Made by a program: the position numbers and the translations under genes. Below, piece by piece: positions 1 through 64,000 of a stretch of DNA of 64,000 nucleotides. The stretch spans positions 12,021 to 76,020 of the forward strand of contig DASROF010000112.1 in the NCBI GenBank assembly GCA_035647075.1. Reading direction: 5' to 3'. Numbering within the stretch: the first letter of the stretch is position 1; each line of letters begins with the position of its first letter. Origin of the DNA: Vicinamibacterales bacterium. Lineage in GTDB: Bacteria; Acidobacteriota; Vicinamibacteria; Vicinamibacterales; UBA2999. Under the pieces are notes generated by a model. The model had not been told where the DNA came from, made no database searches, and saw only the letters and a list, made by a program, of their open reading frames with translations.

Positions 1-2
1 CC

Positions 3-224
3 GAGTACCGCCGCGCCGCCCGCTACGACGATGAGCTTGAGATTCGCACTGGGGCAACGCTGATGTCGCCGGTTCGAGTGCGGTTTGACTACGAGATCTG
101 GCGGACCGGCGAGGATGCGCCCCTGGCCACCGGGCATACCATCCACGCGGCGATGGACCGACGGGGCCGTCCCTGCCGCCTCCCTCCGGCCGTGAGGGAG
201 CTGCTGTCGTCTATGTCAGAATAG
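3..224 (+). CDS. Acyl-CoA thioesterase, YbgC/4HBT hotdog-fold family (C-terminal fragment; 5' end outside window)
   Basis: Own translation of frame 3: EYRRAARYDDELEIRTGATLMSPVRVRFDYEIWRTGEDAPLATGHTIHAAMDRRGRPCRLP..., ending at TAG 222-224. Absent from the ORF track because no start lies in the window. The pattern resembles YbgC-type thioesterases. Confidence 0.6.
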   Translation, partial: EYRRAARYDDELEIRTGATLMSPVRVRFDYEIWRTGEDAPLATGHTIHAAMDRRGRPCRLPPAVRELLSSMSE

Positions 225-257
225 AGGTTTCATCCTGGTACTGACCTTCATCTCTGA

Positions 258-1040
258 ATGATTCGACATTTCGTTCGGCTCGGCGCGCTCACCGGCGCGC
301 TCCTGGTGGTGGCGTCATGCGCCTCCAAGGACGTGATCCCGCAAAACGTCGCGAACCCCGACCGGTTCCTGTTCGATCGCGGCGAAGCATCGCTCAAGAA
401 AGGGAAGTGGATCGAAGCTCGCGAGTACTTCAAGCAAGTCTTCGATAACTATCCGCAGAGCCCCCTGCGCCCGGAAGCCAAGCTCGGCATCGCCGACACC
501 TACCTCGGAGAGAAGTCCTCCGAGTCGCTGGTACTGGCCGACAGCGAGTATCGGGAGTTCCTCACCTACTACCCCCGTCATGCGCGTGCCGATTATGCGC
601 AGTACAAGCTGGCCATGACGTACTTCCAGCAGATGAAGGGCCCGGCGCGCGACCAGACGGCGACGCGCGAGGCGCTGACGGAGTTCCAGGCCTTCTTCGA
701 TCGTTTTCCCGACAGCCCGCTGACGCCCGACGTGCGGAAGAACTGGCGCATCGCCCGCGACCGGCTGAGCGACAGCGAGCTGGCGGTCGCGCAGACCTAC
801 CTGCGCATCGGCGTCCTGCGCGGAGCCGGGGCTCGGCTGCAGGGCATCCTCAAAGACGACCCGAACTTCACCAACCGCGATGCGGTGTATTTCGAACTGG
901 CGGAGCTTTACCTCAGAACCGATAACAAGACAGGAAAAGCACAAGCGCTTCCCTATTTCCAGCGCATCGTTGACGAGTTCACAACGAGCGAGTACCTGGA
1001 GCGGGCCCAGAAGCGGCTGAAAGAGCTGAACGTCAAGTAG
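258..1040 (+). CDS. bamD: Outer membrane protein assembly factor BamD-like TPR lipoprotein
   Basis: 260 aa with a lipoprotein-type signal (LLVVASCAS). TPR-like repeats with the YPxSxxxxxA motifs typical of BamD/YfiO (NYPQSPLRPEAKL, RFPDSPLTPD). Confidence 0.8.
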   Translation: MIRHFVRLGALTGALLVVASCASKDVIPQNVANPDRFLFDRGEASLKKGKWIEAREYFKQVFDNYPQSPLRPEAKLGIADTYLGEKSSESLVLADSEYREFLTYYPRHARADYAQYKLAMTYFQQMKGPARDQTATREALTEFQAFFDRFPDSPLTPDVRKNWRIARDRLSDSELAVAQTYLRIGVLRGAGARLQGILKDDPNFTNRDAVYFELAELYLRTDNKTGKAQALPYFQRIVDEFTTSEYLERAQKRLKELNVK

Positions 1041-1058
1041 TTATCGCGGAGAGGGGTA

Positions 1059-1823
1059 ATGACCAGACTGTCGGTGTTCCTGGGTACGGGCGCATGCGTG
1101 CTCGCAACCGCACTTCCTGTCTTTGCACAACGCGGACCCGCCCCGGCTCCGCAAACCCTGCCGGCGGACGTGATGTCGCTGGCCTGCGCGCCGGCCCTTG
1201 CCTATGAGGCGCCCGCGGTCGCGTTGCGTATCAGCGGTGGCCAGGAATCGGTACAGCGCCAGATCCACGCACCGGGCGACCTGGTCACGATCAACGCGGG
1301 CACCCGGGATGGCATCACGGTCGGGCAGGAGTTCTATACCCGACGCGTAATGAAGAGCGGCGACGGCGGTCTCAGCCACACCAATCCCGGGACGATTCGT
1401 ACGAGCGGCTGGATCCGCGTATGGGCCGTGGACGAGGACATGTCGCTCGCGACAATCACGCATGCCTGCGAGACCGTGGATCCGGGCGATTACCTCGAGC
1501 CATTCGTCGCGCCGACCGTGCCTCTGCCGTCGGAGCAGACCGGGCCTCCTGAACGGGGCAACTACGGTCTCGTGCTCTCCGGTCAGGACCGTCGGACCGA
1601 GTTCGGCCGCGGCGACTATCTCCTGATCAACCGCGGCAGCAGCCAGGGCGTCGCTCCGGGCGCCCGCTTCGTCGTCTATCACGACAAGAAGTCGCCGGGA
1701 AATTTCCTGTTCCAGATTGCCGAGGCCGTGGCCGTGGACGTCAAACCTGACACGTCGACCCTGCACGTCCTGAGCGCGATTGATGCGATCGCGACAGGCG
1801 ACTACGTCGGCATGCGGAAGTAA
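1059..1823 (+). CDS. Secreted hypothetical protein with two internally duplicated small barrel-like domains
   Basis: 254 aa with a signal peptide (ALPVFAQ) and a GGAGAGGGG Shine-Dalgarno sequence upstream. Two segments share the pattern GD-x-hydrophobic-x-IN-x-G-x3-G-hydrophobic-x2-G-x-x-F ... GDY. Confidence 0.6.
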   Translation: MTRLSVFLGTGACVLATALPVFAQRGPAPAPQTLPADVMSLACAPALAYEAPAVALRISGGQESVQRQIHAPGDLVTINAGTRDGITVGQEFYTRRVMKSGDGGLSHTNPGTIRTSGWIRVWAVDEDMSLATITHACETVDPGDYLEPFVAPTVPLPSEQTGPPERGNYGLVLSGQDRRTEFGRGDYLLINRGSSQGVAPGARFVVYHDKKSPGNFLFQIAEAVAVDVKPDTSTLHVLSAIDAIATGDYVGMRK

Positions 1824-1855
1824 CCGGTCAGTTCACGCTTCCCGGTTCTCTGTGC

Positions 1856-2503
1856 CTAGTTCGTGTTCGTAGTTCGTGTTCTGGGTTCGACGTGCGTGGT
1901 TCGACGCTCGGCTTCGCGACGTTCGCGGATGATGTTCACGTCGGTCACTCGCGCGTTGACCAGACGCTGGAACCGGCGGTAATAGTCGACAGCGGAGACG
2001 ATCGCCGCTGCCATCACGACCCACAGCGCCGCGTACCCGACCGGCGCCAGTGCGGGAATCGGACCCCATCCGACGATCAGCAGCAGGATAGCGGTCACCT
2101 GCGATCCCATCTTGATCTTGCCGAGCGGCGACGCCGGTATCGTGATCCCGCGCGAGTACGCCAGACTGCGCAGCGCGGTGATCGCGAACTCCCGTCCGAT
2201 GATGATCGCGACCATCCATGCCGGCGCCAGGTTCAATTGGACGAGCGAGATGAACGCCGCCGACGTCAGCAGCTTGTCGGCAATCGGATCGAGGATCTGG
2301 CCGAGCCATGTGACCTGGCGGCGTCTGCGGGCCAGATAACCGTCGAGCCAGTCGGTGAGCGACGCGATGCCGAAAATCGCGGCTGCGACAAACTCCTTCG
2401 GCACGCCGGCGATCCGGCTGCCTTCGAATTCCGTCAGCAACACGACGACCAGCAGCGGAACGAGCACCATCCGCGCGATGGTCAGACTGTTCGGTAAGTT
2501 CAT
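1856..2503 (-). CDS. pgsA: CDP-diacylglycerol--glycerol-3-phosphate 3-phosphatidyltransferase
   Basis: 215 aa. NLPNSLTIARM start and the CDP-alcohol phosphatidyltransferase motif DWLDGYLARRRRQVTWLGQILDPIADKLL, with multiple TM segments. Confidence 0.85.
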   Translation of the reverse strand: MNLPNSLTIARMVLVPLLVVVLLTEFEGSRIAGVPKEFVAAAIFGIASLTDWLDGYLARRRRQVTWLGQILDPIADKLLTSAAFISLVQLNLAPAWMVAIIIGREFAITALRSLAYSRGITIPASPLGKIKMGSQVTAILLLIVGWGPIPALAPVGYAALWVVMAAAIVSAVDYYRRFQRLVNARVTDVNIIRERREAERRTTHVEPRTRTTNTN

Positions 2504-2520
2504 GATTCCGGGGACGTTGT

Positions 2521-2537
2521 GATTTTACAGTAAAATC
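2521..2537. promoter_or_regulatory. Perfect 17-bp palindrome GATTTTAC-A-GTAAAATC in the 44-bp pgsA / NDP-sugar pyrophosphorylase divergent region
   Basis: Read directly. Each arm contains TAAAAT on its own strand (-10-like). It is the only AT-rich patch in this intergenic region. Confidence 0.45.
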
Positions 2538-2547
2538 GAGGTTTGTC

Positions 2548-3606
2548 ATGAAGGCGATCCTTCTCGCCGGAGGGAAGGGCACGCGATTGCGTCCCCTCAC
2601 CATCCACACGCCGAAACCAATCGTTCCGATCTTCAGTCGGCCGTTTCTGCACTATCAGATCGATCTGCTGAAGCAGGTGCCGGAGATTGACGAGGTCATC
2701 CTCAGCCTGAACTATCAGCCGCGCCGCATTGAAGAAATCTTCGGCGACGGTTCGGACGCAGGCATTTCGATCCGGTATGTCGTCGAACCGGCGCCTCTTG
2801 GGACCGCCGGCGCGGTTCGGTATGCCGGCGACAACCTCACCGAGTCCGTGGTCGTCTTCAATGGTGACGTGCTGACCCAGATCGACCTCGGCGCAGTACT
2901 TCAGCTGCATCGTGAGCGTCAGGCCAAGGCGACTATCGTACTGACGCCGGTCGAGAACCCAACCGCGTATGGGCTGGTGGAAACCGACGCCACCGGCAAC
3001 GTCACGCGGTTCCTCGAGAAGCCGAACCCCGACGAGATCACGACCAACAACATCAATGCCGGGATCTACGTGCTCGAGCCCGACACCTTCGACCGGATTC
3101 CGAAGGACGTGTCCTGGTCGATCGAGCGGAGCTACTTTCCATCGCTCATCGAGCGCGGCGAGACATTTGTCGCCTACGTGTACGACGGGTACTGGATCGA
3201 TATCGGCACCCCGGACAAATACACTCAGGTGCATCGCGACATCATGGACGGTAAATACGCCGCGACTCCATTCCGGGGGCTGCCACGCGGGCACGCGGCC
3301 GTCGCGGCGGACGCCCGGGTCGAGCCAGGGGCAACGATTGACGGTCCGTGCTTCATCGACGAAGGCGTGACGATCAAGGCAGGCGCGCGTGTCGGCCCGT
3401 ACTCTGTCATCGGCCGGCAGTCGCAGGTGGACGAGAATGCAATCGTCGAAGGCGCGATCATCTGGCCGAACTGCCGGATCAGTCGTGATGCCGTGATTCG
3501 CAATGCGATCGTCGGTCGCAACTGCCATGTCGGGCGCAACGTCACGCTCGACCATGGCGCCGTCCTCGGCGACAAAACGACGTTGACCGATTTCACACGG
3601 GCATGA
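2548..3606 (+). CDS. Sugar-1-phosphate nucleotidylyltransferase (mannose-1-P guanylyltransferase-like) with C-terminal left-handed beta-helix
   Basis: 352 aa. N-terminal MKAILLAGGKGTRLRPLT signature and C-terminal hexapeptide repeats. Overlaps the downstream phosphomannomutase by 4 nt (ATGA). Confidence 0.85.
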   Translation: MKAILLAGGKGTRLRPLTIHTPKPIVPIFSRPFLHYQIDLLKQVPEIDEVILSLNYQPRRIEEIFGDGSDAGISIRYVVEPAPLGTAGAVRYAGDNLTESVVVFNGDVLTQIDLGAVLQLHRERQAKATIVLTPVENPTAYGLVETDATGNVTRFLEKPNPDEITTNNINAGIYVLEPDTFDRIPKDVSWSIERSYFPSLIERGETFVAYVYDGYWIDIGTPDKYTQVHRDIMDGKYAATPFRGLPRGHAAVAADARVEPGATIDGPCFIDEGVTIKAGARVGPYSVIGRQSQVDENAIVEGAIIWPNCRISRDAVIRNAIVGRNCHVGRNVTLDHGAVLGDKTTLTDFTRA

Positions 3607-4958
3607 ACATCAATCCGGATATCTTCAAGGCGTACGACATCCGCGGCCTCTACCCTGCTGAACTCAACGAAGAAATCGCGCGCCAGATCGGGCGTGGATT
3701 TGCCGCCTATCTCCAGCCGAAGGCCATCGCGGTCTCTCGCGACATGCGGGTCTCGTCGCCGGCGATTGCTGCCGCGTTTATCGACGGCGTCCTGATGCAG
3801 GGCGTTGACGTGATCGACTACGGGATGCTCGGCACTGACCAGTTGTACTTCGCCGTCGTCGAGGATGGGCTGGACGGTGGCGCGCAGATTACCGCCTCCC
3901 ACAACCCCGGCAGATACAACGGCATCAAGATGGTCCGGAGTGGAGCGCTCCCGCTCAGCGGTGACGCAGGCATCGGCGACATCCGTGACATGCTCGCGGG
4001 CGCGCGGCTTCCGGCGCCCGCAGCGAAGCCGGGATCGCTCACGAAACGCGAGGTGCTCCCCCGCTACGTGGAAAAGGTGCTCTCGTTCATCGACACCACG
4101 TCGATCAAGCCGTTCAACGTCGTTCTGGACGCGGGAAGCGGCATGGCCGGTCTCGTGGCGCCGCGACTCTTCGAGCGCCTGCCGTGCAAGGTCACCGCGC
4201 TCTGTTTCACCATCGACGGCACCTTCCCCACCCACGAAGCCAACCCGCTGCTCGAAGAAAACCGGCGCGACATCACCGAGGAAGTCGTCCGGCAGAAGGC
4301 GGACATCGGTATTGCATGGGATGGAGACGCCGACCGCTGCTTCTTCATTGACGGGAGCGGGGAATTCATTTCCGGCGATTTCGTCACTGCGCTCCTGGCC
4401 GAGGCGTTCCTGCTGAAGAACCCCGGCGCGACAGTAATCTACGATCTTCGCGCGAGTCATGCCGTCCGTGACACCGCGGCGCGCCATGGCGGCAAAGCCT
4501 TGATGAACCGCGTCGGGCACGCGTTTATCAAACAACGGATGCGCCAGGAGGACGGCATCTTCGCGGGCGAGGTGACCGGCCACTACTACTTCCGCGATTT
4601 CTACTACGCGGACAACGGCTTCATCCCGGCCCTCCTGATTCTCGAACTGATGTCGAAAAAGAATCAGTCGCTGCGCGACTTGCTCGCGCCGTATCGCGAG
4701 CGCTACTTCATCTCAGGAGAGATCAACACGAAACTCGGCAGCATGAGCGAGGTGCCGGAAAAGCTCGCGGCGATCGAAGCCCGCTACAAGGACGCCGAGA
4801 TCGCGCTGATGGACGGCGTGTCAGTAGACTACCCAGACTGGCACTTCAACGTGCGGGCGTCGAATACGGAGCCGTTGCTCCGGCTGAATCTCGAGGCGGC
4901 AACGCCGGAAATGATGGAGAAACGCCGCGACGAAGTGCTGCAGGTGATTCGCGGGTAA
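3603..4958 (+). CDS. Phosphomannomutase/phosphoglucomutase
   Basis: 451 aa. Active-site loop TASHNPGRYNGIK, Mg-binding WDGDADR, C-terminal SNTEP. Confidence 0.9.
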   Translation: MNINPDIFKAYDIRGLYPAELNEEIARQIGRGFAAYLQPKAIAVSRDMRVSSPAIAAAFIDGVLMQGVDVIDYGMLGTDQLYFAVVEDGLDGGAQITASHNPGRYNGIKMVRSGALPLSGDAGIGDIRDMLAGARLPAPAAKPGSLTKREVLPRYVEKVLSFIDTTSIKPFNVVLDAGSGMAGLVAPRLFERLPCKVTALCFTIDGTFPTHEANPLLEENRRDITEEVVRQKADIGIAWDGDADRCFFIDGSGEFISGDFVTALLAEAFLLKNPGATVIYDLRASHAVRDTAARHGGKALMNRVGHAFIKQRMRQEDGIFAGEVTGHYYFRDFYYADNGFIPALLILELMSKKNQSLRDLLAPYRERYFISGEINTKLGSMSEVPEKLAAIEARYKDAEIALMDGVSVDYPDWHFNVRASNTEPLLRLNLEAATPEMMEKRRDEVLQVIRG

Positions 4959-4978
4959 AATACCCTCACCTACCGGAC

Positions 4979-5053
4979 GCGGGAGTAGTTCAGCGGTAGA
5001 ACGCGAGCTTCCCAAGCTCGATGTCGCGGGTTCGATCCCCGTCTCCCGCTCCA
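4979..5053 (+). tRNA. tRNA-Gly (anticodon CCC), CCA encoded
   Basis: Hand-folded cloverleaf. Acceptor GCGGGAG/CTCCCGC, D arm GTTC..GAAC, anticodon stem CGAGC/GCTCG with loop TTCCCAA, T arm GCGGG TTCGATC CCCGT, then T-CCA. Confidence 0.9.
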
Positions 5054-5130
5054 ATCTTCGCTCACGTCCCGACGTTCTACCGCCGTCTTGTAGATTCCGT
5101 AATGCAGGACGATGTCGAGATTGGCGCGAG

Positions 5131-5586
5131 TCAAGCCGATTGTGCACCCATAACCAGCCAATCTGGACTGCAGCACAGACGACGATGAGCGCGAGTACGC
5201 TGCCCACCACGTAAGGCGACACCGCTCAACTCGCCAGCAGACAGGTTGAGCATCAGGGAGATGAACCGCAGGTAGTCGGACGCCGGCGTCCACGGAAAGC
5301 GATAGTTCTCCACCGCCGGCTGGAACACGTAGCCTCTCATGAAAAGCGCCCAGCCGCCGGCGCTCACTACGAGACCCGCCAGCGCCAGCCACACGCGACG
5401 CTCGCATCGTGGAGCCGGATGGGGTTCACCCTGGAAAAGCGGGCGATAGAACTCCCACTGATCCCAGAACATCACGTTGGGCTGAAAGCGCGCCACCATG
5501 ACAATCCAATTGACGTACAGAAGCGCGCACAACACCCAGATGACTCGAACAGCCCTGCGAGCGTGGTCAGGCAGGTGGTCTTTCAC
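5131..5586 (-). CDS. Hypothetical membrane protein, possibly truncated or frameshifted at its 3' end
   Basis: 151 aa with a GTG start 7 nt after the upstream OMP stop. Hydrophobic N-terminal two-thirds, but an Arg-rich, out-of-frame-looking tail. An alternative frame (ORF 4821..5222) encodes a clean TM helix, VVGSVLALIVVCAAVQIGWLWV. Confidence 0.4.
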   Translation of the reverse strand: MKDHLPDHARRAVRVIWVLCALLYVNWIVMVARFQPNVMFWDQWEFYRPLFQGEPHPAPRCERRVWLALAGLVVSAGGWALFMRGYVFQPAVENYRFPWTPASDYLRFISLMLNLSAGELSGVALRGGQRTRAHRRLCCSPDWLVMGAQSA

Positions 5587-5593
5587 CTAAAGC

Positions 5594-6220
5594 CTATCGA
5601 ATCGACATCCCGGCACTGACGGCAAAGACGCTGACCCGGGGTGTCACATCCCCGCCCGCCATTTGATGCGCGCGCAGGTCGATGCTGAACGCCACTCGCG
5701 GCTTGATGAACCAGCGCGCCCCGCCGCCGAAGTTCAGTGACCGCCGCAGGCCGGATTCCTCCGTCCCCGGCGACGCGTCCGTCGCCTCAGTGTTCACGCT
5801 GCCGATGCCGAGGCCTGCGCTGAGGTAGCTCCAGCCGTCCCGGGAGCCGAAGTTGAAGGAGATTTGCGGGGCGATGACTCGCATGGTCAACGACAGACGC
5901 TGACCGACAGTGGCGGAACCCTCCTGAGTACTTGCAGGCGCGGTCGTGGTCGCGCGGACGAACATGACGCCGCCACCCAGGCCCACGCGGGCAGGCCCAA
6001 CATCGAACAGGTACACGTGCCCGCCCACGTCGGCGCCGAAGCCACGGCTTGGAACGACGGTTGGTGTCAGCGTCGGATAGAAGCTGGCATCCGTGGGGAC
6101 CGCACTGGTGACGCCGCGAACGTCCAGCACCCACGGCCCCGGCGGTGAGGTCGTCTGTCCCGCAGCCGGAACCGCGATCAGGATCGCCGTCGCTGCCCCC
6201 CAGGCCGCCGCCCGAAGCAC
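5594..6220 (-). CDS. Small outer-membrane beta-barrel protein (OmpA-like/OmpW-like 8-strand class)
   Basis: 208 aa with a signal peptide (AVPAAGQ) and alternating Gly/aromatic beta-strand pattern. The GTG start overlaps the upstream TAG by 1 nt (TAGTG). Confidence 0.6.
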   Translation of the reverse strand: MLRAAAWGAATAILIAVPAAGQTTSPPGPWVLDVRGVTSAVPTDASFYPTLTPTVVPSRGFGADVGGHVYLFDVGPARVGLGGGVMFVRATTTAPASTQEGSATVGQRLSLTMRVIAPQISFNFGSRDGWSYLSAGLGIGSVNTEATDASPGTEESGLRRSLNFGGGARWFIKPRVAFSIDLRAHQMAGGDVTPRVSVFAVSAGMSIR

Positions 6221-6483
6221 TACTTCGCGCTCGTCTTTCGACGTTCGGCCCAGTACTTGCGCATGCGCTCAGATACTTCCTTGCGCTGCGCGGCGCTCAT
6301 CGCCGGACGGCGGCGTTTCCGTGCGCCGCCCGCTTTCGCGCCCTGACCGCTGCCACGCCGTCCGCCGAACAGCTCGGGGAATTCGGCTCGTATCGCCGAC
6401 TCCTCCTCACGTAGCTGCTCGAGCCTGGCGACGGCTCCGAGACGCGCCAGCCGACGCAGTTGTTCCTGGTTCAGATTAGCCAC
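6220..6483 (-). CDS. Small basic coiled-coil protein (possible nucleic-acid binding), hypothetical
   Basis: 87 aa. N-terminal heptad-like LRRLARLGAVARLEQLREEE, a Gly/Arg/Lys linker, and C-terminal MSAAQRKEVSERMRKYWAERRK. Confidence 0.55.
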   Translation of the reverse strand: MANLNQEQLRRLARLGAVARLEQLREEESAIRAEFPELFGGRRGSGQGAKAGGARKRRRPAMSAAQRKEVSERMRKYWAERRKTSAK

Positions 6484-6519
6484 GTATGACTCCTCAGCCG
6501 ACCTGCGGTCAGCCTTTCC

Positions 6520-7392
6520 CTAATAGCCCTTGCTGGTGGGGACCGGCTTCTCGCCCCTCGACTCCTGCACGATCCGCACGCCCGCGCTCGCGCCGATTCG
6601 TGTCGCGCCCGCCGCCACCATCGCCTGCAATCCTTCGAGGTCGCGCACGCCGCCGGCGGCCTTCACGCCCATCTCCGCTCCGACTACCCGGCGCATCAAG
6701 GCTACATCGGCCACGGTCGCGCCCCCCGGCCCGAATCCGGTTGACGTCTTCACGAAGTCCGCGCCAGCGGCCTTCGCCACCGTGCATGCGGCGATCTTCT
6801 CCTCGTCACTGAGCAGCGCGGCCTCGATGATCACCTTGCTGAGGGCACCAACTTCTCGGCAGGGGACGCTCACCGCTTCGATGTCTCGTTCAACGAGACG
6901 GAGGTCTCCGGATTTGAGCGCGCCGACGTTGATGACCATGTCGATCTCGCGCGCGCCGTCGAAGAGCGCCCGCCGGGTCTCATAATGCTTCGCATCCGCC
7001 GTCGTCGCGCCCAGCGGGAACCCGACTACGGAGCAGACCCGCACCGGAGTCTCGCGCAACAACCGCGCACAGTCGGCGACCCAGGTCGGATTGACGCACA
7101 CGCTCGCAAAGCCGTACTCCGCCGCCTCACGGCACAGCGCTTCGATGTCCCTGCGTGTCGCATCCGGCTTCAACAACGTGTGGTCGATCATCGACGCCAC
7201 GCCTGCGGCCGCACCGCCGCTGGCGTGAATGCCCAGCCGGGTCGCACCGGCTTCGATCACTCCCCGCAGGCGGTCCGGGCAGCATTCATACAGGAGCGCA
7301 TGGCAGTCGCAACGCCGTGGAGGCGTCCGCGCCGCAGCCGCCAGTTCCTCGACGATGATGTCAACCAGGCGTTGAAGGTCGGCTCGTTCCAT
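6520..7392 (-). CDS. deoC: Deoxyribose-phosphate aldolase with a ~65-aa N-terminal extension
   Basis: 290 aa. DERA core is [11 protein letters not shown]...ASVCVNP...KVIIE...[10 protein letters not shown]. The start overlaps the rpiB-family stop (TGATG). Confidence 0.85.
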
Positions 7393-8027
7393 CAGGTCCG
7401 TGGTCGGGTTTCGAGTTCACGGATCTTGGCCAGCCGGCGGATGTAGCGCGGCTCTCGCATCGGCGTGGCCAGGAATGTATCGACGATGGGCAGGGTCTCC
7501 TCCGCGGTGACGAGCGTCGATCCGAGGGCGAGCACGTTCGCACCGTTGTGCTGACGCGCGTAGCGCGCCAGCGTCTCATTCAGACACATCGCTGCGCGGG
7601 CTCCGCGAATCTTATTGGCAGCGATCGTCGACCCCAGACCGGATCCGTCGATCACAATCGCGGCGTCGGCCTCCCCCCGCGCCACGGCCAGTGCCGCCGC
7701 TGACGCCGTGTCCGGATAATCAACCGGATCGCTGGTCGTGGTCCCCAGGTCGTGAACGGCAACGCCTCGCCCGCGCAGGTGCGCGATGATGGCACGCTTC
7801 AGCGCCAGCGAGGTGTGATCGCCTGCGATCGCGACTGTTCGGATATCGGCGCGCGGCGCAAGGCTCGACGCGTCCTCGGTCGCCCCTTCGCTCGTGACGG
7901 CGATGCGGCGTGCGTTCAATGTGTCCTGCGCGAGCGGTGTAATGTGGCCTCCCGCGACGAGGACGATCGTGGTTCCCGGTTCCAGCACACGGGCGTCCGC
8001 CTCAGTGATCATCTGAAACCGCTTCAC
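7392..8027 (-). CDS. RpiB/LacA/LacB-family sugar-phosphate isomerase with a ~65-aa N-terminal extra domain
   Basis: 211 aa. The C-terminal ~145 aa align by eye to E. coli RpiB (IAGDH..., [24 protein letters not shown]). Confidence 0.8.
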
Positions 8028-8052
8028 GCCGCGCTATGTTACCCTCGCGCCA

Positions 8053-8583
8053 ATGACCGCTCAAGGCGTGCAGGACGTGCAAGCGCTCATTTCAGCCGCG
8101 GACATTCAAGCGCGCGTGCAGGCGCTCGCTGGTGAGATACGACGTGACCATCCTCACGGCGTCCACCTCGTTTGCGTGCTGAAGGGGGCATTCGTGTTCT
8201 TATCCGATCTCTCGCGCGCACTGGCGAACGGCGTGACGCTCGATTTCATCGCCGTGTCCAGCTACGGCCAGGGATCCACGTCATCGGGACAGGTCCAGCT
8301 CCTGAAAGACCTCGACTCGCCGATCGAAGGACGGGACGTCGTCATCGTCGAAGACATCGTCGACACAGGCCTCACGCTCACCTATCTGCAGGAGATTCTT
8401 CGCGCGCGGTCGCCGCGAACGTTGCGGACCGCCTGCCTCTTGAGCAAGCCGTCGCGGCGGAAGGTCGACGTGGTGGTGGAGTACGTGGGCTTCAGCATCG
8501 AAGATGAATTCGTCGTGGGCTACGGACTCGATTACGCCGAGCGCTACAGAAACCTTCCGTATATCGGCGTCATCGCGGTTTAG
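8053..8583 (+). CDS. hpt: Hypoxanthine phosphoribosyltransferase
   Basis: 176 aa. PRPP-binding motif VVIVEDIVDTGLTLTYL and GYGLDYAERYRNLPYIG. Confidence 0.9.
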   Translation: MTAQGVQDVQALISAADIQARVQALAGEIRRDHPHGVHLVCVLKGAFVFLSDLSRALANGVTLDFIAVSSYGQGSTSSGQVQLLKDLDSPIEGRDVVIVEDIVDTGLTLTYLQEILRARSPRTLRTACLLSKPSRRKVDVVVEYVGFSIEDEFVVGYGLDYAERYRNLPYIGVIAV

Positions 8584-9391
8584 AGGGATCCGGTACGTCC
8601 ACAGCCGACTCCGTGCGAACCTCGAATCGCCGGAACTTCGAGTACTTCGCGGTGCCGATGAAGTCGTCGCTTCCGCGCGGCACCTCGTCGCGCATTTCGA
8701 CCGGCACACGAAGATTCAGGCCAGGGTCGGGCGCAAAGGTGGTCGTGGTGATTTCGGCCCGTCCGCCGAATCCAGACTGCAGTTCGGTCTTATAGATTTC
8801 CCCGGTCGTTTCCGACACCCAGGCCCTCGATTGTTTCGATGTCCGCCCTCGTCCGGGCATTGGCAAGAGGTCGATTTCCCTGATATCAGCACCCAGGTCC
8901 TTCGCCGTATCGCCAAGCGAGATGCGGAAGCCGCCCTGGTATTCAGGCTGCAGGTAGCCGACGACGGTCAACGGATCCATGAGGCGGCCGTTGTCGACGC
9001 TGAGTCGCAAGCCATCACGGTGAATCTCCTGCGCCCGCTTGGCGGCGTTGTTGAATGGCTGCAGGAACAGCTTCGTGATCCGGTCCTGTTTATCTCGAAC
9101 AGCCTTGCCGTCCACCTCCCGCACGTCTCTGAACACCATGACGACCTCCGGCCGGCCCGGATAGCCGACAAGGAGGAAATCCGACTTCAGGTGTCGCTTC
9201 CTGGACCCGATCGTGAAGCGCTGGTCGTACTCCTCTTCGGACACAACGTTGCTGAACTCGCTGATGAAGCGGCGGGCATACGCTGCCACCCGCCGAGCCA
9301 GCTCCCCGACTTCAGCCTCCTGTGTCTGCACTACCGGCGACGCGCACAGTTCCAGAACACTGATCGCAATCAAAACAACTACCAGACGCAT
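8570..9391 (-). CDS. Secreted hypothetical protein
   Basis: 273 aa with an N-terminal signal-like segment. I recognise no motif. Lies 4 nt downstream of the amidohydrolase gene on the same strand. Confidence 0.55.
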   Translation of the reverse strand: MRLVVVLIAISVLELCASPVVQTQEAEVGELARRVAAYARRFISEFSNVVSEEEYDQRFTIGSRKRHLKSDFLLVGYPGRPEVVMVFRDVREVDGKAVRDKQDRITKLFLQPFNNAAKRAQEIHRDGLRLSVDNGRLMDPLTVVGYLQPEYQGGFRISLGDTAKDLGADIREIDLLPMPGRGRTSKQSRAWVSETTGEIYKTELQSGFGGRAEITTTTFAPDPGLNLRVPVEMRDEVPRGSDDFIGTAKYSKFRRFEVRTESAVDVPDPSKPR

Positions 9392-9394
9392 CGG

Positions 9395-10789
9395 CTATCG
9401 CACTGCTCCCCGGACTCTGTCCGCCCACGCACGAGCGTCGCGAAGCACTTGAGCCTCGTCCAATGTCAGTACCTTCTTCTCCCGCATCAGAATCCGGCCG
9501 TTCACGATCGTCGTACGAACATCATCGCCGCGAGACACATACACGAGGTGCGATACAGGATCATACATGGGGGTCTGACGTGCTCCGGAGACGTCGACCA
9601 GGATCAGGTCGGCGCGCTTCCCTGTCTCGAGCGAACCGATCCGCGACTCCATCCCGAGCGCCCGCGCGCCGCGAATCGTCGCCATCTCCAGCGCCGTCTT
9701 CGCGCTGACCGCTCGAGGATCCGCCGACTGCAACTTGTGCAGCAGCGACGCCATTCGCATCGCCTCGAACATGTCGAGATCGTTGTTGCTGGCGGCGCCG
9801 TCGGTCCCGAGACCAATCGCGGCATCGGCGCGCAGATATGCCGGCACCGGCGCGGTTCCGCTTGCCAGCTTCATGTTGCTCTCCGGATTGTGCGAGATGC
9901 CGACGTGTCGCATGGTCAGCAGCGCGATATCAGGCTCGGTGACCCAGACTCCGTGCGCAGCGAGGACGCCGGGCCCGAGAAAGCCGAGGCTCTCGAGGTA
10001 ACCGACCGGAGACAGCTTGAACTGCGTTTCCGCGTTCTTCGCCTCGTCTTGCGTCTCGGCCAGATGAATCAGCGTCGGCACGTTATGACGGCGCGACAAA
10101 TCCCGCGCGGCGCGCAGGCTGGCTGCGTCGAGGGTGTAAATCGCGTGCGGTGCAACGGCAGGCGTGATCAGGGAGTCGTTCTTGAAGGCGGTGATGAACT
10201 TCTCGGCCCGGGCGAGGGCGTCGGCGGGCGTCTTGGCATCCGCGACAGGGAACTGAATGATCGTCTGGCCCAGCACGCCACGGAGGCCCGCGGCCTTCGT
10301 CTCCTTCGCGATCTCCTCCTCGAAGTAGTACATGTCGGCGTAGGTCGTCGTGCCCGACTCGATCATTTCGAGCGCCGCCAGGCGCGTGCCCGCCCGGACG
10401 AACTCCGGTGAGACGGTCTTCGCCTCTGCCGGGAAGATGTACTTCTCCAGCCACTCCGACAACGCGAGATCGTCCGCGAGTCCGCGAAACAACACCATCG
10501 GCGCGTGTGTATGGGTATTAATAAGGCCGGGGAGAACAATCTCGCCGGCGGCGTCCACGCGTTCGCGTGCACGGAAGCGGGCGGTAATATCGGGGGTCGG
10601 TCCCACGGCGACGATGTCGGTGCCGTCGATCGCCACGGCGCCGTTCTGAATGACCTGACGCGCCGGGTTCATGGTCACGACGATCCCGTTCGTCACGATG
10701 ACGGACACTTCACGGGAACCCGACTGCGCGAACAGGACGGCGACAAGCGCCGCCGCAACGAGGGCAAAGATCAGCAGACGAACCTTCAT
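9395..10789 (-). CDS. Amidohydrolase-superfamily protein (MtaD/chlorohydrolase-like) with N-terminal signal/anchor
   Basis: 464 aa. Metal-binding LPGLINTHTHAPM plus downstream HLAET and GTDG motifs. Hydrophobic N-terminus MKVRLLIFALVAAALVAVLFAQ. Confidence 0.8.
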   Translation of the reverse strand: MKVRLLIFALVAAALVAVLFAQSGSREVSVIVTNGIVVTMNPARQVIQNGAVAIDGTDIVAVGPTPDITARFRARERVDAAGEIVLPGLINTHTHAPMVLFRGLADDLALSEWLEKYIFPAEAKTVSPEFVRAGTRLAALEMIESGTTTYADMYYFEEEIAKETKAAGLRGVLGQTIIQFPVADAKTPADALARAEKFITAFKNDSLITPAVAPHAIYTLDAASLRAARDLSRRHNVPTLIHLAETQDEAKNAETQFKLSPVGYLESLGFLGPGVLAAHGVWVTEPDIALLTMRHVGISHNPESNMKLASGTAPVPAYLRADAAIGLGTDGAASNNDLDMFEAMRMASLLHKLQSADPRAVSAKTALEMATIRGARALGMESRIGSLETGKRADLILVDVSGARQTPMYDPVSHLVYVSRGDDVRTTIVNGRILMREKKVLTLDEAQVLRDARAWADRVRGAVR

Positions 10790-10818
10790 ATCTGGATAGT
10801 AGGTCGACCTCTACCATT

Positions 10819-10824
10819 TAGAAT
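10819..10824 (+). promoter_or_regulatory. -10-like TAGAAT 6 nt upstream of the upp GTG start (possible leaderless transcript)
   Basis: Read directly. There is no Shine-Dalgarno sequence between the box and the start, and no convincing -35. Confidence 0.25.
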
Positions 10825-10830
10825 AGGCGC

Positions 10831-11451
10831 GTGCTGAAGGTTGTCGAACACCCGCTCGTCCAGGATGCCCTCGCGGAACTGCGCGACGCGAAAACCGCTC
10901 CGCCGGCATTCCGGCGCGCGGCAAATCGCATCAGCGTGCTGCTTGCTGCGGAGGCGCTGCGCGACGTTCCGGTCTCCCCTGCTGTCGTCACGACGCCGCT
11001 CGGACCGGCAGATGGACGCGTGGTCGACACCGACGTCGTCGTCGTGCCCGTGCTGAGGGCGGGACTCGGAATGCTCGACGCAGTGCTGGAGCTTCTGCCG
11101 ACGGCCCGCGTCGGCCACATCGGCCTGCAGCGGGACGAGGCCACCGCAATCGCGTCCCGGTATTACTCGAAGCTTCCGCCGAACCTCATGGACAGCTTCG
11201 TTTTGATGATCGATCCGATGCTCGCCACCGGCGGCAGTGCCGCTGCCGCCATCGATCTCATCAAGGCAGCCGGTGCGAAAACGATTCGGATGATCTGCAT
11301 CGTGTCGGCGCCGGAAGGAGTGAGGCTCCTGGAGAGCCGCCACCCCGATGTGGTGATCTACACTCCGGTGATCGATCGCGAGCTCAACTCGCACAAGTTC
11401 ATCGTTCCCGGGCTCGGTGACTTCGGCGATCGCCTGTACGGCACGAACTGA
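10831..11451 (+). CDS. upp: Uracil phosphoribosyltransferase
   Basis: 206 aa. HPLVQDALAELRD start, LRAGLGM, MIDPMLATGGSA, FIVPGLGDFGDRLYGT. Confidence 0.9.
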   Translation: MLKVVEHPLVQDALAELRDAKTAPPAFRRAANRISVLLAAEALRDVPVSPAVVTTPLGPADGRVVDTDVVVVPVLRAGLGMLDAVLELLPTARVGHIGLQRDEATAIASRYYSKLPPNLMDSFVLMIDPMLATGGSAAAAIDLIKAAGAKTIRMICIVSAPEGVRLLESRHPDVVIYTPVIDRELNSHKFIVPGLGDFGDRLYGTN

Positions 11452-11477
11452 CGAGCCGCTGAGCTCCACGCCCGGCT

Positions 11478-12437
11478 ATGGAGAAGATGATGCTTTCACG
11501 TCGCGAATGGCTGTCACTGACGCTGGCAACGGGCGCTGCAGCAGCGCTTGACCGCACCTGGGTGGCCGCGCAGCAGCCGCTGATCACGCGGGGCGTGCCA
11601 GCCAGCGGCGAACGCCTCCCCATCGTTGGCCTCGGCAGTTCCGCAACGTTCTCGCAAGTCGCGCGCGGATCCGATGTGACGGCCGTGAGTGAGGTGATGA
11701 CCGCACTCATCAGCGGTGGCGGCACGGTATTCGACACCGCGCCCGGCTACGGCGCCTCTGAAGAAGTGGCCGGCCGCGTCGCCGCAACCCTCTCGTATAC
11801 AGACAGGATTTTCTGGGCGACGAAAGTCAACGTCGCTGGCTTCGGCGCGGGCGCAGCGAATCCGGCGGCCGCGCGCTCACAGATTGATCAGTCGTTCGCA
11901 CGCCTGAAGAAGGGCAGGATTGACCTGATTCAGGTTCATAACCTTGGCGACGTGCCGACGCAGCTGGCGATTCTCAAGGAGTTCAAACAACAGGGTCGCA
12001 TCCGCTACATTGGCGTAACGACCACCTTCGATCAGCAGTATCCGCAGATCGTCGAGATCATGAAACGCGAACCGGTCGACTTCATCGGTGTGGACTACGC
12101 CGTCGACGCCCGCGAGGTTGAAGACACAATCCTGCCGGTGGCCCAGGAGCGCAAGATCGGCGTGCTCTCCTACCAGCCGTTCGGCCGGACACGGTTGTGG
12201 AACCGGGTCGGCAATCAGCCCGTTCCGGACTACGCCAAAGAGTTCGACGCCACGACCTGGGCGCAGTTCTTCATCAAGTTCGTCGCCAGCCACCCGGCGA
12301 TTACGGTCGTCACACCGGCCACGAGCCAGGCCAAGAACATGGCCGACAATCTGGGCGGAGGTCGAGGCCGGCTTCCGGACGCAGCCATGCGCAAGCGGAT
12401 GATCGCCACGATCGACGCGCTCCCCGGCGGCCGATAG
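11478..12437 (+). CDS. Aldo/keto reductase with Tat-like signal
   Basis: 319 aa. N-terminal SRREWLSLTLATGAAAA twin-arginine-like signal; FDTAPGYG and IDLIQVHN AKR motifs. Confidence 0.8.
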   Translation: MEKMMLSRREWLSLTLATGAAAALDRTWVAAQQPLITRGVPASGERLPIVGLGSSATFSQVARGSDVTAVSEVMTALISGGGTVFDTAPGYGASEEVAGRVAATLSYTDRIFWATKVNVAGFGAGAANPAAARSQIDQSFARLKKGRIDLIQVHNLGDVPTQLAILKEFKQQGRIRYIGVTTTFDQQYPQIVEIMKREPVDFIGVDYAVDAREVEDTILPVAQERKIGVLSYQPFGRTRLWNRVGNQPVPDYAKEFDATTWAQFFIKFVASHPAITVVTPATSQAKNMADNLGGGRGRLPDAAMRKRMIATIDALPGGR

Positions 12438-12547
12438 GCGATTCTGGATCCTGACCGTTCGTCCTGCTTACATCCTCGTCGGAGCCGGTCGAGTCCTGAA
12501 ATCGGCCGGACATTGACCAGCAGAGATTTGGCCCGATTCGTCCTCAT

Positions 12548-13807
12548 GTGTGCTGGCAGAGGCTTCGCACACATGAGCTGCGAATGGGTTACGTGTTTCT
12601 GCTCGCGATTGCGCTCACGATTGCCTACCGATCGACGACGGCGGTTGAGCGCCGGAAGTACCTGTTTGCCGTCCTGAAGCAGATCGATCTGTTGTGGCTT
12701 CGCATCCAGGGATGGTGGCGTGAGCTGGAACCGTTTCGCTCCGCCCTCCGCGAGCGAACCCGGATTGCCCCGGTCACTCCAGTCATCGCCATTCTGAACG
12801 TCGCGATCTTTATCGGCATCGCTTTTCACCCCCACCTGCTGGACGATCCGGATCCGCTCGTGTCATGGGGTGCGAGCTTCGGACCGCGAACCGCCAACGG
12901 CGAGTGGTGGCGCCTGATCACCACCTTGTTCGTTCACGTCAGCGTGGTCGATTTGCTCGTGAATCTCCTGGCGCTGGTGCCCCTCGGCCTGCTGCTGGAA
13001 CGAATCGTCGGCCCTCTCGCGTTCGGTGCGGTCTATCTGACGTCAGGGCTGTTTGCGAGCCTGTTCAGCCTGTCCGTCTATCCCATTGCCGTCAGCGTCG
13101 GCCCAGCGGGCGCCGTCGCCGGAGTGTACGCGTTCATGCTCGCCGTTTCCCTTTGGGGAATCAGCCAGCGCCCGCGCCTCATCTTGCCGCTCATCACGAT
13201 AAAGGGTCTCGGTATCTGTAGTGGGCTGTTCCTGGCCTATGCCTGGTTAACGGGCGCGGCTGCCGTGGTGGTTGTCGGCGCTGCCGCCGGACTCTTCGCA
13301 GGCCTGATTGTCGCGCGCGGCGTCAACACGCGCCGTACGCCGGCCGTCCGCATGGCTGCAACGGTCGCCACGCTGTCGTGCGTAGCCGTCGTCACCGCGG
13401 TTCCGCTGCGGGGCATTACGGACGCCAGACGTGATATCGCGGCAGTGATCGAGACAGAAGAACACACAGCCGCGGCGTTCAAAACCGCGCTCGAGGATTA
13501 CACCGAAGGCCGAATGACCGAGCAGGCGCTTGCCAGCGTGATCGACCGGATCATCGTCCCGGAAATCCGTTACATGACCGAAAGGCTCGCCCTCGTTGAC
13601 CAGACGATGGTGCCTCAGGAGCAGCAGCCTCCCCTCGCTGCCGCGGAGGAGTACCTGCGGCTGCGCGACGAAAGCTGGACGCTTCGCGCCAACGCGCTGC
13701 GCAGTGGAAAGATGTCGATTCTGTGGGTCGCCGACCGGAAAGAGGCCTTATCCTTAGAGGCATTCCGGCGGATCAAGCGCGGAACATCACCCGCCGGACG
13801 TCCGTAA
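12548..13807 (+). CDS. Rhomboid-family intramembrane serine protease with a ~130-aa C-terminal soluble extension
   Basis: 419 aa. WWRLITTLFVHVSVVDLLVNLLAL and GPAGAVAG motifs (GxSG-like position reads GPAG), with multiple TM segments. Start is uncertain (12548 or MGYV at 12584). Confidence 0.7.
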   Translation: MCWQRLRTHELRMGYVFLLAIALTIAYRSTTAVERRKYLFAVLKQIDLLWLRIQGWWRELEPFRSALRERTRIAPVTPVIAILNVAIFIGIAFHPHLLDDPDPLVSWGASFGPRTANGEWWRLITTLFVHVSVVDLLVNLLALVPLGLLLERIVGPLAFGAVYLTSGLFASLFSLSVYPIAVSVGPAGAVAGVYAFMLAVSLWGISQRPRLILPLITIKGLGICSGLFLAYAWLTGAAAVVVVGAAAGLFAGLIVARGVNTRRTPAVRMAATVATLSCVAVVTAVPLRGITDARRDIAAVIETEEHTAAAFKTALEDYTEGRMTEQALASVIDRIIVPEIRYMTERLALVDQTMVPQEQQPPLAAAEEYLRLRDESWTLRANALRSGKMSILWVADRKEALSLEAFRRIKRGTSPAGRP

Positions 13808-13857
13808 CTAACGGCAAAACTTGAGGGTTTTCGGGGGTGTGGCCTGCCCGGCCGACG

Positions 13858-13881
13858 CTCACGCGGGTTGACTCGCGTGAG
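13858..13881. terminator. Hairpin CTCACGCG-N8-CGCGTGAG between the rhomboid gene end and the tRNA-Val 3' end
   Basis: Perfect 8-bp stem read directly. No U-tract on either strand. Confidence 0.3.
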
Positions 13882-13888
13882 TGGAGGT

Positions 13889-13963
13889 TGGTGGGCGCGG
13901 GTGGAATCGAACCACCGACCCCCCGCGTGTGAAGCGGATGCTCTACCGCTGAGCCACGCGCCC
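13889..13963 (-). tRNA. tRNA-Val (anticodon CAC), CCA encoded
   Basis: The reverse complement folds by hand as GGGCGCG T GCTC..GAGC, anticodon stem TCCGC/GCGGG with loop TTCACAC, T arm GGTGG TTCGATT CCACC, CGCGCCC A CCA. Confidence 0.9.
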
Positions 13964-14079
13964 GACCGAGTGTGTAGTGCCCGTGCCGCCGACGCGCGTT
14001 GCGCGAAAGGCAGACCGGAAACTGAGTGTAACTCGACAAACCACAATCAACGAAACCAACGCTGCACCAAGGAGACCAC

Positions 14080-14457
14080 ATGACGCCCCACGCCAGATTC
14101 TTCACCCGCGCGCTCGTGCTCGCTCTGCTGCTCTGGGCGGCTCCGGCCATGGCCGGGGACGTCGACGGAAAGTGGGCCGGCACCGTATCGACTCCCGGTG
14201 GCGACCTCATGGTGGCTTACGAGTTCAAGTCGGAGGGCGGCAAGCTCACGGGCACGACGACAAGCCCGGACGGAGCAACCGTCGCCATCAAGGACGGCAA
14301 GATCGACGGCAACAAGATCGCCTTCAACGTCTCGCTGGATCTCGGCGGCATGGCGTTCGACATTGCCTACACGGGCGTCGTCACGCCGGAAGAGATCAAG
14401 CTGACGGCCGATTTCGCCGGAATGCCTTTCGAGTACTCGGTCACAAAATCCAAGTAA
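14080..14457 (+). CDS. Small secreted hypothetical protein
   Basis: 125 aa with a signal peptide (LLLWAAPAMAG) and an AAGGAG Shine-Dalgarno sequence upstream. Confidence 0.55.
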   Translation: MTPHARFFTRALVLALLLWAAPAMAGDVDGKWAGTVSTPGGDLMVAYEFKSEGGKLTGTTTSPDGATVAIKDGKIDGNKIAFNVSLDLGGMAFDIAYTGVVTPEEIKLTADFAGMPFEYSVTKSK

Positions 14458-14503
14458 CTCTCCGCTGGGCGGACGCCACAGGACGCCTCAGCGTGAACCG
14501 CGC

Positions 14504-15430
14504 TTACCGGATCGCCAGCGGATTGCCTGGCGATCCCGTCGCGCCTTTCAAGCGCAGCGGCGCAAAGATAAACGCGAACTCGTAGACGTTGTCGCGCGCG
14601 AGGTCTTCGGTCAGCAAGTTCTCGAAGATATAGATTCCGTTTTTCGCGATGAACAGCTGGTGCAGGGGAAAGGCCAGCGACGCGTCCGGATTCGGCACGA
14701 CTTCGACGCTCCACGTGTCCGCCCCCGCCATCACGATTTCACGATCCACCAGGTACTGAGCTGCCTCGAGGCCGATGCCCGGGGCATTGGCGTTGAACTT
14801 CGCGTTGTCCTTGATCCAGAGCGAGCCCCAGCCGGTGTGAAAGATCACCACGTCGCCAGACCGGATGACGACGTTCTGCCGCTTCAGCGCTCCTTCGACG
14901 TCGGCGCGCGTGATCTCATACCCTCCGGCGAGCATCGGCTGGCCTTTATATGCGGCGACGTCGATCAGAACGCCGCGAGTGACGATCGCGCCGACATTCT
15001 CGATCCCGAGCTTCGTCAGTCCCTCCGCTTTCGCGAACTCGCTGCCCTTGTTGCCGTTGTAGAACAGGTCGCCGATGCCCGCATGGCCAAGGCCGTCGAA
15101 CTGCGTGCCAATCTGTCCCAGCTCGCCGCTGATGATTTCGTCGTGGTAATACATCTGGTTCGCGCCGTTCGGCCCGAACACCTTCGGAATGCGCAGGCTG
15201 TAGTGCCGTGTGCCAAAGAGCGGCATCGCCGACTCATAGACGTGTCCGAGCTGATACGTCTGCCCGCGCATGATCAGGTTCCTGGCTTCGAGCACTTTCG
15301 CGGGCGTGATGCGATTCGCGGCCCCACGCTGATCGTCTGCGCCCCACTTCGAGGGATACCACTTGTCCTGCGCGACGCTCGCGCAGGCGACGAACATCAC
15401 CACCAACAGGGCCACGCTCGTTCGACGCAT
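14504..15430 (-). CDS. Cyclase-family protein (kynurenine formamidase-like), secreted
   Basis: The ORF-track ORF runs to 15640, but the likely start is MRRTSVALLVVMFVACASVAQ at 15430. GTQFDGLGH and HTGW motifs are typical of the putative-cyclase family. Confidence 0.7.
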   Translation of the reverse strand: MRRTSVALLVVMFVACASVAQDKWYPSKWGADDQRGAANRITPAKVLEARNLIMRGQTYQLGHVYESAMPLFGTRHYSLRIPKVFGPNGANQMYYHDEIISGELGQIGTQFDGLGHAGIGDLFYNGNKGSEFAKAEGLTKLGIENVGAIVTRGVLIDVAAYKGQPMLAGGYEITRADVEGALKRQNVVIRSGDVVIFHTGWGSLWIKDNAKFNANAPGIGLEAAQYLVDREIVMAGADTWSVEVVPNPDASLAFPLHQLFIAKNGIYIFENLLTEDLARDNVYEFAFIFAPLRLKGATGSPGNPLAIR

Positions 15431-15522
15431 CGATGCCTCCAGATTCGATGTAGACGTACACACAAAGAGGGCAGCCGTGAGGCTGCCCCCTTTTGCCTCG
15501 TACGGTGGCGCCAAGGCGCCGG

Positions 15523-16068
15523 CTACGAGGGCTTCTTCAACTGCGCAATGAGAGTCTGCAGCATCTGTGCATACTCCTCGTCGATCTGCGCAAAGATCTT
15601 CCGATACTCCTCTTCCGTGATCTTGGCCTTGCCGCCCCACTCGCCATCGAACTTATAGCTCTTCGGTCCGACGTCCACCGTGTCGAACGGCTGGTGGTCT
15701 TCGCGCTTGAATCGAAGTCCGTTCGCCCCGAGGTCCATGACGAACTGGCGCGACTGCTGATCGGACGCGCCGCTCAGGTCCATATAGACCTCTTTGAACT
15801 CCCTTTTCGTGAGCAGATCGTCCATTCGCGAGAAACTGGGGAACTTGCCTTTGACAACCAGCAGCTGCGAGCCGGAAAAATACAGCGCGCCGACATATTG
15901 ATCGCCCATCTGGCGCGCGGCAATGCTGTCCAGTTTCTGCGCGTCCAGGAGCCTGCATAATTCGGCAGCCAGCGGTGCCGACTTCGATTCCTGGGCGAGC
16001 GATGGTCGAGGCGCCAGGAGAAGGCTGCCAAGCACAAGAGCGCCGATGCTGCGAACTGCGGAAGTCAT
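15523..16068 (-). CDS. Secreted hypothetical protein
   Basis: Likely start is MTSAVRSIGALVLGSLLLAPRPSLAQ (internal Met of the 200-aa ORF). No recognised motif. Confidence 0.5.
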   Translation of the reverse strand: MTSAVRSIGALVLGSLLLAPRPSLAQESKSAPLAAELCRLLDAQKLDSIAARQMGDQYVGALYFSGSQLLVVKGKFPSFSRMDDLLTKREFKEVYMDLSGASDQQSRQFVMDLGANGLRFKREDHQPFDTVDVGPKSYKFDGEWGGKAKITEEEYRKIFAQIDEEYAQMLQTLIAQLKKPS

Positions 16069-16133
16069 GACCCCTCCTACCCTCGAAGAGGAGCGACTTG
16101 TATCACCGCCCGCGCACGGCGTCAATCATCCGT

Positions 16134-16553
16134 TCACCCGATAAAGAGCGAGTCCTCTTCCTCGTTGGTCGACGGCCGCCGGGCAGGCCCCGGGGCGCCC
16201 TGCCGGAAGGCCGAGAGCGCAGCGAGCAGCCCCTGCACCACGGCATAGGCTTCACGCGCGGGCGCGACGACCGTCTCCTCGACTACTGCGACCGTGTTGT
16301 TGACACGCGTCGTCAGGTCGCCGATCAACTGCTCTGCCTTTTGCGCCTGTGCGGACGCGATGCTCGCCGTCCGGGCAGCGTCGACCGACATCGACTTCAG
16401 GTTGGCGACGATCGGCTTCAGGTCGCCTTCCAGGCGCGTGACCGTATCGGCAACACGCCGTGAGGCGCGCATGGCTGCGACAACCGCCGCGACCTGAATC
16501 AGCGCCATCACCACGACGGCGACGGCGATGACGCCGAGGTACACGTCGTTCAC
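16134..16553 (-). CDS. DUF948-like membrane-anchored coiled-coil protein
   Basis: 139 aa with one N-terminal TM followed by a helical region. Overlaps the ytxH-like gene by 4 nt. Confidence 0.6.
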   Translation of the reverse strand: MNDVYLGVIAVAVVVMALIQVAAVVAAMRASRRVADTVTRLEGDLKPIVANLKSMSVDAARTASIASAQAQKAEQLIGDLTTRVNNTVAVVEETVVAPAREAYAVVQGLLAALSAFRQGAPGPARRPSTNEEEDSLFIG

Positions 16554-16831
16554 GCTTCCTGCTCTCCTTCGTCGGCGTGACGCTGTGCCTGACGGGCGCG
16601 ATCGAATGCCGTGGTGATGTTTTCGCGCTGCCGGTTGAATACTTCCCGACCGTGCTCGGCCGCCTGGGCGGCCCGATCCCGAGCCTCCTTGGCGCGGCGG
16701 TTCACGTACGCGCGAGTCTCGATCCCGGCTGCCGGCGCAAACAGCAGCGCCACGGCCGCTCCCACTGCCGCTCCGGCCATAAAGGCGAGCAGGACGGTCC
16801 CGCTTCCGATTCCCTGGTTCTGCTGTGACAT
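16550..16831 (-). CDS. YtxH-domain protein
   Basis: 93 aa. GAAVGAAVALLFAPAAG then a charged helical tail, typical of YtxH. Confidence 0.65.
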   Translation of the reverse strand: MSQQNQGIGSGTVLLAFMAGAAVGAAVALLFAPAAGIETRAYVNRRAKEARDRAAQAAEHGREVFNRQRENITTAFDRARQAQRHADEGEQEA

Positions 16832-16838
16832 AACAACC

Positions 16839-17879
16839 TCAGAAGATGCTGACCTTCACATTCAGGTACTTCTTCGGATCGGCTGAAATCGCCGCGATCA
16901 GCTTCCGCAACTCAGCCATCGTGGCGTTCATGTTCTCATACAACTGTTTGTCGTGGAGCAGTTGCCCGGCCGTCCCTTCGCCTTTCTGTAATGCCGCGGT
17001 GACCTGATCCATTCGGTTCACCATCGAATTCATCCGGTCATACAGCTCGCGTTCGGTGAGCAACGCGCCAGCGGTTCCCTGTCCTTTACTGAGCCGGGTG
17101 GTGATCGTATCGACGTTTGCCGACATCGACGTCAGGTTGCGGCTGAGAGTATCGTCGGTGAGAAACTTTCCCAGCGTGCCCTCGCCGGCGCGGATGCGGC
17201 CCGTCACATCCTGCAGGTTCTGCATGGCCCCTTCGAGGGCCTGCGCAGCGGCCGGATTGGTCGCCAGGCGGCCGATCGTGCCGCGGCCCGCGTTGACGTT
17301 TTGCGCCACCTCCTCTGCCGCACCGACCAGCGCATTCAGTTCGCGATAGAGTGCGTCGTTGGTGAACAGCTGCCCGATGGTGCCCCGGCCGGCACGGACG
17401 TCAGACAGGACTGCAGTCAGCTGTTCGATCCCCTCGGTCGCCTGGCTCGCAACGTCTGTGAGCGATCCCGGGGCCTTTGCTGACTTCACATATCCCCCCT
17501 CCGGGATCGGCGTGCCGTGACTGGCGGAACTGATATCGACGGCGGCCTCGCCGAGCAGCGATACGGAACCCAGCACGGCCACCGATTCAGTGGTGATCAG
17601 GGAACGATACTTTTCGTTCACCTTCATCGACACATCGACGCGATCGCCGTTGAACGTTGTTTCAGTGACGGATCCGACTTCGACGCCGGCGACCCGTACG
17701 GGCGCTCCCCTCTTCAATCCGGCGATGTTGTCGAACTTGGTCTTCAGGAGGTACTGCTGCCAGGAAAAGCCGCCTTCGCCGCTGAGCAGAAAGACCAGGG
17801 CGATCGTCATGCCGATCGCGAAGATCGAGATAAGGCCAATCTTCAACTCGGCCCAGGCTAATGAACGTGTTCGTGGCAT
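16839..17879 (-). CDS. mlaD: MlaD/MCE-family protein with extended repeat-containing C-terminus
   Basis: 346 aa. N-terminal TM, an MCE domain (VRVAGVEVGSV...), then five 34-aa repeats. Confidence 0.8.
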   Translation of the reverse strand: MPRTRSLAWAELKIGLISIFAIGMTIALVFLLSGEGGFSWQQYLLKTKFDNIAGLKRGAPVRVAGVEVGSVTETTFNGDRVDVSMKVNEKYRSLITTESVAVLGSVSLLGEAAVDISSASHGTPIPEGGYVKSAKAPGSLTDVASQATEGIEQLTAVLSDVRAGRGTIGQLFTNDALYRELNALVGAAEEVAQNVNAGRGTIGRLATNPAAAQALEGAMQNLQDVTGRIRAGEGTLGKFLTDDTLSRNLTSMSANVDTITTRLSKGQGTAGALLTERELYDRMNSMVNRMDQVTAALQKGEGTAGQLLHDKQLYENMNATMAELRKLIAAISADPKKYLNVKVSIF

Positions 17880-17916
17880 AACTGTTTCCCTTTACCTGCG
17901 CGGAAGGCGTTCCGGC

Positions 17917-18759
17917 TCACGACAGAAACTCCCGGATGTACGCATCCTGTGCCGCCCGTAGCTCCGCGGCGTTACCTTCGAAGGCCACCACACCCTCTCG
18001 CAGCATGATGAACTCGGCCTCATCGGCCTTTGCGGCGCCGGCCCGTTTCATGCGGAACCCGGAGCCCTCTCGGATTGCCTCGTGATCCGCCACGAAAAAC
18101 GCGTCGCGAAGCTGATGCGTCACGATGATGGAGCTGACCCCTTCGAGATCTCGGAGCTTGACCATCTCTTCGTCGATCGTGGTCGCGGTGATCGGATCGA
18201 GGCCGGTCGTGGCTTCGTCGTACAGCAGGATGCCCGGCCTCGCGGCGATCGCGCGGGCAATCGCGACGCGCCGTCGCTGCCCTCCTGAAAGCTCGGACGG
18301 GCGTCGATCGATGAACTCGTCGAGTCGCACGAACCCGAGCACCTCTTTGACGCGGCTCCGGATCTCATCGACCGGCAGCGTGGTCTCTTCGTACAGCTTG
18401 TAGCCGACGTTTTCCTCCACTGTCAGCGAGTCGAAGAGGGCCCCCTCCTGAAAGACCATACCGAGATCGGCACGGACCTTCATCAGCTCGCGCTCCCCCA
18501 TGCTGTCCACACGCTCGCCGTTGACGGAGACCGTGCCGCCATCGGGCTTCAAGAGGCCCAGGATCAATTTCAGGATCGTGGACTTCCCCGATCCGCTCGC
18601 GCCCAGGATGATCTTGGTGTGGCCTGGCAGCAGTGAAAAGGTGACGTCGCGAAGAATCACCTTCTCGTCGAACGCGAGGTGCACGCGGTCGAGGACGATC
18701 ACCGGTTGCTCGGAGTCGCGAGCGGTCGTCGTCGGCGCGTTCAGGGTCTGTACGGCCAT
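17917..18759 (-). CDS. mlaF: ABC transporter ATP-binding protein (MlaF-like)
   Basis: 280 aa. Walker A GASGSGKST, signature LSGGQRRRVAIARA, Walker B ILLYDEATTGLD. Confidence 0.85.
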   Translation of the reverse strand: MAVQTLNAPTTTARDSEQPVIVLDRVHLAFDEKVILRDVTFSLLPGHTKIILGASGSGKSTILKLILGLLKPDGGTVSVNGERVDSMGERELMKVRADLGMVFQEGALFDSLTVEENVGYKLYEETTLPVDEIRSRVKEVLGFVRLDEFIDRRPSELSGGQRRRVAIARAIAARPGILLYDEATTGLDPITATTIDEEMVKLRDLEGVSSIIVTHQLRDAFFVADHEAIREGSGFRMKRAGAAKADEAEFIMLREGVVAFEGNAAELRAAQDAYIREFLS

Positions 18760-18761
18760 CG

Positions 18762-19535
18762 CTAGTACAGCACCCCGATAAGCAAACGCGTCACGAAGAA
18801 GTCCACGGCAATCACGGCTACCGATGCCGCGACGACGGCGGCTGTCGTGGCCCGGCCGACGCCCTGCGTTCCACCCTTCGTCCTCAGGCCAACGTGGCAG
18901 CCGATCGTGACGATGGCGTAACCGAGACAGAACGGCTTCACCAATCCCATGATCGCATCGTCGAAGTACAGCCCCTCGATGATCGACGACCAGTAGAGGC
19001 TCGAGGCAACGCGGAGCTGAAAGACGGCGATCAGCCAGCCGCCAAGGATGCCCACGGTGTTCGCGATGACCGTGAGCACCGGAGCCATAAAGAAACCGGC
19101 GAGTACCCGCGGCACAACAAGCTTGCGAATCGGATCGGTGCCGAGCGCCCGCAGCGCGTTGATCTGGTCGGTCACCACCATCGACCCGAGTTCAGCCGCG
19201 ATGCCGGACCCGATGCGTCCGGCCAGCATCAGCCCGGTGAGCACCGGCCCCAGTTCCTTGATCATGGAGGCACTGATCAGCCGTCCCACGAACGGGCGAG
19301 CGCCGAACTGGTCCAGCGTAATGCCCGTCTGTAGTGCCAGGACCGCGCCCGTGAAGAAGCCCGTCAGGATGACGACCGTCAACGAGCCGATGCCAATCTG
19401 TTCGAACTGCTCGATTACATCGTGGAAGTAGAACGGGCGCGACACGGCGCCGCGGATGGTTGCCACTTGCAAGCGCACGTACTCCTGCACTTCGAGCACG
19501 CCCGCTTTCAACCACTGATTGATCGTGTCGATCAC
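18762..19535 (-). CDS. mlaE: ABC transporter permease (MlaE-like)
   Basis: 257 aa, multi-TM, with MlaE-like conserved stretches (ELGPVLTGLMLAGRIGSGIAAELGSM). Confidence 0.85.
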   Translation of the reverse strand: MIDTINQWLKAGVLEVQEYVRLQVATIRGAVSRPFYFHDVIEQFEQIGIGSLTVVILTGFFTGAVLALQTGITLDQFGARPFVGRLISASMIKELGPVLTGLMLAGRIGSGIAAELGSMVVTDQINALRALGTDPIRKLVVPRVLAGFFMAPVLTVIANTVGILGGWLIAVFQLRVASSLYWSSIIEGLYFDDAIMGLVKPFCLGYAIVTIGCHVGLRTKGGTQGVGRATTAAVVAASVAVIAVDFFVTRLLIGVLY

Positions 19536-19539
19536 CCGG

Positions 19540-21558
<2,019 letters not shown>

Positions 21559-21566
21559 GCAGCAGT

Positions 21567-22478
21567 TTACCGGGAGGGCTTGTATGGGCCGAAGTACCCC
21601 TTCCGTGTCTGAATCTTCGAACCCTTCAAGTCGGGCCGCCGCACCTTGATTTCGACCTTCCGCCAGCGTCCGTCCTGTGAACTGTTCGTGGAGACGTAGC
21701 CGACCGTGTACTGGGCGCGCAGCTGCGTCAGAATCCGATCGTACGCAGTCTCAATCTCTTTCATATTCAACGGGAAGAAAGCCTCGCCGCCGGTTTCTTC
21801 CGCGAGTCGGCTGAGCCGCATCTGCTGCTGATTCCGCGTCGAGAGCGACTGGTTCTGCATGAACCCCACCGGGTAGACCGTCACATCCGACCCGCGCAGC
21901 AGCGTGAGTACGTCCGTAAACCCGAGCACACTCCGCGTGTCGCCTCCATCCGTGAATATAACCAGGACCTTCCGGCCGTCCACATCATCTGTGCCGGTGA
22001 CATATTGACCCAGCGCGTCGTACATCGCTGTGTACCCATCGGGCTTCCGGCTCCTGATCCGCTCAACGATGCGCGGGAAGTCCTGCTGGCCGTACTTCGC
22101 GAGCCGCACCTCGGTGTCGAAATCGACCAGGGTGATGTCTTTCGCCTCAGGCAGCGCGTTCAGAAACTTGATGGCAGCCGTGCGGGCCGTGGAGATGTCG
22201 GCAGTCATGCTGCCGCTGGTATCGAACATGATCCCGACATGGAGGTCGGGGGCCGCGTCGGTCTCGTTCCCGCGGATGAAATACTTCAGCGTCTGCGGCT
22301 TGCCGTCCTCGAGGATCTCGAAGTCCTCGGCGGTGAGATCGGTCAGAAATGTGCCCCGCTTGTCCGTCACCGTGACACCGAAGCTCACCAGGTCGGTCTC
22401 CGCCCTGAACACGACCTGGGCGGAGGCGCGTGCGAATGACGCCGACAAAACGGTCGCCACAATCAACGCGCGGAGCAT
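21567..22478 (-). CDS. Secreted VWA-domain protein (VWFA-related, acidobacterial type)
   Basis: 303 aa with a signal peptide. MIDAS-like DTSGSM and C-terminal [14 protein letters not shown]...R.GY, typical of this family. Confidence 0.75.
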
Positions 22479-22489
22479 GGATGATGATC

Positions 22490-25400
22490 TTATACGCGTG
22501 CGATCTCTGAAGCCATCTGCTTGACCCGGCGGAGGTCGGTCTTTCCGGTGCCCAGCGCCGGGATTGCCTCGATGTAATGCATGTCTTCACGTTTTGGTAG
22601 CCACAAGCGCGGCATGTCGGTCTCGCACAGACGTTCCCAGAGCCGTTGCGGCGTCACCGCTGGATCCGTGTAAAACGCAACGAGCCGCTCTCCACGCGAC
22701 TCATCGGGCGCGGAGGTCACCACGCAGGTGTGCGGCTCGGTCAGCAGGGCGTTCAGCGACTCCTCAATCTTGATATGGGGCACCATCTCGCCGCCCAGCT
22801 TGCTGAACCGCGAGAGACGGTCGGTGATTCGAATGAACCCGTCCTCATCCATTGCGGCGATGTCGCCGGTCACATACCAGTTCTCGCGAATCACCTCGGC
22901 GGTTCGCGCCGGCTCGCCAAGATATCCCAACATCCGGCTGGGTCCTTTCACCAGCAGTAACCCCTCTTTGTTGAACAACGGCCCCTCGAACGTCTCGGGA
23001 TCGACAACCTTCGCGGCGATGCCGGGCAGGGTGTGCCCTACCGTGCCCGGACGTGATCCGCGCTGCCTGATCGACCCGTCCTGGACGTCCGGAACATTCG
23101 CGGCGACAACAGGCGCCATCTCGGTGCAACCGTAACCTTCAAGCAACGTCACGCCGAACTTTTCGCGGAACGCGTCGGCAATCGCCGGCCGCAGCTTCTC
23201 AGCGCCCACCACCGCGTAGCGGATGTGCGCGAACTGCTTCGGTTCGCACTTGCGCACATACGACTGACAGAACGTCGGCGTGCTCATCAGGATCGTGCCT
23301 TTGTACCGTTCCGTCAGGTCGCCAATCGTCTTTGCATCCATCGGATTCGGGTGAAACGCGGTGCCGAAGCCGGTGAGAAGGGGGAACCACAGTGTGCCGG
23401 TGTAGCCGAACGCATGGAAGAGCGGCAGGACGCCGATCATGACGTCGCTCCGCCGCATATCGAACACCTGTGCCACCGCGTGGACATTCGCCAGAACGTT
23501 GCGATGCGTGAGCTGAACGCCCTTCGGAGTTCCAGTGCTGCCGCTCGAGAAGATGATGGCGGCAGGCTTCTCGCTGTGTGAACGTCGTCCGTATTTCAGG
23601 ACCAGCGCCCGCACTGGCAGCAGCCGCGCGATCAGTAGCATGCGAAGCTTTGCCGTCGTCGTGAACGTTGGAAGAACGTCCTCGAGCATCACCATGCCAG
23701 GCATTTCGGCGATGTCGGCCTTCGCGAGGAAACGCTTCGACGTCAGGATCGTCCGGATGCCGGCGCGCTCGACGGCGTACGACATGTTCTGCGCGCCAGC
23801 GGTGAAATTGAGATTCACCGCGATCTTGCCCGCCAGCGCAGTCGCAACGTTCGCGAGCGCACCGCCGGCCGACGCGGGCAGGAGGAGACCAACCGTGTCG
23901 CCCGGCGCGTTCTTGCGGAGCCATTGGCCGAGCAGCAGGCTGCTCACCAGGGCGCGCCCGAACGTGAGCGACAGGCCGGAGGAATCGGCGATGCAGAAGG
24001 CGCCCCACTGCCGTCTGGCCGTTCGAATGAACGTCGAGGCGAGAGTCTCGTGCGCACCGTGGCGCTCGCCCGCACTGTCCGAGCCGAGTTCCATGACCGC
24101 GAGCCGCACCTCTGGCGCTGTGGCGCTCGCCGGCAGCGGCGCGCCGAACGCTACGGTCACGCTATACGGAATGCGACGAGGCCACTTCCAGAAGAACCTG
24201 CCCCGTTCGTAGCTGAAGATGCTGCCCCAGACCCGGTCGATGTAGACCGGAATGACGGGAACATCGAGCCCGCCGGCGATGCGTTCGAGTCCACGCCTGA
24301 ACGGCAGCAGGTTCGCCGTCCGGCTGATCTCCCCTTCCGCGAAGATGCAGACGACGTGACCGCCTTCCAGTTCCTTGCGCGCACGCTCGAGCGACGCCAC
24401 GGCGTCGCGGCCGGCGGCCACCGGAATCGCGTGGATCCGCGACAGGAACCAGTGCATCGCTGGCTTTTCGAAATACGGGCGATACACCAGAAAACGGACG
24501 AAGCGCTGGACGCAGGCACCGACGAGGAACCCATCCACGTGCGACATGTGGTTGCACACGAGCAGCGCGGGACCGCGGGACGGCACGTGCTGCTGCCCGA
24601 TGATTCGGATGCGATACACCGTGTGCGTCAGCAGCCACAGACTGAAGCGGACGAAGAATTCCGGAACGCGCGCCAGCACGTAGACGCTGCCCGCAATCGT
24701 GACCAGACCGCTGACGGCAAACACCCGTTCGGGCGAGAGCTTCAGGATGTCGGTGGCGACATACAGCACTCCGGACGCGAGCAGGATCCCAACCATGTTC
24801 AGGAAGCTGTTCGTCGCCAGCAGGCGTCCCTTCTCTTGCGCATCGGGCCGCTGCTGCAGCATCGCGTTCAGCGGGACCGCGAACAGCCCGCCGGAGAATC
24901 CAATCAGGGTCAGGCAGGCACTCGCGCGGATGAACGAGTCGCCCGAAGCCGCCAGCAACAGCGAACACACCCCCATGCCGAAGGCGCCAATCGGCACGAG
25001 CCCGAGTTCCACCTTGTCTCCAGACAGTCGGCCGGCTGCCATGCTCCCGGTGCCGATGCCGACGGCGGCAAATGTCATCAGGACGCCGACCCAGCGAGCA
25101 TCCAGACCCATCGTATGCGTGCCGAAGAGAAGCGCGAGCTGCTGCAAGAGCGCGCCGAAGAACCAGAAGTACGACAGCCCGATCACGCTGGGCCACAGCA
25201 CGCGGTCGCTCCACAGGCGCGCGATACCGTCACGGATCTCTCCAAAAGGGTTCCAATCGAACGCCTGTTGCGAACCGGCTGGGAGTACGCGGCGGATCCG
25301 GAAGCTTGCAAGCATTCCGAGCACGGCGAGCGTCAGCGCCATCAGGCCAATCAACCAGAGCCTGGTGCGCCACTGGTCGAACAGAAAGCCGCCTGCTGCG

Positions 25401-25873
25401 GTGCCGATGACGATGGCGACGAACGTGCTCATCTCGAGCAATCCGTTCGCGCGCGATAACTCGGCTTCAGGAAGCGTCTCGGGCAGAATCCCGTACTTCG
25501 CGGGGCTGAAGAACGTCGAATGCAACGCCATCAGGAAGACGACAACCGCTGCTGCTTCGAGATGTCCCGCGGCCAGGGCAATCATGCCGACCGCCATGAC
25601 CCCCACCTCGAGGCACTTCGTGATGACGAGGATCGTCCGCTTGCTGTAGCCGTCAGCCAGCTGTCCGGCGTAGCCGGAAAACAGCAGAAACGGCAGGATG
25701 AACAGCGCGTTGACCAGCGCCACCGCGCGACCCTCATCCGCTGCCGCCGCGCTGCCAACAGCCAGAAGCGTGACGACAATCTTGAACAGATTGTCGTTCA
25801 CGGCCCCCAGAAACTGTGTCCACAGGAACGGCTGGAAGCCCGGCTGTCGAATGGTGTTGCGGTAGCTGCTCAC
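22490..25873 (-). CDS. Tri-domain fusion: MFS lysophospholipid transporter (LplT-like) + PlsC-type acyltransferase + acyl-ACP synthetase/AMP-binding domain (Aas-like)
   Basis: 1127 aa. The N-terminal ~400 aa are multi-TM MFS. The acyltransferase H-box is NHMSHVDG. The AMP-binding motifs are IIFSSGSTGTPKGV, YGCTE and TGD...DEDGF. Confidence 0.85.
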   Translation of the reverse strand: MSSYRNTIRQPGFQPFLWTQFLGAVNDNLFKIVVTLLAVGSAAAADEGRAVALVNALFILPFLLFSGYAGQLADGYSKRTILVITKCLEVGVMAVGMIALAAGHLEAAAVVVFLMALHSTFFSPAKYGILPETLPEAELSRANGLLEMSTFVAIVIGTAAGGFLFDQWRTRLWLIGLMALTLAVLGMLASFRIRRVLPAGSQQAFDWNPFGEIRDGIARLWSDRVLWPSVIGLSYFWFFGALLQQLALLFGTHTMGLDARWVGVLMTFAAVGIGTGSMAAGRLSGDKVELGLVPIGAFGMGVCSLLLAASGDSFIRASACLTLIGFSGGLFAVPLNAMLQQRPDAQEKGRLLATNSFLNMVGILLASGVLYVATDILKLSPERVFAVSGLVTIAGSVYVLARVPEFFVRFSLWLLTHTVYRIRIIGQQHVPSRGPALLVCNHMSHVDGFLVGACVQRFVRFLVYRPYFEKPAMHWFLSRIHAIPVAAGRDAVASLERARKELEGGHVVCIFAEGEISRTANLLPFRRGLERIAGGLDVPVIPVYIDRVWGSIFSYERGRFFWKWPRRIPYSVTVAFGAPLPASATAPEVRLAVMELGSDSAGERHGAHETLASTFIRTARRQWGAFCIADSSGLSLTFGRALVSSLLLGQWLRKNAPGDTVGLLLPASAGGALANVATALAGKIAVNLNFTAGAQNMSYAVERAGIRTILTSKRFLAKADIAEMPGMVMLEDVLPTFTTTAKLRMLLIARLLPVRALVLKYGRRSHSEKPAAIIFSSGSTGTPKGVQLTHRNVLANVHAVAQVFDMRRSDVMIGVLPLFHAFGYTGTLWFPLLTGFGTAFHPNPMDAKTIGDLTERYKGTILMSTPTFCQSYVRKCEPKQFAHIRYAVVGAEKLRPAIADAFREKFGVTLLEGYGCTEMAPVVAANVPDVQDGSIRQRGSRPGTVGHTLPGIAAKVVDPETFEGPLFNKEGLLLVKGPSRMLGYLGEPARTAEVIRENWYVTGDIAAMDEDGFIRITDRLSRFSKLGGEMVPHIKIEESLNALLTEPHTCVVTSAPDESRGERLVAFYTDPAVTPQRLWERLCETDMPRLWLPKREDMHYIEAIPALGTGKTDLRRVKQMASEIARV

Positions 25874-25968
25874 ACTGATTCCTACCGGTTCAGGGCCCAG
25901 ACGTTACACTCAACTGTGCAATTACGGGCGATTCGCCGTCTCTACCCGGGTCGTTGCCGAAGCGGGAG

Positions 25969-25974
25969 TATAAT
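25969..25974 (+). promoter_or_regulatory. Consensus TATAAT box about 50 nt upstream of the DHH phosphoesterase gene
   Basis: Read directly, and unusual in GC-rich DNA. No good -35 at 16-18 nt. Confidence 0.25.
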
Positions 25975-26025
25975 TAACGTTTCGACGCGGCGTGCCGTTC
26001 CGCGCATGGGAGTTCCGAGCCTCAG

Positions 26026-27453
26026 ATGAGGTGTCTCGCCGTCTGCCAGACTGAACTGGCGATCAGGATGCTCGATGAAATCCTGTTGCCGAGTTTCGAA
26101 GTCGAGTTCCTGGTCGAAAGTAAACCGGTCGCGCGACGACTCCACGAAAGCGGTCTCAACGTCACCGGCGCCGATCTCCGCCGCACCGATACCTACCTCA
26201 AAGCAGACCTGACCCCGGGGACCTGCGTCGTCGTTGAAGACAACGGCAAACGCAGCCTCAAGAAGATTCTCGAAGCGATCTGGGATGCTGGAGGCACGCT
26301 CGTCTATGTCCTCGGAATCGGCGCCCCCCACACCCGCAAGCGTGAAGACGACCTCAAGGCGCAGTTTCCCGAGCTGAACTATCTGGCGCTCTCGGAACTG
26401 TTCGGCGGACCGCTCCTCACCGAGTTCAGTCGCTCACTGACCCGGCTCAAGGTCCAGCAGTATCAGCGCTTCTTCACCGACGCCGACCGCGTCGTCATCG
26501 TCCTGCACAACGATCCGGACCCTGATGCCATGGCGAGCGGGCTCGCCCTGCGTAACGTGCTGCGCCGCACAAAACAGACGGCGGTGCTCGGTGCATTACA
26601 GGGGGTCACGCGTCCCGAGAACCAGCGGATGATGAATCTGCTCGACATCCAGGTTGAAATCCTTGCGCCGGAGCAGATCCTGAGCTTCGATCGGATAGCC
26701 ATGGTGGACGTCCAGCCCCATGCCTTCCGTGGCCTGATCGATCGGGTGGACCTGGTCATCGACCATCATCCGGAACAGCCCGGATACACGTCGGTTTACA
26801 AAGACATCCGTGCGGACTATGGCTCGACGTCGACGATCCTGACTGAGCATCTGCGGGCCATCGACGTGAACATCTCGGAACGCACGGCCACCGCGATGCT
26901 CTACGCGATTAAGTCCGACACGCTGTTTTTCAACAGGCAGGCAAACCGCGTCGACATCGAGGCGTTCTCGTATCTCTATCCACTCGCGGACGCGACCCTG
27001 ATCCGCAAGATGGAAGGCGCGGAAATCACGCTGGACCGCCTCGAGTTCGTCCTGAAGGCGAAGCAGCAGGGCCGGATGGAAGAGCAGGTGTTCTGTGCGT
27101 TCCTCGGCAACTCGCCACGAGAAGACTTCATTCCTTACGTGGCGGACTTTTATCTGCAGCTCGAAGATGTGAAGTGGACGATCGTTTCCGGGATTGTCAA
27201 CGATTCGCTGGTGATGTCGGTGCGTAATCTCGGCTATTCACGTAACGCCGGCGACTTCGTCAGGAAGTACTTCAACGACATCGGCAGCGCGGGTGGGCAC
27301 CGCTCGATGGCCAAGGCAGTCGTTCCGCTTCGTGCCTTCCGCGACAAATTCGGGAACCTGCAGGCCGACCAGTTCACCGAAAAAGTGCTCAGGCTGGCGC
27401 TCGATTTTTTGCATGAGCACCAGCCTGGCGACAAGAAGCTGGTTAAGGCGTAG
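26026..27453 (+). CDS. DHH/DHHA1-family phosphoesterase with N-terminal Rossmann-like regulatory domain
   Basis: 475 aa. HNDPDPDAMAS (DHH motif I/II region), DHHP, GGH near the C-terminus. Confidence 0.75.
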   Translation: MRCLAVCQTELAIRMLDEILLPSFEVEFLVESKPVARRLHESGLNVTGADLRRTDTYLKADLTPGTCVVVEDNGKRSLKKILEAIWDAGGTLVYVLGIGAPHTRKREDDLKAQFPELNYLALSELFGGPLLTEFSRSLTRLKVQQYQRFFTDADRVVIVLHNDPDPDAMASGLALRNVLRRTKQTAVLGALQGVTRPENQRMMNLLDIQVEILAPEQILSFDRIAMVDVQPHAFRGLIDRVDLVIDHHPEQPGYTSVYKDIRADYGSTSTILTEHLRAIDVNISERTATAMLYAIKSDTLFFNRQANRVDIEAFSYLYPLADATLIRKMEGAEITLDRLEFVLKAKQQGRMEEQVFCAFLGNSPREDFIPYVADFYLQLEDVKWTIVSGIVNDSLVMSVRNLGYSRNAGDFVRKYFNDIGSAGGHRSMAKAVVPLRAFRDKFGNLQADQFTEKVLRLALDFLHEHQPGDKKLVKA

Positions 27454-27476
27454 GCACCCCTTACGGGCCCACGCTT

Positions 27477-30095
27477 CTAGAAGTTAAACCTGATTCCCAG
27501 GTTCACATCCCTCGGCTGCCCCACGCTCGTCGCCAGCCCGAAGAACGGCGATGAGAGGTTGCCGGTGTAGCCGGTGTGCGTCACGTGGTTCAGCACGTTC
27601 TGCGCCTGGACGAAGAACTCCATGCTCTTGCCGCCGCCGACGTTGCCGCCACGGCCACCGGGACCACCAAAGCCCTGGCCACCACCGCGAACTGGCGCAT
27701 TGACGCCGCTCAGTGAGAACCGACGGCTCAGGTTCAGGTTCAGCCCCCAGGTCGTGTCGCCGCGCAGCGAGTTGCGGGTCACGCCTTCGGGCCGGTCGTT
27801 GAACACACCGTCATCGTTGTCGTCGCGACCCGTGGTCATGTTATAGGGCACGCCGGAGCTGACATTGAGATTCACGTTCCCGCGAATCCCGAACAGGATG
27901 GGCGCTTGCGCCTGCAACTGCAGCCGGTGGCGGATGTCCTGACGTGACGGACCCCAGTCCAGATCCGGGTTCAGATTGTCTGACGGCAGCGAGGTCGCGC
28001 CATCCGCGAAGTTCTTCTCGTGGCCGAAGGTGTAGTTCACATTGAACATCGCGGGCTGCTGATTCTTCAGCTGCAGCCTCACGCGGGTGCCAACGGTCAG
28101 CCGGTCGCTCGAAGACCTGCCGGTCGACTCGAACTGTGTAATGTCGCCGAAGGCCGGGTTCGGCCGCACGCCGTCCACGGGAGCGTTCACGTTGCGCGAA
28201 CGCATGAGATTGGCGCCACGCAGCACCTGATATGAAGTCTGCAACATGATGTTCGGCGTCAGCTGCCGGTCATAGCTGATCGACGCCTGGTGCACGCGTG
28301 GCATTTGAAGGTTGTCGCTGGCCTGAATCCGACCGCTCGGGGTCATGGTGAGGCCAGCCGCGACGGCGTCGAGATTCACAACGCTGGCGCAGTAGTCGTT
28401 GGCTTCGATGCACGAGACGCGGATATCGCGCACCGCCGTGCCGTCGACGCGCAGCGTCTGGTCGTAGAGGCTCGCGTCGTACCAGTCATAGAAGAGTCCG
28501 TAGCCGCCGCGGATCGCGGAGGTCTGGCTGCCGAACGGCGCCCAGGTCAGGCCGATGCGCGGCATCAGGTTCAATTTGTCATCGATGCGCGACTGCAGCT
28601 CGTTGCGGACGCCGAGGCCGAGGGTCAGGTCGCGGTGCACGCGAAACTCGTCGGACCAGTAGACGCCCGCCTGATACTGACTGAAAGCGGTGTCGAGGGT
28701 GCCCAGGCGCTGCGAGAACTGCGCTGGCAGGCCGGCCGTGAAGTCCTCGATCGTACGGTACGTCCAGGTGCCCGCGGCGTTGCGCTCGTCGAAGTTCGAG
28801 TAGAACGCGCCTTCCACCAGTGCGCCGGCACGCATCTGATGCTTCCCGACCGTAAAATCGAAGTTATCCGCCAGCTCCAGGCGCTTCGTCGAGCTGTCGC
28901 TGTTGACTCCCGCGCCGCCTCGCGTGAAGGCGTCCTGTACGACGATCGTCTGCGCCGATGACGCCGAGAACGCCGCGTTGCCGCTCGTCGTCAACTGGAG
29001 GCGCGCTTCGTTCAGGTACTTCGTGCCAAGGACGCTCTGCAGCCGCGCACGGAACTGGGTCGAGTCGCTGGTCCGCGTCGATGCGCGCTCGGGCAGGTTG
29101 AAGCCGCCAACACCCTGGTTGAGCCCCTCGGTGGCGCTCCGCTGCAGGTTGAAGATCAGGCTCTGGCTGGCCGAGAGTGAATGCTCGAGGCCGAACTGGA
29201 AGCCGTTCTGATCGTTTGTCGACCGCACGGCGTCGTTGATACGCGCGCCGGCTTCGTTGACCGCGACGATCGGGTTCGAGTTGAAGCGGCTGTTGCCGTT
29301 CGCCTGGAAGCTGAATGACGTTTTGCCGGCGACGATCGGCCCGCGAAGCCCGAACTGCACGTTGCGCTCCTGCGAGGGCGTCTCGACCAGTTGCTGCGGT
29401 TGACGGGCGTTGAATGCGTCGCCGCCGAGCGTCACGCTGCCGCTGCCGCCCCAGTTGGTGTTCGGCTTGGTGATGATCTCGATCTGTGCGCGACCCGCGT
29501 CGTGGTTGTCCGACGCATAGTTGTTCTGACGGAACCGGATCGACCGGATCTGGTCGCGGCTTGGCAGCCGCCCGCCGCTGAATCCGTTCATGAAGAAGGT
29601 GGCGCCTCCCGGGCCCGCCATCGAGGAGAGGTAATCCGCCAGCTCGTCCGGATCATCGGGCAACGCGTCGAGCTCTTCCTGCGTGAGCGAGAACGACGAA
29701 GCACTCTTCGACGCCTCGGGTGCGCTCGCCTGGCTCACCTCGACTTCCGCCTTGAACCCTTCGATCTGCAGCGTCACCGTCTGGTTCATCGCTCCGCGCT
29801 TCAGCGTCAGCGGCGCGTCGAACGGCATGAAGCCGGGGAACTCGACGTGGACCGTTACCTGCCCCGGCGTGAGGTTCGACGCGGCCACACCGTGGTCGTC
29901 GGCGGTGAACTCAGTCGGTTCGCCGGCAGCGGGCTTCACAGTGACGGTGGCAGCGGGAATCCCGGCGCCCGTCTGGTCCACGATGATCAGCCGCAGTTGA
30001 GTCTGATTCGCGGCCGTTTGCGCGAACGCAGAGCTGGCCAGTGAAACGAGGGCGGCGGCAACAACCAGGCGCTTCGTCAAATGCATGCCGAGCAT
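27477..30095 (-). CDS. TonB-dependent-receptor-like outer membrane barrel with N-terminal carboxypeptidase-regulatory-like domain
   Basis: 872 aa with a signal peptide. N-terminal Ig-like domain (LRLIIVDQTGAGIPAATVTV), a long beta-rich body, and C-terminal ...NLGIRFNF ending in Phe. Confidence 0.75.
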   Translation of the reverse strand: MLGMHLTKRLVVAAALVSLASSAFAQTAANQTQLRLIIVDQTGAGIPAATVTVKPAAGEPTEFTADDHGVAASNLTPGQVTVHVEFPGFMPFDAPLTLKRGAMNQTVTLQIEGFKAEVEVSQASAPEASKSASSFSLTQEELDALPDDPDELADYLSSMAGPGGATFFMNGFSGGRLPSRDQIRSIRFRQNNYASDNHDAGRAQIEIITKPNTNWGGSGSVTLGGDAFNARQPQQLVETPSQERNVQFGLRGPIVAGKTSFSFQANGNSRFNSNPIVAVNEAGARINDAVRSTNDQNGFQFGLEHSLSASQSLIFNLQRSATEGLNQGVGGFNLPERASTRTSDSTQFRARLQSVLGTKYLNEARLQLTTSGNAAFSASSAQTIVVQDAFTRGGAGVNSDSSTKRLELADNFDFTVGKHQMRAGALVEGAFYSNFDERNAAGTWTYRTIEDFTAGLPAQFSQRLGTLDTAFSQYQAGVYWSDEFRVHRDLTLGLGVRNELQSRIDDKLNLMPRIGLTWAPFGSQTSAIRGGYGLFYDWYDASLYDQTLRVDGTAVRDIRVSCIEANDYCASVVNLDAVAAGLTMTPSGRIQASDNLQMPRVHQASISYDRQLTPNIMLQTSYQVLRGANLMRSRNVNAPVDGVRPNPAFGDITQFESTGRSSSDRLTVGTRVRLQLKNQQPAMFNVNYTFGHEKNFADGATSLPSDNLNPDLDWGPSRQDIRHRLQLQAQAPILFGIRGNVNLNVSSGVPYNMTTGRDDNDDGVFNDRPEGVTRNSLRGDTTWGLNLNLSRRFSLSGVNAPVRGGGQGFGGPGGRGGNVGGGKSMEFFVQAQNVLNHVTHTGYTGNLSSPFFGLATSVGQPRDVNLGIRFNF

Positions 30096-30131
30096 TATTC
30101 CGGGCTGGACCGGCGTGGTGATTAACGCTGG

Positions 30132-30164
30132 GCAAACAGATCGTTAAGAACGCTAACTGTTTGC
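30132..30164. promoter_or_regulatory. Inverted repeat GCAAACAG-N17-CTGTTTGC (inner CGTT-CTT-AACG) between the kinase stop and the OMP start
   Basis: Read directly, in an AT-rich island. It could be an operator for the OMP gene or a terminator-like hairpin after the kinase gene. Confidence 0.35.
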
Positions 30165-30202
30165 TAATTGGATGTTTTCGTACGAGTTGCGGGCTTCGGC
30201 GT

Positions 30203-32893
30203 TCACTTCGGCGAAGACTTGCCCTTCACGAGGGCGGGCCAATTCACCACCGTCCTTATGGGCGTGGCATTGGGATCCTCGGGCGACAAGGCGAGCAGAA
30301 AGCGCTGGCCGTCTCCTCGCACATCGTACGGCGCGCCTGTCAGCGGCTGTCCGGAGAATCCGAAGTTGGTGCGGAACAGAACGGTCGATGAGCCGACAGT
30401 GAAAGTGGGGCCTGGCGTGACAGCGACCGCTACGAGGTCACCATTCGCCGCAACGTAATACAGCTCCCGACTGTCGCGACGCCAGCGGGGAAAAGCGCCG
30501 CCATTCATCGACACTTGCCACTTTCCTCCCGCGGGATTTGGAAAAGGCTGAACGACAATCTGACTGACACCGGTTTCATTCGTCGCGTATGCCATCCACC
30601 GGCCATCCGGCGAGATCGAGGCGCCGTATTCGTCGAACTGCGATGCGGCATACGCGAATGGTTTGGCATCGCCCGTCAGCGGAAGCACCCACAGATCCCA
30701 CGGTGAACCGCCGGTCGTTGACTGCGCGTAGACAAGATACTGGCCATTGAGCGAGTAGGAACGCGGCGTGCGGGCGATCCCCTTTTCGGGCGCCGCAATC
30801 TGCCGCTCCGGGGCCGCTCCATCGGCGACCCTTTCGTACATCGTTGGACCCTCCGCATGTCGATGCGAGTCCCAGGCTACGCGGCGACTATCGGCAGACC
30901 ACACCGGTCCATGGTCGTGCCCTGGATCGGTCGTCAGGCGCGTTTTTACGCCGTGCACCAGGTCATAGACCCAGATATCGTCGGGGCCATTGGTGGCTTC
31001 GGAGTAGGCGACGCGTTCGCCGTCCGGCGAGAGCTGAATCGACACACCGCGAATCGGTGGACCGACCGGTTCGCTTTGCTTACCGTTGCGATCCGCCCAC
31101 ACGAGCGAGCGGTTGCCGGACCCGCCAGCCCTGGTGCGGTAGGCAACAACACCGGTGTCCGAGGCCGTCAGTACGGGAACCTCATCGCCGGCGAACGTCG
31201 CGACATCGGTCGCCAACGGAGTCGCATCGCCGGTGAACGCGAGAGAGCCAGGATCAAACGGCCGCGCGAACGCCGTTTGATCGCGGACCGTGATGAGGTA
31301 TCCGTCTGCGTATTGGGGACAGGTGTCCCCCGCCATCAGACGCGTGCGCGCGGTCGCGCCGAGCTCGCTGGCGTAGATGGCGCGCGTTTCCGGCTTATCG
31401 CCGTACGCCAGATAGATGTAGTGCTTGCCATCTGGCAGGAACGACGGGCAGTCGTGATACAGCTCGTCCGGGTTCCGCTTTGTCACGTCCGTCAGAGTGC
31501 CGCCGGTGGCTGGAACAGAGCGGAGGCCGTGCTCGTTGGACGCGATCAGAATCGTTCCGGTGGTACTCCACGAGCTGCCGCCATGCTGGCCGTCCACAGC
31601 GGCGATCGTCTCGACCACACCGCCGCCCGGTTCGACCCGCTTCAGCTTTCCGTCGAGCACGAACGCGACGTACCGGCTGTCAGGCGACCAGAACGGCGCC
31701 GAAAAGCTGTCGACGCCATTCGTTCCAGGAAGCTGGCGGGGTGTGAGGTCGTCGAGCGAGCGAATCCACAATCCCACCGAATTACCGGTGCTGGCTGCGT
31801 ACACCACACGACGACCGTCAGGTGAGATTGCGATCGATTGATTGATGGGGGAATTCTCGACGGGAATCTCGAACAGGAGCGGTTGCGCGTCAACGGGCGC
31901 CCGCCAGTAGGTGGCACCGCCAACGCCGGCAACCAGCAGCAGCACTGCAGCGGCGGCGCCGCCGAACAGCTTCCACATCCGGCGTCCGCTCTGCGCTGGA
32001 GCGGCAGCAGTGGCACCTGGTGCCGCAGCCGGATCGAGCAGCAGCGCGGCATCAGCCGCACCGCTGAATCGCAGCCGCGAATCCTTCTGGAAGCAACGCG
32101 TCAGCAGCCAGCGAACGCCAGCCGGCGTGTCCGGCGGCAGCTTCGACAGGTCCGGATCTTTCGTGACGACCGCAGCGATCACATCCGTGACCGTCTCCCC
32201 GGGGAATGCCTGCTTGCCCGTCAACATTTCGTAGAGCACGCAGCCGAAGGCCCACAGATCCGCTCGCCGATCGGCTTCCTTCCCCCGCGCCTGCTCAGGA
32301 CTCATGTACGCAGCAGTCCCGAGCATCATCCCTGCGTGCGTCGCCAGCGCGGGAGATGTAATCGTCGGCGACAGCGACGAACCCGGAAGCGATCCAGCAG
32401 CTGCGGACGATTCCGTCAGCTTCGCCAGACCGAAGTCGAGCACTTTAACGACTCCAGTCTTCGTGAGGCTGATATTGGCCGGCTTGAGGTCGCGGTGGAT
32501 GATTCCCTGATCGTGTGCGGCGTCGAGCGCGGCGGCGATCTGCCGGGCGATCTCGAGCGCGTCGGCCACCGGGATTGGCCCGCGCCCAATGCGCGCGGCA
32601 AGAGTCTCCCCTTCGACCAGCTCGAGCACCAGCGCGCGCACGTCGTCGTGCTCTTCGAGGCCGTAGATCGCGGCAATGTGCGGATGATTGAGCGAGGCGA
32701 GCACCTGGGCTTCTCTTGCGAAGCGCGCGAGCCGCTCGGAATCGCCGGCAAAAGACGCCGGGAGCACCTTAAGGGCGACGTCACGATTCAGGCGCGTGTC
32801 GCGGGCGCGATAGACCTCTCCCATCCCGCCCGCGCCAAGCGGGCCCACGACTTCGTAGAAACCTATGCGTGTCCGGTTGGAAAGAGTTCCCAC
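30203..32893 (-). CDS. Membrane Ser/Thr protein kinase with extracytoplasmic TolB-like beta-propeller region
   Basis: 896 aa. Kinase motifs GAGGMGEVY, HRDLKPAN, DFGLA, SPEQ, and one TM (LFGGAAAAVLLLVAGVGG). Repeated SPDG/WSPDS propeller blades follow. Confidence 0.85.
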   Translation of the reverse strand: MGTLSNRTRIGFYEVVGPLGAGGMGEVYRARDTRLNRDVALKVLPASFAGDSERLARFAREAQVLASLNHPHIAAIYGLEEHDDVRALVLELVEGETLAARIGRGPIPVADALEIARQIAAALDAAHDQGIIHRDLKPANISLTKTGVVKVLDFGLAKLTESSAAAGSLPGSSLSPTITSPALATHAGMMLGTAAYMSPEQARGKEADRRADLWAFGCVLYEMLTGKQAFPGETVTDVIAAVVTKDPDLSKLPPDTPAGVRWLLTRCFQKDSRLRFSGAADAALLLDPAAAPGATAAAPAQSGRRMWKLFGGAAAAVLLLVAGVGGATYWRAPVDAQPLLFEIPVENSPINQSIAISPDGRRVVYAASTGNSVGLWIRSLDDLTPRQLPGTNGVDSFSAPFWSPDSRYVAFVLDGKLKRVEPGGGVVETIAAVDGQHGGSSWSTTGTILIASNEHGLRSVPATGGTLTDVTKRNPDELYHDCPSFLPDGKHYIYLAYGDKPETRAIYASELGATARTRLMAGDTCPQYADGYLITVRDQTAFARPFDPGSLAFTGDATPLATDVATFAGDEVPVLTASDTGVVAYRTRAGGSGNRSLVWADRNGKQSEPVGPPIRGVSIQLSPDGERVAYSEATNGPDDIWVYDLVHGVKTRLTTDPGHDHGPVWSADSRRVAWDSHRHAEGPTMYERVADGAAPERQIAAPEKGIARTPRSYSLNGQYLVYAQSTTGGSPWDLWVLPLTGDAKPFAYAASQFDEYGASISPDGRWMAYATNETGVSQIVVQPFPNPAGGKWQVSMNGGAFPRWRRDSRELYYVAANGDLVAVAVTPGPTFTVGSSTVLFRTNFGFSGQPLTGAPYDVRGDGQRFLLALSPEDPNATPIRTVVNWPALVKGKSSPK

Positions 32894-32897
32894 GCGG

Positions 32898-33737
32898 TTA
32901 CTTGAACTTCTCCACGAACTTGAGGAGCATCCGGTTGAACTCGATTGGCTTCTCCATCATCAGGAAGTGCGCCGTCTCGGGGATCGTGTAGTAGTCCGCC
33001 TCCGGATACAGCGTCTTGACTGCCTGCTCGGTCGCCAGCGGCCGCGTCCCGGCGTAGACGGCCAGGACGGGAGCCTTGATCTTCTGATCAGACAACTGCG
33101 ATTGATCCCATGTCGCAGCCATGGCGCCCGCTGCGGTCGCTTCGGGAGTGCCCATCATCATCTTCAGGATGTGCTGCTGCAGGTCGGGAGTGGTGGCCGG
33201 CCCGAACATCCCTTTCACCATCGCCTCGCGCGAGGCGATGGTCACCGCCGGGAGCGGTCCGCGACCGGGCTGTCCGGGTTGAATCCCATTGGCGGACAAC
33301 TGCACCAGGCCGTCGACGAGCACCAGGCCGTCGACGAGCACCAGGCCCTTCACCCGGTCCGGGAACATCAGCGCGTATTTCCGAATCACTGGCGTTCCCA
33401 TGCTGTGTCCGACGAGGAAGATCTTGTCGACTCCCGCTTCGACACGCACGGCTTCGATGGCGCGCGCGAAGACCTCCATCGTGAACGTCTTCGGCATACC
33501 GCTCTTGCCGTGGCCCGGCAGGTCGAGCGTGATCACGCGGTAACTCTTTGAAACGACGGGCACCTGCTCGCGCCAGGACGTCTCGTCGCACGTCCAACCG
33601 TGGACCAGGACAACGGTCTGCGCGCCTCTCCCGGAAGACGTCCAATGAATCGTTGCGCCGTCAACGGTGGCGGCGGGTGCCGCCGCTGGGGCCGTCAGCA
33701 AGAGCGCCGCGACAAGTGCGGTGGTCAGGATGCGCAT
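32898..33737 (-). CDS. Secreted alpha/beta hydrolase
   Basis: Likely start is MRILTTALVAALLLTAPAAA (internal Met of the 303-aa ORF). HGW oxyanion region, nucleophile elbow GHSMG, C-terminal HF. Confidence 0.75.
   Translation of the reverse strand: MRILTTALVAALLLTAPAAAPAATVDGATIHWTSSGRGAQTVVLVHGWTCDETSWREQVPVVSKSYRVITLDLPGHGKSGMPKTFTMEVFARAIEAVRVEAGVDKIFLVGHSMGTPVIRKYALMFPDRVKGLVLVDGLVLVDGLVQLSANGIQPGQPGRGPLPAVTIASREAMVKGMFGPATTPDLQQHILKMMMGTPEATAAGAMAATWDQSQLSDQKIKAPVLAVYAGTRPLATEQAVKTLYPEADYYTIPETAHFLMMEKPIEFNRMLLKFVEKFK
33303..33347. repeat. In-frame 18-bp tandem repeat (2.5 copies of CACCAGGCCGTCGACGAG) inside the alpha/beta hydrolase gene
   Basis: Read directly. It encodes GLVLVD-GLVLVD-GLV on the minus strand. 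Confidence 0.9.
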
Positions 33738-33747
33738 GTGACGCCTT

Positions 33748-35049
33748 TCATTTGAGCGAACCAAGCAAGGCCAGATCGACAGCCTCGCCCATTGCCTTGT
33801 AGCCGGCATCGCCCGGATGGAGATGGTCGCCGGAATCGTACGCGGGCAGGAACTTCGTCGGCGCAGCCGGGTCCCGTGTCGCCTTGTCGAAGTCGATGAC
33901 GCCGTCGTATGCCTTGCTGCTCCGGATCCACTCGTTGAGCGCCTGGCGCTTGGCTTCGCCCTCAGCCGAGTAGTACGCCGCGCCTTCGTATGGCGTCAGC
34001 GTGGCGCCGTAAATGCGTAACCCGCGCGCGTGCGCGCGCTCGATGAGTTGCTTATGCCCGGCAATGAGGTCCTCGGCGCTCGGCGATGGGTTGGCGCGTG
34101 CGATGCCGATGTCGTTGATGCCCTCCATTACAACGACGTGGGTCACGCCGGTCTGCAACAGCACGTCGCGATCGAACCGCGCCAGGGCACTGACGCCGGC
34201 ACCATCACCTAACACCTGATTGCCGCTGATCCCGGCATTGAGGACCGCAACCGCGCTCCCCTTTCGGGCGGCAAGCCGGCGCGCCAGCACGTCAGGCCAG
34301 CGTGAGTTGGTGTCCGGCGTGGACGCTGCACCGTCGGTAATTGAATCGCCAAACGCGACTACCGCCGTCGTGGCGTCAGGCGCAACGACCTCCACCCGCG
34401 CGAGCAGAAACCACGCGTTCGTCGTGCGGGCGACAGGTAACGTCGCCGAGCCGGAATGGTTCCCAGCCTCAGAGAGGTAGTTGGTCTGACTTGCCCCGTT
34501 GTGCGTGGTCACAGGCGACGGGCTGACGCCGAGATCACCCGGAAGAAATAGATCGACGGCCAGATCGGAGACCGGCGGTACCGCGAGTTCGACCGGATCG
34601 CTGACGAGCGTGGCCCCGGCGCGAATGGTGGCCGTGGCGCTGCCACCGAATGTCAGCGGCTTCACTGACGCCGCCATGACTGCCGAGTCCTTGTCCCGCA
34701 ATGCCGCATGCGCAGCGCCGATCTGTACGGGCGCGGTGCCGAAGGCGTTGCTCACTACAACTCGAATGCGACTGCCGCCGACGCTCACCCGAACGATCTG
34801 ACGAATCGTTTGATTATTGACCGTGATGGGCGGGGCCCCACCGCGCCCGCCGCCACGGCCTTGAGGAGGCGGAGCAGCCGTCAACGCAGGAGCCGCGGCA
34901 CTGGGCGCGGGCGCGACGGGCTGCGCACGTGCGACGAGAGCGGTAGCCCAGGTTGCAACCCACTTTTCGTTGCGACGTGCCTGGGCGAAAGCCGGGGACG
35001 CGATGAAGAGAACGAGCGCGAGGGCGATGAATCGGCGTCTCAGCAGCAT
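33748..35049 (-). CDS. Secreted SGNH/GDSL-family hydrolase with N-terminal extra domain
   Basis: 433 aa with a signal peptide. SGNH blocks FGDSITDG, GINDIG and DHLHPG in the C-terminal half. Confidence 0.7.
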   Translation of the reverse strand: MLLRRRFIALALVLFIASPAFAQARRNEKWVATWATALVARAQPVAPAPSAAAPALTAAPPPQGRGGGRGGAPPITVNNQTIRQIVRVSVGGSRIRVVVSNAFGTAPVQIGAAHAALRDKDSAVMAASVKPLTFGGSATATIRAGATLVSDPVELAVPPVSDLAVDLFLPGDLGVSPSPVTTHNGASQTNYLSEAGNHSGSATLPVARTTNAWFLLARVEVVAPDATTAVVAFGDSITDGAASTPDTNSRWPDVLARRLAARKGSAVAVLNAGISGNQVLGDGAGVSALARFDRDVLLQTGVTHVVVMEGINDIGIARANPSPSAEDLIAGHKQLIERAHARGLRIYGATLTPYEGAAYYSAEGEAKRQALNEWIRSSKAYDGVIDFDKATRDPAAPTKFLPAYDSGDHLHPGDAGYKAMGEAVDLALLGSLK

Positions 35050-35056
35050 GACGCCG

Positions 35057-35083
35057 ATTGTATCTCGCTGGATCAGTTGTCAG
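35057..35083 (-). promoter_or_regulatory. Sigma70-like promoter for the SGNH hydrolase gene: CTGACA-N15-TACAAT, with the -10 box 7 nt from the ATG (leaderless candidate)
   Basis: Minus-strand reading is CTGACAACTGATCCAGCGAGATACAATCGGCGTCATG. The spacer is short (15 nt). Confidence 0.35.
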
Positions 35084-35086
35084 CTG

Positions 35087-35114
35087 CTACTTGCTACTTG
35101 CCACTTGCTACTTG
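35087..35114. repeat. Four tandem heptamers CTACTTG/CTACTTG/CCACTTG/CTACTTG directly abutting the dcp stop codon
   Basis: Read directly, just upstream (minus-strand sense) of the candidate SGNH promoter. Confidence 0.9.
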
Positions 35115-37259
35115 TCAGTTGATCGGAAATCCCCGATTCTCGAACAGCGCCTTCACGTCAGGGTCATGTCCACGGAACCGGCGGTAGGCTTCCGCGCGAT
35201 CAGTGGAATTTCCTTCGGCGAGGATGATCTCGCGGAAGCGCTTCGCAACGGTCTTGTCCCAGGGCCCGCCCGCTTCGAGAAACGCCTTCCACGTGTCCGC
35301 TGCCATCACGTCGGACCAGAGGTAGCTGTAGTAGCCCGCCGAATAGCTGTCGCTGCCAAAGAGGTGATCGAACTGCGGCAGACGATGGCGCAGTGCGATT
35401 TCTCGCGGCATCCCGATACGAGCAAGCGCGTCGCGCTCGAACGTCGCCGGGTCGAAAACGCCATCTGGACGGGTATGCAGATCCATGTCGAGAATTGCAG
35501 CCGCCAGATACTCCACGGTTGCGTATCCCTGGTTGAACTTCCGCGACTTCTCGATCTTCTCGACCAGCGCTTGCGGCATCGGCTGACCCGTCTGATAGTG
35601 GCGGGCAAATCGATCGAGCACCTCTCGCGTGAGGACCCAGTGTTCATTGACCTGAGATGGGAATTCAACGAAGTCCCGTGGCGTCGATGCCAGACCGGGA
35701 TAGGTCACGTCCTGCAGCAACGCGTGCAACGCATGGCCAAACTCATGAAACAGCGTCTCCGCATCGTCCAGAGAGATCAATGCCGGAGCGCCAGGAGCAC
35801 CTTTGACGAAGTTGTTGTTGTTCGACGCAATCGGCGTCACGCTGCCGTCCATCTTCTCCTGGGTCCGGTAGGTCATCGCCCAGGCGCCGGAACGCTTGGC
35901 CGGCCGCGCGAAGCCGTCGAAATAGAACAAGCCGACGTGTGTACCGGTGGCAGCGTCTTTCACCTCCCAGACGAGAACGTCAGGATGGAAGACGGGCACT
36001 TTGCCGGTGATCTCCGTGAAAGAAATGCCGTAGCGCTGTTCAGCGGCCCAGAGTGCCGCGGCCACCATGTTGTTGAGCGCCAGGTACGGCTTCACCTCGC
36101 TCTGATCCAGGTCATACCGCTGCTTTCTGACCTTCTCGGCGTAGTAGAGATAATCCCAGGGCTCTATCGTCGCCGGACCGTGTTCGCGCGAGGCGATCGC
36201 CTCCATGTCCGCCACTTCCTCGCGTACACGCGAGACGGCGGCTGGCCAGACCTGCATCATCAGCGCCTGAGCGGCTGTCGGCTCCTTCGCCATCGTGTCC
36301 GACATTCGCCAGTGTGCGTGAGAGGCGAACCCGAGCAGACGTGCGCGATCCGCGCGTAGCTTCACGATGCGCGCGATGGTCGTCTTTGTGTCGTTCTGAT
36401 CGCCGTTGTCACCCCGGCTCTTGAACTTCTTCCAGACGCGCTCGCGCAGATCGCGCCGGCTCGAGAACGTCAGAAACGGATCGACGCTCGAGCGGGTGTT
36501 GACGATCGCCCATTTGCTGGGAAGTGCGCGTTCGGCCGCAGCGGCCTTCGCGCTGTCAACCAGGGCCGGCGGCAGTCCAGCCAGATCGGCTTCGCTGTCG
36601 AGCACCGTCCAGGTGTCTTCGTCCGCCAGCACCTTCTGACGGAACAAGGCGTAGAGCGACGCCAGTTCCTGGTTAATCGCCGAGAGTTGTGCCTTGTCCG
36701 CCTCGCCAAGCCTTGCGCCGCGGCGCACGAACAGGTCGTGCATGCGTTCGGTCAATCGCTTCTGCTCGAGGGCAAGCTGTGACGAGGCCAGTGAACCGTA
36801 GACGGCAGCAATCCGCGCGAATAATCTGGAGTTCATGAAGATTGCGTCGCTGGCGGCCGCCAGTTTGGGCTCCCACTCGCGTTCGAGCGCCTGGTACTGT
36901 GGGTTCGTGATGTTCTCGGTGGCTACCGCAAAGAGCCGGCCGACGCGCGTACGCGTTCGGCCGCTCCGATCGAACGCCTCGATCGTGTTGCGAAAGGTCG
37001 GCGGCTCGGTACTCGACGCGATGGCATCAATCTCCGCACGCTCTTCTGCGAGCGCAGTGGTGAACGCCTCCGAGAAGACCTCCGGACGGACAGAGTCCCA
37101 TGGCGGGACACCACCGTACGGTCCGCTCCATGCTGCCACCAGCGGATTGATCCCGACTCCTGTGTTCGACGTGCCGTCCTTCGCCATCAAACTCCACACC
37201 GACGCCGCAACGACCACAATGGCCGCCGCAGCCGGAAAACCGTACTTGCCCACGAACAT
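35115..37259 (-). CDS. dcp: M3-family peptidyl-dipeptidase (Dcp-like)
   Basis: 714 aa. Zinc motif HEFGHALH with a downstream E, M3 length, and an N-terminal anchor/signal. Confidence 0.85.
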   Translation of the reverse strand: MFVGKYGFPAAAAIVVVAASVWSLMAKDGTSNTGVGINPLVAAWSGPYGGVPPWDSVRPEVFSEAFTTALAEERAEIDAIASSTEPPTFRNTIEAFDRSGRTRTRVGRLFAVATENITNPQYQALEREWEPKLAAASDAIFMNSRLFARIAAVYGSLASSQLALEQKRLTERMHDLFVRRGARLGEADKAQLSAINQELASLYALFRQKVLADEDTWTVLDSEADLAGLPPALVDSAKAAAAERALPSKWAIVNTRSSVDPFLTFSSRRDLRERVWKKFKSRGDNGDQNDTKTTIARIVKLRADRARLLGFASHAHWRMSDTMAKEPTAAQALMMQVWPAAVSRVREEVADMEAIASREHGPATIEPWDYLYYAEKVRKQRYDLDQSEVKPYLALNNMVAAALWAAEQRYGISFTEITGKVPVFHPDVLVWEVKDAATGTHVGLFYFDGFARPAKRSGAWAMTYRTQEKMDGSVTPIASNNNNFVKGAPGAPALISLDDAETLFHEFGHALHALLQDVTYPGLASTPRDFVEFPSQVNEHWVLTREVLDRFARHYQTGQPMPQALVEKIEKSRKFNQGYATVEYLAAAILDMDLHTRPDGVFDPATFERDALARIGMPREIALRHRLPQFDHLFGSDSYSAGYYSYLWSDVMAADTWKAFLEAGGPWDKTVAKRFREIILAEGNSTDRAEAYRRFRGHDPDVKALFENRGFPIN

Positions 37260-37282
37260 CCAGACGACGATACCCCCGACTC

Positions 37283-37303
37283 CTGTCTTCTGTCTCCCTG
37301 TCT
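37283..37303. repeat. Three phased CTGTCT hexamers (spacing 7 and 8 nt) in the dcp/argG divergent region
   Basis: Read directly: CTGTCTtCTGTCTccCTGTCT. Confidence 0.8.
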
Positions 37304-37308
37304 ACTAG

Positions 37309-38736
<1,428 letters not shown>

Positions 38737-38762
38737 GGAAGGCGCCGTTCGCGACGAGCGGC

Positions 38763-40097
38763 TTACGCGCCGAACAGACGATCCTGGCCGGCTTGCACGC
38801 GCAGGTCGTCAGGACCGGGCTCGGTGTGCGCAAGTTGCTCGCCACTGGCTCCCACGACCGGTTCGATGAACTGGTGATACGCGTCCTCGTACGCCCGCGA
38901 CATCAGCTCTGTCAGGTCCTGCCGCCGATCGGATGCCGCATCGTACGCACCGCCCACATCGAACGGTCCAATCGGGTTGTGCGCGGGCGTAATGACATAG
39001 ACGGAGTCAAACCGCAACCGCGCGATCTCCAGCGCGTCGCGAAGCGCGGCCGCTTCCGCGGTCACGTGAAAGTCGCCAAGGCGGCCGCGTGGATCCATCT
39101 GTGGAACGCGCAGCATGTGCGGGGCCGGCACGGGCGCTACTGCGCTGACCACGATGACTTGCGTCGCGCCAGCAGCGGCAACTTCCTCGAGCAACCGGTT
39201 CACGGACGCAGCGCGATCGCACATACGGTGCGTCTCGCCGCGCCAGAAGCTGTCGGCCGTGTAGCTCACCAGCGTCGGCTCCGCGATGACGGGTGGTGTC
39301 AGCGCACCTGCAAGGATGTCGATCGCGTGCTCGCGCCCAACCCCGGTCAGGTCGAGCACTTCCGCGTGCCGATTGCGGCCCGGGCGGGGAGCCATGAACT
39401 CCGCCCGGTACGGGTCGCGTAGCAACGCCGCCACCACATCCTGCCGGGCGTCAAGATCCGTGGCGACCAGGAGCAGCTCCGCGAAGCCAGGCTGTCCAAG
39501 GTTTTCTGCCAGCACCTCGGTGTACCGACGGCCGAGCGCGGCCCGTGCCGGTTGGGTTACCGGCGCAGCCCCGCGAATGAGGTCCCAGATCGCGCTGCTG
39601 AATAGCGCTCGCGCCGTTTCGGCATCGATGGGCGCCCCGAACAGACGCCACCACCAGCGGCCCGATCCACGCCGGGCCATCGACGCGTGACGCCAGACGG
39701 TCAGCCCGCAGATGCCTGCCGACAGCAGGATGAGAGTCAGCAGCGTCGCGGACCACCAGAAGGGCACGATCCACCCGGATGCCACCGCGACCATCGTGAC
39801 GAGGAGCAGGAGCGCAAAGCCGGCGCCCATGACCGGCGGCGCCATCGCGCTCCTTTTCCACCCATACAGCGATGCCACGCGCGGCGACCGCCAGACGCCC
39901 GTCTCCTCCCACAGTCGTGCGCTGCCGCCAATGGCCACCAGCGCGGCGCCTGCAGCGCCCACACCCTGCCCGGCGACCAGGTCGATCTTCACCCCCGCCT
40001 CGTGCAGGGCGCGAAGGACTCCTGCGTGATAGACGCCGTGCGCACCGGTCCCGCACAGGATCAAGGCGGTGCGGCGTTCCGGTGAGTACGGGCTCAC
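38763..40097 (-). CDS. Patatin-like domain protein with TM insertion; nucleophile motif degenerate
   Basis: 444 aa. ALILCGTGAHGVYHAGVLRALHEAGVKIDLVAGQGVGAAGAAL matches the patatin N-terminal pattern, but GxSxG reads GQGVG. The GTG start overlaps the greA stop (GTGA). Confidence 0.65.
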   Translation of the reverse strand: MSPYSPERRTALILCGTGAHGVYHAGVLRALHEAGVKIDLVAGQGVGAAGAALVAIGGSARLWEETGVWRSPRVASLYGWKRSAMAPPVMGAGFALLLLVTMVAVASGWIVPFWWSATLLTLILLSAGICGLTVWRHASMARRGSGRWWWRLFGAPIDAETARALFSSAIWDLIRGAAPVTQPARAALGRRYTEVLAENLGQPGFAELLLVATDLDARQDVVAALLRDPYRAEFMAPRPGRNRHAEVLDLTGVGREHAIDILAGALTPPVIAEPTLVSYTADSFWRGETHRMCDRAASVNRLLEEVAAAGATQVIVVSAVAPVPAPHMLRVPQMDPRGRLGDFHVTAEAAALRDALEIARLRFDSVYVITPAHNPIGPFDVGGAYDAASDRRQDLTELMSRAYEDAYHQFIEPVVGASGEQLAHTEPGPDDLRVQAGQDRLFGA

Positions 40098-40561
40098 GCT
40101 TCGTCGTGGATGGTGAGGACTTTGATGAGCTCGAACGTGCGGACGCCGTTCGGTGTGGTCACCTTCACCTCATCGCCTTCCTCTTTGTTGAGGATGGCGC
40201 GGCCGATCGGCGACGAGGTAGAAATCATTCCTTTATCGAAATCGGACTCCTCCGGCATGACGAGCTGGTAAATCACGGTGTCGCCGTTGCCGGCGCGAAG
40301 ATGCACGGTGGAACCGAAGCCGGCTCGATCGTGAGGAATGCGATCGAGGTTGATCATCGAGATCTCGCCGACGCGCTTTTTCAACATGGCGATGCGGGCG
40401 TTGACGATCTCCTGTCGCTCCTTCGCCGCCTTGTACTCCGCGTTCTCGCGCAGGTCGCCAAGCTCGCGCGCGCGCTGGATCTCCTTCGGCAACTCCACCT
40501 TCAGCTCGCGCTCGAGCGCGGCAATCTCGTCATTGAAACGCTTCAGGATCCGATCCTTCAT
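40094..40561 (-). CDS. greA: Transcription elongation factor GreA
   Basis: The 155-aa C-terminal part of the 398-aa track ORF, starting MKDRILKRFNDEIAALERELKVELPKEIQRARELGDLRENAEYKAAKE. The ATG is at 40559-40561. Confidence 0.9.
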   Translation of the reverse strand: MKDRILKRFNDEIAALERELKVELPKEIQRARELGDLRENAEYKAAKERQEIVNARIAMLKKRVGEISMINLDRIPHDRAGFGSTVHLRAGNGDTVIYQLVMPEESDFDKGMISTSSPIGRAILNKEEGDEVKVTTPNGVRTFELIKVLTIHDEA

Positions 40562-40592
40562 CTCGGAACCGACTGTAACATAGCCAACCAGC

Positions 40593-41396
40593 GTGAAGTC
40601 CATTTCCAGCCGCCAGAATCCACTCGTTCGCACGTTCCGCGCACTGGCTGATGACCCGGACCCGACCGGCGAGCGGGTGCTGCTCGACGGGGCGCACCTC
40701 GTGCGTGACGCACATTCCGCCGGCGCGGCGTTCGAAGTGCTCGTCATTGCTGCGTCGCAGCTCGACACGCAGTCGGAGGAAGAACAGATCGCGCGGGCAC
40801 TCGAGGCCGACTCCGTTGAAGTGATCGCGGCACATGACAAGGTCTTTGCCGCGTTGAGCCCCGTGAAGTCGCCATCGGGAATTGCTGCGATTGCTCGGCG
40901 CAAGGTGACGACGCCAGCCATGATCTGCGCGCACCCACGCGCCTTCGTGCTGGTCATCGTCGATGTGCAGGATCCGGGGAACGTTGGCGCATTGATTCGC
41001 GCGGCTGAGGCGGGAGGGGCCACAGGTGCGTTCGTCTGCGGCACCTCGGCGAGTCCGTTCTCCTGGAAAGGGCTCCGTGGCAGCATGGGCAGCGCCTTGC
41101 GTCTGCCGATCGTGGCCGGCATGACCGCGGAGGCCGTCATGACCTGCATGACGGAGGCAAGCGTGCGGATGATCGCCACGGTGCCGCGCGGCGGCGAAAC
41201 ACCGGAGGAGATCGACTGGCACGGACCGGTCGGACTCCTTGTCGGTGGCGAGGGCCCCGGACTCAGTGACGATGTCATTGCGCGGTGCAACGCGAGAGTG
41301 ACGATCCCGATGGCGTCCAGCGTCGAATCGCTTAACGTCGCCGTCGCAGGGGGAATCCTGATTTACGCGGCGCGCCGCCACCGGGTGAATCCGTGA
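40593..41396 (+). CDS. TrmH/SpoU-family RNA 2'-O-methyltransferase
   Basis: 267 aa. QNPLVRTFRAL N-terminal domain and SpoU motifs DVQDPGNVGALIRAAEA, LLVGGEGPGL, IPM...ESLNVAVAGGILIY. Confidence 0.8.
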   Translation: MKSISSRQNPLVRTFRALADDPDPTGERVLLDGAHLVRDAHSAGAAFEVLVIAASQLDTQSEEEQIARALEADSVEVIAAHDKVFAALSPVKSPSGIAAIARRKVTTPAMICAHPRAFVLVIVDVQDPGNVGALIRAAEAGGATGAFVCGTSASPFSWKGLRGSMGSALRLPIVAGMTAEAVMTCMTEASVRMIATVPRGGETPEEIDWHGPVGLLVGGEGPGLSDDVIARCNARVTIPMASSVESLNVAVAGGILIYAARRHRVNP

Positions 41397-42775
41397 GCAA
41401 CGGTCTATTTGATCCGCCTCCACCACAAGGGGGCTCCGGTGCGGCAAGCTCGGCGAATGCCCCGGGGACGCCGCTGGCCGAACGGATGCGGCCGCGTACG
41501 CTCGACGAAGTCGTCGGCCAGGAAGCGATCCTCGCCCCGGGCAAACCCTTGCGCGAGGCGATCGAACGAGACCTCCTTCAGTCACTCATCCTGTGGGGAC
41601 CGCCAGGCACGGGCAAGACCACGCTGGCGCGCGTGATTGCAGAGATCACCCAGGCGCATTTCGTCCCGTTCAGCGCCGTGCTCGCCGGCATCAAGGAAAT
41701 CAAGGACGTCATGGCCGCGGCGCAGGATCGCCGCCGCCGTATGGGCCGGCGGACGATCGTCTTCGTCGACGAAATCCACCGATTCAACAAGGCGCAGCAG
41801 GACGCCTTCCTGCCACGTGTCGAGGCTGGCGACATCGTCCTGATCGGCGCGACCACTGAAAACCCGTCCTTCGAGGTTAACGCGGCGCTGCTGTCACGCT
41901 CGAAAGTGTTCGTTCTCCAACTGCTTGGCGTCGAGGCGATCGAGACCATCCTCCGACGTGCACTCGCGGATCGCGAGCGCGGGCTCGGTGCGACGGAGGT
42001 CAACGTGTCCGCCGACGCGATCGCCGCGATTGCGCGGTTCGCGAACGGTGATGCTCGCGCCGCCCTCAACCTGCTCGAGTTCTCGGTCGCTGCGGCGCCC
42101 ATGGATCCGGCCACCTGTGTGCGACAACTGGATCTGCCGCAGCTGGAACACTCGATCCAGCGCCGCGCGTTGCTCTATGACAAAGGTGGCGAAGAGCACT
42201 ACAACCTGATTTCGGCGCTGCACAAATCGATGCGCAACAGCGACCCGGATGCCGCCGTCTACTGGGTGGCGCGGATGCTGGAAGCCGGCGAAGATCCGCT
42301 CTACGTGGCGCGCCGGCTCGTGCGGTTTGCCTCAGAAGACATCGGCAACGCCGATCCGCAGGCACTCGTGGTTGCGGTCGCAGCCAAGGACGCGACGCAC
42401 TTCATCGGCATGCCCGAGGGGAATACGGCCCTTGCCCAGGCGGCGATCTACCTGGCCACCGCGCCGAAGAGCAATGCTGTGTACACGGCCTATGGCGCCG
42501 CGGCGGCGGATGCGCACACGCAGGCGGCGGACCCTGTTCCGCTGCATCTTCGCAATGCGCCCACGAAGTTGATGAAGGAGCTCGACTACGGCAGGGGCTA
42601 TCAGTACGCGCACAACGAGCGCGATGCCATAGCCGGCATGGACTGTCTTCCGGAATCGCTTGCCGGGCGCAAGTATTACCAGCCGACGGACCGCGGGTTC
42701 GAAAAAGAGATCAAGCGACGGCTCGAGGGCTGGGACAAGATCAAAGAAGAACGAAAGAAGGAGAACGATCGATGA
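41393..42775 (+). CDS. rarA: Replication-associated recombination protein A
   Basis: 460 aa. LILWGPPGTGKTTLARVIA, FVDEIHRFNK, the MgsA C-terminal domain (HYNLISALHKSMRNSDPDAAVYW), and a 4-nt overlap upstream. Confidence 0.92.
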   Translation: MSNGLFDPPPPQGGSGAASSANAPGTPLAERMRPRTLDEVVGQEAILAPGKPLREAIERDLLQSLILWGPPGTGKTTLARVIAEITQAHFVPFSAVLAGIKEIKDVMAAAQDRRRRMGRRTIVFVDEIHRFNKAQQDAFLPRVEAGDIVLIGATTENPSFEVNAALLSRSKVFVLQLLGVEAIETILRRALADRERGLGATEVNVSADAIAAIARFANGDARAALNLLEFSVAAAPMDPATCVRQLDLPQLEHSIQRRALLYDKGGEEHYNLISALHKSMRNSDPDAAVYWVARMLEAGEDPLYVARRLVRFASEDIGNADPQALVVAVAAKDATHFIGMPEGNTALAQAAIYLATAPKSNAVYTAYGAAAADAHTQAADPVPLHLRNAPTKLMKELDYGRGYQYAHNERDAIAGMDCLPESLAGRKYYQPTDRGFEKEIKRRLEGWDKIKEERKKENDR

Positions 42776-43992
42776 TTCGCATTCGTGTGTTCGCTTCAGT
42801 GATGCTGCTGGCGCTGACCTGCCCGCTGGCAGCCCAGACCCCGCAAAAGAAGTTCATGGCGGCGCCAGTCACCATCGAAGATCAGGGAAGCTTCTTTATC
42901 GGCGGCATCACCAAGGTCTCCGAGTTCGCCACGGTACCGTTCGCGCCTCCCGGCCAGACTCCACCCGCTCCGGTGCCGCAGCAGATCACCATCGGCCAGA
43001 TGTACGTTCAGTTTCAGATCCCGCTGCAGAAATCAGGCCCCGGATGGCCGGTGATCATGGTGCACGGCTCCACGCACACGGGCGCGGCGCTCGAGTCCAC
43101 ACCTGACGGCCGCGAAGGCTGGTATCCCTATTTCGTCCGCAAAGGCGTCTCCACCTATGTCGTCGATCAGTCCGGACGCGGGCGGTCGGGATTCGATCAA
43201 TCCGTGTTGCAGGAAGCGGAAGCGAAGTTGCTCGCCGGCGACACGAAGACAGCCGCGGAGCTGATCCCGAACTTCGGACGCATCACCGATAACGGGGCCT
43301 GGCAGGCCTGGTTCGGACATCTCCTGCCGGCCGGATCGAATATCACGAATGGAACGCTGGTCCCTCACGGAGACCCGCGTGACCCGGAGAAACCGACAGA
43401 CGGCCGCCCGCACGTCGCGCCGAAATTTCCGCTCGCGTCTGTTGCCGAGTATTACAAGCAACTGGTACCGAATGCCGAGGTGACGCTGCCGGGCTCGACA
43501 TGCCCAACGTGCAATCCGCAGGCGCTCTCGCCCGCCAACACCTGGACGCCGCAGGGTCTCGCACTTCTTGTTGAGCGTCTCGGCGGCGCGATCGTCGCCA
43601 CGCACTCGCAATCCGGAATCATGGGGCATCACCTGGTGCGAATCCTGAAGGAGCACGGCAACCTGCACCTGCTCAAAGGGCTCATCACCATCGAAGGTGG
43701 CTGCTCGCTCCCGCAGAGCGGGCTGACCGCTGCCGATTTCGATGCGATTCCTTACCTGGCGCTGAAAGGCGACTACACGGCGACCAGCGCGCAGTGCCAG
43801 GAGACGGTGGATGCGATCAACAAGCGGCGCGCGGAGAAACAGGGCTCAGCGCGCGCCGAATACGTGAAGCTGGACGAGATGGGTATCCTCGGTGTCACGC
43901 ACATGATGATGCTCGACTCGAACAGCAACCAGATCGCCGATCTGATGCTCGACTGGGTGAAGAAGAACGTGCTGCCGGCTCGGAAGCGCTAG
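42772..43992 (+). CDS. Secreted alpha/beta-hydrolase-like esterase, hypothetical
   Basis: 406 aa with a signal peptide (LTCPLAAQ). VIMVHGSTHTG and nucleophile-elbow-like THSQSG. ATGA overlap with rarA. Confidence 0.55.
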   Translation: MIRIRVFASVMLLALTCPLAAQTPQKKFMAAPVTIEDQGSFFIGGITKVSEFATVPFAPPGQTPPAPVPQQITIGQMYVQFQIPLQKSGPGWPVIMVHGSTHTGAALESTPDGREGWYPYFVRKGVSTYVVDQSGRGRSGFDQSVLQEAEAKLLAGDTKTAAELIPNFGRITDNGAWQAWFGHLLPAGSNITNGTLVPHGDPRDPEKPTDGRPHVAPKFPLASVAEYYKQLVPNAEVTLPGSTCPTCNPQALSPANTWTPQGLALLVERLGGAIVATHSQSGIMGHHLVRILKEHGNLHLLKGLITIEGGCSLPQSGLTAADFDAIPYLALKGDYTATSAQCQETVDAINKRRAEKQGSARAEYVKLDEMGILGVTHMMMLDSNSNQIADLMLDWVKKNVLPARKR

Positions 43993-44008
43993 CCTGGGCA
44001 AACGCGGC

Positions 44009-44034
44009 AGAGGCCGACCGTCAGGTCGGCCCTC
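44009..44034. terminator. Bidirectional terminator-like hairpin GGCCGACC-GTCA-GGTCGGCC between convergent genes
   Basis: Perfect 8-bp GC stem with a 4-nt loop, extendable with one bulge. Followed by CTCTCTTAT on the plus strand. Confidence 0.5.
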
Positions 44035-44036
44035 TC

Positions 44037-45011
44037 TTATCCGATTGTCGCGGGCGTGGCTTCGTCGGCCGGCTGATGCGTCAGCCCCGGAACTTTGCGG
44101 AACATTTCTGGACGGATCGGCAGGATGAACGAGAAGCGGTAATCACCCTGCATCCGGCCGATCGGAATGCCGACGAGGCTGCCGTCCTGATTCAGCACGC
44201 CGCCGCCCGACACGCCGGGATGGCCATCGGTCAGGCAGGTCACGAGTCCGTTCGTCGTACGCTGGCCGACGTAGCCCGTGCTCAGGATGATGCCCTTCGA
44301 ATAGTCGTTACCGAGACGGAAGATCGGCTCGGCAAAGTCGTAGGCGTAGCTCGTGTCGATGTGCAGCGCCGGCAGGTCGAGCTCCTGGTTCACCTTGATG
44401 ATCGCCCAGTCCCCCGGGTGCACCTCGACGTTGGCGTTGCCGGTATCAACGATCCGCGCGTTGAGGTCCTGCCCCTTGTAGCGCACCTTGATCGCGGTGA
44501 TCCGCCGCGCGTCGCGCCCTTCGGCGGGCTCGTCGAGGGCGATGACACCGTGCTTCACGGTGATGAAGTAGCCGCCGCCGAGATAGCCAGCCGTCCCGTA
44601 GTTGGTCTTCCCGAAGTTGTCGTACGCGTTCAACTCGACGAAGCTCTCTTTGCGATCGCGGAGGAGGCGAACCGGAAAGAGACCCATCTCGCTCTGCAGC
44701 TGCCTCTTGATCTCGTCGACCATCGCGCTCTGCGCGGTTCCGGCCGCGGCGACGACAGCAGGCTTGCCCTGACCCTTGGTCCCCGACACCAGCGGCACAC
44801 CACCGCGCATTTCGACGATGCTGCGCGCCATTTCGTCGCGGAGGGCCGTCAGACGCGCATCGTTGGCGGCCAGCTGCTGCGCCATCTGCCGCTGGGTCAC
44901 CCAGCCGCCAAAGCTGAATGCGAGTGAGGCCAGAGAGAAGGTCAGGCCGACATAAAGAACAGAGCGGCGGATAGACAATTGACTACTCCCGGAGCGACAC
45001 CTTCGGCCCAA
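44037..45011 (-). CDS. Membrane-anchored trypsin-like serine protease
   Basis: 324 aa. N-terminal TM, coiled-coil, and C-terminal DGHPGVSGGGVLNQDGSLVGI (GDSGG-like). Start codon uncertain (TTG candidates). Confidence 0.6.
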   Translation of the reverse strand: MGRRCRSGSSQLSIRRSVLYVGLTFSLASLAFSFGGWVTQRQMAQQLAANDARLTALRDEMARSIVEMRGGVPLVSGTKGQGKPAVVAAAGTAQSAMVDEIKRQLQSEMGLFPVRLLRDRKESFVELNAYDNFGKTNYGTAGYLGGGYFITVKHGVIALDEPAEGRDARRITAIKVRYKGQDLNARIVDTGNANVEVHPGDWAIIKVNQELDLPALHIDTSYAYDFAEPIFRLGNDYSKGIILSTGYVGQRTTNGLVTCLTDGHPGVSGGGVLNQDGSLVGIPIGRMQGDYRFSFILPIRPEMFRKVPGLTHQPADEATPATIG

Positions 45012-45082
45012 CCTCGGGCGTTATCGGCGCGCACGAGTCCTTCCATCGGGAACGGACCAGCTAAGTTGTTAGATTACAGAAA

Positions 45083-45126
45083 CTTACGAGCGCTCTTAAG
45101 GTAGCGCGACAGTGGCGCTCTGTCAA
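45083..45126 (-). promoter_or_regulatory. Candidate promoter TTGACA-N17-TACCTT for the trypsin-like protease, with an overlapping 18-bp near-palindrome CTTACGAGCGCTCTTAAG
   Basis: The minus strand reads TTGACAGAGCGCCACTGTCGCGCTACCTT. The palindrome (16/18 symmetric, 45083-45100) overlaps the -10. It sits in an AT-rich 155-bp intergenic island. Confidence 0.35.
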
Positions 45127-45166
45127 ATTGTGCCTTGCACCACCGCTTACGGCAGGGGCACGCGGC

Positions 45167-46957
45167 TCAAATCCGCTGGAAGTTCTTCTCCACTTCGCGG
45201 CGGGTCAGACGAAGCATCACGGGCCGTCCGTGTGGGCAGATCGTTGAGTAGGCCGTTCGCCGAAGCTCGTCGAGGATGTGCGCCATCTTCTCCGCTGTAA
45301 GCGGATAGTTCGCCTTCACCGCCGCATGGCACGCCATCGTCGCCGCGATCTTCTTGATCGCTTCTTCAACTCGCGAGCCGCGGTCCAGCCCTTCGAGATC
45401 GTCGGCGAGCGTCCGGAGCGTCGCGTCGCAGTCTTCTGACCGAAGCACCGCCGGGTAGGCGGACACGCGGATGGTATCGCCGCCGAACTCCTCGATTTCG
45501 AATCCGAGGCGCTCCAGGTCTGCGCCGTGCGCCAGCAGCGCCTGTCGACCGCTCGGAGGAAGGTTCACGAGCAGCGGTTCAAGCAGACGCTGACTCTCGA
45601 GCCGTCCTGCGGTCAGTCGCTCCGTGATTCGCTCGAACAGTACGCGCTCGTGGGCAACATGCTGGTCGATGATCGCAATGCCCTCTTCGTCAACCGCGAT
45701 GATGAACGTGTCGCGGAATTGCCCGAGAGGCATCATCGGGCGGATCGTCATTGCACCCGCACCAGGCGCGAGAGGTTCGATCGCACCGTCGTTCTCTGGT
45801 GTGTTCGGTGCCACGCGTGCAATTGCACCGTCGCTCCCGCGCGCGCTCGCACCCTCGCGCGGAGGCGCGACTGCCCATCGACTTGGGAACGTCGTTCCGT
45901 AACTCGCTGGCAGCGGCAGCGTTGTCGGCTGTGGAGCGCCGACGGATGGCGCCTGCAGTATCAGCTCGGGTGCCGGCCCGCGCCCGAGTGCGTCTCCGAG
46001 CGTCCGCCGGATCACCTCGTGCACGAACGACTGGTCGCGGAACCTGACCTCCGCCTTGGTCGGATGCACGTTGACGTCGAGCGCGTCGAACGGCATCTCG
46101 ATGAACAGGTGCACCTCCGGACTTCGTTCCTTAATCGACGCGACGCTGTAGGAATCGATGATGGCGTGCGCGATTGTCCGGTCCTTGACGATACGGCGGT
46201 TGACGAAGACGTTCTGGGGACCGCGTGTCGGCCCCTGCTCTGCAAGCGCCGCGATGTATCCCGTGACCGTGACGTCGCCGCGATCGCGACGAACCTCGAT
46301 CAGGTCCGGCCGCTCGCCATATAGCTGATAGAGGCGATCGCGTAGCCCCGCAACCGGAGGGCATTGGAGAACCTTCCGCCCGGAGTTCGTCAGCGTGAAT
46401 CCGATTTCCGGATAGCAGAGCGCGAGCTGCGTCACGACGCGCGACACCTGCGCCGACTCCGCTCCGTCGGACTTCAGGAACTTGCGCCTCGCCGGCAGGT
46501 TGTAGAACAGGTCGGCGACTTCGATCGACGTGCCTTCGGGCATTCCCGTCTCGGCGACAGACGCCACGGCACCGCCGTTGACGCGAATCTCAGTCCCCGA
46601 GGCCGTGCCGCGTGCCCGGCTTCTCAACACAAAATGCGAAACAGAGGCGATACTCGGAAGGGCCTCTCCTCGGAACCCGAGCGTCGCGATCCGTTCGAGG
46701 TCGTCGGCGCGGCGGATCTTGCTCGTCGCGTGGCGCTCAATGGCCAGACGCGCGTCTTCCGGATCCATCCCTTCCCCATCGTCTTCGACACGAATCAGCT
46801 TCTTACCGCCGAATTCGACGGTGATGGTCAGCCGCTTCGCGCCGGCGTCGATCGAGTTTTCGACGAGCTCCTTGATGACCGACGCCGGACGCTCCACCAC
46901 TTCGCCTGCGGCGATCTGATTAGCAAGATCTGACGGCAGCCGGTGAATCTTCCCCAT
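45167..46957 (-). CDS. mutL: DNA mismatch repair protein MutL
   Basis: 596 aa. LANQIAAGEVVERPASVIKELVENSIDAGA and the C-terminal dimerisation/endonuclease region (CPHGRP). Confidence 0.93.
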   Translation of the reverse strand: MGKIHRLPSDLANQIAAGEVVERPASVIKELVENSIDAGAKRLTITVEFGGKKLIRVEDDGEGMDPEDARLAIERHATSKIRRADDLERIATLGFRGEALPSIASVSHFVLRSRARGTASGTEIRVNGGAVASVAETGMPEGTSIEVADLFYNLPARRKFLKSDGAESAQVSRVVTQLALCYPEIGFTLTNSGRKVLQCPPVAGLRDRLYQLYGERPDLIEVRRDRGDVTVTGYIAALAEQGPTRGPQNVFVNRRIVKDRTIAHAIIDSYSVASIKERSPEVHLFIEMPFDALDVNVHPTKAEVRFRDQSFVHEVIRRTLGDALGRGPAPELILQAPSVGAPQPTTLPLPASYGTTFPSRWAVAPPREGASARGSDGAIARVAPNTPENDGAIEPLAPGAGAMTIRPMMPLGQFRDTFIIAVDEEGIAIIDQHVAHERVLFERITERLTAGRLESQRLLEPLLVNLPPSGRQALLAHGADLERLGFEIEEFGGDTIRVSAYPAVLRSEDCDATLRTLADDLEGLDRGSRVEEAIKKIAATMACHAAVKANYPLTAEKMAHILDELRRTAYSTICPHGRPVMLRLTRREVEKNFQRI

Positions 46958-47920
46958 CGGCTCAGATCCACTTCAGGCGGCGGAAGACGACGAGCATCGC
47001 CACGATGACGGCGATCATCACGGCAGACAGCCACCAGAACTGCACATCCGGGCCGCCTGGAAAGTGCGGGATTGTGATGTTCATGCCCCACATCCCGGTC
47101 AGCACCGTGAGCGGCAGGAAGATCGTCGACATGACCGTGAGAACCTTCATCACCTGGTTGAGCCGGTTTGATACGGTGGCAAGGTTGATCTCGAGGATGC
47201 CCGTGACCCGGTCCTGGAACAGGATCGCCTCGTCGGCGTACCTGGCCATGTGGTCGTAGACGTCGCGGAAGCGGAACGCCATCTCATCGGAGATCGCGGG
47301 GAACTCGCGCCGGGCCAACCGGCCCATGACGTCGCGCTGCGGCATGATCACGCGGCGCAACTGGCCCAGTTCGCGCTTCAGCCTGATGACTTGCCGTACG
47401 ATGTGCTCGCGTCCGCTGAAGGCGACCTCCTCGAGCTTGTCGAGACGATTCTCCAGCGCTTCGAGCGCCGGACGGTAGTTGTCGACCATCGCGTCGACAA
47501 TCCGGTGCAGCAACGCCACGGGCCCCTCGCTCAGGATGCGCTCGTGCTGATCGCACAGCTCGCGCAAGCGCCCGATGCTCCGCGACTCTCCGTCGTGGAT
47601 GGTCACCAGGTAGTTCCGCCCGAGGAAGAAGTCGACGTCCCGCGTGGCGAACTGGGTCTTCCCTTTGCTCACGTCGATGCCATGAAGGACCAGGTACAGA
47701 TATCCCGGATACGGCTCGACCTTGGGGTACTGCAGCGAGCTGCGGGCATCGTCAACCGCCAGCGGATGAAACCCGAAGACGTCACTCAAAATCCGGAATT
47801 CGTCGTCGGTCGGCGCCGCCAGGTCCATCCATAGCGTCACCGGGGACGAGGGGTCGAGCCATTCGCGCTCGACCTTCTCTGCCGGTCGGGTGACGCCGTT
47901 CTGGTGCGCGTAGATCGTGA

Positions 47921-50686
<2,766 letters not shown>

Positions 50687-50712
50687 CGTCTCCCCTAAGT
50701 GCTTCCGCGACT

Positions 50713-52914
50713 TTAGCTTTCCGTCACAATTTCCGAAATATCTGCGATTTCGAGGATGAGATCGCGCAGCGTCGCCACCAGTCCCAGCCGGGCTGTGCGC
50801 AGCCGCTCGTCTTCTGCCATCACCAACACATCGTCGAAGAACTTCGCCACCGCCGGCTGCAACTGCGCAATCTGCGTAAACGCATCTTTGTACTCACGTC
50901 GGGCAGCCGCCGCCCGGATGACTGGAGCGCGCGACTCGAGATCCGCCGTCAGCGCGAGTTCCGCCGGCTCCTTCAACGCGGGGCGAATGCTGCTCAGCGA
51001 CTCGACGCCGGCAATTCCTTTCGTGATGTTCTTGACCCGCTTGAGCAGTGTCGCAACACCGAGTAACGCCTCCGACCCACTCAGCTGCGCCAGCGCTTCC
51101 AGTTTCTTGCGCGCCTCGTACGGGCTCAGACGCTCCACCCCGCCGTGCATCACTGCCCGAACGGCCCGCACGTCGAAGCCGCGTTGCTCCAGCAAGTACG
51201 CAACGCGATCGGAGATAAACGACAACAGCGGCGCGGCGGCGTCTCCATAGCCCCCGAACGGCTCCGCGGCGCGCGCCAGGATCGGACCAATCGCGGGCGT
51301 CGCCGTCATGCCGGTGAGCTCCGGGAGATCGGCAAGGATCTTCATCGCGCCTTGCGCCTGACGACGAAGCCCGAGCGGATCGCGCGACCCGGTCGGGCGC
51401 TCGCCAGCGGTAAACATTCCGACCACCGAGTCGAGCTTGTCAGCGAGCGACACCGCCGCCCAGCTGACCCCAGCCTGCCCGAGTTGCTGACGCGATGGCG
51501 CGGCGTCGGCCTCCACGCCAACCGGCAGGTAGTGGTAGTAGATCGCCTTCCACACCGGCTCGGGTTGCCCCTCTTCGCGGGTGTAGATTCCACCCATCGT
51601 TCCCTGCAGCTCGGTGAGCTCCCTGACCATGTCCGTCGCCAGGTCTGCCTTGCATAGGCGTGCAGCCTGCCGGGCGTCCGTCGCGGCATTCGGCTGCTTG
51701 AACGCCTCGGTGGCGATCCACGCGGCGAGTGCCGCCACCCGCTCGCCCTTTTCGTGGTAGCTGCCCAGCTTCTTGTGAAACAGGATGGTGGAGAGACGTT
51801 CGATTCGCGACTCGAGCGGTTTCTTTCGATCCTCTTCCCAGAAGAAGCGCGCATCGCGCAGGCGCGCAGTCAGCACCCGCTCGCAGTTGCGGGCGATTAC
51901 CTCAGGTTTCTCGGCCTGCGTGTTGGTCACTGCCAGAAACGCCGGCTTGAGCCGTCCTTCTTCATCCACCACCGGGAAGTAATGCTGATGGTGAATCATC
52001 GTCGTCGTCAGCACTTCTTCCGGGAGCTGCAGAAACTCCACCGGGAAGTGGCCAGCGACGACGGAGGGGTACTCGACAAGGTCCGGCACCTCCTGCAAGA
52101 GCGACGATTGTGCCGCCACAAGACTGCTGACCCGGCCCCCAAGTTTTCGCGCGTGCGTTTCGAGCTCACGCTTAATCTTCGACTCACGCTCGCTGCGCTT
52201 CAGCATGACGAAGTTTTCAAGGAGCCGCGCTTCGTAGTCTTCGAAGGTCTTGACCTTGATCGCCCGTCCAGCCCGTCCACTCGTCGTCAGAAACCGATGC
52301 CCGTACGTATTCGCGCCGGTCCTGACGTCCTGGACCGTGGGACCCTGCGCCAGTTCGGTGCGACGGATCACAAACGGCACCACGCGGCCTCCGTACAGCA
52401 GGATGAGCCAGCGAATCGGACGCGCGAATACCAGGTCGCCCTTGTCGTCGTCGAGATACGCGTCCCAGCGCATCTGCTTCGGGAATGTCATGCTTCGAAG
52501 CAGCCCGCTCATGACATCGGGCAGTACGTCGACGGTCGCCTTTCCACGCTGGTGCACGCGGTAGGCCAGATAGGTTCCCTTCGGCGTTTCCTGCCGTTCG
52601 AGCGCCGAGACGTCTACGCCGTACTTTTTCGCGAACCCGGCAGCCGCCGGCGTCGGTTCACCATCGGGTTTGAACGCCGCGGACACCGGCGGTCCCGTGA
52701 CGAGCTCTTCGAAGTCCGTCTGACGCTCGGCGAGCTTGATGACCCGCGCAGTCAGTCGCCGAGGCGTGCTGTACGTTTCGGCGGACGCATCGGTCTCCAG
52801 CCGCAGCTGCTTCAGACGGGCATCCAGCTGCTCGCCGAGTTGCCTCGTCAATCCAGGCAGCCAGCTCGCTGGAATTTCCTCACAGCCGATTTCGATCAGG
52901 AGTTCGCGGTCCAC
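50713..52914 (-). CDS. glyS: Glycine--tRNA ligase beta subunit
   Basis: 733 aa. [19 protein letters not shown] start typical of GlyS. Immediately downstream of glyQ. Confidence 0.93.
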
Positions 52915-52917
52915 CGC

Positions 52918-53829
52918 CTAGGCCCTCTCCCTCGGTGGTGCCCCGCCGAAGCTGGCCACGTCACCATCCGGCGAGGATGGTGCGACGTACGCCTGTGCAA
53001 TCTTCACCGCAAGCTGCCGCACACGCAGGATGTAGGCCGTGCGCTCGGTCACGCCGATGCTGCCGCTGGAGTCGAGAATATTGAACAGATGCGAGCACTT
53101 CAGCGCATGCTCGAGCGCGGGCCAAATCAATCCCGAATCAAGCAGCTGTCCGGCAAACACGAAATACTTCTCAAAGAGATCGCGGTGCAGGGCGGCGAAC
53201 TCCGCCGCTGGTATGTTGACCTGACCGAACGCGTACTTCGACTGATCGATTTCTTCCTGCAGCCGCACCTCCCCGTATTTCACCCCGCCACCCCACTCGA
53301 GATCGAACACGTTATCGACGCGCTGCAGGAACATCGCGATGCGTTCGAGTCCGTAGGTGATCTCGCAGGAGATGGGCGCCAGGTCGATGCCACCCACCTG
53401 CTGGAAGTACGTGAACTGCGTAATTTCAAGACCGTCCAGAAGCACCTGCCAGCCGATCCCCCAGGCGCCGAGCGTCGGCGACTCCCAGTTGTCCTCCTCG
53501 AAACGGATGTCGTGCTGCCGCGGATTGATGCCGCAGGCCTCGAGACTATCGAGATATAGCTGCTGCACTTCGTCGGGTGAGGGTTTCAGGATGACCTGAT
53601 ACTGGTGATGCTTGAACAGACGGTTCGGATTCTGGCCGAAGCGGCCGTCGTCGGGGCGCCGCGCTGGCTGCACGTAGGCGACGCTCCACGGCTTCGGACC
53701 GAGCACGCGGAACAGTGTTTCCGGATGCGACGTGCCGGCGCCGACTTCGAGGTCGAGCGGCTGCTGCAACAGACATCCGTGGGAGGACCAGAATGCCGAC
53801 AGCTTGAGGATGAGATCTTGAAACGTCAC
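52918..53829 (-). CDS. glyQ: Glycine--tRNA ligase alpha subunit
   Basis: 303 aa. [17 protein letters not shown]...[18 protein letters not shown]. Confidence 0.95.
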
Positions 53830-53838
53830 GAAGCGTTT

Positions 53839-54513
53839 TCAGCCCTGCCTGCGTAATTCGCGAAGCACGCGATCGGATTTCAGCGACTTCTCCAGATGCG
53901 TCGCGATCAGCGCGCGATGTATGCCTTCCAGCTCCCTCAGGACACGCGCGTCGGCCGGCACGGCGCCCACTTCATGCGGCGGCACGACACGAACCGCGGT
54001 GAGAAACCTCAGCGCGTCCGGCGACAGCGTGCCGCGCGCTTCCGGATAGACCCCCTGCAGCCGAAGCAGCCAGTACTCGAAATAGCGCGCCAGCGGCTCC
54101 GTCGGCACACCCGCCGTCAGTGCGTCGAGCATCGACGCGCCAAGCCGGTACAACCGATCGTCCGCGTCACTGTCTTGCGCCCACTCGTCAAGCAGTTCCG
54201 CAAAGTACTCGACGAGCATGTAATGCCCCGTCTCCGTGGACGCTGCCGGCATCGCGGTGGCCATCAACAACGGCGATCGAACCGTCTCCGCGTAATTGAG
54301 CCCCACGAGCTCGCGCCGTTCGCTCTCAAAGTAGGCGACTCGGACTTCCGTCAGCGGCTCCAGCGCGCCGGCGAACGGGGACCGCTGCCGTCGCGCCCCC
54401 TTCGCCACGCCGCGCTTCTTGCCGCGGTCGCGGGTCAGGAATACGACGATCCGATCGGCTTCACCCAGCTTATAGGTGCGGAGAACCAGGGCTTCGGCTG
54501 TGTGGAGCGGCAC
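53839..54513 (-). CDS. recO: DNA repair protein RecO
   Basis: 224 aa. AEALVLRTYKLGEADRIVVFLTRDRGKKRGVAKGARR OB-fold N-terminus. Confidence 0.85.
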   Translation of the reverse strand: MPLHTAEALVLRTYKLGEADRIVVFLTRDRGKKRGVAKGARRQRSPFAGALEPLTEVRVAYFESERRELVGLNYAETVRSPLLMATAMPAASTETGHYMLVEYFAELLDEWAQDSDADDRLYRLGASMLDALTAGVPTEPLARYFEYWLLRLQGVYPEARGTLSPDALRFLTAVRVVPPHEVGAVPADARVLRELEGIHRALIATHLEKSLKSDRVLRELRRQG

Positions 54514-54543
54514 GAACGCCCTATTTTATGTCGGTTCCCTCCT

Positions 54544-55917
54544 TTACCCGCCCGGCACCAGATACTTTGCGAACACGGCCGCCAGGCCCAGGAACGAGAA
54601 ATAGCCAAACACATCCGTCATGGTCGTGATGAACACCGATGACCCCAGCGCCGGATCGACGTTCGCCGCTCTCAGTCCCAGCGGAATCAACGTGCCGGCA
54701 GTGGCGGCCACAAACATGTTGATAACCATCGCCATTCCGAGCACGGCACCAAGCATCGGGTTGCCGCGGGTCACCATCACCACCAGCGCCGCGGCCGTGC
54801 CGAGTGCGAGGCCGTTCCCGATGCCGACGGCGGCTTCCTTCAGTAACGCCTTCCGCGAGTTGCTCCACGTCAGCTCACCGAGCGCGATCCCGCGCACGAT
54901 GACGGTCATCGTCTGTGTAGCGGCATTGCCGCCCATGCCGGCGACGATGGGCATGAAGATGGCCAGCACGGGGAACAGATCGATTTGCTTTTCAAACAAC
55001 GCCACAACGCCGGCAGCCAGAAATGCGGTAGCGAGGTTCACGGCCAGCCAGGGCACTCGCTTGCGAAGCGACTCACCCGCCGGCGTAAACGCGCGCTCGT
55101 CACCCGCAACACCGGCCAACCGGTAGATGTCTTCTGTCGCTTCGTCCTTGATGACGTCGATGACGTCATCAACCGTAATGATCCCGACAAGCTTGTTCTC
55201 TTCGTCCGTGACCGGAATGGCCAGCAGGTTGTACGCCGCGACCTGCCGCGCCACCTCCTCCTGGTCCATGTCCACGCGCGCGCTGATCAGATCCGCGGTC
55301 ATGATGCGCTTGAGCGGCGTCTCCGGTGAGACCAGCAGCAGGCGTCGAAGCGAGACGACGCCGACGAGATGCTTCCGGTCATCGACGACGTAGAGATAGA
55401 AGACCATCTCGACATCCCGGTTGTTCTGCAGCTCGGTGATCGCCTCGCCAACCGTCATGTCTTCGCTGAGGGCGAAGACGTGCGGGTTCATGATGCGGCC
55501 CGCGGTCTGCTCGTCGTACTCGAGCAGGTTCTCGACGACGCCGGACTCCTTCGGACGCATCAGGTCGAGCACTGCCGATGACAGCTCTTCAGGCAGGTAA
55601 TCGATCAGGGCTGCCGCGTCGTCGGACGGGATCTCCTGGGCCAGCTTGGCGATATCTTCAGCGGAGCGCGTGGCCAGCAGAGCGGAGCCCGACTCAGGCC
55701 CGAGTTCGGAGATCGTCTCCATCGCCAGCCGGCCGTTCCGTTCGGCCAGCAGGCTGAACGCGGCCTCGCGGTCCTTCTCTGCCAGTTCGCCGAAGATTTG
55801 AGCGAGATCGGCTGGGTGCTGCTTCTGCAGCAGGTTCAACAGGTTAGCGGTCGCACCAATGCGCAGCAGTCGCTTGACTGAGTCGAGGACGAGATCGATT
55901 CTGCGTTGCGCCGCCAT
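54544..55917 (-). CDS. mgtE: Magnesium transporter MgtE
   Basis: 457 aa. N-domain, tandem CBS region, and a C-terminal 5-TM domain with PIVAGMGGNAATQ. Confidence 0.9.
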   Translation of the reverse strand: MAAQRRIDLVLDSVKRLLRIGATANLLNLLQKQHPADLAQIFGELAEKDREAAFSLLAERNGRLAMETISELGPESGSALLATRSAEDIAKLAQEIPSDDAAALIDYLPEELSSAVLDLMRPKESGVVENLLEYDEQTAGRIMNPHVFALSEDMTVGEAITELQNNRDVEMVFYLYVVDDRKHLVGVVSLRRLLLVSPETPLKRIMTADLISARVDMDQEEVARQVAAYNLLAIPVTDEENKLVGIITVDDVIDVIKDEATEDIYRLAGVAGDERAFTPAGESLRKRVPWLAVNLATAFLAAGVVALFEKQIDLFPVLAIFMPIVAGMGGNAATQTMTVIVRGIALGELTWSNSRKALLKEAAVGIGNGLALGTAAALVVMVTRGNPMLGAVLGMAMVINMFVAATAGTLIPLGLRAANVDPALGSSVFITTMTDVFGYFSFLGLAAVFAKYLVPGG

Positions 55918-55995
55918 GATGAATGTCTGACATCCGCCTCCGCCTATAGCTTCGGCGCGACCGCCGTTGGCGGCCTAAACGGCTAAATGTAGCAC

Positions 55996-56024
55996 GGAAG
56001 AAACGGCAGACTCCGGACGTCTAA
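55996..56024 (+). promoter_or_regulatory. ECF-type promoter candidate GGAAG-N17-CGTCTAA just upstream of the ECF sigma gene (autoregulation)
   Basis: Read directly. It resembles the GGAAC-N16-17-CGTC/GTCT class of ECF promoters, with a very short leader. Confidence 0.3.
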
Positions 56025-56036
56025 TGAGCCAGGTGG

Positions 56037-56654
56037 GTGGGAATGTCGGCCGGAACGCCTGAACGGCGTTCCTCGAGCGGCGAGATCAGCGCCGAGGTCG
56101 TCGAGGCGTGCCGCCGGGGTGACCGGGATGCGTTCCGATCGCTCTACGAGGCGTATAAGGATCGCGTCTACTCGATCGCCTACTACTACTTTCATGCAGA
56201 CAGCGACGCCGCGGGCGAGGTGACTCAGCAGGTGTTTCTGAAGTTGATGCGCGAGATGAGCAGATTCCGTGGGGAGTCCGCGTTTTCAACATGGCTGTAT
56301 CGACTGGTCGTCAACGCCTGCGTCGATCGATCACGCAGCCGTCGCAAAGACGCGTTCGGTGAAGACCCGATCGTGCTGGAGCGGATGGCAACGCACGCGT
56401 CGCACGAAGACCTGTTCGCGCAGCGTGAGGTCGCAGAGTCAGTACAACAGGCAATTGCCGCGCTCCCCGCCAAGCTGCGGGTCGCCATCCTGTTGCGCTA
56501 TTTCGAAGACCTCTCCTATGCGGACATGGCGACGGCGCTGAACTGCTCGATCGGAACGGTGGCGTCCAGGCTGAGTCGAGGACATCGCTTGCTCGCCAGG
56601 ACGCTGGCTCCGATGCGAGAGACGATTGCGGCGGAGCCTCCGCCGAAGGCTTAA
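56037..56654 (+). CDS. ECF-type RNA polymerase sigma factor
   Basis: 205 aa. Region 2 (RVYSIAYYYF...FSTWLYRLVVNACVDR) and region 4 (YFEDLSYADMATALNCSIGTVASRLSRG). Start is GTG 56037 or ATG 56043. Confidence 0.85.
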   Translation: MGMSAGTPERRSSSGEISAEVVEACRRGDRDAFRSLYEAYKDRVYSIAYYYFHADSDAAGEVTQQVFLKLMREMSRFRGESAFSTWLYRLVVNACVDRSRSRRKDAFGEDPIVLERMATHASHEDLFAQREVAESVQQAIAALPAKLRVAILLRYFEDLSYADMATALNCSIGTVASRLSRGHRLLARTLAPMRETIAAEPPPKA

Positions 56655-56659
56655 GGCTT

Positions 56660-57727
56660 GTGGACATGTTTACCAGGCACGTCGATAAATCACTCACCCG
56701 CTACTCGGACGGCGAGTTGACCGCCGTCGAGGAGCGGCGTATCGACGATCACCTGGCGTCATGTTCGAAGTGCCGCGCGGCGCTGGATGAGATTCAGTTC
56801 TCGACGCGGCTGATGCGTCAGCTCAGTGGGGTCAACGCCCCTTCGTCCGTTTGGAACGGGATCGATGCCGCACTGACGGAGTGGCGGAATGACGGCTCTG
56901 CCTACGGGGGAACCCTCCCCACCGGGCATGTCTTCGGACGACCGCTGCGGTGGGCTGTAGCCGTCGCACTGATTGCAATCGTTTCGGGCGGTGCGTATTT
57001 GTGGACTCGTGAGACTACGCCCCGACCATGGGAAGTTGCTCACACGATGGGCGGCGCGCGGCGAATGGCCGCTGGAGAGTGGGTTGAAACCGATAGCAGC
57101 TCGAAGGCGCGGATCATCGTCGGCCCCCTGGGGACGGTCGATGTCGAACCGGGGACTCGTGTGCAGCTCGGCCAGGTGCGCGATTCCGAGTATCGGCTGG
57201 CGTTGTCGCACGGCACGATAAGCGCCGAGATCAATGCCCCGCCGCGGCTGTTCATCGTCGACACGCCGGCCAGCGCGGTCGTCGACCTCGGTTGCGCCTA
57301 CACGGTCACGGTCGGCAAGGACGGGGCCGGCGAACTGCACATGACGACCGGCTGGGCCGCCCTCGAATTCAACGGTCGGGAATCGCTTGTCCCTGCCGGC
57401 GCAATCTGCCGCACGAAGCGCGGCACCGGACCTGGCACTCCGTACTTCGAGGACGCGTCCATTGCCTTGCGGCAGGCGGTCGACGACTTCGACAGCGGCA
57501 AGGACGCTCGCCGCGCGCTCGAGGTGATCCTGAATGAAGCCCGCATTCGAGACACGCTGACGCTCTGGCACCTGTTAGCGCGCGTGAACCCGTCGGACCG
57601 GCAACGTATCTACGACCGAATCGCGGCGGTCGCGCCGCTATCGGCTCGCGTGTCGCGTGATCAGATTCTGGCGTTAGACCCCGATGCGTTGCGGAGGTGG
57701 CGAGAAGAGCTCGCCTGGAAATGGTAA
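56660..57727 (+). CDS. Anti-sigma factor (zf-HC2) with TM and FecR-like periplasmic domain
   Basis: 355 aa. HLASCSKCRAAL zinc-finger anti-sigma motif and a TM (WAVAVALIAIVSGGAYLW). Lies 5 nt after the sigma gene. Confidence 0.8.
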   Translation: MDMFTRHVDKSLTRYSDGELTAVEERRIDDHLASCSKCRAALDEIQFSTRLMRQLSGVNAPSSVWNGIDAALTEWRNDGSAYGGTLPTGHVFGRPLRWAVAVALIAIVSGGAYLWTRETTPRPWEVAHTMGGARRMAAGEWVETDSSSKARIIVGPLGTVDVEPGTRVQLGQVRDSEYRLALSHGTISAEINAPPRLFIVDTPASAVVDLGCAYTVTVGKDGAGELHMTTGWAALEFNGRESLVPAGAICRTKRGTGPGTPYFEDASIALRQAVDDFDSGKDARRALEVILNEARIRDTLTLWHLLARVNPSDRQRIYDRIAAVAPLSARVSRDQILALDPDALRRWREELAWKW

Positions 57728-57745
57728 TCACTGGAGGAGCCTGAG

Positions 57746-58246
57746 ATGTCGTTCACCAGAACAGTCGGCACAACGGCCGTGGCCATCACCTGCCTTGTCG
57801 CCGTGGCAGGCGCAGGAACCATGTTCCGTCTGGAAATCGGTCCACCCATCGCGGCGGGCATTTCGAAGAGCAAGGACCTGAAGAAGACGGACGGCAAGAA
57901 GGCCGTTCTCGCGGTACGCGCTCTTGTCTGCGATGACCTGGCACACGTCCAGATTAGCGGCACCGCTGAAGGGCTCGTCAACGGAGCCCGGCAGTCTCTT
58001 CCACTCACATTGACCGAGGTCGACAGGGGTGAAGCGATCTATTTCATCGCGCAGCAGTGGCCGAATGAGGGCGCATGGGTGCTGCACCTCAAGGGGTCCT
58101 GCTCGAACCCGAAAGCCGAAGCCAGCACCCTGGTGGCGGTGAGCAAGGGTGCATTCATCCGCGAGAAGAGCGAAGTGCTTCGCGAACCGGCGACGAAGAA
58201 ACAGGTGGAGGACGCCGTCAAGGCAGTCGCCCGCTCACAGTCGTAG
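57746..58246 (+). CDS. Small secreted hypothetical protein
   Basis: 166 aa with an N-terminal signal/anchor (TAVAITCLVAVAGAG). Lies 18 nt after the anti-sigma gene. Confidence 0.55.
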   Translation: MSFTRTVGTTAVAITCLVAVAGAGTMFRLEIGPPIAAGISKSKDLKKTDGKKAVLAVRALVCDDLAHVQISGTAEGLVNGARQSLPLTLTEVDRGEAIYFIAQQWPNEGAWVLHLKGSCSNPKAEASTLVAVSKGAFIREKSEVLREPATKKQVEDAVKAVARSQS

Positions 58247-58269
58247 GTCGCAGCGCTTCGTCGTCGTCA

Positions 58270-58300
58270 GCACCCAGCGAAAGTTCACGTCGCTGGGTGC
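58270..58300 (+). terminator. Strong hairpin GCACCCAGCG-N11-CGCTGGGTGC, 24 nt after the secreted-protein gene
   Basis: Perfect 10-bp stem read directly, with no U-tract. It separates the sigma/anti-sigma unit from the receiver-HEAT-GT2-HK-YaiO unit. Confidence 0.4.
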
Positions 58301-58399
58301 AGCCGCGTGCATGGCGATGCAGTGCTACACCGGTCCCGTTGCCGCAGTCCTGATCCTTTCTGTAACGACCATCCCTCCAGCAGTCGATAAGCCAGCCAG

Positions 58400-58825
58400 G
58401 TGGCACACACATCAACGGCGGCGGCAACTGCGAACGCGACGGTCTCGACACTCCGCGACGTGCTCGTCATCGAGGACGATCCGGTCGTCTCGCGACTGGT
58501 CGAACACCTGCTGACCCGGCGCGGCTTCGCCGTGCACGTCGCCGCCGACGGCCTTCACGCCCAGTCCCTGCTCAAAACCCTGCCGCGACCGGCCGTCATC
58601 GTGATGGACGTGATGCTGCCCTACGTGGGCGGCTTCGAGCTGATCACTGAGATTCGTCAGACATCCGGCTGGGAACGCGTCCCTGTGATCATGCTGACTT
58701 CGAAGTCACAGGAACGCGACGTTCTGCGCGCATTCGACGCCGGCGTCAACGACTATGTGGTCAAACCATTCCGTCCCGAGGAGTTCGTAGCTCGCGTCCG
58801 ACGCCTGGCGGATGCGCGCGATTAG
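58400..58825 (+). CDS. Stand-alone response-regulator receiver protein (CheY-like, no output domain)
   Basis: 141 aa. VLVIEDD..., VIVMDVMLPYVGG (acceptor Asp), MLTSK, VVKPF. The start could also be GTG at 58451. Confidence 0.8.
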   Translation: MAHTSTAAATANATVSTLRDVLVIEDDPVVSRLVEHLLTRRGFAVHVAADGLHAQSLLKTLPRPAVIVMDVMLPYVGGFELITEIRQTSGWERVPVIMLTSKSQERDVLRAFDAGVNDYVVKPFRPEEFVARVRRLADARD

Positions 58826-58849
58826 GGCCACGCAGGGCGGCACACATCC

Positions 58850-59887
58850 ATGAGTCTTCAGCTCGTCACAGCGGCTGGTATCGTCATCGGCCTTCTGTAC
58901 CTCGTCGTGGTTCTGCAAATCTTCTTTGCCCGGCTCCGCAACCGGATCCGGACGAAGCGGCAGCTCGGCCTCGAACGTACATGGCTGCCAATTCTGGTGG
59001 CCGACACCACCGCCATACCCGAATCACTGCCACCCCTGCGCCAGCGCGATCTCATTCCGTTTCTGACCCTGTGGAACCAGTTGCAGGAGTCGTTCACCGG
59101 CGAGATTACCGGTCATCTCAACGAGGTAGCGCGTCGGATTGGCGCGGACGTTCAGGCGCGACGCATGCTCGATCAACGCAGCCTGCGTCGTCGGCTGCTG
59201 GCGGTCTCGACGCTGGGGCACCTCGGCGACCGCGGCGACCGGGACTCGTGGGCGGCGTTGGTTCGCCTGACGGCCGACAAGGACGGTCTCCTCTCTCTCG
59301 CTGCTGCGCGCGCGCTGACCCGAATCGATGCGACAGCCGCGATGCCGGTCATCCTGCCGCCTCTCAGCGAACGCGACGATTGGTCCAGAAACTACGCGCT
59401 CGCCATGCTGACCGATCTCGGGGTGGACGTCGTGTCGCGCCCGCTGACCGATGCAGCACTGCATTTTCCGATCGAGCGGGCGCCACGGCTGCTGCAGTAC
59501 TTCAACGTCGCCCACCTCGCGGACGCGATGCCGGTCGTTCGCACACTCATTGCCCGGACCAGCAATGTCGAATGCCTGGCGGCGTGTCTGCGATTGTTCG
59601 CCGATGTTGACGACCTCGATACCGTGCGCGACTACCTGCACCACCCGTCGTGGCAGGTGCGAGTGCAGGCGGTGAATGTGCTGGCGCGGCTTGGGCGCGA
59701 GGAGGACTACGCCTTCCTTCAACCGCTGCTGTGCGATTCGGAGTGGTGGGTGCGATACCGGACCGCGAAAGCCCTGTGTTCGTTGCCTGGCGTCGAAATG
59801 TCGCGCATCAGAGACTTGAGTCAGAAACATCGCGACGCGTTCGCCAGGGACATGCTGGTGCACGTACTGGCGGAGGCAGGGGCATGA
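58850..59887 (+). CDS. Membrane-anchored HEAT-repeat protein
   Basis: 345 aa. One N-terminal TM (AAGIVIGLLYLVVVLQIFF), then HEAT/PBS-lyase-like repeats (e.g. HPSWQVRVQAVNVLARLG, DSEWWVRYRTAKALCSL). The stop overlaps the GT2 start (ATGA). Confidence 0.75.
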   Translation: MSLQLVTAAGIVIGLLYLVVVLQIFFARLRNRIRTKRQLGLERTWLPILVADTTAIPESLPPLRQRDLIPFLTLWNQLQESFTGEITGHLNEVARRIGADVQARRMLDQRSLRRRLLAVSTLGHLGDRGDRDSWAALVRLTADKDGLLSLAAARALTRIDATAAMPVILPPLSERDDWSRNYALAMLTDLGVDVVSRPLTDAALHFPIERAPRLLQYFNVAHLADAMPVVRTLIARTSNVECLAACLRLFADVDDLDTVRDYLHHPSWQVRVQAVNVLARLGREEDYAFLQPLLCDSEWWVRYRTAKALCSLPGVEMSRIRDLSQKHRDAFARDMLVHVLAEAGA

Positions 59888-61326
59888 ACGTGGTAACCGT
59901 CGCCAATATCTTCGGGTGGGCGGCGCTCGCCTATCTGGTCGGCATCAATGCCGTATATCTCGTCCTCAACGTCGTCTCCTTCGTGGTCCTTCGGCGCCAT
60001 AAGCAGCGCGGGACGCTTGGTCCGCTCTCCACCCGGTTCTCGAGCCTCGAAGTGCCGGTGTCGCTGCTCATCCCCGCGTACAACGAGGAACACACGGTGG
60101 TGGCGACGGTGCGCTCGCTGCTGCAGCTCAATTATTCGCACTTCGAGATCGTGGTCATCAACGACGGCTCCAGCGATCGGACACTCAACCGCTTGAAGGA
60201 GGCGTTCGACCTGCAGGTCTTCCCCGAGGTCGTCCGGCGGCGGCTGGCGACCGAGCCGATCCGTGCTGTGTATCGCTCACCGATCTATCCGGAACTGAAG
60301 GTGATCGACAAACACAACGGCGGGAAGGCCGACGCCTTGAACGCGGGCATCAATACCGCGCAATACCCCCTCTACTGCGCCTTGGACGCCGACGGGGTCC
60401 TCCGACCCGACAGCTTGCAGAGCATCACGCGCCCGTTCCTGGATGACCCGCTCACGGTTGCAGCTGGAGGCATCATTCGCATCGCCAACGGCTGCGATGT
60501 CGTCAACGGCTGGCTGGTGCGTACGGGACTACCTCGTCGTCCGCTGCCGATGCTCCAGGTCGTCGAGTACTGCCGCGCGTTTCTGTTCGGGCGCCTGGGC
60601 TGGAACCCGGTCAACGGCCTGCTCGTCATCTCCGGCGCCTTCGGCGTGTTCCATAAGGAAACCGTCATCGAGGCCGGGGGGTATCGCCGCAACACCATCG
60701 GCGAGGACATGGAACTGGTCGTACGGCTCCACCGCTTTCTCGGGGGCGCGGGACGGCCGTACCGCATTGTCTTCGCACCGGAACCGGTGTGCTGGACAGA
60801 GGCGCCAGAGAGCATCGGGGCGCTTCGTACTCAGCGCATCCGATGGCAGCGCGGTCTCTGCGAAAGCCTCTGGCTGAACCGGCAACTGCTCTTCAGCCGT
60901 CGCGGAGGCTGGGCGGGATGGGTGGCGTTTCCATTCGCGCTTCTATTCGAGTGCCTCAGCCCCGTGGTCGAAGCACTGGGCTGGGTCTATTTCGGCGCGG
61001 GCTTTCTTGCTGGATTCGTAGGCTGGGGCTTCGCGCTGGCATTCCTCATCGTGAACATCGGGTTCGGCACTCTGCTCTCGGTCAGCTCGCTGCTGCTCGA
61101 CGAGATTTCGTATCACACGTATCCACGGTTTCGTCAGATTCTCGCGCTTCTGGTTGCCGCAACGGTCGAGAACCTCGGGTATCGCCAGATGACGGCCTAC
61201 TGGCGACTGGTCGGCCTCGTCCACTGGATCGCCGGCACCAAGGCCCACTGGGGCGACATGAAACGGACCGCCGAGTGGAGCAGCCCGCTGCCATCCCCGC
61301 AGGCATCGACGACAAACCGAACATGA
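59884..61326 (+). CDS. Integral-membrane family-2 glycosyltransferase, processive synthase type (PgaC/IcaA/NodC-like motifs)
   Basis: Start is MNVVTVANIF at 59884 (internal Met of the 558-aa track ORF), giving 480 aa. Motifs are IPAYNEE, NDGSSD, LDADG, GEDME and QRIRWQRG (QxxRW), with N- and C-terminal TM clusters. Confidence 0.8.
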   Translation: MNVVTVANIFGWAALAYLVGINAVYLVLNVVSFVVLRRHKQRGTLGPLSTRFSSLEVPVSLLIPAYNEEHTVVATVRSLLQLNYSHFEIVVINDGSSDRTLNRLKEAFDLQVFPEVVRRRLATEPIRAVYRSPIYPELKVIDKHNGGKADALNAGINTAQYPLYCALDADGVLRPDSLQSITRPFLDDPLTVAAGGIIRIANGCDVVNGWLVRTGLPRRPLPMLQVVEYCRAFLFGRLGWNPVNGLLVISGAFGVFHKETVIEAGGYRRNTIGEDMELVVRLHRFLGGAGRPYRIVFAPEPVCWTEAPESIGALRTQRIRWQRGLCESLWLNRQLLFSRRGGWAGWVAFPFALLFECLSPVVEALGWVYFGAGFLAGFVGWGFALAFLIVNIGFGTLLSVSSLLLDEISYHTYPRFRQILALLVAATVENLGYRQMTAYWRLVGLVHWIAGTKAHWGDMKRTAEWSSPLPSPQASTTNRT

Positions 61327-63392
61327 CCACGAAGACGCGGACGCACGCGCGACGCGCCTTCCGACGTCACGACGCATCGCGCACCACGCCCCGGCGCAGC
61401 GGCACGCTCGCAGCGATTCGCGCGGAACGTGACCAGGCCCTGGAGCGCGCTCGTCGCACGTCGGAGTTCATCTCCCACGCGAGCCACGAGATCCGGACGC
61501 CGCTGCACGGCATCATGGGTTTCTCGACACTGCTGCTCGGCGCGGAGCTGTCGGACGAACAGCGGCGGCTGGCCAATTCGCTTCATGCGAGCATCGAATC
61601 GCTGCTCGCGGTCGTCAACGACGTACTCGATGTGTCGACGCTCGAGGCCGGCGCGATGCGACTGGAATCCGCCGGATTCAACCTGGTGGCGCTGGTCAGG
61701 GGCGTCGCGGACATGTTCAGCGAAACAGCCATGGCGAAGGGACTGGTCCTCCGCGTCGACACAGACGGCGTGAAACATACGACCGTGACGGGCGACCCTG
61801 GACGCATCCGTCAGATCCTGGCGAACTTCGTCTCCAACGCGGTGAAGTTCACCGATGAGGGCTCGGTGGTCATCCGTGCCGCGACTCGGGCGACAAGCAG
61901 CGGCACCGTCGACGTTCGCCTGGCGGTGAGTGACACAGGCCCCGGCGTTCCGCGTCACGCCCAGGCACGCCTCTTCCAGCCGTTCTCCCGGATCGACCGT
62001 CCGGCCGTCGCCTCCAAGCCAGGGACGGGCCTGGGTCTTTCAATCTCAAAGCAGCTCGTCGAACTGATGGGCGGAACGGTGAGCGTCTCCAGCCGTTCCC
62101 CTCGAGGCTCGATCTTCGCCTTCACGGTCAGTCTCAAAGAGGACACCCGCCCCATCGGACATCGTGCGCTCGAGCTGATCGAGACGGCGAAACTTCGTGT
62201 CTACGTCGCAGACGACGATTCCCGATCGCTGAGCGAGTTGCTGCTGTCGCTCGCGGTGACGGGTGTGGAAGTTGCTGCGAGCGGGTCGGCAGCAGGGTTA
62301 CCGGAAGCGCTGCGCACAGCACGGTCTGCCGGTCACTCGATCGACGTCGCGATCGTGGGCCACGTTCGTCTGCAGGGCGGCGACCTGGCCATCGCGAAAG
62401 CAATCAGGGCCGATCCCCGTTTGGCAGGCGTACCGCTGGTGCTGGCGCCGGTGTCCGGCGTTCGAGGTTACGCCCGCGACGTTCGCGAGGCGGGATATAG
62501 CGCGTACATTCCGAGACCGTTCCAGGGTGCCGAACTGCTCCAGTGCCTGCGGGCAGTGATGGTGCACGGTCACGACAGCGCCACGCTGGACGATCCGCTG
62601 ATCACGCGCCACAACGTTACCGACCAGCCGAACCTCCCGACAGGGCGCGTCCTTCTGGCTGACGATGATTCGGTGAGCCGCCATGTCACGCGCTTGCAGG
62701 TTGCGCGCCTCGGGTATCTCGTTGACGAAGTGGCCGGCGGAGCGGACGCGGTGGCGGCCGCGGCAACCGGCGCGTATCAGCTGATCCTGCTGGACTGCCA
62801 GATGCCGGGCATGGACGGCCTCGCAGCAGCTGCAGCGATCAGACGAGCGGAGCGAAACGGACGCCGTGCCTTCATCGCCGCGCTGACGGCAGACGTGAGC
62901 CGGGAACAGCGCGACCGCTGCCGCCAGGCTGGCATGGACGACTTCCTGGAGAAGCCGCTGCGGCTGCAACGGCTAGCCGAACTGCTCAATACCCACTTGC
63001 GGCGCGGCCCCGACACCACAGTGACCGACGCGCGCACCGCTGCACGCGACGCCGCTGTCGCGACCGGCCTGAATCTCCTCGCGGCCGACATCGGCCCTGA
63101 GAAGACGCTTGAACTCGTCCGCGAATACGTTGCCGGCGTGGATCTGGCGATCGAACGTCTATCGCACCTCGACCTCGTGGACGCCTCCGTCTTGCGCAGC
63201 GTCGCGCATCGGCTCCTCGGCGGCGCCCGCATCCTTGGACTCGTCCGCTTTGAGCGCATCTGGGCCGCGCTCTCCGACGGTCCGGAAGGCGCTGAGCCCA
63301 GCATGCCGCCGATGGCCATTCACGAATTGCGCGACGCCTCTGCGGAACTTGCCACCTGGATCGATTCGCACCAAAGGAAGCAGCATGCCTAA
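61323..63392 (+). CDS. Cytoplasmic hybrid histidine kinase: HisKA-HATPase_c-degenerate REC-REC-Hpt, no sensor or TM domain
   Basis: Start is [11 protein letters not shown] at 61323 (ATGA overlap with GT2). H-box [12 protein letters not shown]-box NAVKFT, G-boxes [14 protein letters not shown], second [14 protein letters not shown]...LEKPL, Hpt [11 protein letters not shown]. Confidence 0.85.
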
Positions 63393-64000
63393 ACGCCTCA
63401 TCATCGCCGCCGCGCTGATCCTCATGGCTGGAGCAGCGTCGGCCCAGGACAACGTCATTTCAACCGCGCGCGCCGCCTACGCCGCCGGACAACGACCGCA
63501 GGCATTGGCTATGCTGGCGAGCCATGTCGCTGCCACACCGCGCGACGTGGACGCCCGGCTGGTGTACGGCCTGATGCTCTCGTGGGACCGACGTTATGAC
63601 GAAGCCCGCTCGGAACTGCAGCAGGTCCTGATCCAGACGCCCGATTACAGAGACGCGCGGGTCGCGCTGATGAACGTCGAATGGTGGTCCGGCCATACAT
63701 CGTCAGCCAGCGACCTGGCCACGCAGATCCTGACGCGCGATCCGGGCGACCCGCAGGCCCGTCTGATGCGCCAGCGGCTCGATGCGCAGACACGGCCGTG
63801 GCAGGTCAAGACCGGTTACTCACTCGACTCCTTCAATGACGGCGGCGACCCGTGGCATGAGTTCGAGATCTCCGTCGGGCGCGAGACGTCACGAGGCAGC
63901 GTCTTTGTAAGAGGTACGAACGCGGCGCGCTTCGGTTACCGCGATCAGCTCGTGGAGGTCGAGGCGTACCCGAGCTTGCGGGCCGGCACGTACGCCTTCA
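63385..64000 (+). CDS. TPR + YaiO-family outer-membrane beta-barrel protein (N-terminal part; 3' end outside window)
   Basis: Own translation gives [21 protein letters not shown] (signal), TPR-like helices, then RPWQVKTGYSLDSFNDGGDPWHEFEISVGRETSRGSVFVRGTNAARFGYRDQLVEVEAYP, which resembles the YaiO barrel start. ATG 63385 overlaps the HK stop by 8 nt. Absent from the ORF track because no stop lies in the window. Confidence 0.7.
   Translation, partial: MPKRLIIAAALILMAGAASAQDNVISTARAAYAAGQRPQALAMLASHVAATPRDVDARLVYGLMLSWDRRYDEARSELQQVLIQTPDYRDARVALMNVEWWSGHTSSASDLATQILTRDPGDPQARLMRQRLDAQTRPWQVKTGYSLDSFNDGGDPWHEFEISVGRETSRGSVFVRGTNAARFGYRDQLVEVEAYPSLRAGTYAF

Follow-up and report, generated by a model that had tools for sequence, protein, structure and literature searches.

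Known synthase-dependent polysaccharide systems answer to c-di-GMP. In the Pga system (PgaABCD), which makes poly-beta-1,6-GlcNAc, an inner-membrane processive family-2 glycosyltransferase (GT2) is accompanied by a small inner-membrane partner encoded beside it and by an outer-membrane exporter with TPR and barrel parts. The E. coli type II Bcs system with BcsG combines a GT2 synthase, a TPR-barrel exporter, and a polytopic enzyme of the alkaline-phosphatase (AP) superfamily, BcsG, which puts phosphoethanolamine on the nascent glycan. NfrB and NfrA are a c-di-GMP-controlled synthase and an outer-membrane protein, and class I hyaluronan synthase (HAS) polymerizes and translocates its chain in one polypeptide and is not known to need dedicated partners or an exporter in the outer membrane. 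The uncharacterized yaiS-yaiP-yaiX-yaiO cluster of E. coli K-12, which the original prediction had described as a GT2 (yaiP) and a deacetylase (yaiS) near yaiO and which we confirmed, consists of co-oriented genes that include those for a YaiO-family barrel and a membrane GT2. The locus described here lies on a contig of a Vicinamibacterales (Acidobacteriota) MAG. Its most likely function is to make and export a surface polysaccharide, as a predicted synthase-dependent machine of a previously uncharacterized type, and protein phosphorylation, instead of c-di-GMP, appears to be its switch. No description of such a module was found in curated families or in the searchable literature.

The window is the whole analyzed stretch of this contig, 64,000 nucleotides long. 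Eight co-oriented genes run up to its edge, as originally predicted, and the ORF list, Pfam, and NCBIfam confirmed that all eight genes, their domains, and their overlaps are real:

56037-56654, + strand: ECF sigma factor (Sigma70_r2 and r4_2 matches; TIGR02937, 105 bits against a cutoff of 42.9)
56660-57727, + strand: anti-sigma factor (zf-HC2, one TM segment, weak FecR-like domain)
57746-58246, + strand: 166-aa exported protein with no family match (N-terminal hydrophobic signal or anchor)
58270-58300, + strand: hairpin with a stem of 10-11 bp and a 9-nt loop, lying in the 153 nt that separate the ECF unit from the module
58400-58825, + strand: stand-alone receiver, 141 aa, the first gene of the module (Pfam Response_reg, E=1.4e-27)
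58850-59887, + strand: TM-anchored HEAT-repeat protein, 345 aa (HEAT_2, E=9e-19)
59884-61326, + strand: membrane-integrated GT2, 480 aa (Pfam Glycos_transf_2, Glyco_tranf_2_3, and Glyco_trans_2_3)
61323-63392, + strand: hybrid histidine kinase, 689 aa (Pfam HisKA, HATPase_c, and Response_reg; weak Hpt)
63385-64000, + strand: 5' part of a gene for a signal peptide-TPR-YaiO outer-membrane barrel protein (TPR_19 and YaiO, E=1e-10, within the window)

Read from the sequence, the HEAT/GT2 and GT2/kinase genes overlap by ATGA and the kinase/YaiO genes by ATGCCTAA, which bears out the overlaps claimed for the last four genes; the start of the last gene is corrected to 63385. The locus was extended past the window with near-identical contigs (99.4-99.7% identity over the shared region). 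Here the YaiO gene is followed by genes for a TPR protein and an AP-superfamily enzyme and then by convergent housekeeping genes, and the tight overlaps run from the HEAT gene through to the AP enzyme gene. In place of the deacetylase, acetyltransferase, or glycoside hydrolase looked for past position 64000, these contigs thus show the TPR protein and the AP-superfamily transferase. No precursor-synthesis genes were found in the module. On balance, we read the region as two separate units side by side, one at 56037-58246 and one from 58400 to about 5.7 kb past the window, the latter being, by a similarly slight preference, a seven-gene operon. The reported hairpin is real according to fold prediction; the terminator scan did not detect it, it lacks a U-tract, and the fold of its intergenic region is not unusual (z = -1.4). 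It may mark a unit boundary but is not a canonical terminator. Two tRNAs were the only Rfam families in the window, with no riboswitch.

Synteny was examined at 80 loci from other species, covering about ten phyla. A TM-HEAT gene was located directly upstream of the GT2 gene in 66 of the 80 loci, with a 4-nt overlap in 54 of these 66 adjacent pairs. A stand-alone receiver preceded HEAT/GT2 in 52 loci, and 59 loci had a gene for a YaiO-family barrel no farther than 5 kb from the GT2. These results indicate that receiver, HEAT, GT2, and YaiO form the conserved core. Of the predicted HEAT-GT2-kinase-YaiO set, HEAT, GT2, and YaiO belong to this core and the kinase does not, and the recurrence of the parts in about ten phyla supports the proposal of an uncharacterized synthase-dependent module composed of a GT2, a TPR/YaiO barrel, a HEAT protein, and a receiver. 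The identical seven-gene order, in different surroundings, was present in locus L087, a 76%-identical relative. About a quarter of the loci with full flanks contained no receiver, notably the Xanthomonadales HEAT-GT2-YaiO-AP form, indicating that the receiver is dispensable in some lineages. No barrel was found within 5 kb in 13 of the 57 full-flank loci.

The GT2 has an N-terminal TM segment, C-terminal TM helices, and the motifs NDGS (D94), DAD168 (D168-A-D170), GED273 (G273-E-D275), and Q317-R-I-R-W321, all invariant in 18 homologues; these motifs and the Pfam matches agree with its earlier description as a multi-TM GT2 with D/DxD/GED/QxxRW motifs. It resembles the Pga synthase in size and topology, and PgaC_IcaA is its nearest curated family (130 bits against a cutoff of 422, E=1e-37, residues 136-468). 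Its AF2 model, which is of moderate confidence (pLDDT 74), best matched PDB structures of hyaluronan synthase, BcsA, and chitin synthases, in alignments spanning about 490-530 columns, and BcsA-BcsG complexes were also among the matches. Class I HAS was the best full-length match (E=1e-14, TM-score about 0.58), although its sequence identity to the GT2 is only 16-18%. This resemblance to processive synthases supports the predicted type, and the GT2 is a putative processive synthase/translocase that, like HAS, may polymerize and translocate in one polypeptide.

The HEAT protein takes the place next to the synthase that the small inner-membrane partner has in Pga, but it is a TM-anchored HEAT solenoid and not PgaD. 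It has one N-terminal TM segment (residues 8-26), and its AF2 model (pLDDT 93.5) is all-helical, with structural matches only to generic ARM/HEAT/PP2A-A proteins. Because a positively charged cluster comes after the single TM segment, the alpha-solenoid HEAT domain is predicted to be cytoplasmic. It had been proposed to replace partners of the PgaD/BcsB type; BcsB is periplasmic, so that half of the proposal fails, and a PgaD-like role is the most that stands. Homologues fell into 1,688 clusters at 50% identity (E<=1e-30), of which the best 150 were mostly 340-370 aa long. We infer that the HEAT protein is a stoichiometric partner of the GT2.

Near-identical contigs give the complete TPR-YaiO protein, 369 aa long with ...AYKF at its end; it has a signal peptide and a C-terminal F, and the full-length protein from L003 matched YaiO (E=2.6e-35) and TIGR04390 (103 bits, where the cutoff is 32), confirming the signal peptide-TPR-YaiO-type barrel that had been described. 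Pga, Bcs, and NfrA likewise have an outer-membrane TPR and barrel protein. The YaiO domain, however, has about 230 residues and is shorter than the 16-18-stranded barrels of PgaA, BcsC, and AlgE, much shorter in the case of PgaA, and we know of no YaiO-family protein with a demonstrated export function. E. coli YaiO lacks the TPR region, and pairwise comparison with the module barrel gave no similarity; YaiP is 24% identical to the module GT2, with a degenerate residue pattern at its aligned QxxRW position. The E. coli cluster also contains an acyltransferase and a deacetylase, whereas it lacks the HEAT protein, receiver, and AP enzyme. Pga differs further in that its GT2, TPR, and barrel families are matched far below cutoff, its PgaB deacetylase/hydrolase is absent from the module, and c-di-GMP acts where the module has a receiver and kinases.

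The AP-superfamily enzyme (807 aa, roughly 10 TM segments) invites comparison with BcsG, but it falls outside the BcsG family. It has a threonine at the nucleophile position, as do 11 of 12 module-linked homologues (the twelfth has serine), lacks the CxPxR motif, and is LtaS/OpgB/EptA-like. It recurs in Xanthomonadales and other lineages, although in only a minority of the 80 loci. The module also lacks PilZ, BcsB, BcsE/F/Q/R, and BcsZ.

The receiver retains its acidic pocket (E25-D26-D27), phospho-acceptor D70, T100, and K122, and carries no DNA-binding or output domain. The phospho-acceptor residues are conserved when 52 syntenic orthologues are aligned: D70 is present in at least 90% of them, and K122-P-F in no fewer than 96%. 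The kinase, predicted to be cytoplasmic, consists of HisKA (H55), HATPase, a degenerate receiver (about 291-414), a receiver (D491), and Hpt (H629), with no TM segment and no recognizable sensor domain. It was thus correctly called sensor-less; its Hpt is below the Pfam cutoff (18.8 against 24.6 bits, E=0.002), but the 12-letter Hpt histidine motif is present, and the orthologous kinases of L087 and L088, which occupy the corresponding gene position, each gave Hpt hits. Kinases adjoining homologous loci bear unrelated sensors (GAF-PAS, CHASE, CHASE3, dCache, and MASE3), and the hybrid kinase was rejected as a conserved core part because of these differences among lineages. Such a pattern would be expected if variable inputs fed a conserved output. 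As had been reported, no GGDEF, EAL, or PilZ domain was matched by Pfam in any of 11 proteins, nor did Pfam report MshEN or NfrA_C in module proteins; control here would be by a receiver and not, as in NfrB/NfrA, by c-di-GMP. Replacement of c-di-GMP control by a putative phosphorelay is plausible. However, genes for c-di-GMP turnover flank some homologous loci (REC-HD-GYP and GGDEF-EAL at L088, HDOD-GGDEF at L089), so the module may also receive a c-di-GMP input.

We put at roughly 0.55 the probability that a separate ECF unit lies next to a receiver-gated operon for synthesis and export of a polysaccharide. In this operon, the GT2 would use a housekeeping UDP-sugar to polymerize a beta-linked glycan and would thread the chain through its own TM channel, with the single-TM HEAT protein, made in step with it, as an obligatory scaffold on its cytoplasmic face. 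Lineage-specific kinases would phosphorylate the stand-alone receiver, here through His-Asp-His(Hpt)-Asp transfer by the soluble hybrid kinase. The phosphorylated receiver would then bind the HEAT/GT2 complex and turn synthesis on or off after translation, as c-di-GMP receptors do in Bcs, Pga, Alg, and Pel. On the periplasmic side, the polytopic AP enzyme may move a phospho-alcohol head group (glycerol-phosphate or phosphoethanolamine) from a membrane lipid to the nascent chain, BcsG being the counterpart for cellulose, and the TPR domains may steer the chain to the YaiO-family barrel for outer-membrane crossing.

The original prediction wired the module to the adjacent ECF sigma pair. That this sigma factor drives module transcription in this lineage is very unlikely, even though both units are co-oriented across the 153-nt gap and a GTAAC-N16-GTCG string occurs at 58362-58386, just upstream of the receiver start. 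In the window the string is about as frequent as chance would give (2 occurrences, 1.5 expected), inspection by eye showed no matching element ahead of the sigma gene, and L087 does not conserve the upstream region. The sigma/anti-sigma/166-aa set was found only on the near-identical contigs L001-L005; it is absent beside the module at the 80 loci of other species, where no conserved sigma gene occurs either, and L087 has the module without these three genes, so the link is not supported. The set would be an ordinary ECF sigma, anti-sigma, and small exported protein unit, merely adjacent. A divergent PNAG (Pga/Ica-type) or cellulose-type system under c-di-GMP, with the two-component genes serving transcription or other functions only, is very unlikely. 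The PgaC_IcaA match and the c-di-GMP genes beside L088 and L089 would suit it, and a cryptic site is conceivable because PgaCD binds c-di-GMP without a PilZ domain. Yet all equivalog scores are far below cutoff (PgaC 130 against 422, PgaA 26 against 367, CelA 49 against 699, BcsC 17 against 858), no PgaB-type deacetylase, PgaD, BcsB, or PilZ is present in the module, and the part conserved beside HEAT/GT2 is a receiver free of DNA-binding domains.

Export itself is questioned if the GT2 and AP enzyme make a periplasmic or membrane-associated glycan, like OpgH and OpgB, with a YaiO barrel that is not an exporter. The Stenotrophomonas AP copy matches LtaS and phosphoglycerol transferase I (OpgB) across the whole catalytic domain, the GT2 matches Glyco_trans_2_3, which we take to be the family of OpgH, and the module, unlike known secretion systems, has no glycoside hydrolase or lyase. 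This reading is nevertheless improbable: no OpgG/OpgD-like gene is present, no OpgH model scored, the AP enzyme is confined to a minority of loci, and conservation at the 59 loci extends to a TPR-barrel that has a signal peptide and an aromatic C-terminal residue. Moreover, the sole clearly monoderm locus, L075 of Acidimicrobiia, has the receiver, HEAT, and GT2 genes but no barrel within 10 kb. The module may also be as described while its receiver and kinase do not gate it directly, adjacency reflecting co-regulation only. Single-domain receivers are often sinks or connectors, and this one could be a phosphate sink, a branch of a larger relay, or tied to an unlinked transcription factor; consistent with this, receiver-less variants exist, and we found neither interaction evidence nor receiver-HEAT or HEAT-GT2 fusion proteins, which would back direct contact. 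We consider this unlikely: module neighborhoods contain no conserved DNA-binding regulator, the receiver is conserved while the kinases vary, and five Nitrospira loci keep the receiver-HEAT pair intact although the GT2 is several kb away.

Eight co-oriented genes had been predicted between 56037 and the window edge, and the ORF list together with the Pfam and NCBIfam scans bore all of them out.

Genes from 56037 to the window edge
56037–56654, plus strand: ECF sigma factor (Sigma70_r2, r4_2 in the Pfam and NCBIfam scans)
56660–57727, plus strand: anti-sigma factor (zf-HC2, one TM segment, weak FecR-like domain)
57746–58246, plus strand: 166-aa protein with an N-terminal hydrophobic segment and without a family match
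58400–58825, plus strand: receiver-only protein (Response_reg)
58850–59887, plus strand: single-TM HEAT protein (HEAT_2)
59884–61326, plus strand: membrane GT2 (D94, DAD168, GED273, QRIRW317)
61323–63392, plus strand: cytoplasmic hybrid kinase (HisKA, HATPase, degenerate receiver, receiver, Hpt)
63385 to window edge, plus strand: signal peptide-TPR-YaiO protein (TPR_19, YaiO)

The predicted gene overlaps (ATGA, ATGA, and ATGCCTAA) were all found in the sequence. In contigs that extend the cluster and are 99.4–99.7% identical to the window across the shared region, the YaiO gene is followed by a gene for a 225-aa TM/signal-anchored TPR protein and then by one for an 807-aa protein with ~10 TM segments and a C-terminal alkaline-phosphatase (AP)-superfamily ("Sulfatase") domain. 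All successive genes from the HEAT gene to the AP-superfamily enzyme overlap by 1–8 nt, and the convergent housekeeping genes era, corC, ybeY, and phoH lie beyond. The deacetylase, acetyltransferase, or hydrolase hoped for past 64000 was absent from the extended cluster. The seven genes from the receiver to the AP enzyme are referred to here as the module. In one of the extending contigs (L001, an 808-kb JGI contig), the sigma and anti-sigma genes were broken into three calls (6156–7844) and the TPR and AP-enzyme genes were fused (14611–17709). These look like indel errors of the assembly rather than biology; the position-by-position identity of this contig to the window was only 83%, compared with >99% for the other four (L002–L005). 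The hairpin predicted at 58270–58300 does have a 10–11-bp stem, but no U-tract accompanies it, and the region as a whole does not fold unusually. It was rejected as a terminator, being unreported by the terminator scan and not significant in its fold. The Rfam scan of the window detected no riboswitch or other Rfam family apart from two tRNAs, tRNA-Gly(CCC) and tRNA-Val(CAC), at 4979–5053 and 13889–13963.

The original prediction wired the ECF sigma pair to the module. However, a relative with 76% GT2 identity (locus L087) carries the module without the sigma, anti-sigma, or 166-aa gene, and no sigma factor was conserved beside the module in any of 80 loci from other species. A GTAAC-N16-GTCG string upstream of the receiver gene was considered as an ECF-type promoter and set aside, as it occurs at chance frequency and inspection by eye revealed nothing similar upstream of the sigma gene. 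Upstream of the receiver gene, no conservation was seen in comparison with L087. Because the trio is absent from L087 and the 80 loci, and the promoter-like string is at chance level and unconserved, the ECF trio is a neighbor that lies outside the system. The 166-aa protein (57746–58246) matched no Pfam or NCBIfam model and was seen only on the near-identical contigs.

We surveyed the distribution of the module by scanning a GT2 alignment against one genome per species. At least 592 relatives were found, and the best 80 of these (46–62% identity) were kept as loci. Features were counted by profile search of six-frame ORFs, both in all 80 loci and in the 57 that are flanked on each side by 4.5 kb or more (full-flank loci). 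The HEAT gene was located directly upstream of the GT2 gene on the same strand in 66 of the 80 loci (49 of the 57 full-flank loci), a receiver upstream in 52 (42 of 57), and a YaiO-like barrel within 5 kb in 59 (44 of 57). Another five loci, all from Nitrospira, keep the receiver and HEAT genes together as a pair at ~6 kb from the GT2. Among the best 80 loci, Pseudomonadota, Nitrospirota, Gemmatimonadota, Acidobacteriota, Bacteroidota and relatives, Myxococcota, Nitrospinota, and one Acidimicrobiia MAG were represented; the pseudomonadotal carriers include Massilia, Polaromonas, Stenotrophomonas, Lysobacter, Luteimonas, Stutzerimonas stutzeri, Halomonas, and Rheinheimera. Most proteobacterial loci encode a barrel of ~250 aa, ending in ...GLRxxF and scoring 126 bits on the YaiO model, between the receiver and the HEAT gene. 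The usual order is thus receiver-YaiO-HEAT-GT2, of which the window order is a permutation. The HEAT/GT2 overlap was exactly 4 nt in 54 of the 66 adjacent pairs, which points to a translational coupling kept across phyla. In 10 of the 80 loci, those of Xanthomonadales among them, the gene for the AP-superfamily enzyme comes after the barrel gene. The sole clearly monoderm locus, from the Acidimicrobiia, has the receiver, HEAT, and GT2 genes with no barrel within 10 kb; this single case fits an outer-membrane role for YaiO. In L087, all seven module genes occur in identical order between unrelated genes. In the Vicinamibacterales contigs, the 10-gene plus-strand block formed by the ECF trio and the module interrupts a minus-strand housekeeping array (phoH-ybeY-corC-era, then mgtE-recO-glyQ-glyS), with recO and mgtE at window positions 53839–55917 and era, corC, ybeY, phoH, and aspS at 11057–14817 of the extending contig L003. 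The GC content shows no step across the block. The interruption of this array and the different neighborhood in L087 suggest that the module travels as a unit.

The GT2 shares 100% identity with a protein annotated from a Vicinamibacterales (Acidobacteriota) MAG. Its motifs (D, DxD, GED, and QxxRW) were invariant in 18 homologues, and TM helices are located at both ends of the protein. Its AlphaFold model (pLDDT 74) aligned nearly full length to hyaluronan synthases, BcsA, and chitin synthases, all of them processive enzymes embedded in the membrane that act as synthase and translocase in one. Soluble GT2 enzymes that are non-processive aligned to the catalytic core of the model alone, so that the protein did not group with them, in agreement with the processive type originally proposed. 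Judged by its motifs, TM helices, and modeled fold, the protein is thus predicted to be an inner-membrane processive GT2 of the kind that defines synthase-dependent EPS systems. The nearest curated family is PgaC/IcaA (TIGR03937), on which the GT2 scored 130 bits (cutoff 422), and the proteobacterial orthologues scored 125–132 bits on the same model. As the best curated match is far below the cutoff, the product cannot be named. No nucleotide-sugar genes were found in the module, suggesting that the sugar donor is a housekeeping one.

The HEAT protein was modeled with high confidence (pLDDT 93.5) as a long N-terminal helix, including the TM segment, followed by an alpha-solenoid, which is predicted to be cytoplasmic from the arginine/lysine cluster after the TM segment. 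A fold search of the PDB returned only generic solenoids (PP2A A subunit, importins, and designed repeat proteins) and no functional lead. The family comprises 1,688 clusters at 50% identity with E ≤ 1e-30; its best matches are uniform in length and annotated merely as "hypothetical protein" or "HEAT repeat." No receiver-HEAT or HEAT-GT2 fusions were found among the homologues, in keeping with these uniform lengths, and four longer homologues (P0349, P0376, P0345, and P0378) contained HEAT repeats only.

The receiver retains the acidic pocket, D70, T100, and K122, and both D70 and K122-P-F are conserved among 52 syntenic orthologues. All phosphorelay residues are present: the H-box His, the kinase N and G boxes, the receiver Asp, the Hpt His, and the terminal receiver Asp. 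The Hpt domain of the kinase scored 18.8 bits against a Pfam cutoff of 24.6; its histidine motif is present, and orthologous kinases in L087 and another relative (L088) gave Hpt matches. Between its ATPase domain and its canonical receiver, the kinase has a second receiver-like domain (residues ~291–414) that is degenerate, with DDD and a central Asp but RP in place of KP; it was not mentioned in the original prediction. Kinases adjoining the module elsewhere carry GAF-PAS, CHASE, CHASE3, dCache-PAS, or MASE3-PAS sensors and are encoded on either strand, and the window kinase is unusual in having no recognizable sensor domain. Such variability among the kinases is, as read from sequence, what lineage-specific inputs to a fixed output (receiver, HEAT, and GT2) would look like.

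The full YaiO protein has 369 aa, with a signal peptide, approximately three TPRs, a barrel, and a C-terminal ...AYKF. The full-length protein scored 102.9 bits on TIGR04390 (cutoff 32) and 122.4 bits on PF19413 (cutoff 23.9), compared with 34 and 42 bits for the fragment in the window. By these profile scores the barrel is a true YaiO-family member, and the signal peptide, TPRs, YaiO domain, and C-terminal F give the protein the TPR and outer-membrane-barrel layout of a putative exporter of the synthase-dependent EPS class. In the AP-superfamily enzyme, the catalytic domain (432–700) is preceded by the ~10 TM segments, and Thr occupies the sulfatase formylglycine position (YGATGLSVPS; QGRTF in Proteobacteria). 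Of 12 module-linked homologues, 11 retain this Thr and the twelfth has Ser. A true formylglycine sulfatase was rejected on the basis of Thr at the nucleophile position and the lack of a CxPxR motif. The Stenotrophomonas enzyme aligned across the entire catalytic domain to LtaS and phosphoglycerol transferase I; the Thr, D/E, and DH ligand positions of the LtaS/OpgB/EptA type align, with all family scores far below their cutoffs. The Thr nucleophile, the missing CxPxR, and this alignment therefore indicate a probable phosphotransferase of the lipid-head-group type, not a sulfatase. A paper on S. stutzeri MJL19 mentions lsfS, a gene of the LTA synthase family with an effect on c-di-GMP levels; it was dropped as a lead because nothing in the paper ties lsfS to the module cluster.

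The well-studied synthase-dependent EPS systems (cellulose, PNAG, alginate, and Pel) are gated by c-di-GMP. In layout the module resembles Pga and Bcs, with a GT2 synthase that is joined by a small partner in the inner membrane and by a TPR-barrel. It differs from Pga in that the PgaA model (TIGR03939) gave only 24–26 bits against a cutoff of 367 and PgaD is absent; no PgaB/IcaB-type de-N-acetylase was found within 10 kb. It differs from Bcs in scoring 48.6 bits on CelA (TIGR03030; cutoff 699) and 17 bits on BcsC, and in having neither PilZ nor BcsB. The yaiS-yaiP-yaiX-yaiO cluster of Escherichia coli, named in the original prediction, does exist and likewise encodes a YaiO barrel with a membrane GT2, but YaiP is only 24% identical to the module GT2 and the remaining genes differ. 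Pairwise BLAST of the window barrel against E. coli YaiO detected no significant similarity, and their kinship holds at the profile level only. NCBIfam (June 2026) contained no specific model for any module protein, proteobacterial copies included, and we found no description of the module in the open-access full-text literature.

The module most likely represents a widespread, uncharacterized variant of synthase-dependent polysaccharide secretion, with a plausible phosphorylation switch. The GT2 would polymerize and translocate a glycan, with the co-translated HEAT protein as its cytoplasmic partner. The output-less receiver, phosphorylated by a kinase of the lineage's own (in the window, the hybrid kinase via its Hpt domain), would bind HEAT/GT2 and gate synthesis. 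The TPR elements and the YaiO barrel would carry the chain through the periplasm and outer membrane, and the AP enzyme, where present, may add a phospho-alcohol to the chain. BcsG decorates cellulose likewise. This mechanism draws on gene content, motifs, fold class, and co-conservation; the polymer, the protein contacts, and export through YaiO are what we infer. The core of the original interpretation stands, its ECF link does not, and its roles for the HEAT protein and the kinase were imprecise.

An alternative is control by c-di-GMP, as in the well-studied systems. As originally noted, GGDEF, EAL, and PilZ were found in no module protein, and no c-di-GMP receptor domain (PilZ, degenerate GGDEF, MshEN, or a PgaCD-type site) was detected in 11 proteins; a cryptic site may exist. 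Gating by the receiver is, in turn, weakened by the lack of fusion proteins, by the existence of receiver-less variants, and by c-di-GMP genes beside some homologous loci. The L088 module adjoins turnover genes of the REC-HD-GYP type and GGDEF-EAL (5777–6706 and 15563–18178), and that of a further relative (L089) adjoins an HDOD-GGDEF gene (11940–13472), so that c-di-GMP may provide an input in some lineages. We give a probability of about one in three to the full reading of a phosphorylation-gated system: a widespread secretion system whose post-translational switch is His-Asp phosphorylation in place of c-di-GMP, in which the phospho-receiver docks on the membrane-anchored HEAT scaffold, each lineage supplies its own sensor kinases, YaiO serves as a compact exporter, and the forms with the AP enzyme make a glycerol-phosphate or phosphoethanolamine glycan.

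If correct, phosphorylation gating would give biofilm matrix production a second regulatory logic. The orphan barrel family of YaiO, a conserved protein of the outer membrane that has mainly served as a PCR marker for E. coli, would gain its first function, and a HEAT family of at least ~1,700 sequence clusters that is now annotated as hypothetical would gain a role. The module ranges from Acidobacteriota to Proteobacteria, Nitrospirota, and Gemmatimonadota, taking in nitrifiers and abundant soil lineages, and some carriers can be cultured (Massilia, Stenotrophomonas, Stutzerimonas, and Halomonas, for example), which makes the hypothesis directly testable. Conserved-looking genes without a family also occur downstream of the module: one of 309 aa after the AP enzyme in Stenotrophomonas (L047, 15156–16085), two of 180 and 224 aa after the GT2 in Massilia (L025, 11481–12694), and one of 461 aa in L089 (10530–11915). 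These could be extra module components.

Follow-up and report, generated by a model that had tools for sequence, protein, structure and literature searches.

A HEAT-partnered GT2 protein with the architecture of processive glycan synthases in a Vicinamibacterales operon

The GT2 protein encoded in the window, as we call the whole 64,000-nucleotide stretch of Vicinamibacterales DNA that was analysed, raises the question of which class of synthase it represents, which polymer it might make and how its activity might be controlled. Synthase-dependent exopolysaccharide systems, including those for cellulose, PNAG, alginate, Pel and Nfr, have a central place in the biology of biofilms, and to our knowledge all of the well-studied ones are switched by c-di-GMP. 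Based on its fold, motifs and gene context, we consider GT2 likely (a probability of roughly 0.75) to be the catalytic subunit of a membrane-embedded processive glycan synthase that belongs to the architectural class of BcsA, HAS, chitin synthases and PgaC.

The gene, its motifs and the predicted fold

In the sequence ATGA, the GT2 start codon and the stop codon of the HEAT gene upstream overlap; at the other end, the GT2 stop codon overlaps the ATG of the downstream kinase gene. Close homologues, 476-482 aa long, align with GT2 from its first residue, which favours the start at 59884 over an in-frame GTG at 59650. All but 2 of the 8000 candidate relatives scored reached E ≤ 1e-10, and GT2 is therefore not a chance ORF. 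A scan of positions 55900-64000 for promoters and terminators returned nothing above chance.

Relatives of GT2 are encoded in at least 594 stretches of a one-genome-per-species collection and occur in Stenotrophomonas, Lysobacter and Luteimonas. The cultured carriers include Massilia, Stenotrophomonas, Stutzerimonas, Halomonas, Bdellovibrio, Emticicia and one Haloarcula plasmid, and the family spans many bacterial phyla and at least one archaeal plasmid.

The five motifs that an earlier note on this DNA had named are all present, starting at residues 63 (IPAYNEE), 93 (NDGSSD), 167 (LDADG), 273 (GEDME) and 317 (QRIRWQRG). They supply, in the right order, the D, DxD, (T/G)ED and QxxRW motifs of the processive GT2 class. 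Conservation was judged over 37 homologues with 55-84% identity, in which D94, D168, D170, E274, D275, Q317, R318, R320 and W321 are invariant (Table 1). By analogy with BcsA and HAS, D94 of NDGSSD may have a role in UDP binding. At the catalytic motif, the sequence of S. meliloti NodC reads GEDR.

Hydropathy and an AlphaFold2 model place one transmembrane (TM) helix at the N-terminus and four at the C-terminus, which matches the layout proposed earlier, and the segments quoted for it fall within these helices. Because the N-terminal TM helix is followed by the basic stretch RRHKQR, the GT domain is expected on the cytoplasmic side. Within the last helix lies the motif ENxGYRQ, in which E429, G432, Y433, R434 and Q435 are invariant and N430 is nearly so. 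Past this helix, the conserved WGDMKR loop lines up with the gating-loop region that in BcsA reads FxVTxK, and it may itself be a gating loop.

The AlphaFold2 model (pLDDT 82.9, pTM 0.84) contains helices at residues 3-45, 311-331, 339-357, 359-375, 381-410 and 416-450. Its best Foldseek match was the hyaluronan synthase of Chlorella virus (7sp7; E 1e-15, TM 0.64, 476 of 480 columns), and the top 13 PDB matches were all hyaluronan synthases, with about 470-540 columns aligned. These were followed by a Pyrobaculum mannosyltransferase and then by BcsA and chitin synthases (Chs1). BcsA, with which the earlier note had proposed to compare a model, is thus a strong fold match. The reading as a translocating synthase withstood this comparison, as HAS, BcsA and the chitin synthases, all matched by fold over the full length, are channel enzymes. 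The full-length alignment to HAS and BcsA suggests a channel above the active site of GT2. Sequence-only searches of the PDB matched best just the generic N-terminal GT-A segment (of chondroitin synthase and others), which is uninformative about class.

Table 1. Features of the GT2 locus, with positions in the window
Feature	Position	Strand	Basis
Stand-alone response-regulator receiver, 141 aa, no output domain	58400..58825	+	Pfam Response_reg, 96.5 bits
Membrane-anchored HEAT-repeat protein, 345 aa	58850..59887	+	Pfam HEAT_2, 68 bits; hydropathy segment 1-30
GT2 synthase (candidate), 480 aa, the subject of this study	59884..61326	+	Stop-free translation
N-terminal TM helix of GT2, about residues 9-37	59908..59994	+	Hydropathy; AlphaFold2 helix 3-45
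IPAYNEE, first beta strand, start of the GT-A fold	60070..60090	+	P64, A65 and E68 invariant
NDGSSD, first conserved Asp (D94)	60160..60177	+	N93, D94, G95, S96 and D98 invariant
LDADG, DxD metal/diphosphate-binding motif (D168, D170)	60382..60396	+	Motif and invariance
GEDME, TED/GED catalytic-base motif (D275)	60700..60714	+	Aligned to TED of PgaC and BcsA
QRIRWQRG, QxxRW acceptor-binding motif, on interface helix 311-331	60832..60855	+	Motif, invariance, AlphaFold2
C-terminal four-helix bundle (339-357, 359-375, 381-410, 416-450)	60898..61233	+	AlphaFold2, invariant columns, Foldseek
WGDMKR, conserved cytoplasmic loop past the last helix	61249..61266	+	W456, G457 and M459 invariant; R461 nearly so
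Soluble hybrid histidine kinase, 689 aa (HisKA, HATPase_c, receiver, Hpt)	61323..63392	+	Pfam
TPR and YaiO-type outer-membrane beta-barrel, 369 aa	63385..64000, continuing to the equivalent of 64494	+	Pfam YaiO, 122 bits for the complete protein

Relationship to named synthase families

Among the NCBIfam models, PgaC_IcaA (TIGR03937) scored best on GT2, with 130.2 bits against a cut-off of 422.3. GT2 scored below the cut-offs of the CelA (TIGR03030; 48.6 bits against 699.1) and NodC (TIGR04242; 28.3 bits against 550) models, and the Pfam model Glyco_transf_21 matched it weakly (25.5 bits). In BLASTP comparisons with four E. coli references, PgaC was the best match (24% identity over residues 59-468, E 2e-27); YaiP matched weakly (E 5e-9) and NfrB not significantly. 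PgaC is therefore the nearest named relative, and no lipid- or teichoic-acid GT family outscored it, which leaves the processive reading of the earlier note intact. The source genome encodes no protein that scores above the PgaC_IcaA cut-off.

The phylogeny that had been proposed as a check places the GT2 family in a clade separate from the PgaC-type proteins (SH-aLRT 99). This clade holds 34 entries, including Haloarcula and Emticicia, and has a long stem. The PgaC-type proteins of E. coli, A. baumannii, B. cereus and L. lactis form a clade of their own (support 100), and YaiP, BcsA, NodC and NfrB fall outside both. At a broader level, the GT2 family shares a group with the PgaC and CE4-GT2 clades, and YaiP, BcsA and NodC lie outside this group; NfrB sits on a very long branch, and its placement is unresolved. 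Insertions at about residues 108-133 and 201-220 of the GT2 family are absent from PgaC. GT2 is thus not a PgaC equivalog or orthologue, and it belongs to a distinct family.

The operon and its conserved partners

Overlapping start and stop codons join the genes for the HEAT protein, GT2, the kinase, the TPR-YaiO protein, a TPR protein and, at the end of the operon, a LtaS/sulfatase-like membrane enzyme of the alkaline-phosphatase superfamily; a gap of 24 nt separates the receiver gene from the HEAT gene that follows it. The receiver has the canonical residues D26/D27, D70, T100 and K122. In the HEAT protein, the single N-terminal TM helix is followed by RLRNRIRTKR, so that its HEAT domain is predicted to be cytoplasmic. 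The hybrid kinase has no TM segment by hydropathy and no sensor domain. The TPR-YaiO protein combines a signal peptide with seven TPR helices and a barrel of 14 strands (AlphaFold2 pLDDT 92.6); its best Foldseek match was E. coli BcsC (E 8e-13), and OmpG matched with a TM score of 0.67. A TPR scaffold and an outer-membrane barrel are thus encoded together with GT2, as in synthase-dependent secretion. Pfam searches detected no PilZ, MshEN or GGDEF I-site in GT2 or in any operon gene, nor did any operon gene encode a CE4 deacetylase (PgaB/IcaB) or PgaD/IcaD domain; BLASTP returned no match to PgaD.

To determine which of these partners recur, we searched the stop-to-stop ORFs of 82 related loci with profiles. 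A TM-anchored HEAT gene lies beside or near GT2 in 78 loci, which is every locus that includes upstream DNA (78/78); the remaining 4 lack it. A TM segment is present in 71 of the 73 HEAT homologues, and most of their genes abut or overlap the GT2 gene. The present locus has both features of the REC-HEAT-GT2 module, namely a TM-anchored HEAT protein that adjoins GT2 and a GT2 inside the clade.

The remaining partners are less constant. A stand-alone receiver is encoded near GT2 in 65 of the 82 loci, a YaiO-type outer-membrane barrel in 59 and a LtaS/sulfatase-like membrane enzyme in 14. Because the receiver is absent from 17 of the 82 loci, including Stenotrophomonas/Lysobacter-type loci with a HEAT-GT2-YaiO-sulfatase arrangement, phospho-control cannot be obligatory. 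The kinases found near GT2 elsewhere vary in architecture. Loci with the YaiO barrel, with or without TPR, come from bacteria, mostly diderm ones, and none of the Bacillota or archaeal loci yielded one. The same partners were recovered with Pfam in S. stutzeri and Bdellovibrio and are confirmed by the record annotation of the Haloarcula and Emticicia plasmids, the former of which has the order receiver-HEAT-GT2-kinase. No genes for a deacetylase, PgaD, a hydrolase, PilZ or nucleotide-sugar synthesis recur with the GT2 family in the 82 loci, at a 120-aa filter that a very small PgaD-like ORF could escape. One S. stutzeri locus (L058) encodes a Hpt-REC-GGDEF protein near GT2, so that a c-di-GMP input is possible.

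Product, control and known systems

Because PgaC_IcaA is the top-scoring curated family, because E. coli PgaC, aligned over nearly the full length, ranks first among the four E. coli references and because the GT2 family falls in the same broad tree group as the PgaC and CE4-GT2 clades, GT2 might function as a PNAG synthase, making poly-beta-1,6-GlcNAc like PgaC/IcaA with different accessory proteins. However, the score of 130 bits is far from the equivalog cut-off of 422, the identity is 24%, the family-specific insertions are missing from PgaC, and the clade is separate and long-stemmed. Among the 82 loci there is no recurrent CE4 deacetylase, PgaD/IcaD or dispersin-like hydrolase, and no protein of the source genome exceeds the PgaC cut-off. 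We consider a PNAG synthase unlikely. Because of the sub-cut-off score, the separate clade and the lack of a PNAG accessory gene, a GlcNAc-type polymer remains a guess, and on these grounds the caution of the earlier note that the polymer cannot be predicted was justified.

Two further readings start from the LtaS/sulfatase-family enzyme that closes the operon. LtaS enzymes build on glycolipid anchors, and some membrane GT2s of similar size and topology are glycolipid synthases; GT2 could thus act on a lipid in a non- or weakly processive manner, for example as a glycolipid synthase that feeds the LtaS-like enzyme, and the weak Glyco_transf_21 match would agree with this. We regard it as highly improbable. 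The LtaS-like gene is found in just 14 of the 82 loci, PgaC outscores every lipid- or teichoic-acid GT family, and processive synthases are indicated by the QxxRW motif, by the conserved loop after the TM helices and by the fold match over the full length. Moreover, a BcsC-like barrel that is co-conserved in mostly diderm loci, and not found in Bacillota and archaea, is what would be expected for an exported polymer. A literature search returned no paper on a monoglucosyldiacylglycerol synthase with QXXRW that could have served as a reference for the glycolipid reading. The same enzyme also recalls E. coli OpgH, a GT2 that works with OpgB, a membrane phosphoglycerol transferase of the alkaline-phosphatase superfamily. 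This resemblance and the GED catalytic motif, shared with NodC, might suggest a periplasmic or short oligosaccharide, OPG-like or Nod-factor-like, that is kept in the envelope. That product is very hard to reconcile with a TPR-barrel partner whose best fold match is the cellulose exporter BcsC, with the score (28 bits against 550) and tree distance of NodC, and with the occurrence of the module in Bacillota and an archaeon, which have no outer-membrane-bounded periplasm.

We propose the following mechanism, in which GT2 would be the processive synthase/translocase of a synthase-dependent exopolysaccharide system and a phosphorelay would probably gate it. The cytoplasmic GT-A domain (D94, D168-x-D170, D275 and Q317-R-x-R-W321) would extend the chain from a nucleotide sugar. 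The interface helices, together with the single N-terminal helix and the four at the C-terminus, would form a channel through which the chain is threaded. The kinase would phosphorylate the stand-alone receiver, which would contact the HEAT/GT2 complex and toggle synthesis, taking the role that c-di-GMP receptors have in Bcs, Pga, Alg and Nfr. TPR scaffolds would carry the polymer through the periplasm, where the alkaline-phosphatase-superfamily enzyme may decorate it as BcsG or OpgB do, and the polymer would exit via the 14-strand barrel.

Processivity, beta linkage and a homopolymeric product are expected by analogy with the other members of the class. Because an inverting GT2 would act on a UDP-alpha-sugar, a beta linkage is predicted. 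No precursor gene is co-conserved, which points to UDP-Glc, UDP-GlcNAc or another housekeeping donor. Reading the donor sugar from the post-TM loop was also tried (WGDMKR in GT2, DWLSR in NodC, WGTR in HAS) and was rejected; the spacing differs, and there is no established rule.

A literature search returned no paper that describes the HEAT-partnered GT2 or its receiver module, and this family, widespread in at least several hundred species, is apparently unstudied. The family has the same catalytic architecture as the established exopolysaccharide systems, but it is coupled to a HEAT membrane protein and usually to a phospho-receiver. Tentatively, REC-HEAT-GT2 could be a distinct, undescribed class of polysaccharide synthase in bacteria and archaea, in which a phospho-receiver, acting via the HEAT protein, directly gates the synthase instead of c-di-GMP and the polymer is not PNAG, cellulose, chitin or hyaluronan, with LtaS-like decoration in some lineages; we hold this combined proposal to be possible rather than probable. 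If true, it would add one or more new polymers to the known matrix glycans and would mean that a two-component phosphorelay provides post-translational control of a glycan synthase, and both are directly testable in the cultured carriers.

The PgaABCD system has in common with the present locus the GT2 fold, the D, DxD, (T/G)ED and QxxRW motifs and TM helices that flank the GT domain, and it also pairs its synthase with a TPR and beta-barrel outer-membrane protein. In contrast, the present operon has a TM-anchored HEAT partner instead of PgaB or PgaD, a phospho-receiver where PgaABCD has the c-di-GMP-binding PgaC-PgaD interface, a synthase that has insertions of its own and whose last helix is longer than that of PgaC, and a 14-strand YaiO-type barrel that differs from PgaA. 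The class I hyaluronan synthases (Chlorella virus, 7sp7; Xenopus HAS1, 8smp) are the best whole-chain structural match, including the TM region, and are likewise single-subunit synthases of about 500 residues. Their sequence identity to GT2 is 17-19%, their post-TM loop reads WGTR, and they make an alternating GlcA-GlcNAc polymer without HEAT, receiver or porin partners.

In the cellulose system, BcsA is a strong fold match whose gating-loop region aligns with the WGDMKR loop, and the TPR-barrel partner finds its best fold match in BcsC. The sulfatase-like protein encoded last in the operon has a functional analogue in BcsG, a membrane enzyme of the alkaline-phosphatase superfamily which decorates the cellulose polymer. 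However, GT2 has no PilZ domain, the operon has no BcsB, and the BcsC barrel has 16 strands rather than 14. In E. coli, the genes of YaiP-YaiO, whose YaiO names the barrel family found here, and of NfrB-NfrA are further pairs of a GT2 and an outer-membrane protein. Unlike the present locus, they have no HEAT or receiver partner, YaiP and NfrB lie outside the clade, and NfrB is annotated as c-di-GMP-activated. Among other GT2-centred clusters, the polysaccharide cluster xagABCD of Xanthomonas is needed for biofilm (PMC3609779). The 'XagB-like' Sfz2 of iron oxidisers is described as carrying an additional T2SS-E-like N-domain and as having a BcsB-like neighbour (PMC8250860, PMC4643136), an architecture that differs from that of GT2.

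The GT2 gene and its predicted fold

The GT2 is encoded by a 480-codon open frame whose ATG overlaps the TGA of the gene upstream and whose own TGA overlaps the ATG of the gene downstream. The five motifs and the transmembrane (TM) layout described in the earlier note were confirmed as written. Hydropathy places one N-terminal TM segment at about residues 9-37, followed by RRHKQR, and marks the C-terminal region as hydrophobic. Residues 3-45 form a helix in the AlphaFold2 model built from an alignment of 37 homologues (mean pLDDT 82.9, pTM 0.84), which also has a GT-A domain, an interface helix bearing QRIRW (311-331) and four more helices (339-357, 359-375, 381-410 and 416-450). Across the 37 homologues, which are 55-84% identical, the catalytic residues of the five motifs are invariant, as are many family-specific positions.

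Features of the operon (window coordinates) and motifs of the GT2 (residue numbers)
Feature	Position	Strand	Detail
Stand-alone phospho-receiver (REC)	58400-58825	+	canonical D26/D27, D70, T100, K122
TM-anchored HEAT protein	58850-59887	+	
GT2	59884-61326	+	
Soluble hybrid kinase, HisKA-HATPase-REC-Hpt	61323-63392	+	no TM segment, no sensor domain
TPR + YaiO barrel protein, 369 aa	from 63385	+	
TPR protein, 225 aa	beyond the window	+	
Polytopic membrane protein, 808 aa	beyond the window, equivalent to 65165-67591 (locus L003, 9186-11612)	+	C-terminal sulfatase/alkaline-phosphatase-superfamily domain
IPAYNEE	GT2 residue 63		
NDGSSD	GT2 residue 93		
LDADG	GT2 residue 167		
GEDME	GT2 residue 273		
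QRIRWQRG	GT2 residue 317		

The Pfam matches of the GT2 are to generic GT2 families only. Its top curated NCBIfam model is PgaC_IcaA (130.2 bits against a cut-off of 422.3), followed by an XrtG-associated glycosyltransferase (94 bits); the CelA and NodC models score 48.6 bits (cut-off 699) and 28.3 bits (cut-off 550). BLASTP with E. coli K-12 reference proteins, taken from the annotated genome, matched PgaC (24% identity over residues 59-468, E 2e-27), YaiP (E 5e-9) and BcsA (E 2.5e-7) and gave no significant match to NfrB. Judged by sequence, PgaC is the nearest known relative, and no curated NCBIfam model of a lipid- or teichoic-acid glycosyltransferase outscored PgaC_IcaA, which speaks against the possibility, raised in the earlier note, that the closest characterised homologues are non-processive enzymes of that kind.

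Strong matches in sequence searches of the PDB were confined to the generic N-terminal GT-A segment. With Foldseek, the top 13 matches were hyaluronan synthases of Chlorella virus and Xenopus (E 1.1e-15, TM 0.64 and 476 aligned columns for the best), followed by a Pyrobaculum mannosyltransferase and then by BcsA and fungal and oomycete chitin synthases. The matched hyaluronan, cellulose and chitin synthases are all processive and have an intrinsic channel, and the full-length match of the model to them argues against a protein that has no channel. NCBIfam, BLASTP and Foldseek results together support the interpretation as a processive membrane synthase, and from sequence and model we consider the gene to encode a real processive-type GT2.

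Operon and proposed mechanism

The window corresponds to C112:12021-76020 of a 4.7-Mb draft genome, and the reading of genes was extended past its edge. The genes of the operon overlap by 1-8 nt from the HEAT gene onward, the gap between receiver and HEAT genes is 24 nt, and no terminator-like site above chance was found inside the operon. The 808-aa protein closes the operon and has about 8-10 TM segments, with weak matches to LtaS, YejM and pEtN transferases; era, which comes next, lies on the other strand. No recognisable sensor domain precedes the H-box of the kinase, and kinases beside the module elsewhere have quite different sensor regions: that of S. stutzeri is CHASE3-PAS, that of Haloarcula GAF and PAS. 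Directly upstream of the receiver (56037-58246, forward strand) lie genes for an ECF sigma factor, a zf-HC2/FecR anti-sigma factor and a 166-aa protein that has an N-terminal hydrophobic segment, no family match and no counterpart in 80 related loci; these three genes are outside the conserved set.

AlphaFold2 modelling of the TPR-YaiO protein from 32 sequences (pLDDT 92.6) gave a signal helix and seven TPR helices together with a barrel of 14 strands. Its top PDB fold match is E. coli BcsC (E 8e-13), the cellulose exporter of that organism, after which come general porins and OmpG, itself a 14-strand barrel (TM 0.67 on the target).

What the analysis shows is the motif set, the fold class, the separate clade and the constant HEAT partner, with receiver and barrel as frequent companions; the mechanism is a proposal. 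We propose that the GT2 would polymerise a sugar from a nucleotide sugar and thread the chain through its own TM channel, from which the TPR proteins and the barrel would carry it out. The linkage would be beta, because the GT2 belongs to an inverting family. The HEAT domain, cytoplasmic by the positive-inside rule, could act as co-subunit or adaptor of the synthase, and the receiver, which has no output domain and would be phosphorylated by the kinase of the operon, could control the synthase by protein contact. By analogy to BcsG and OpgB, which decorate their polymers with phospholipid-derived head groups in E. coli, the sulfatase-like 808-aa protein may likewise decorate the polymer. The sole hint of a common donor, UDP-Glc or UDP-GlcNAc, is the absence of co-conserved precursor genes.

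Distribution and composition of the module

Relatives were collected by scanning one genome per species, and the best 80 of at least 594 stretches were kept. These 80 come from Acidobacteriota, Nitrospira, Massilia, Polaromonas, Stenotrophomonas, Lysobacter, Luteimonas, Stutzerimonas, Halomonas, Gemmatimonadota, Myxococcota, Bacteroidota, Balneolota, Nitrospinota, Bacillota and Bdellovibrio, the closest among them being from a Vicinamibacterales MAG (Acidobacteriota, 62%). A tblastn search of plasmids found two further annotated members. In Haloarcula halophila plasmid NZ_CP119560 (L100, 5442-9570), genes for a response regulator, a HEAT repeat protein, a GT2 44% identical to that of the window and a GAF histidine kinase follow the same order as in the window; Emticicia oligotrophica pEMTOL05 encodes a response regulator, a hypothetical protein, a GT2, a second hypothetical protein, a YaiO family barrel and an LTA synthase family protein. 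The archaeal GT2 nests among bacterial ones in the tree, which suggests transfer between domains.

To count partners, every stop-to-stop ORF in these 80 loci (the best of at least 594) and in the two plasmid loci was searched with profiles. The HEAT partner is present in 78 of the 82 loci, the other four having the GT2 at the very start of a contig; its N-terminal TM segment is found in 71 of 73 full-length homologues, and in most loci its gene ends -19 to +62 nt from the GT2 start. The receiver is absent from 17 loci (present in 65/82), so the proposed phospho-control would be common but not universal. The YaiO barrel occurs in 59/82 loci and the sulfatase-like protein in 14/82, including Bdellovibrio, Stenotrophomonas-type loci and Emticicia, where it is the gene product annotated as LTA synthase family protein. 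By Pfam, the S. stutzeri set comprises Hpt-REC-GGDEF, a CHASE3-PAS hybrid kinase, REC, TPR-YaiO, HEAT and GT2, and the Bdellovibrio set TPR, sulfatase-like, YaiO, REC, HEAT and GT2. In all-against-all ORF clustering, every other gene stayed at or below about a quarter of the loci, and no CE4 deacetylase, glycoside hydrolase or nucleotide-sugar enzyme recurred.

No barrel was found in the loci of Haloarcula, Clostridia and Thermovenabulum, all without an outer membrane, and some diderm loci (several Massilia, Myxococcota) likewise showed none, a pattern that partly fits a role in outer-membrane export. The YaiO partner comes in two sizes across loci L004-L083, about 245-300 aa for proteins that are barrel only and about 355-470 aa for those with TPR as well, and lies after the GT2 in Stenotrophomonas-type loci and between receiver and HEAT in most beta- and gammaproteobacterial loci. 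In five Nitrospira loci (L009, L012, L029, L035 and L042), receiver and HEAT genes are about 7 kb upstream of the GT2 instead of adjoining it, and the stretch between them and the GT2 includes a YaiO gene on the opposite strand.

Within the phylum of the window, 36 of 201 sampled genomes carry a GT2 orthologue at E <= 1e-80, each scoring 480 bits or more except one fragment, so the module is accessory and patchy. The orthologues in two genomes from the window's own taxonomic family (G168:C11:119152-120528 and G122:C17:66235-67638) contain one in-frame TGA each, which could be a recoded codon or a sequencing error or could mark a pseudogene.

Product and relation to known synthases

A maximum-likelihood tree of 45 sequences combined the query, 31 family members from related loci and the two plasmid proteins with four PgaC-type proteins, three larger PgaC-like fusion proteins, E. 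coli YaiP, BcsA and NfrB, and S. meliloti NodC, the latter recovered from pSymA. This phylogeny, of the kind the earlier note had proposed, sets the GT2 family apart as one clade that includes its archaeal and Bacteroidota members (SH-aLRT 99, stem of 1.41 substitutions per site), and the PgaC-type proteins form another (support 100). YaiP, BcsA and NodC fall outside both on very long branches, and the position of NfrB, another very long branch, is not fixed; the exact placement of all four is unreliable.

Synthesis of PNAG is unlikely, the kinship with PgaC notwithstanding, as neither score, tree nor accessory genes support it, and no protein in the window's genome exceeds the PgaC_IcaA cut-off. 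A second PgaC-like GT2 is present in that genome (G000:C17:49697-50749, reverse strand, locus L088, within a 574-aa open frame), with 106 bits to TIGR03937 and 24-27% identity to the GT2 of the window. QxxRW, the fold match and the co-conserved barrel together disfavour both a glycolipid-forming or other non-processive glycosyltransferase, which we consider very improbable, and an OPG- or Nod-like short or periplasmic product, to which we give marginally less credence still. As stated in the earlier note, the polymer is not predictable from sequence.

We conclude that the GT2 forms the catalytic core of a module, REC-HEAT-GT2 (+ YaiO), that is distinct and widespread. The module is apparently uncharacterised, and full-text searches yielded no account of a GT2 system partnered by HEAT or YaiO; a named relative may be the Xanthomonas xagABCD cluster. 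Features that set the family apart from PgaC are conserved insertions around residues 108-133 and 201-220, a longer last helix that carries ENxGYRQ, in which E429, G432, Y433, R434 and Q435 are invariant and N430 nearly so, and a conserved loop on the cytoplasmic side, W456-G-x-M-x-R461. In the alignment with BcsA this loop falls on the gating-loop region.
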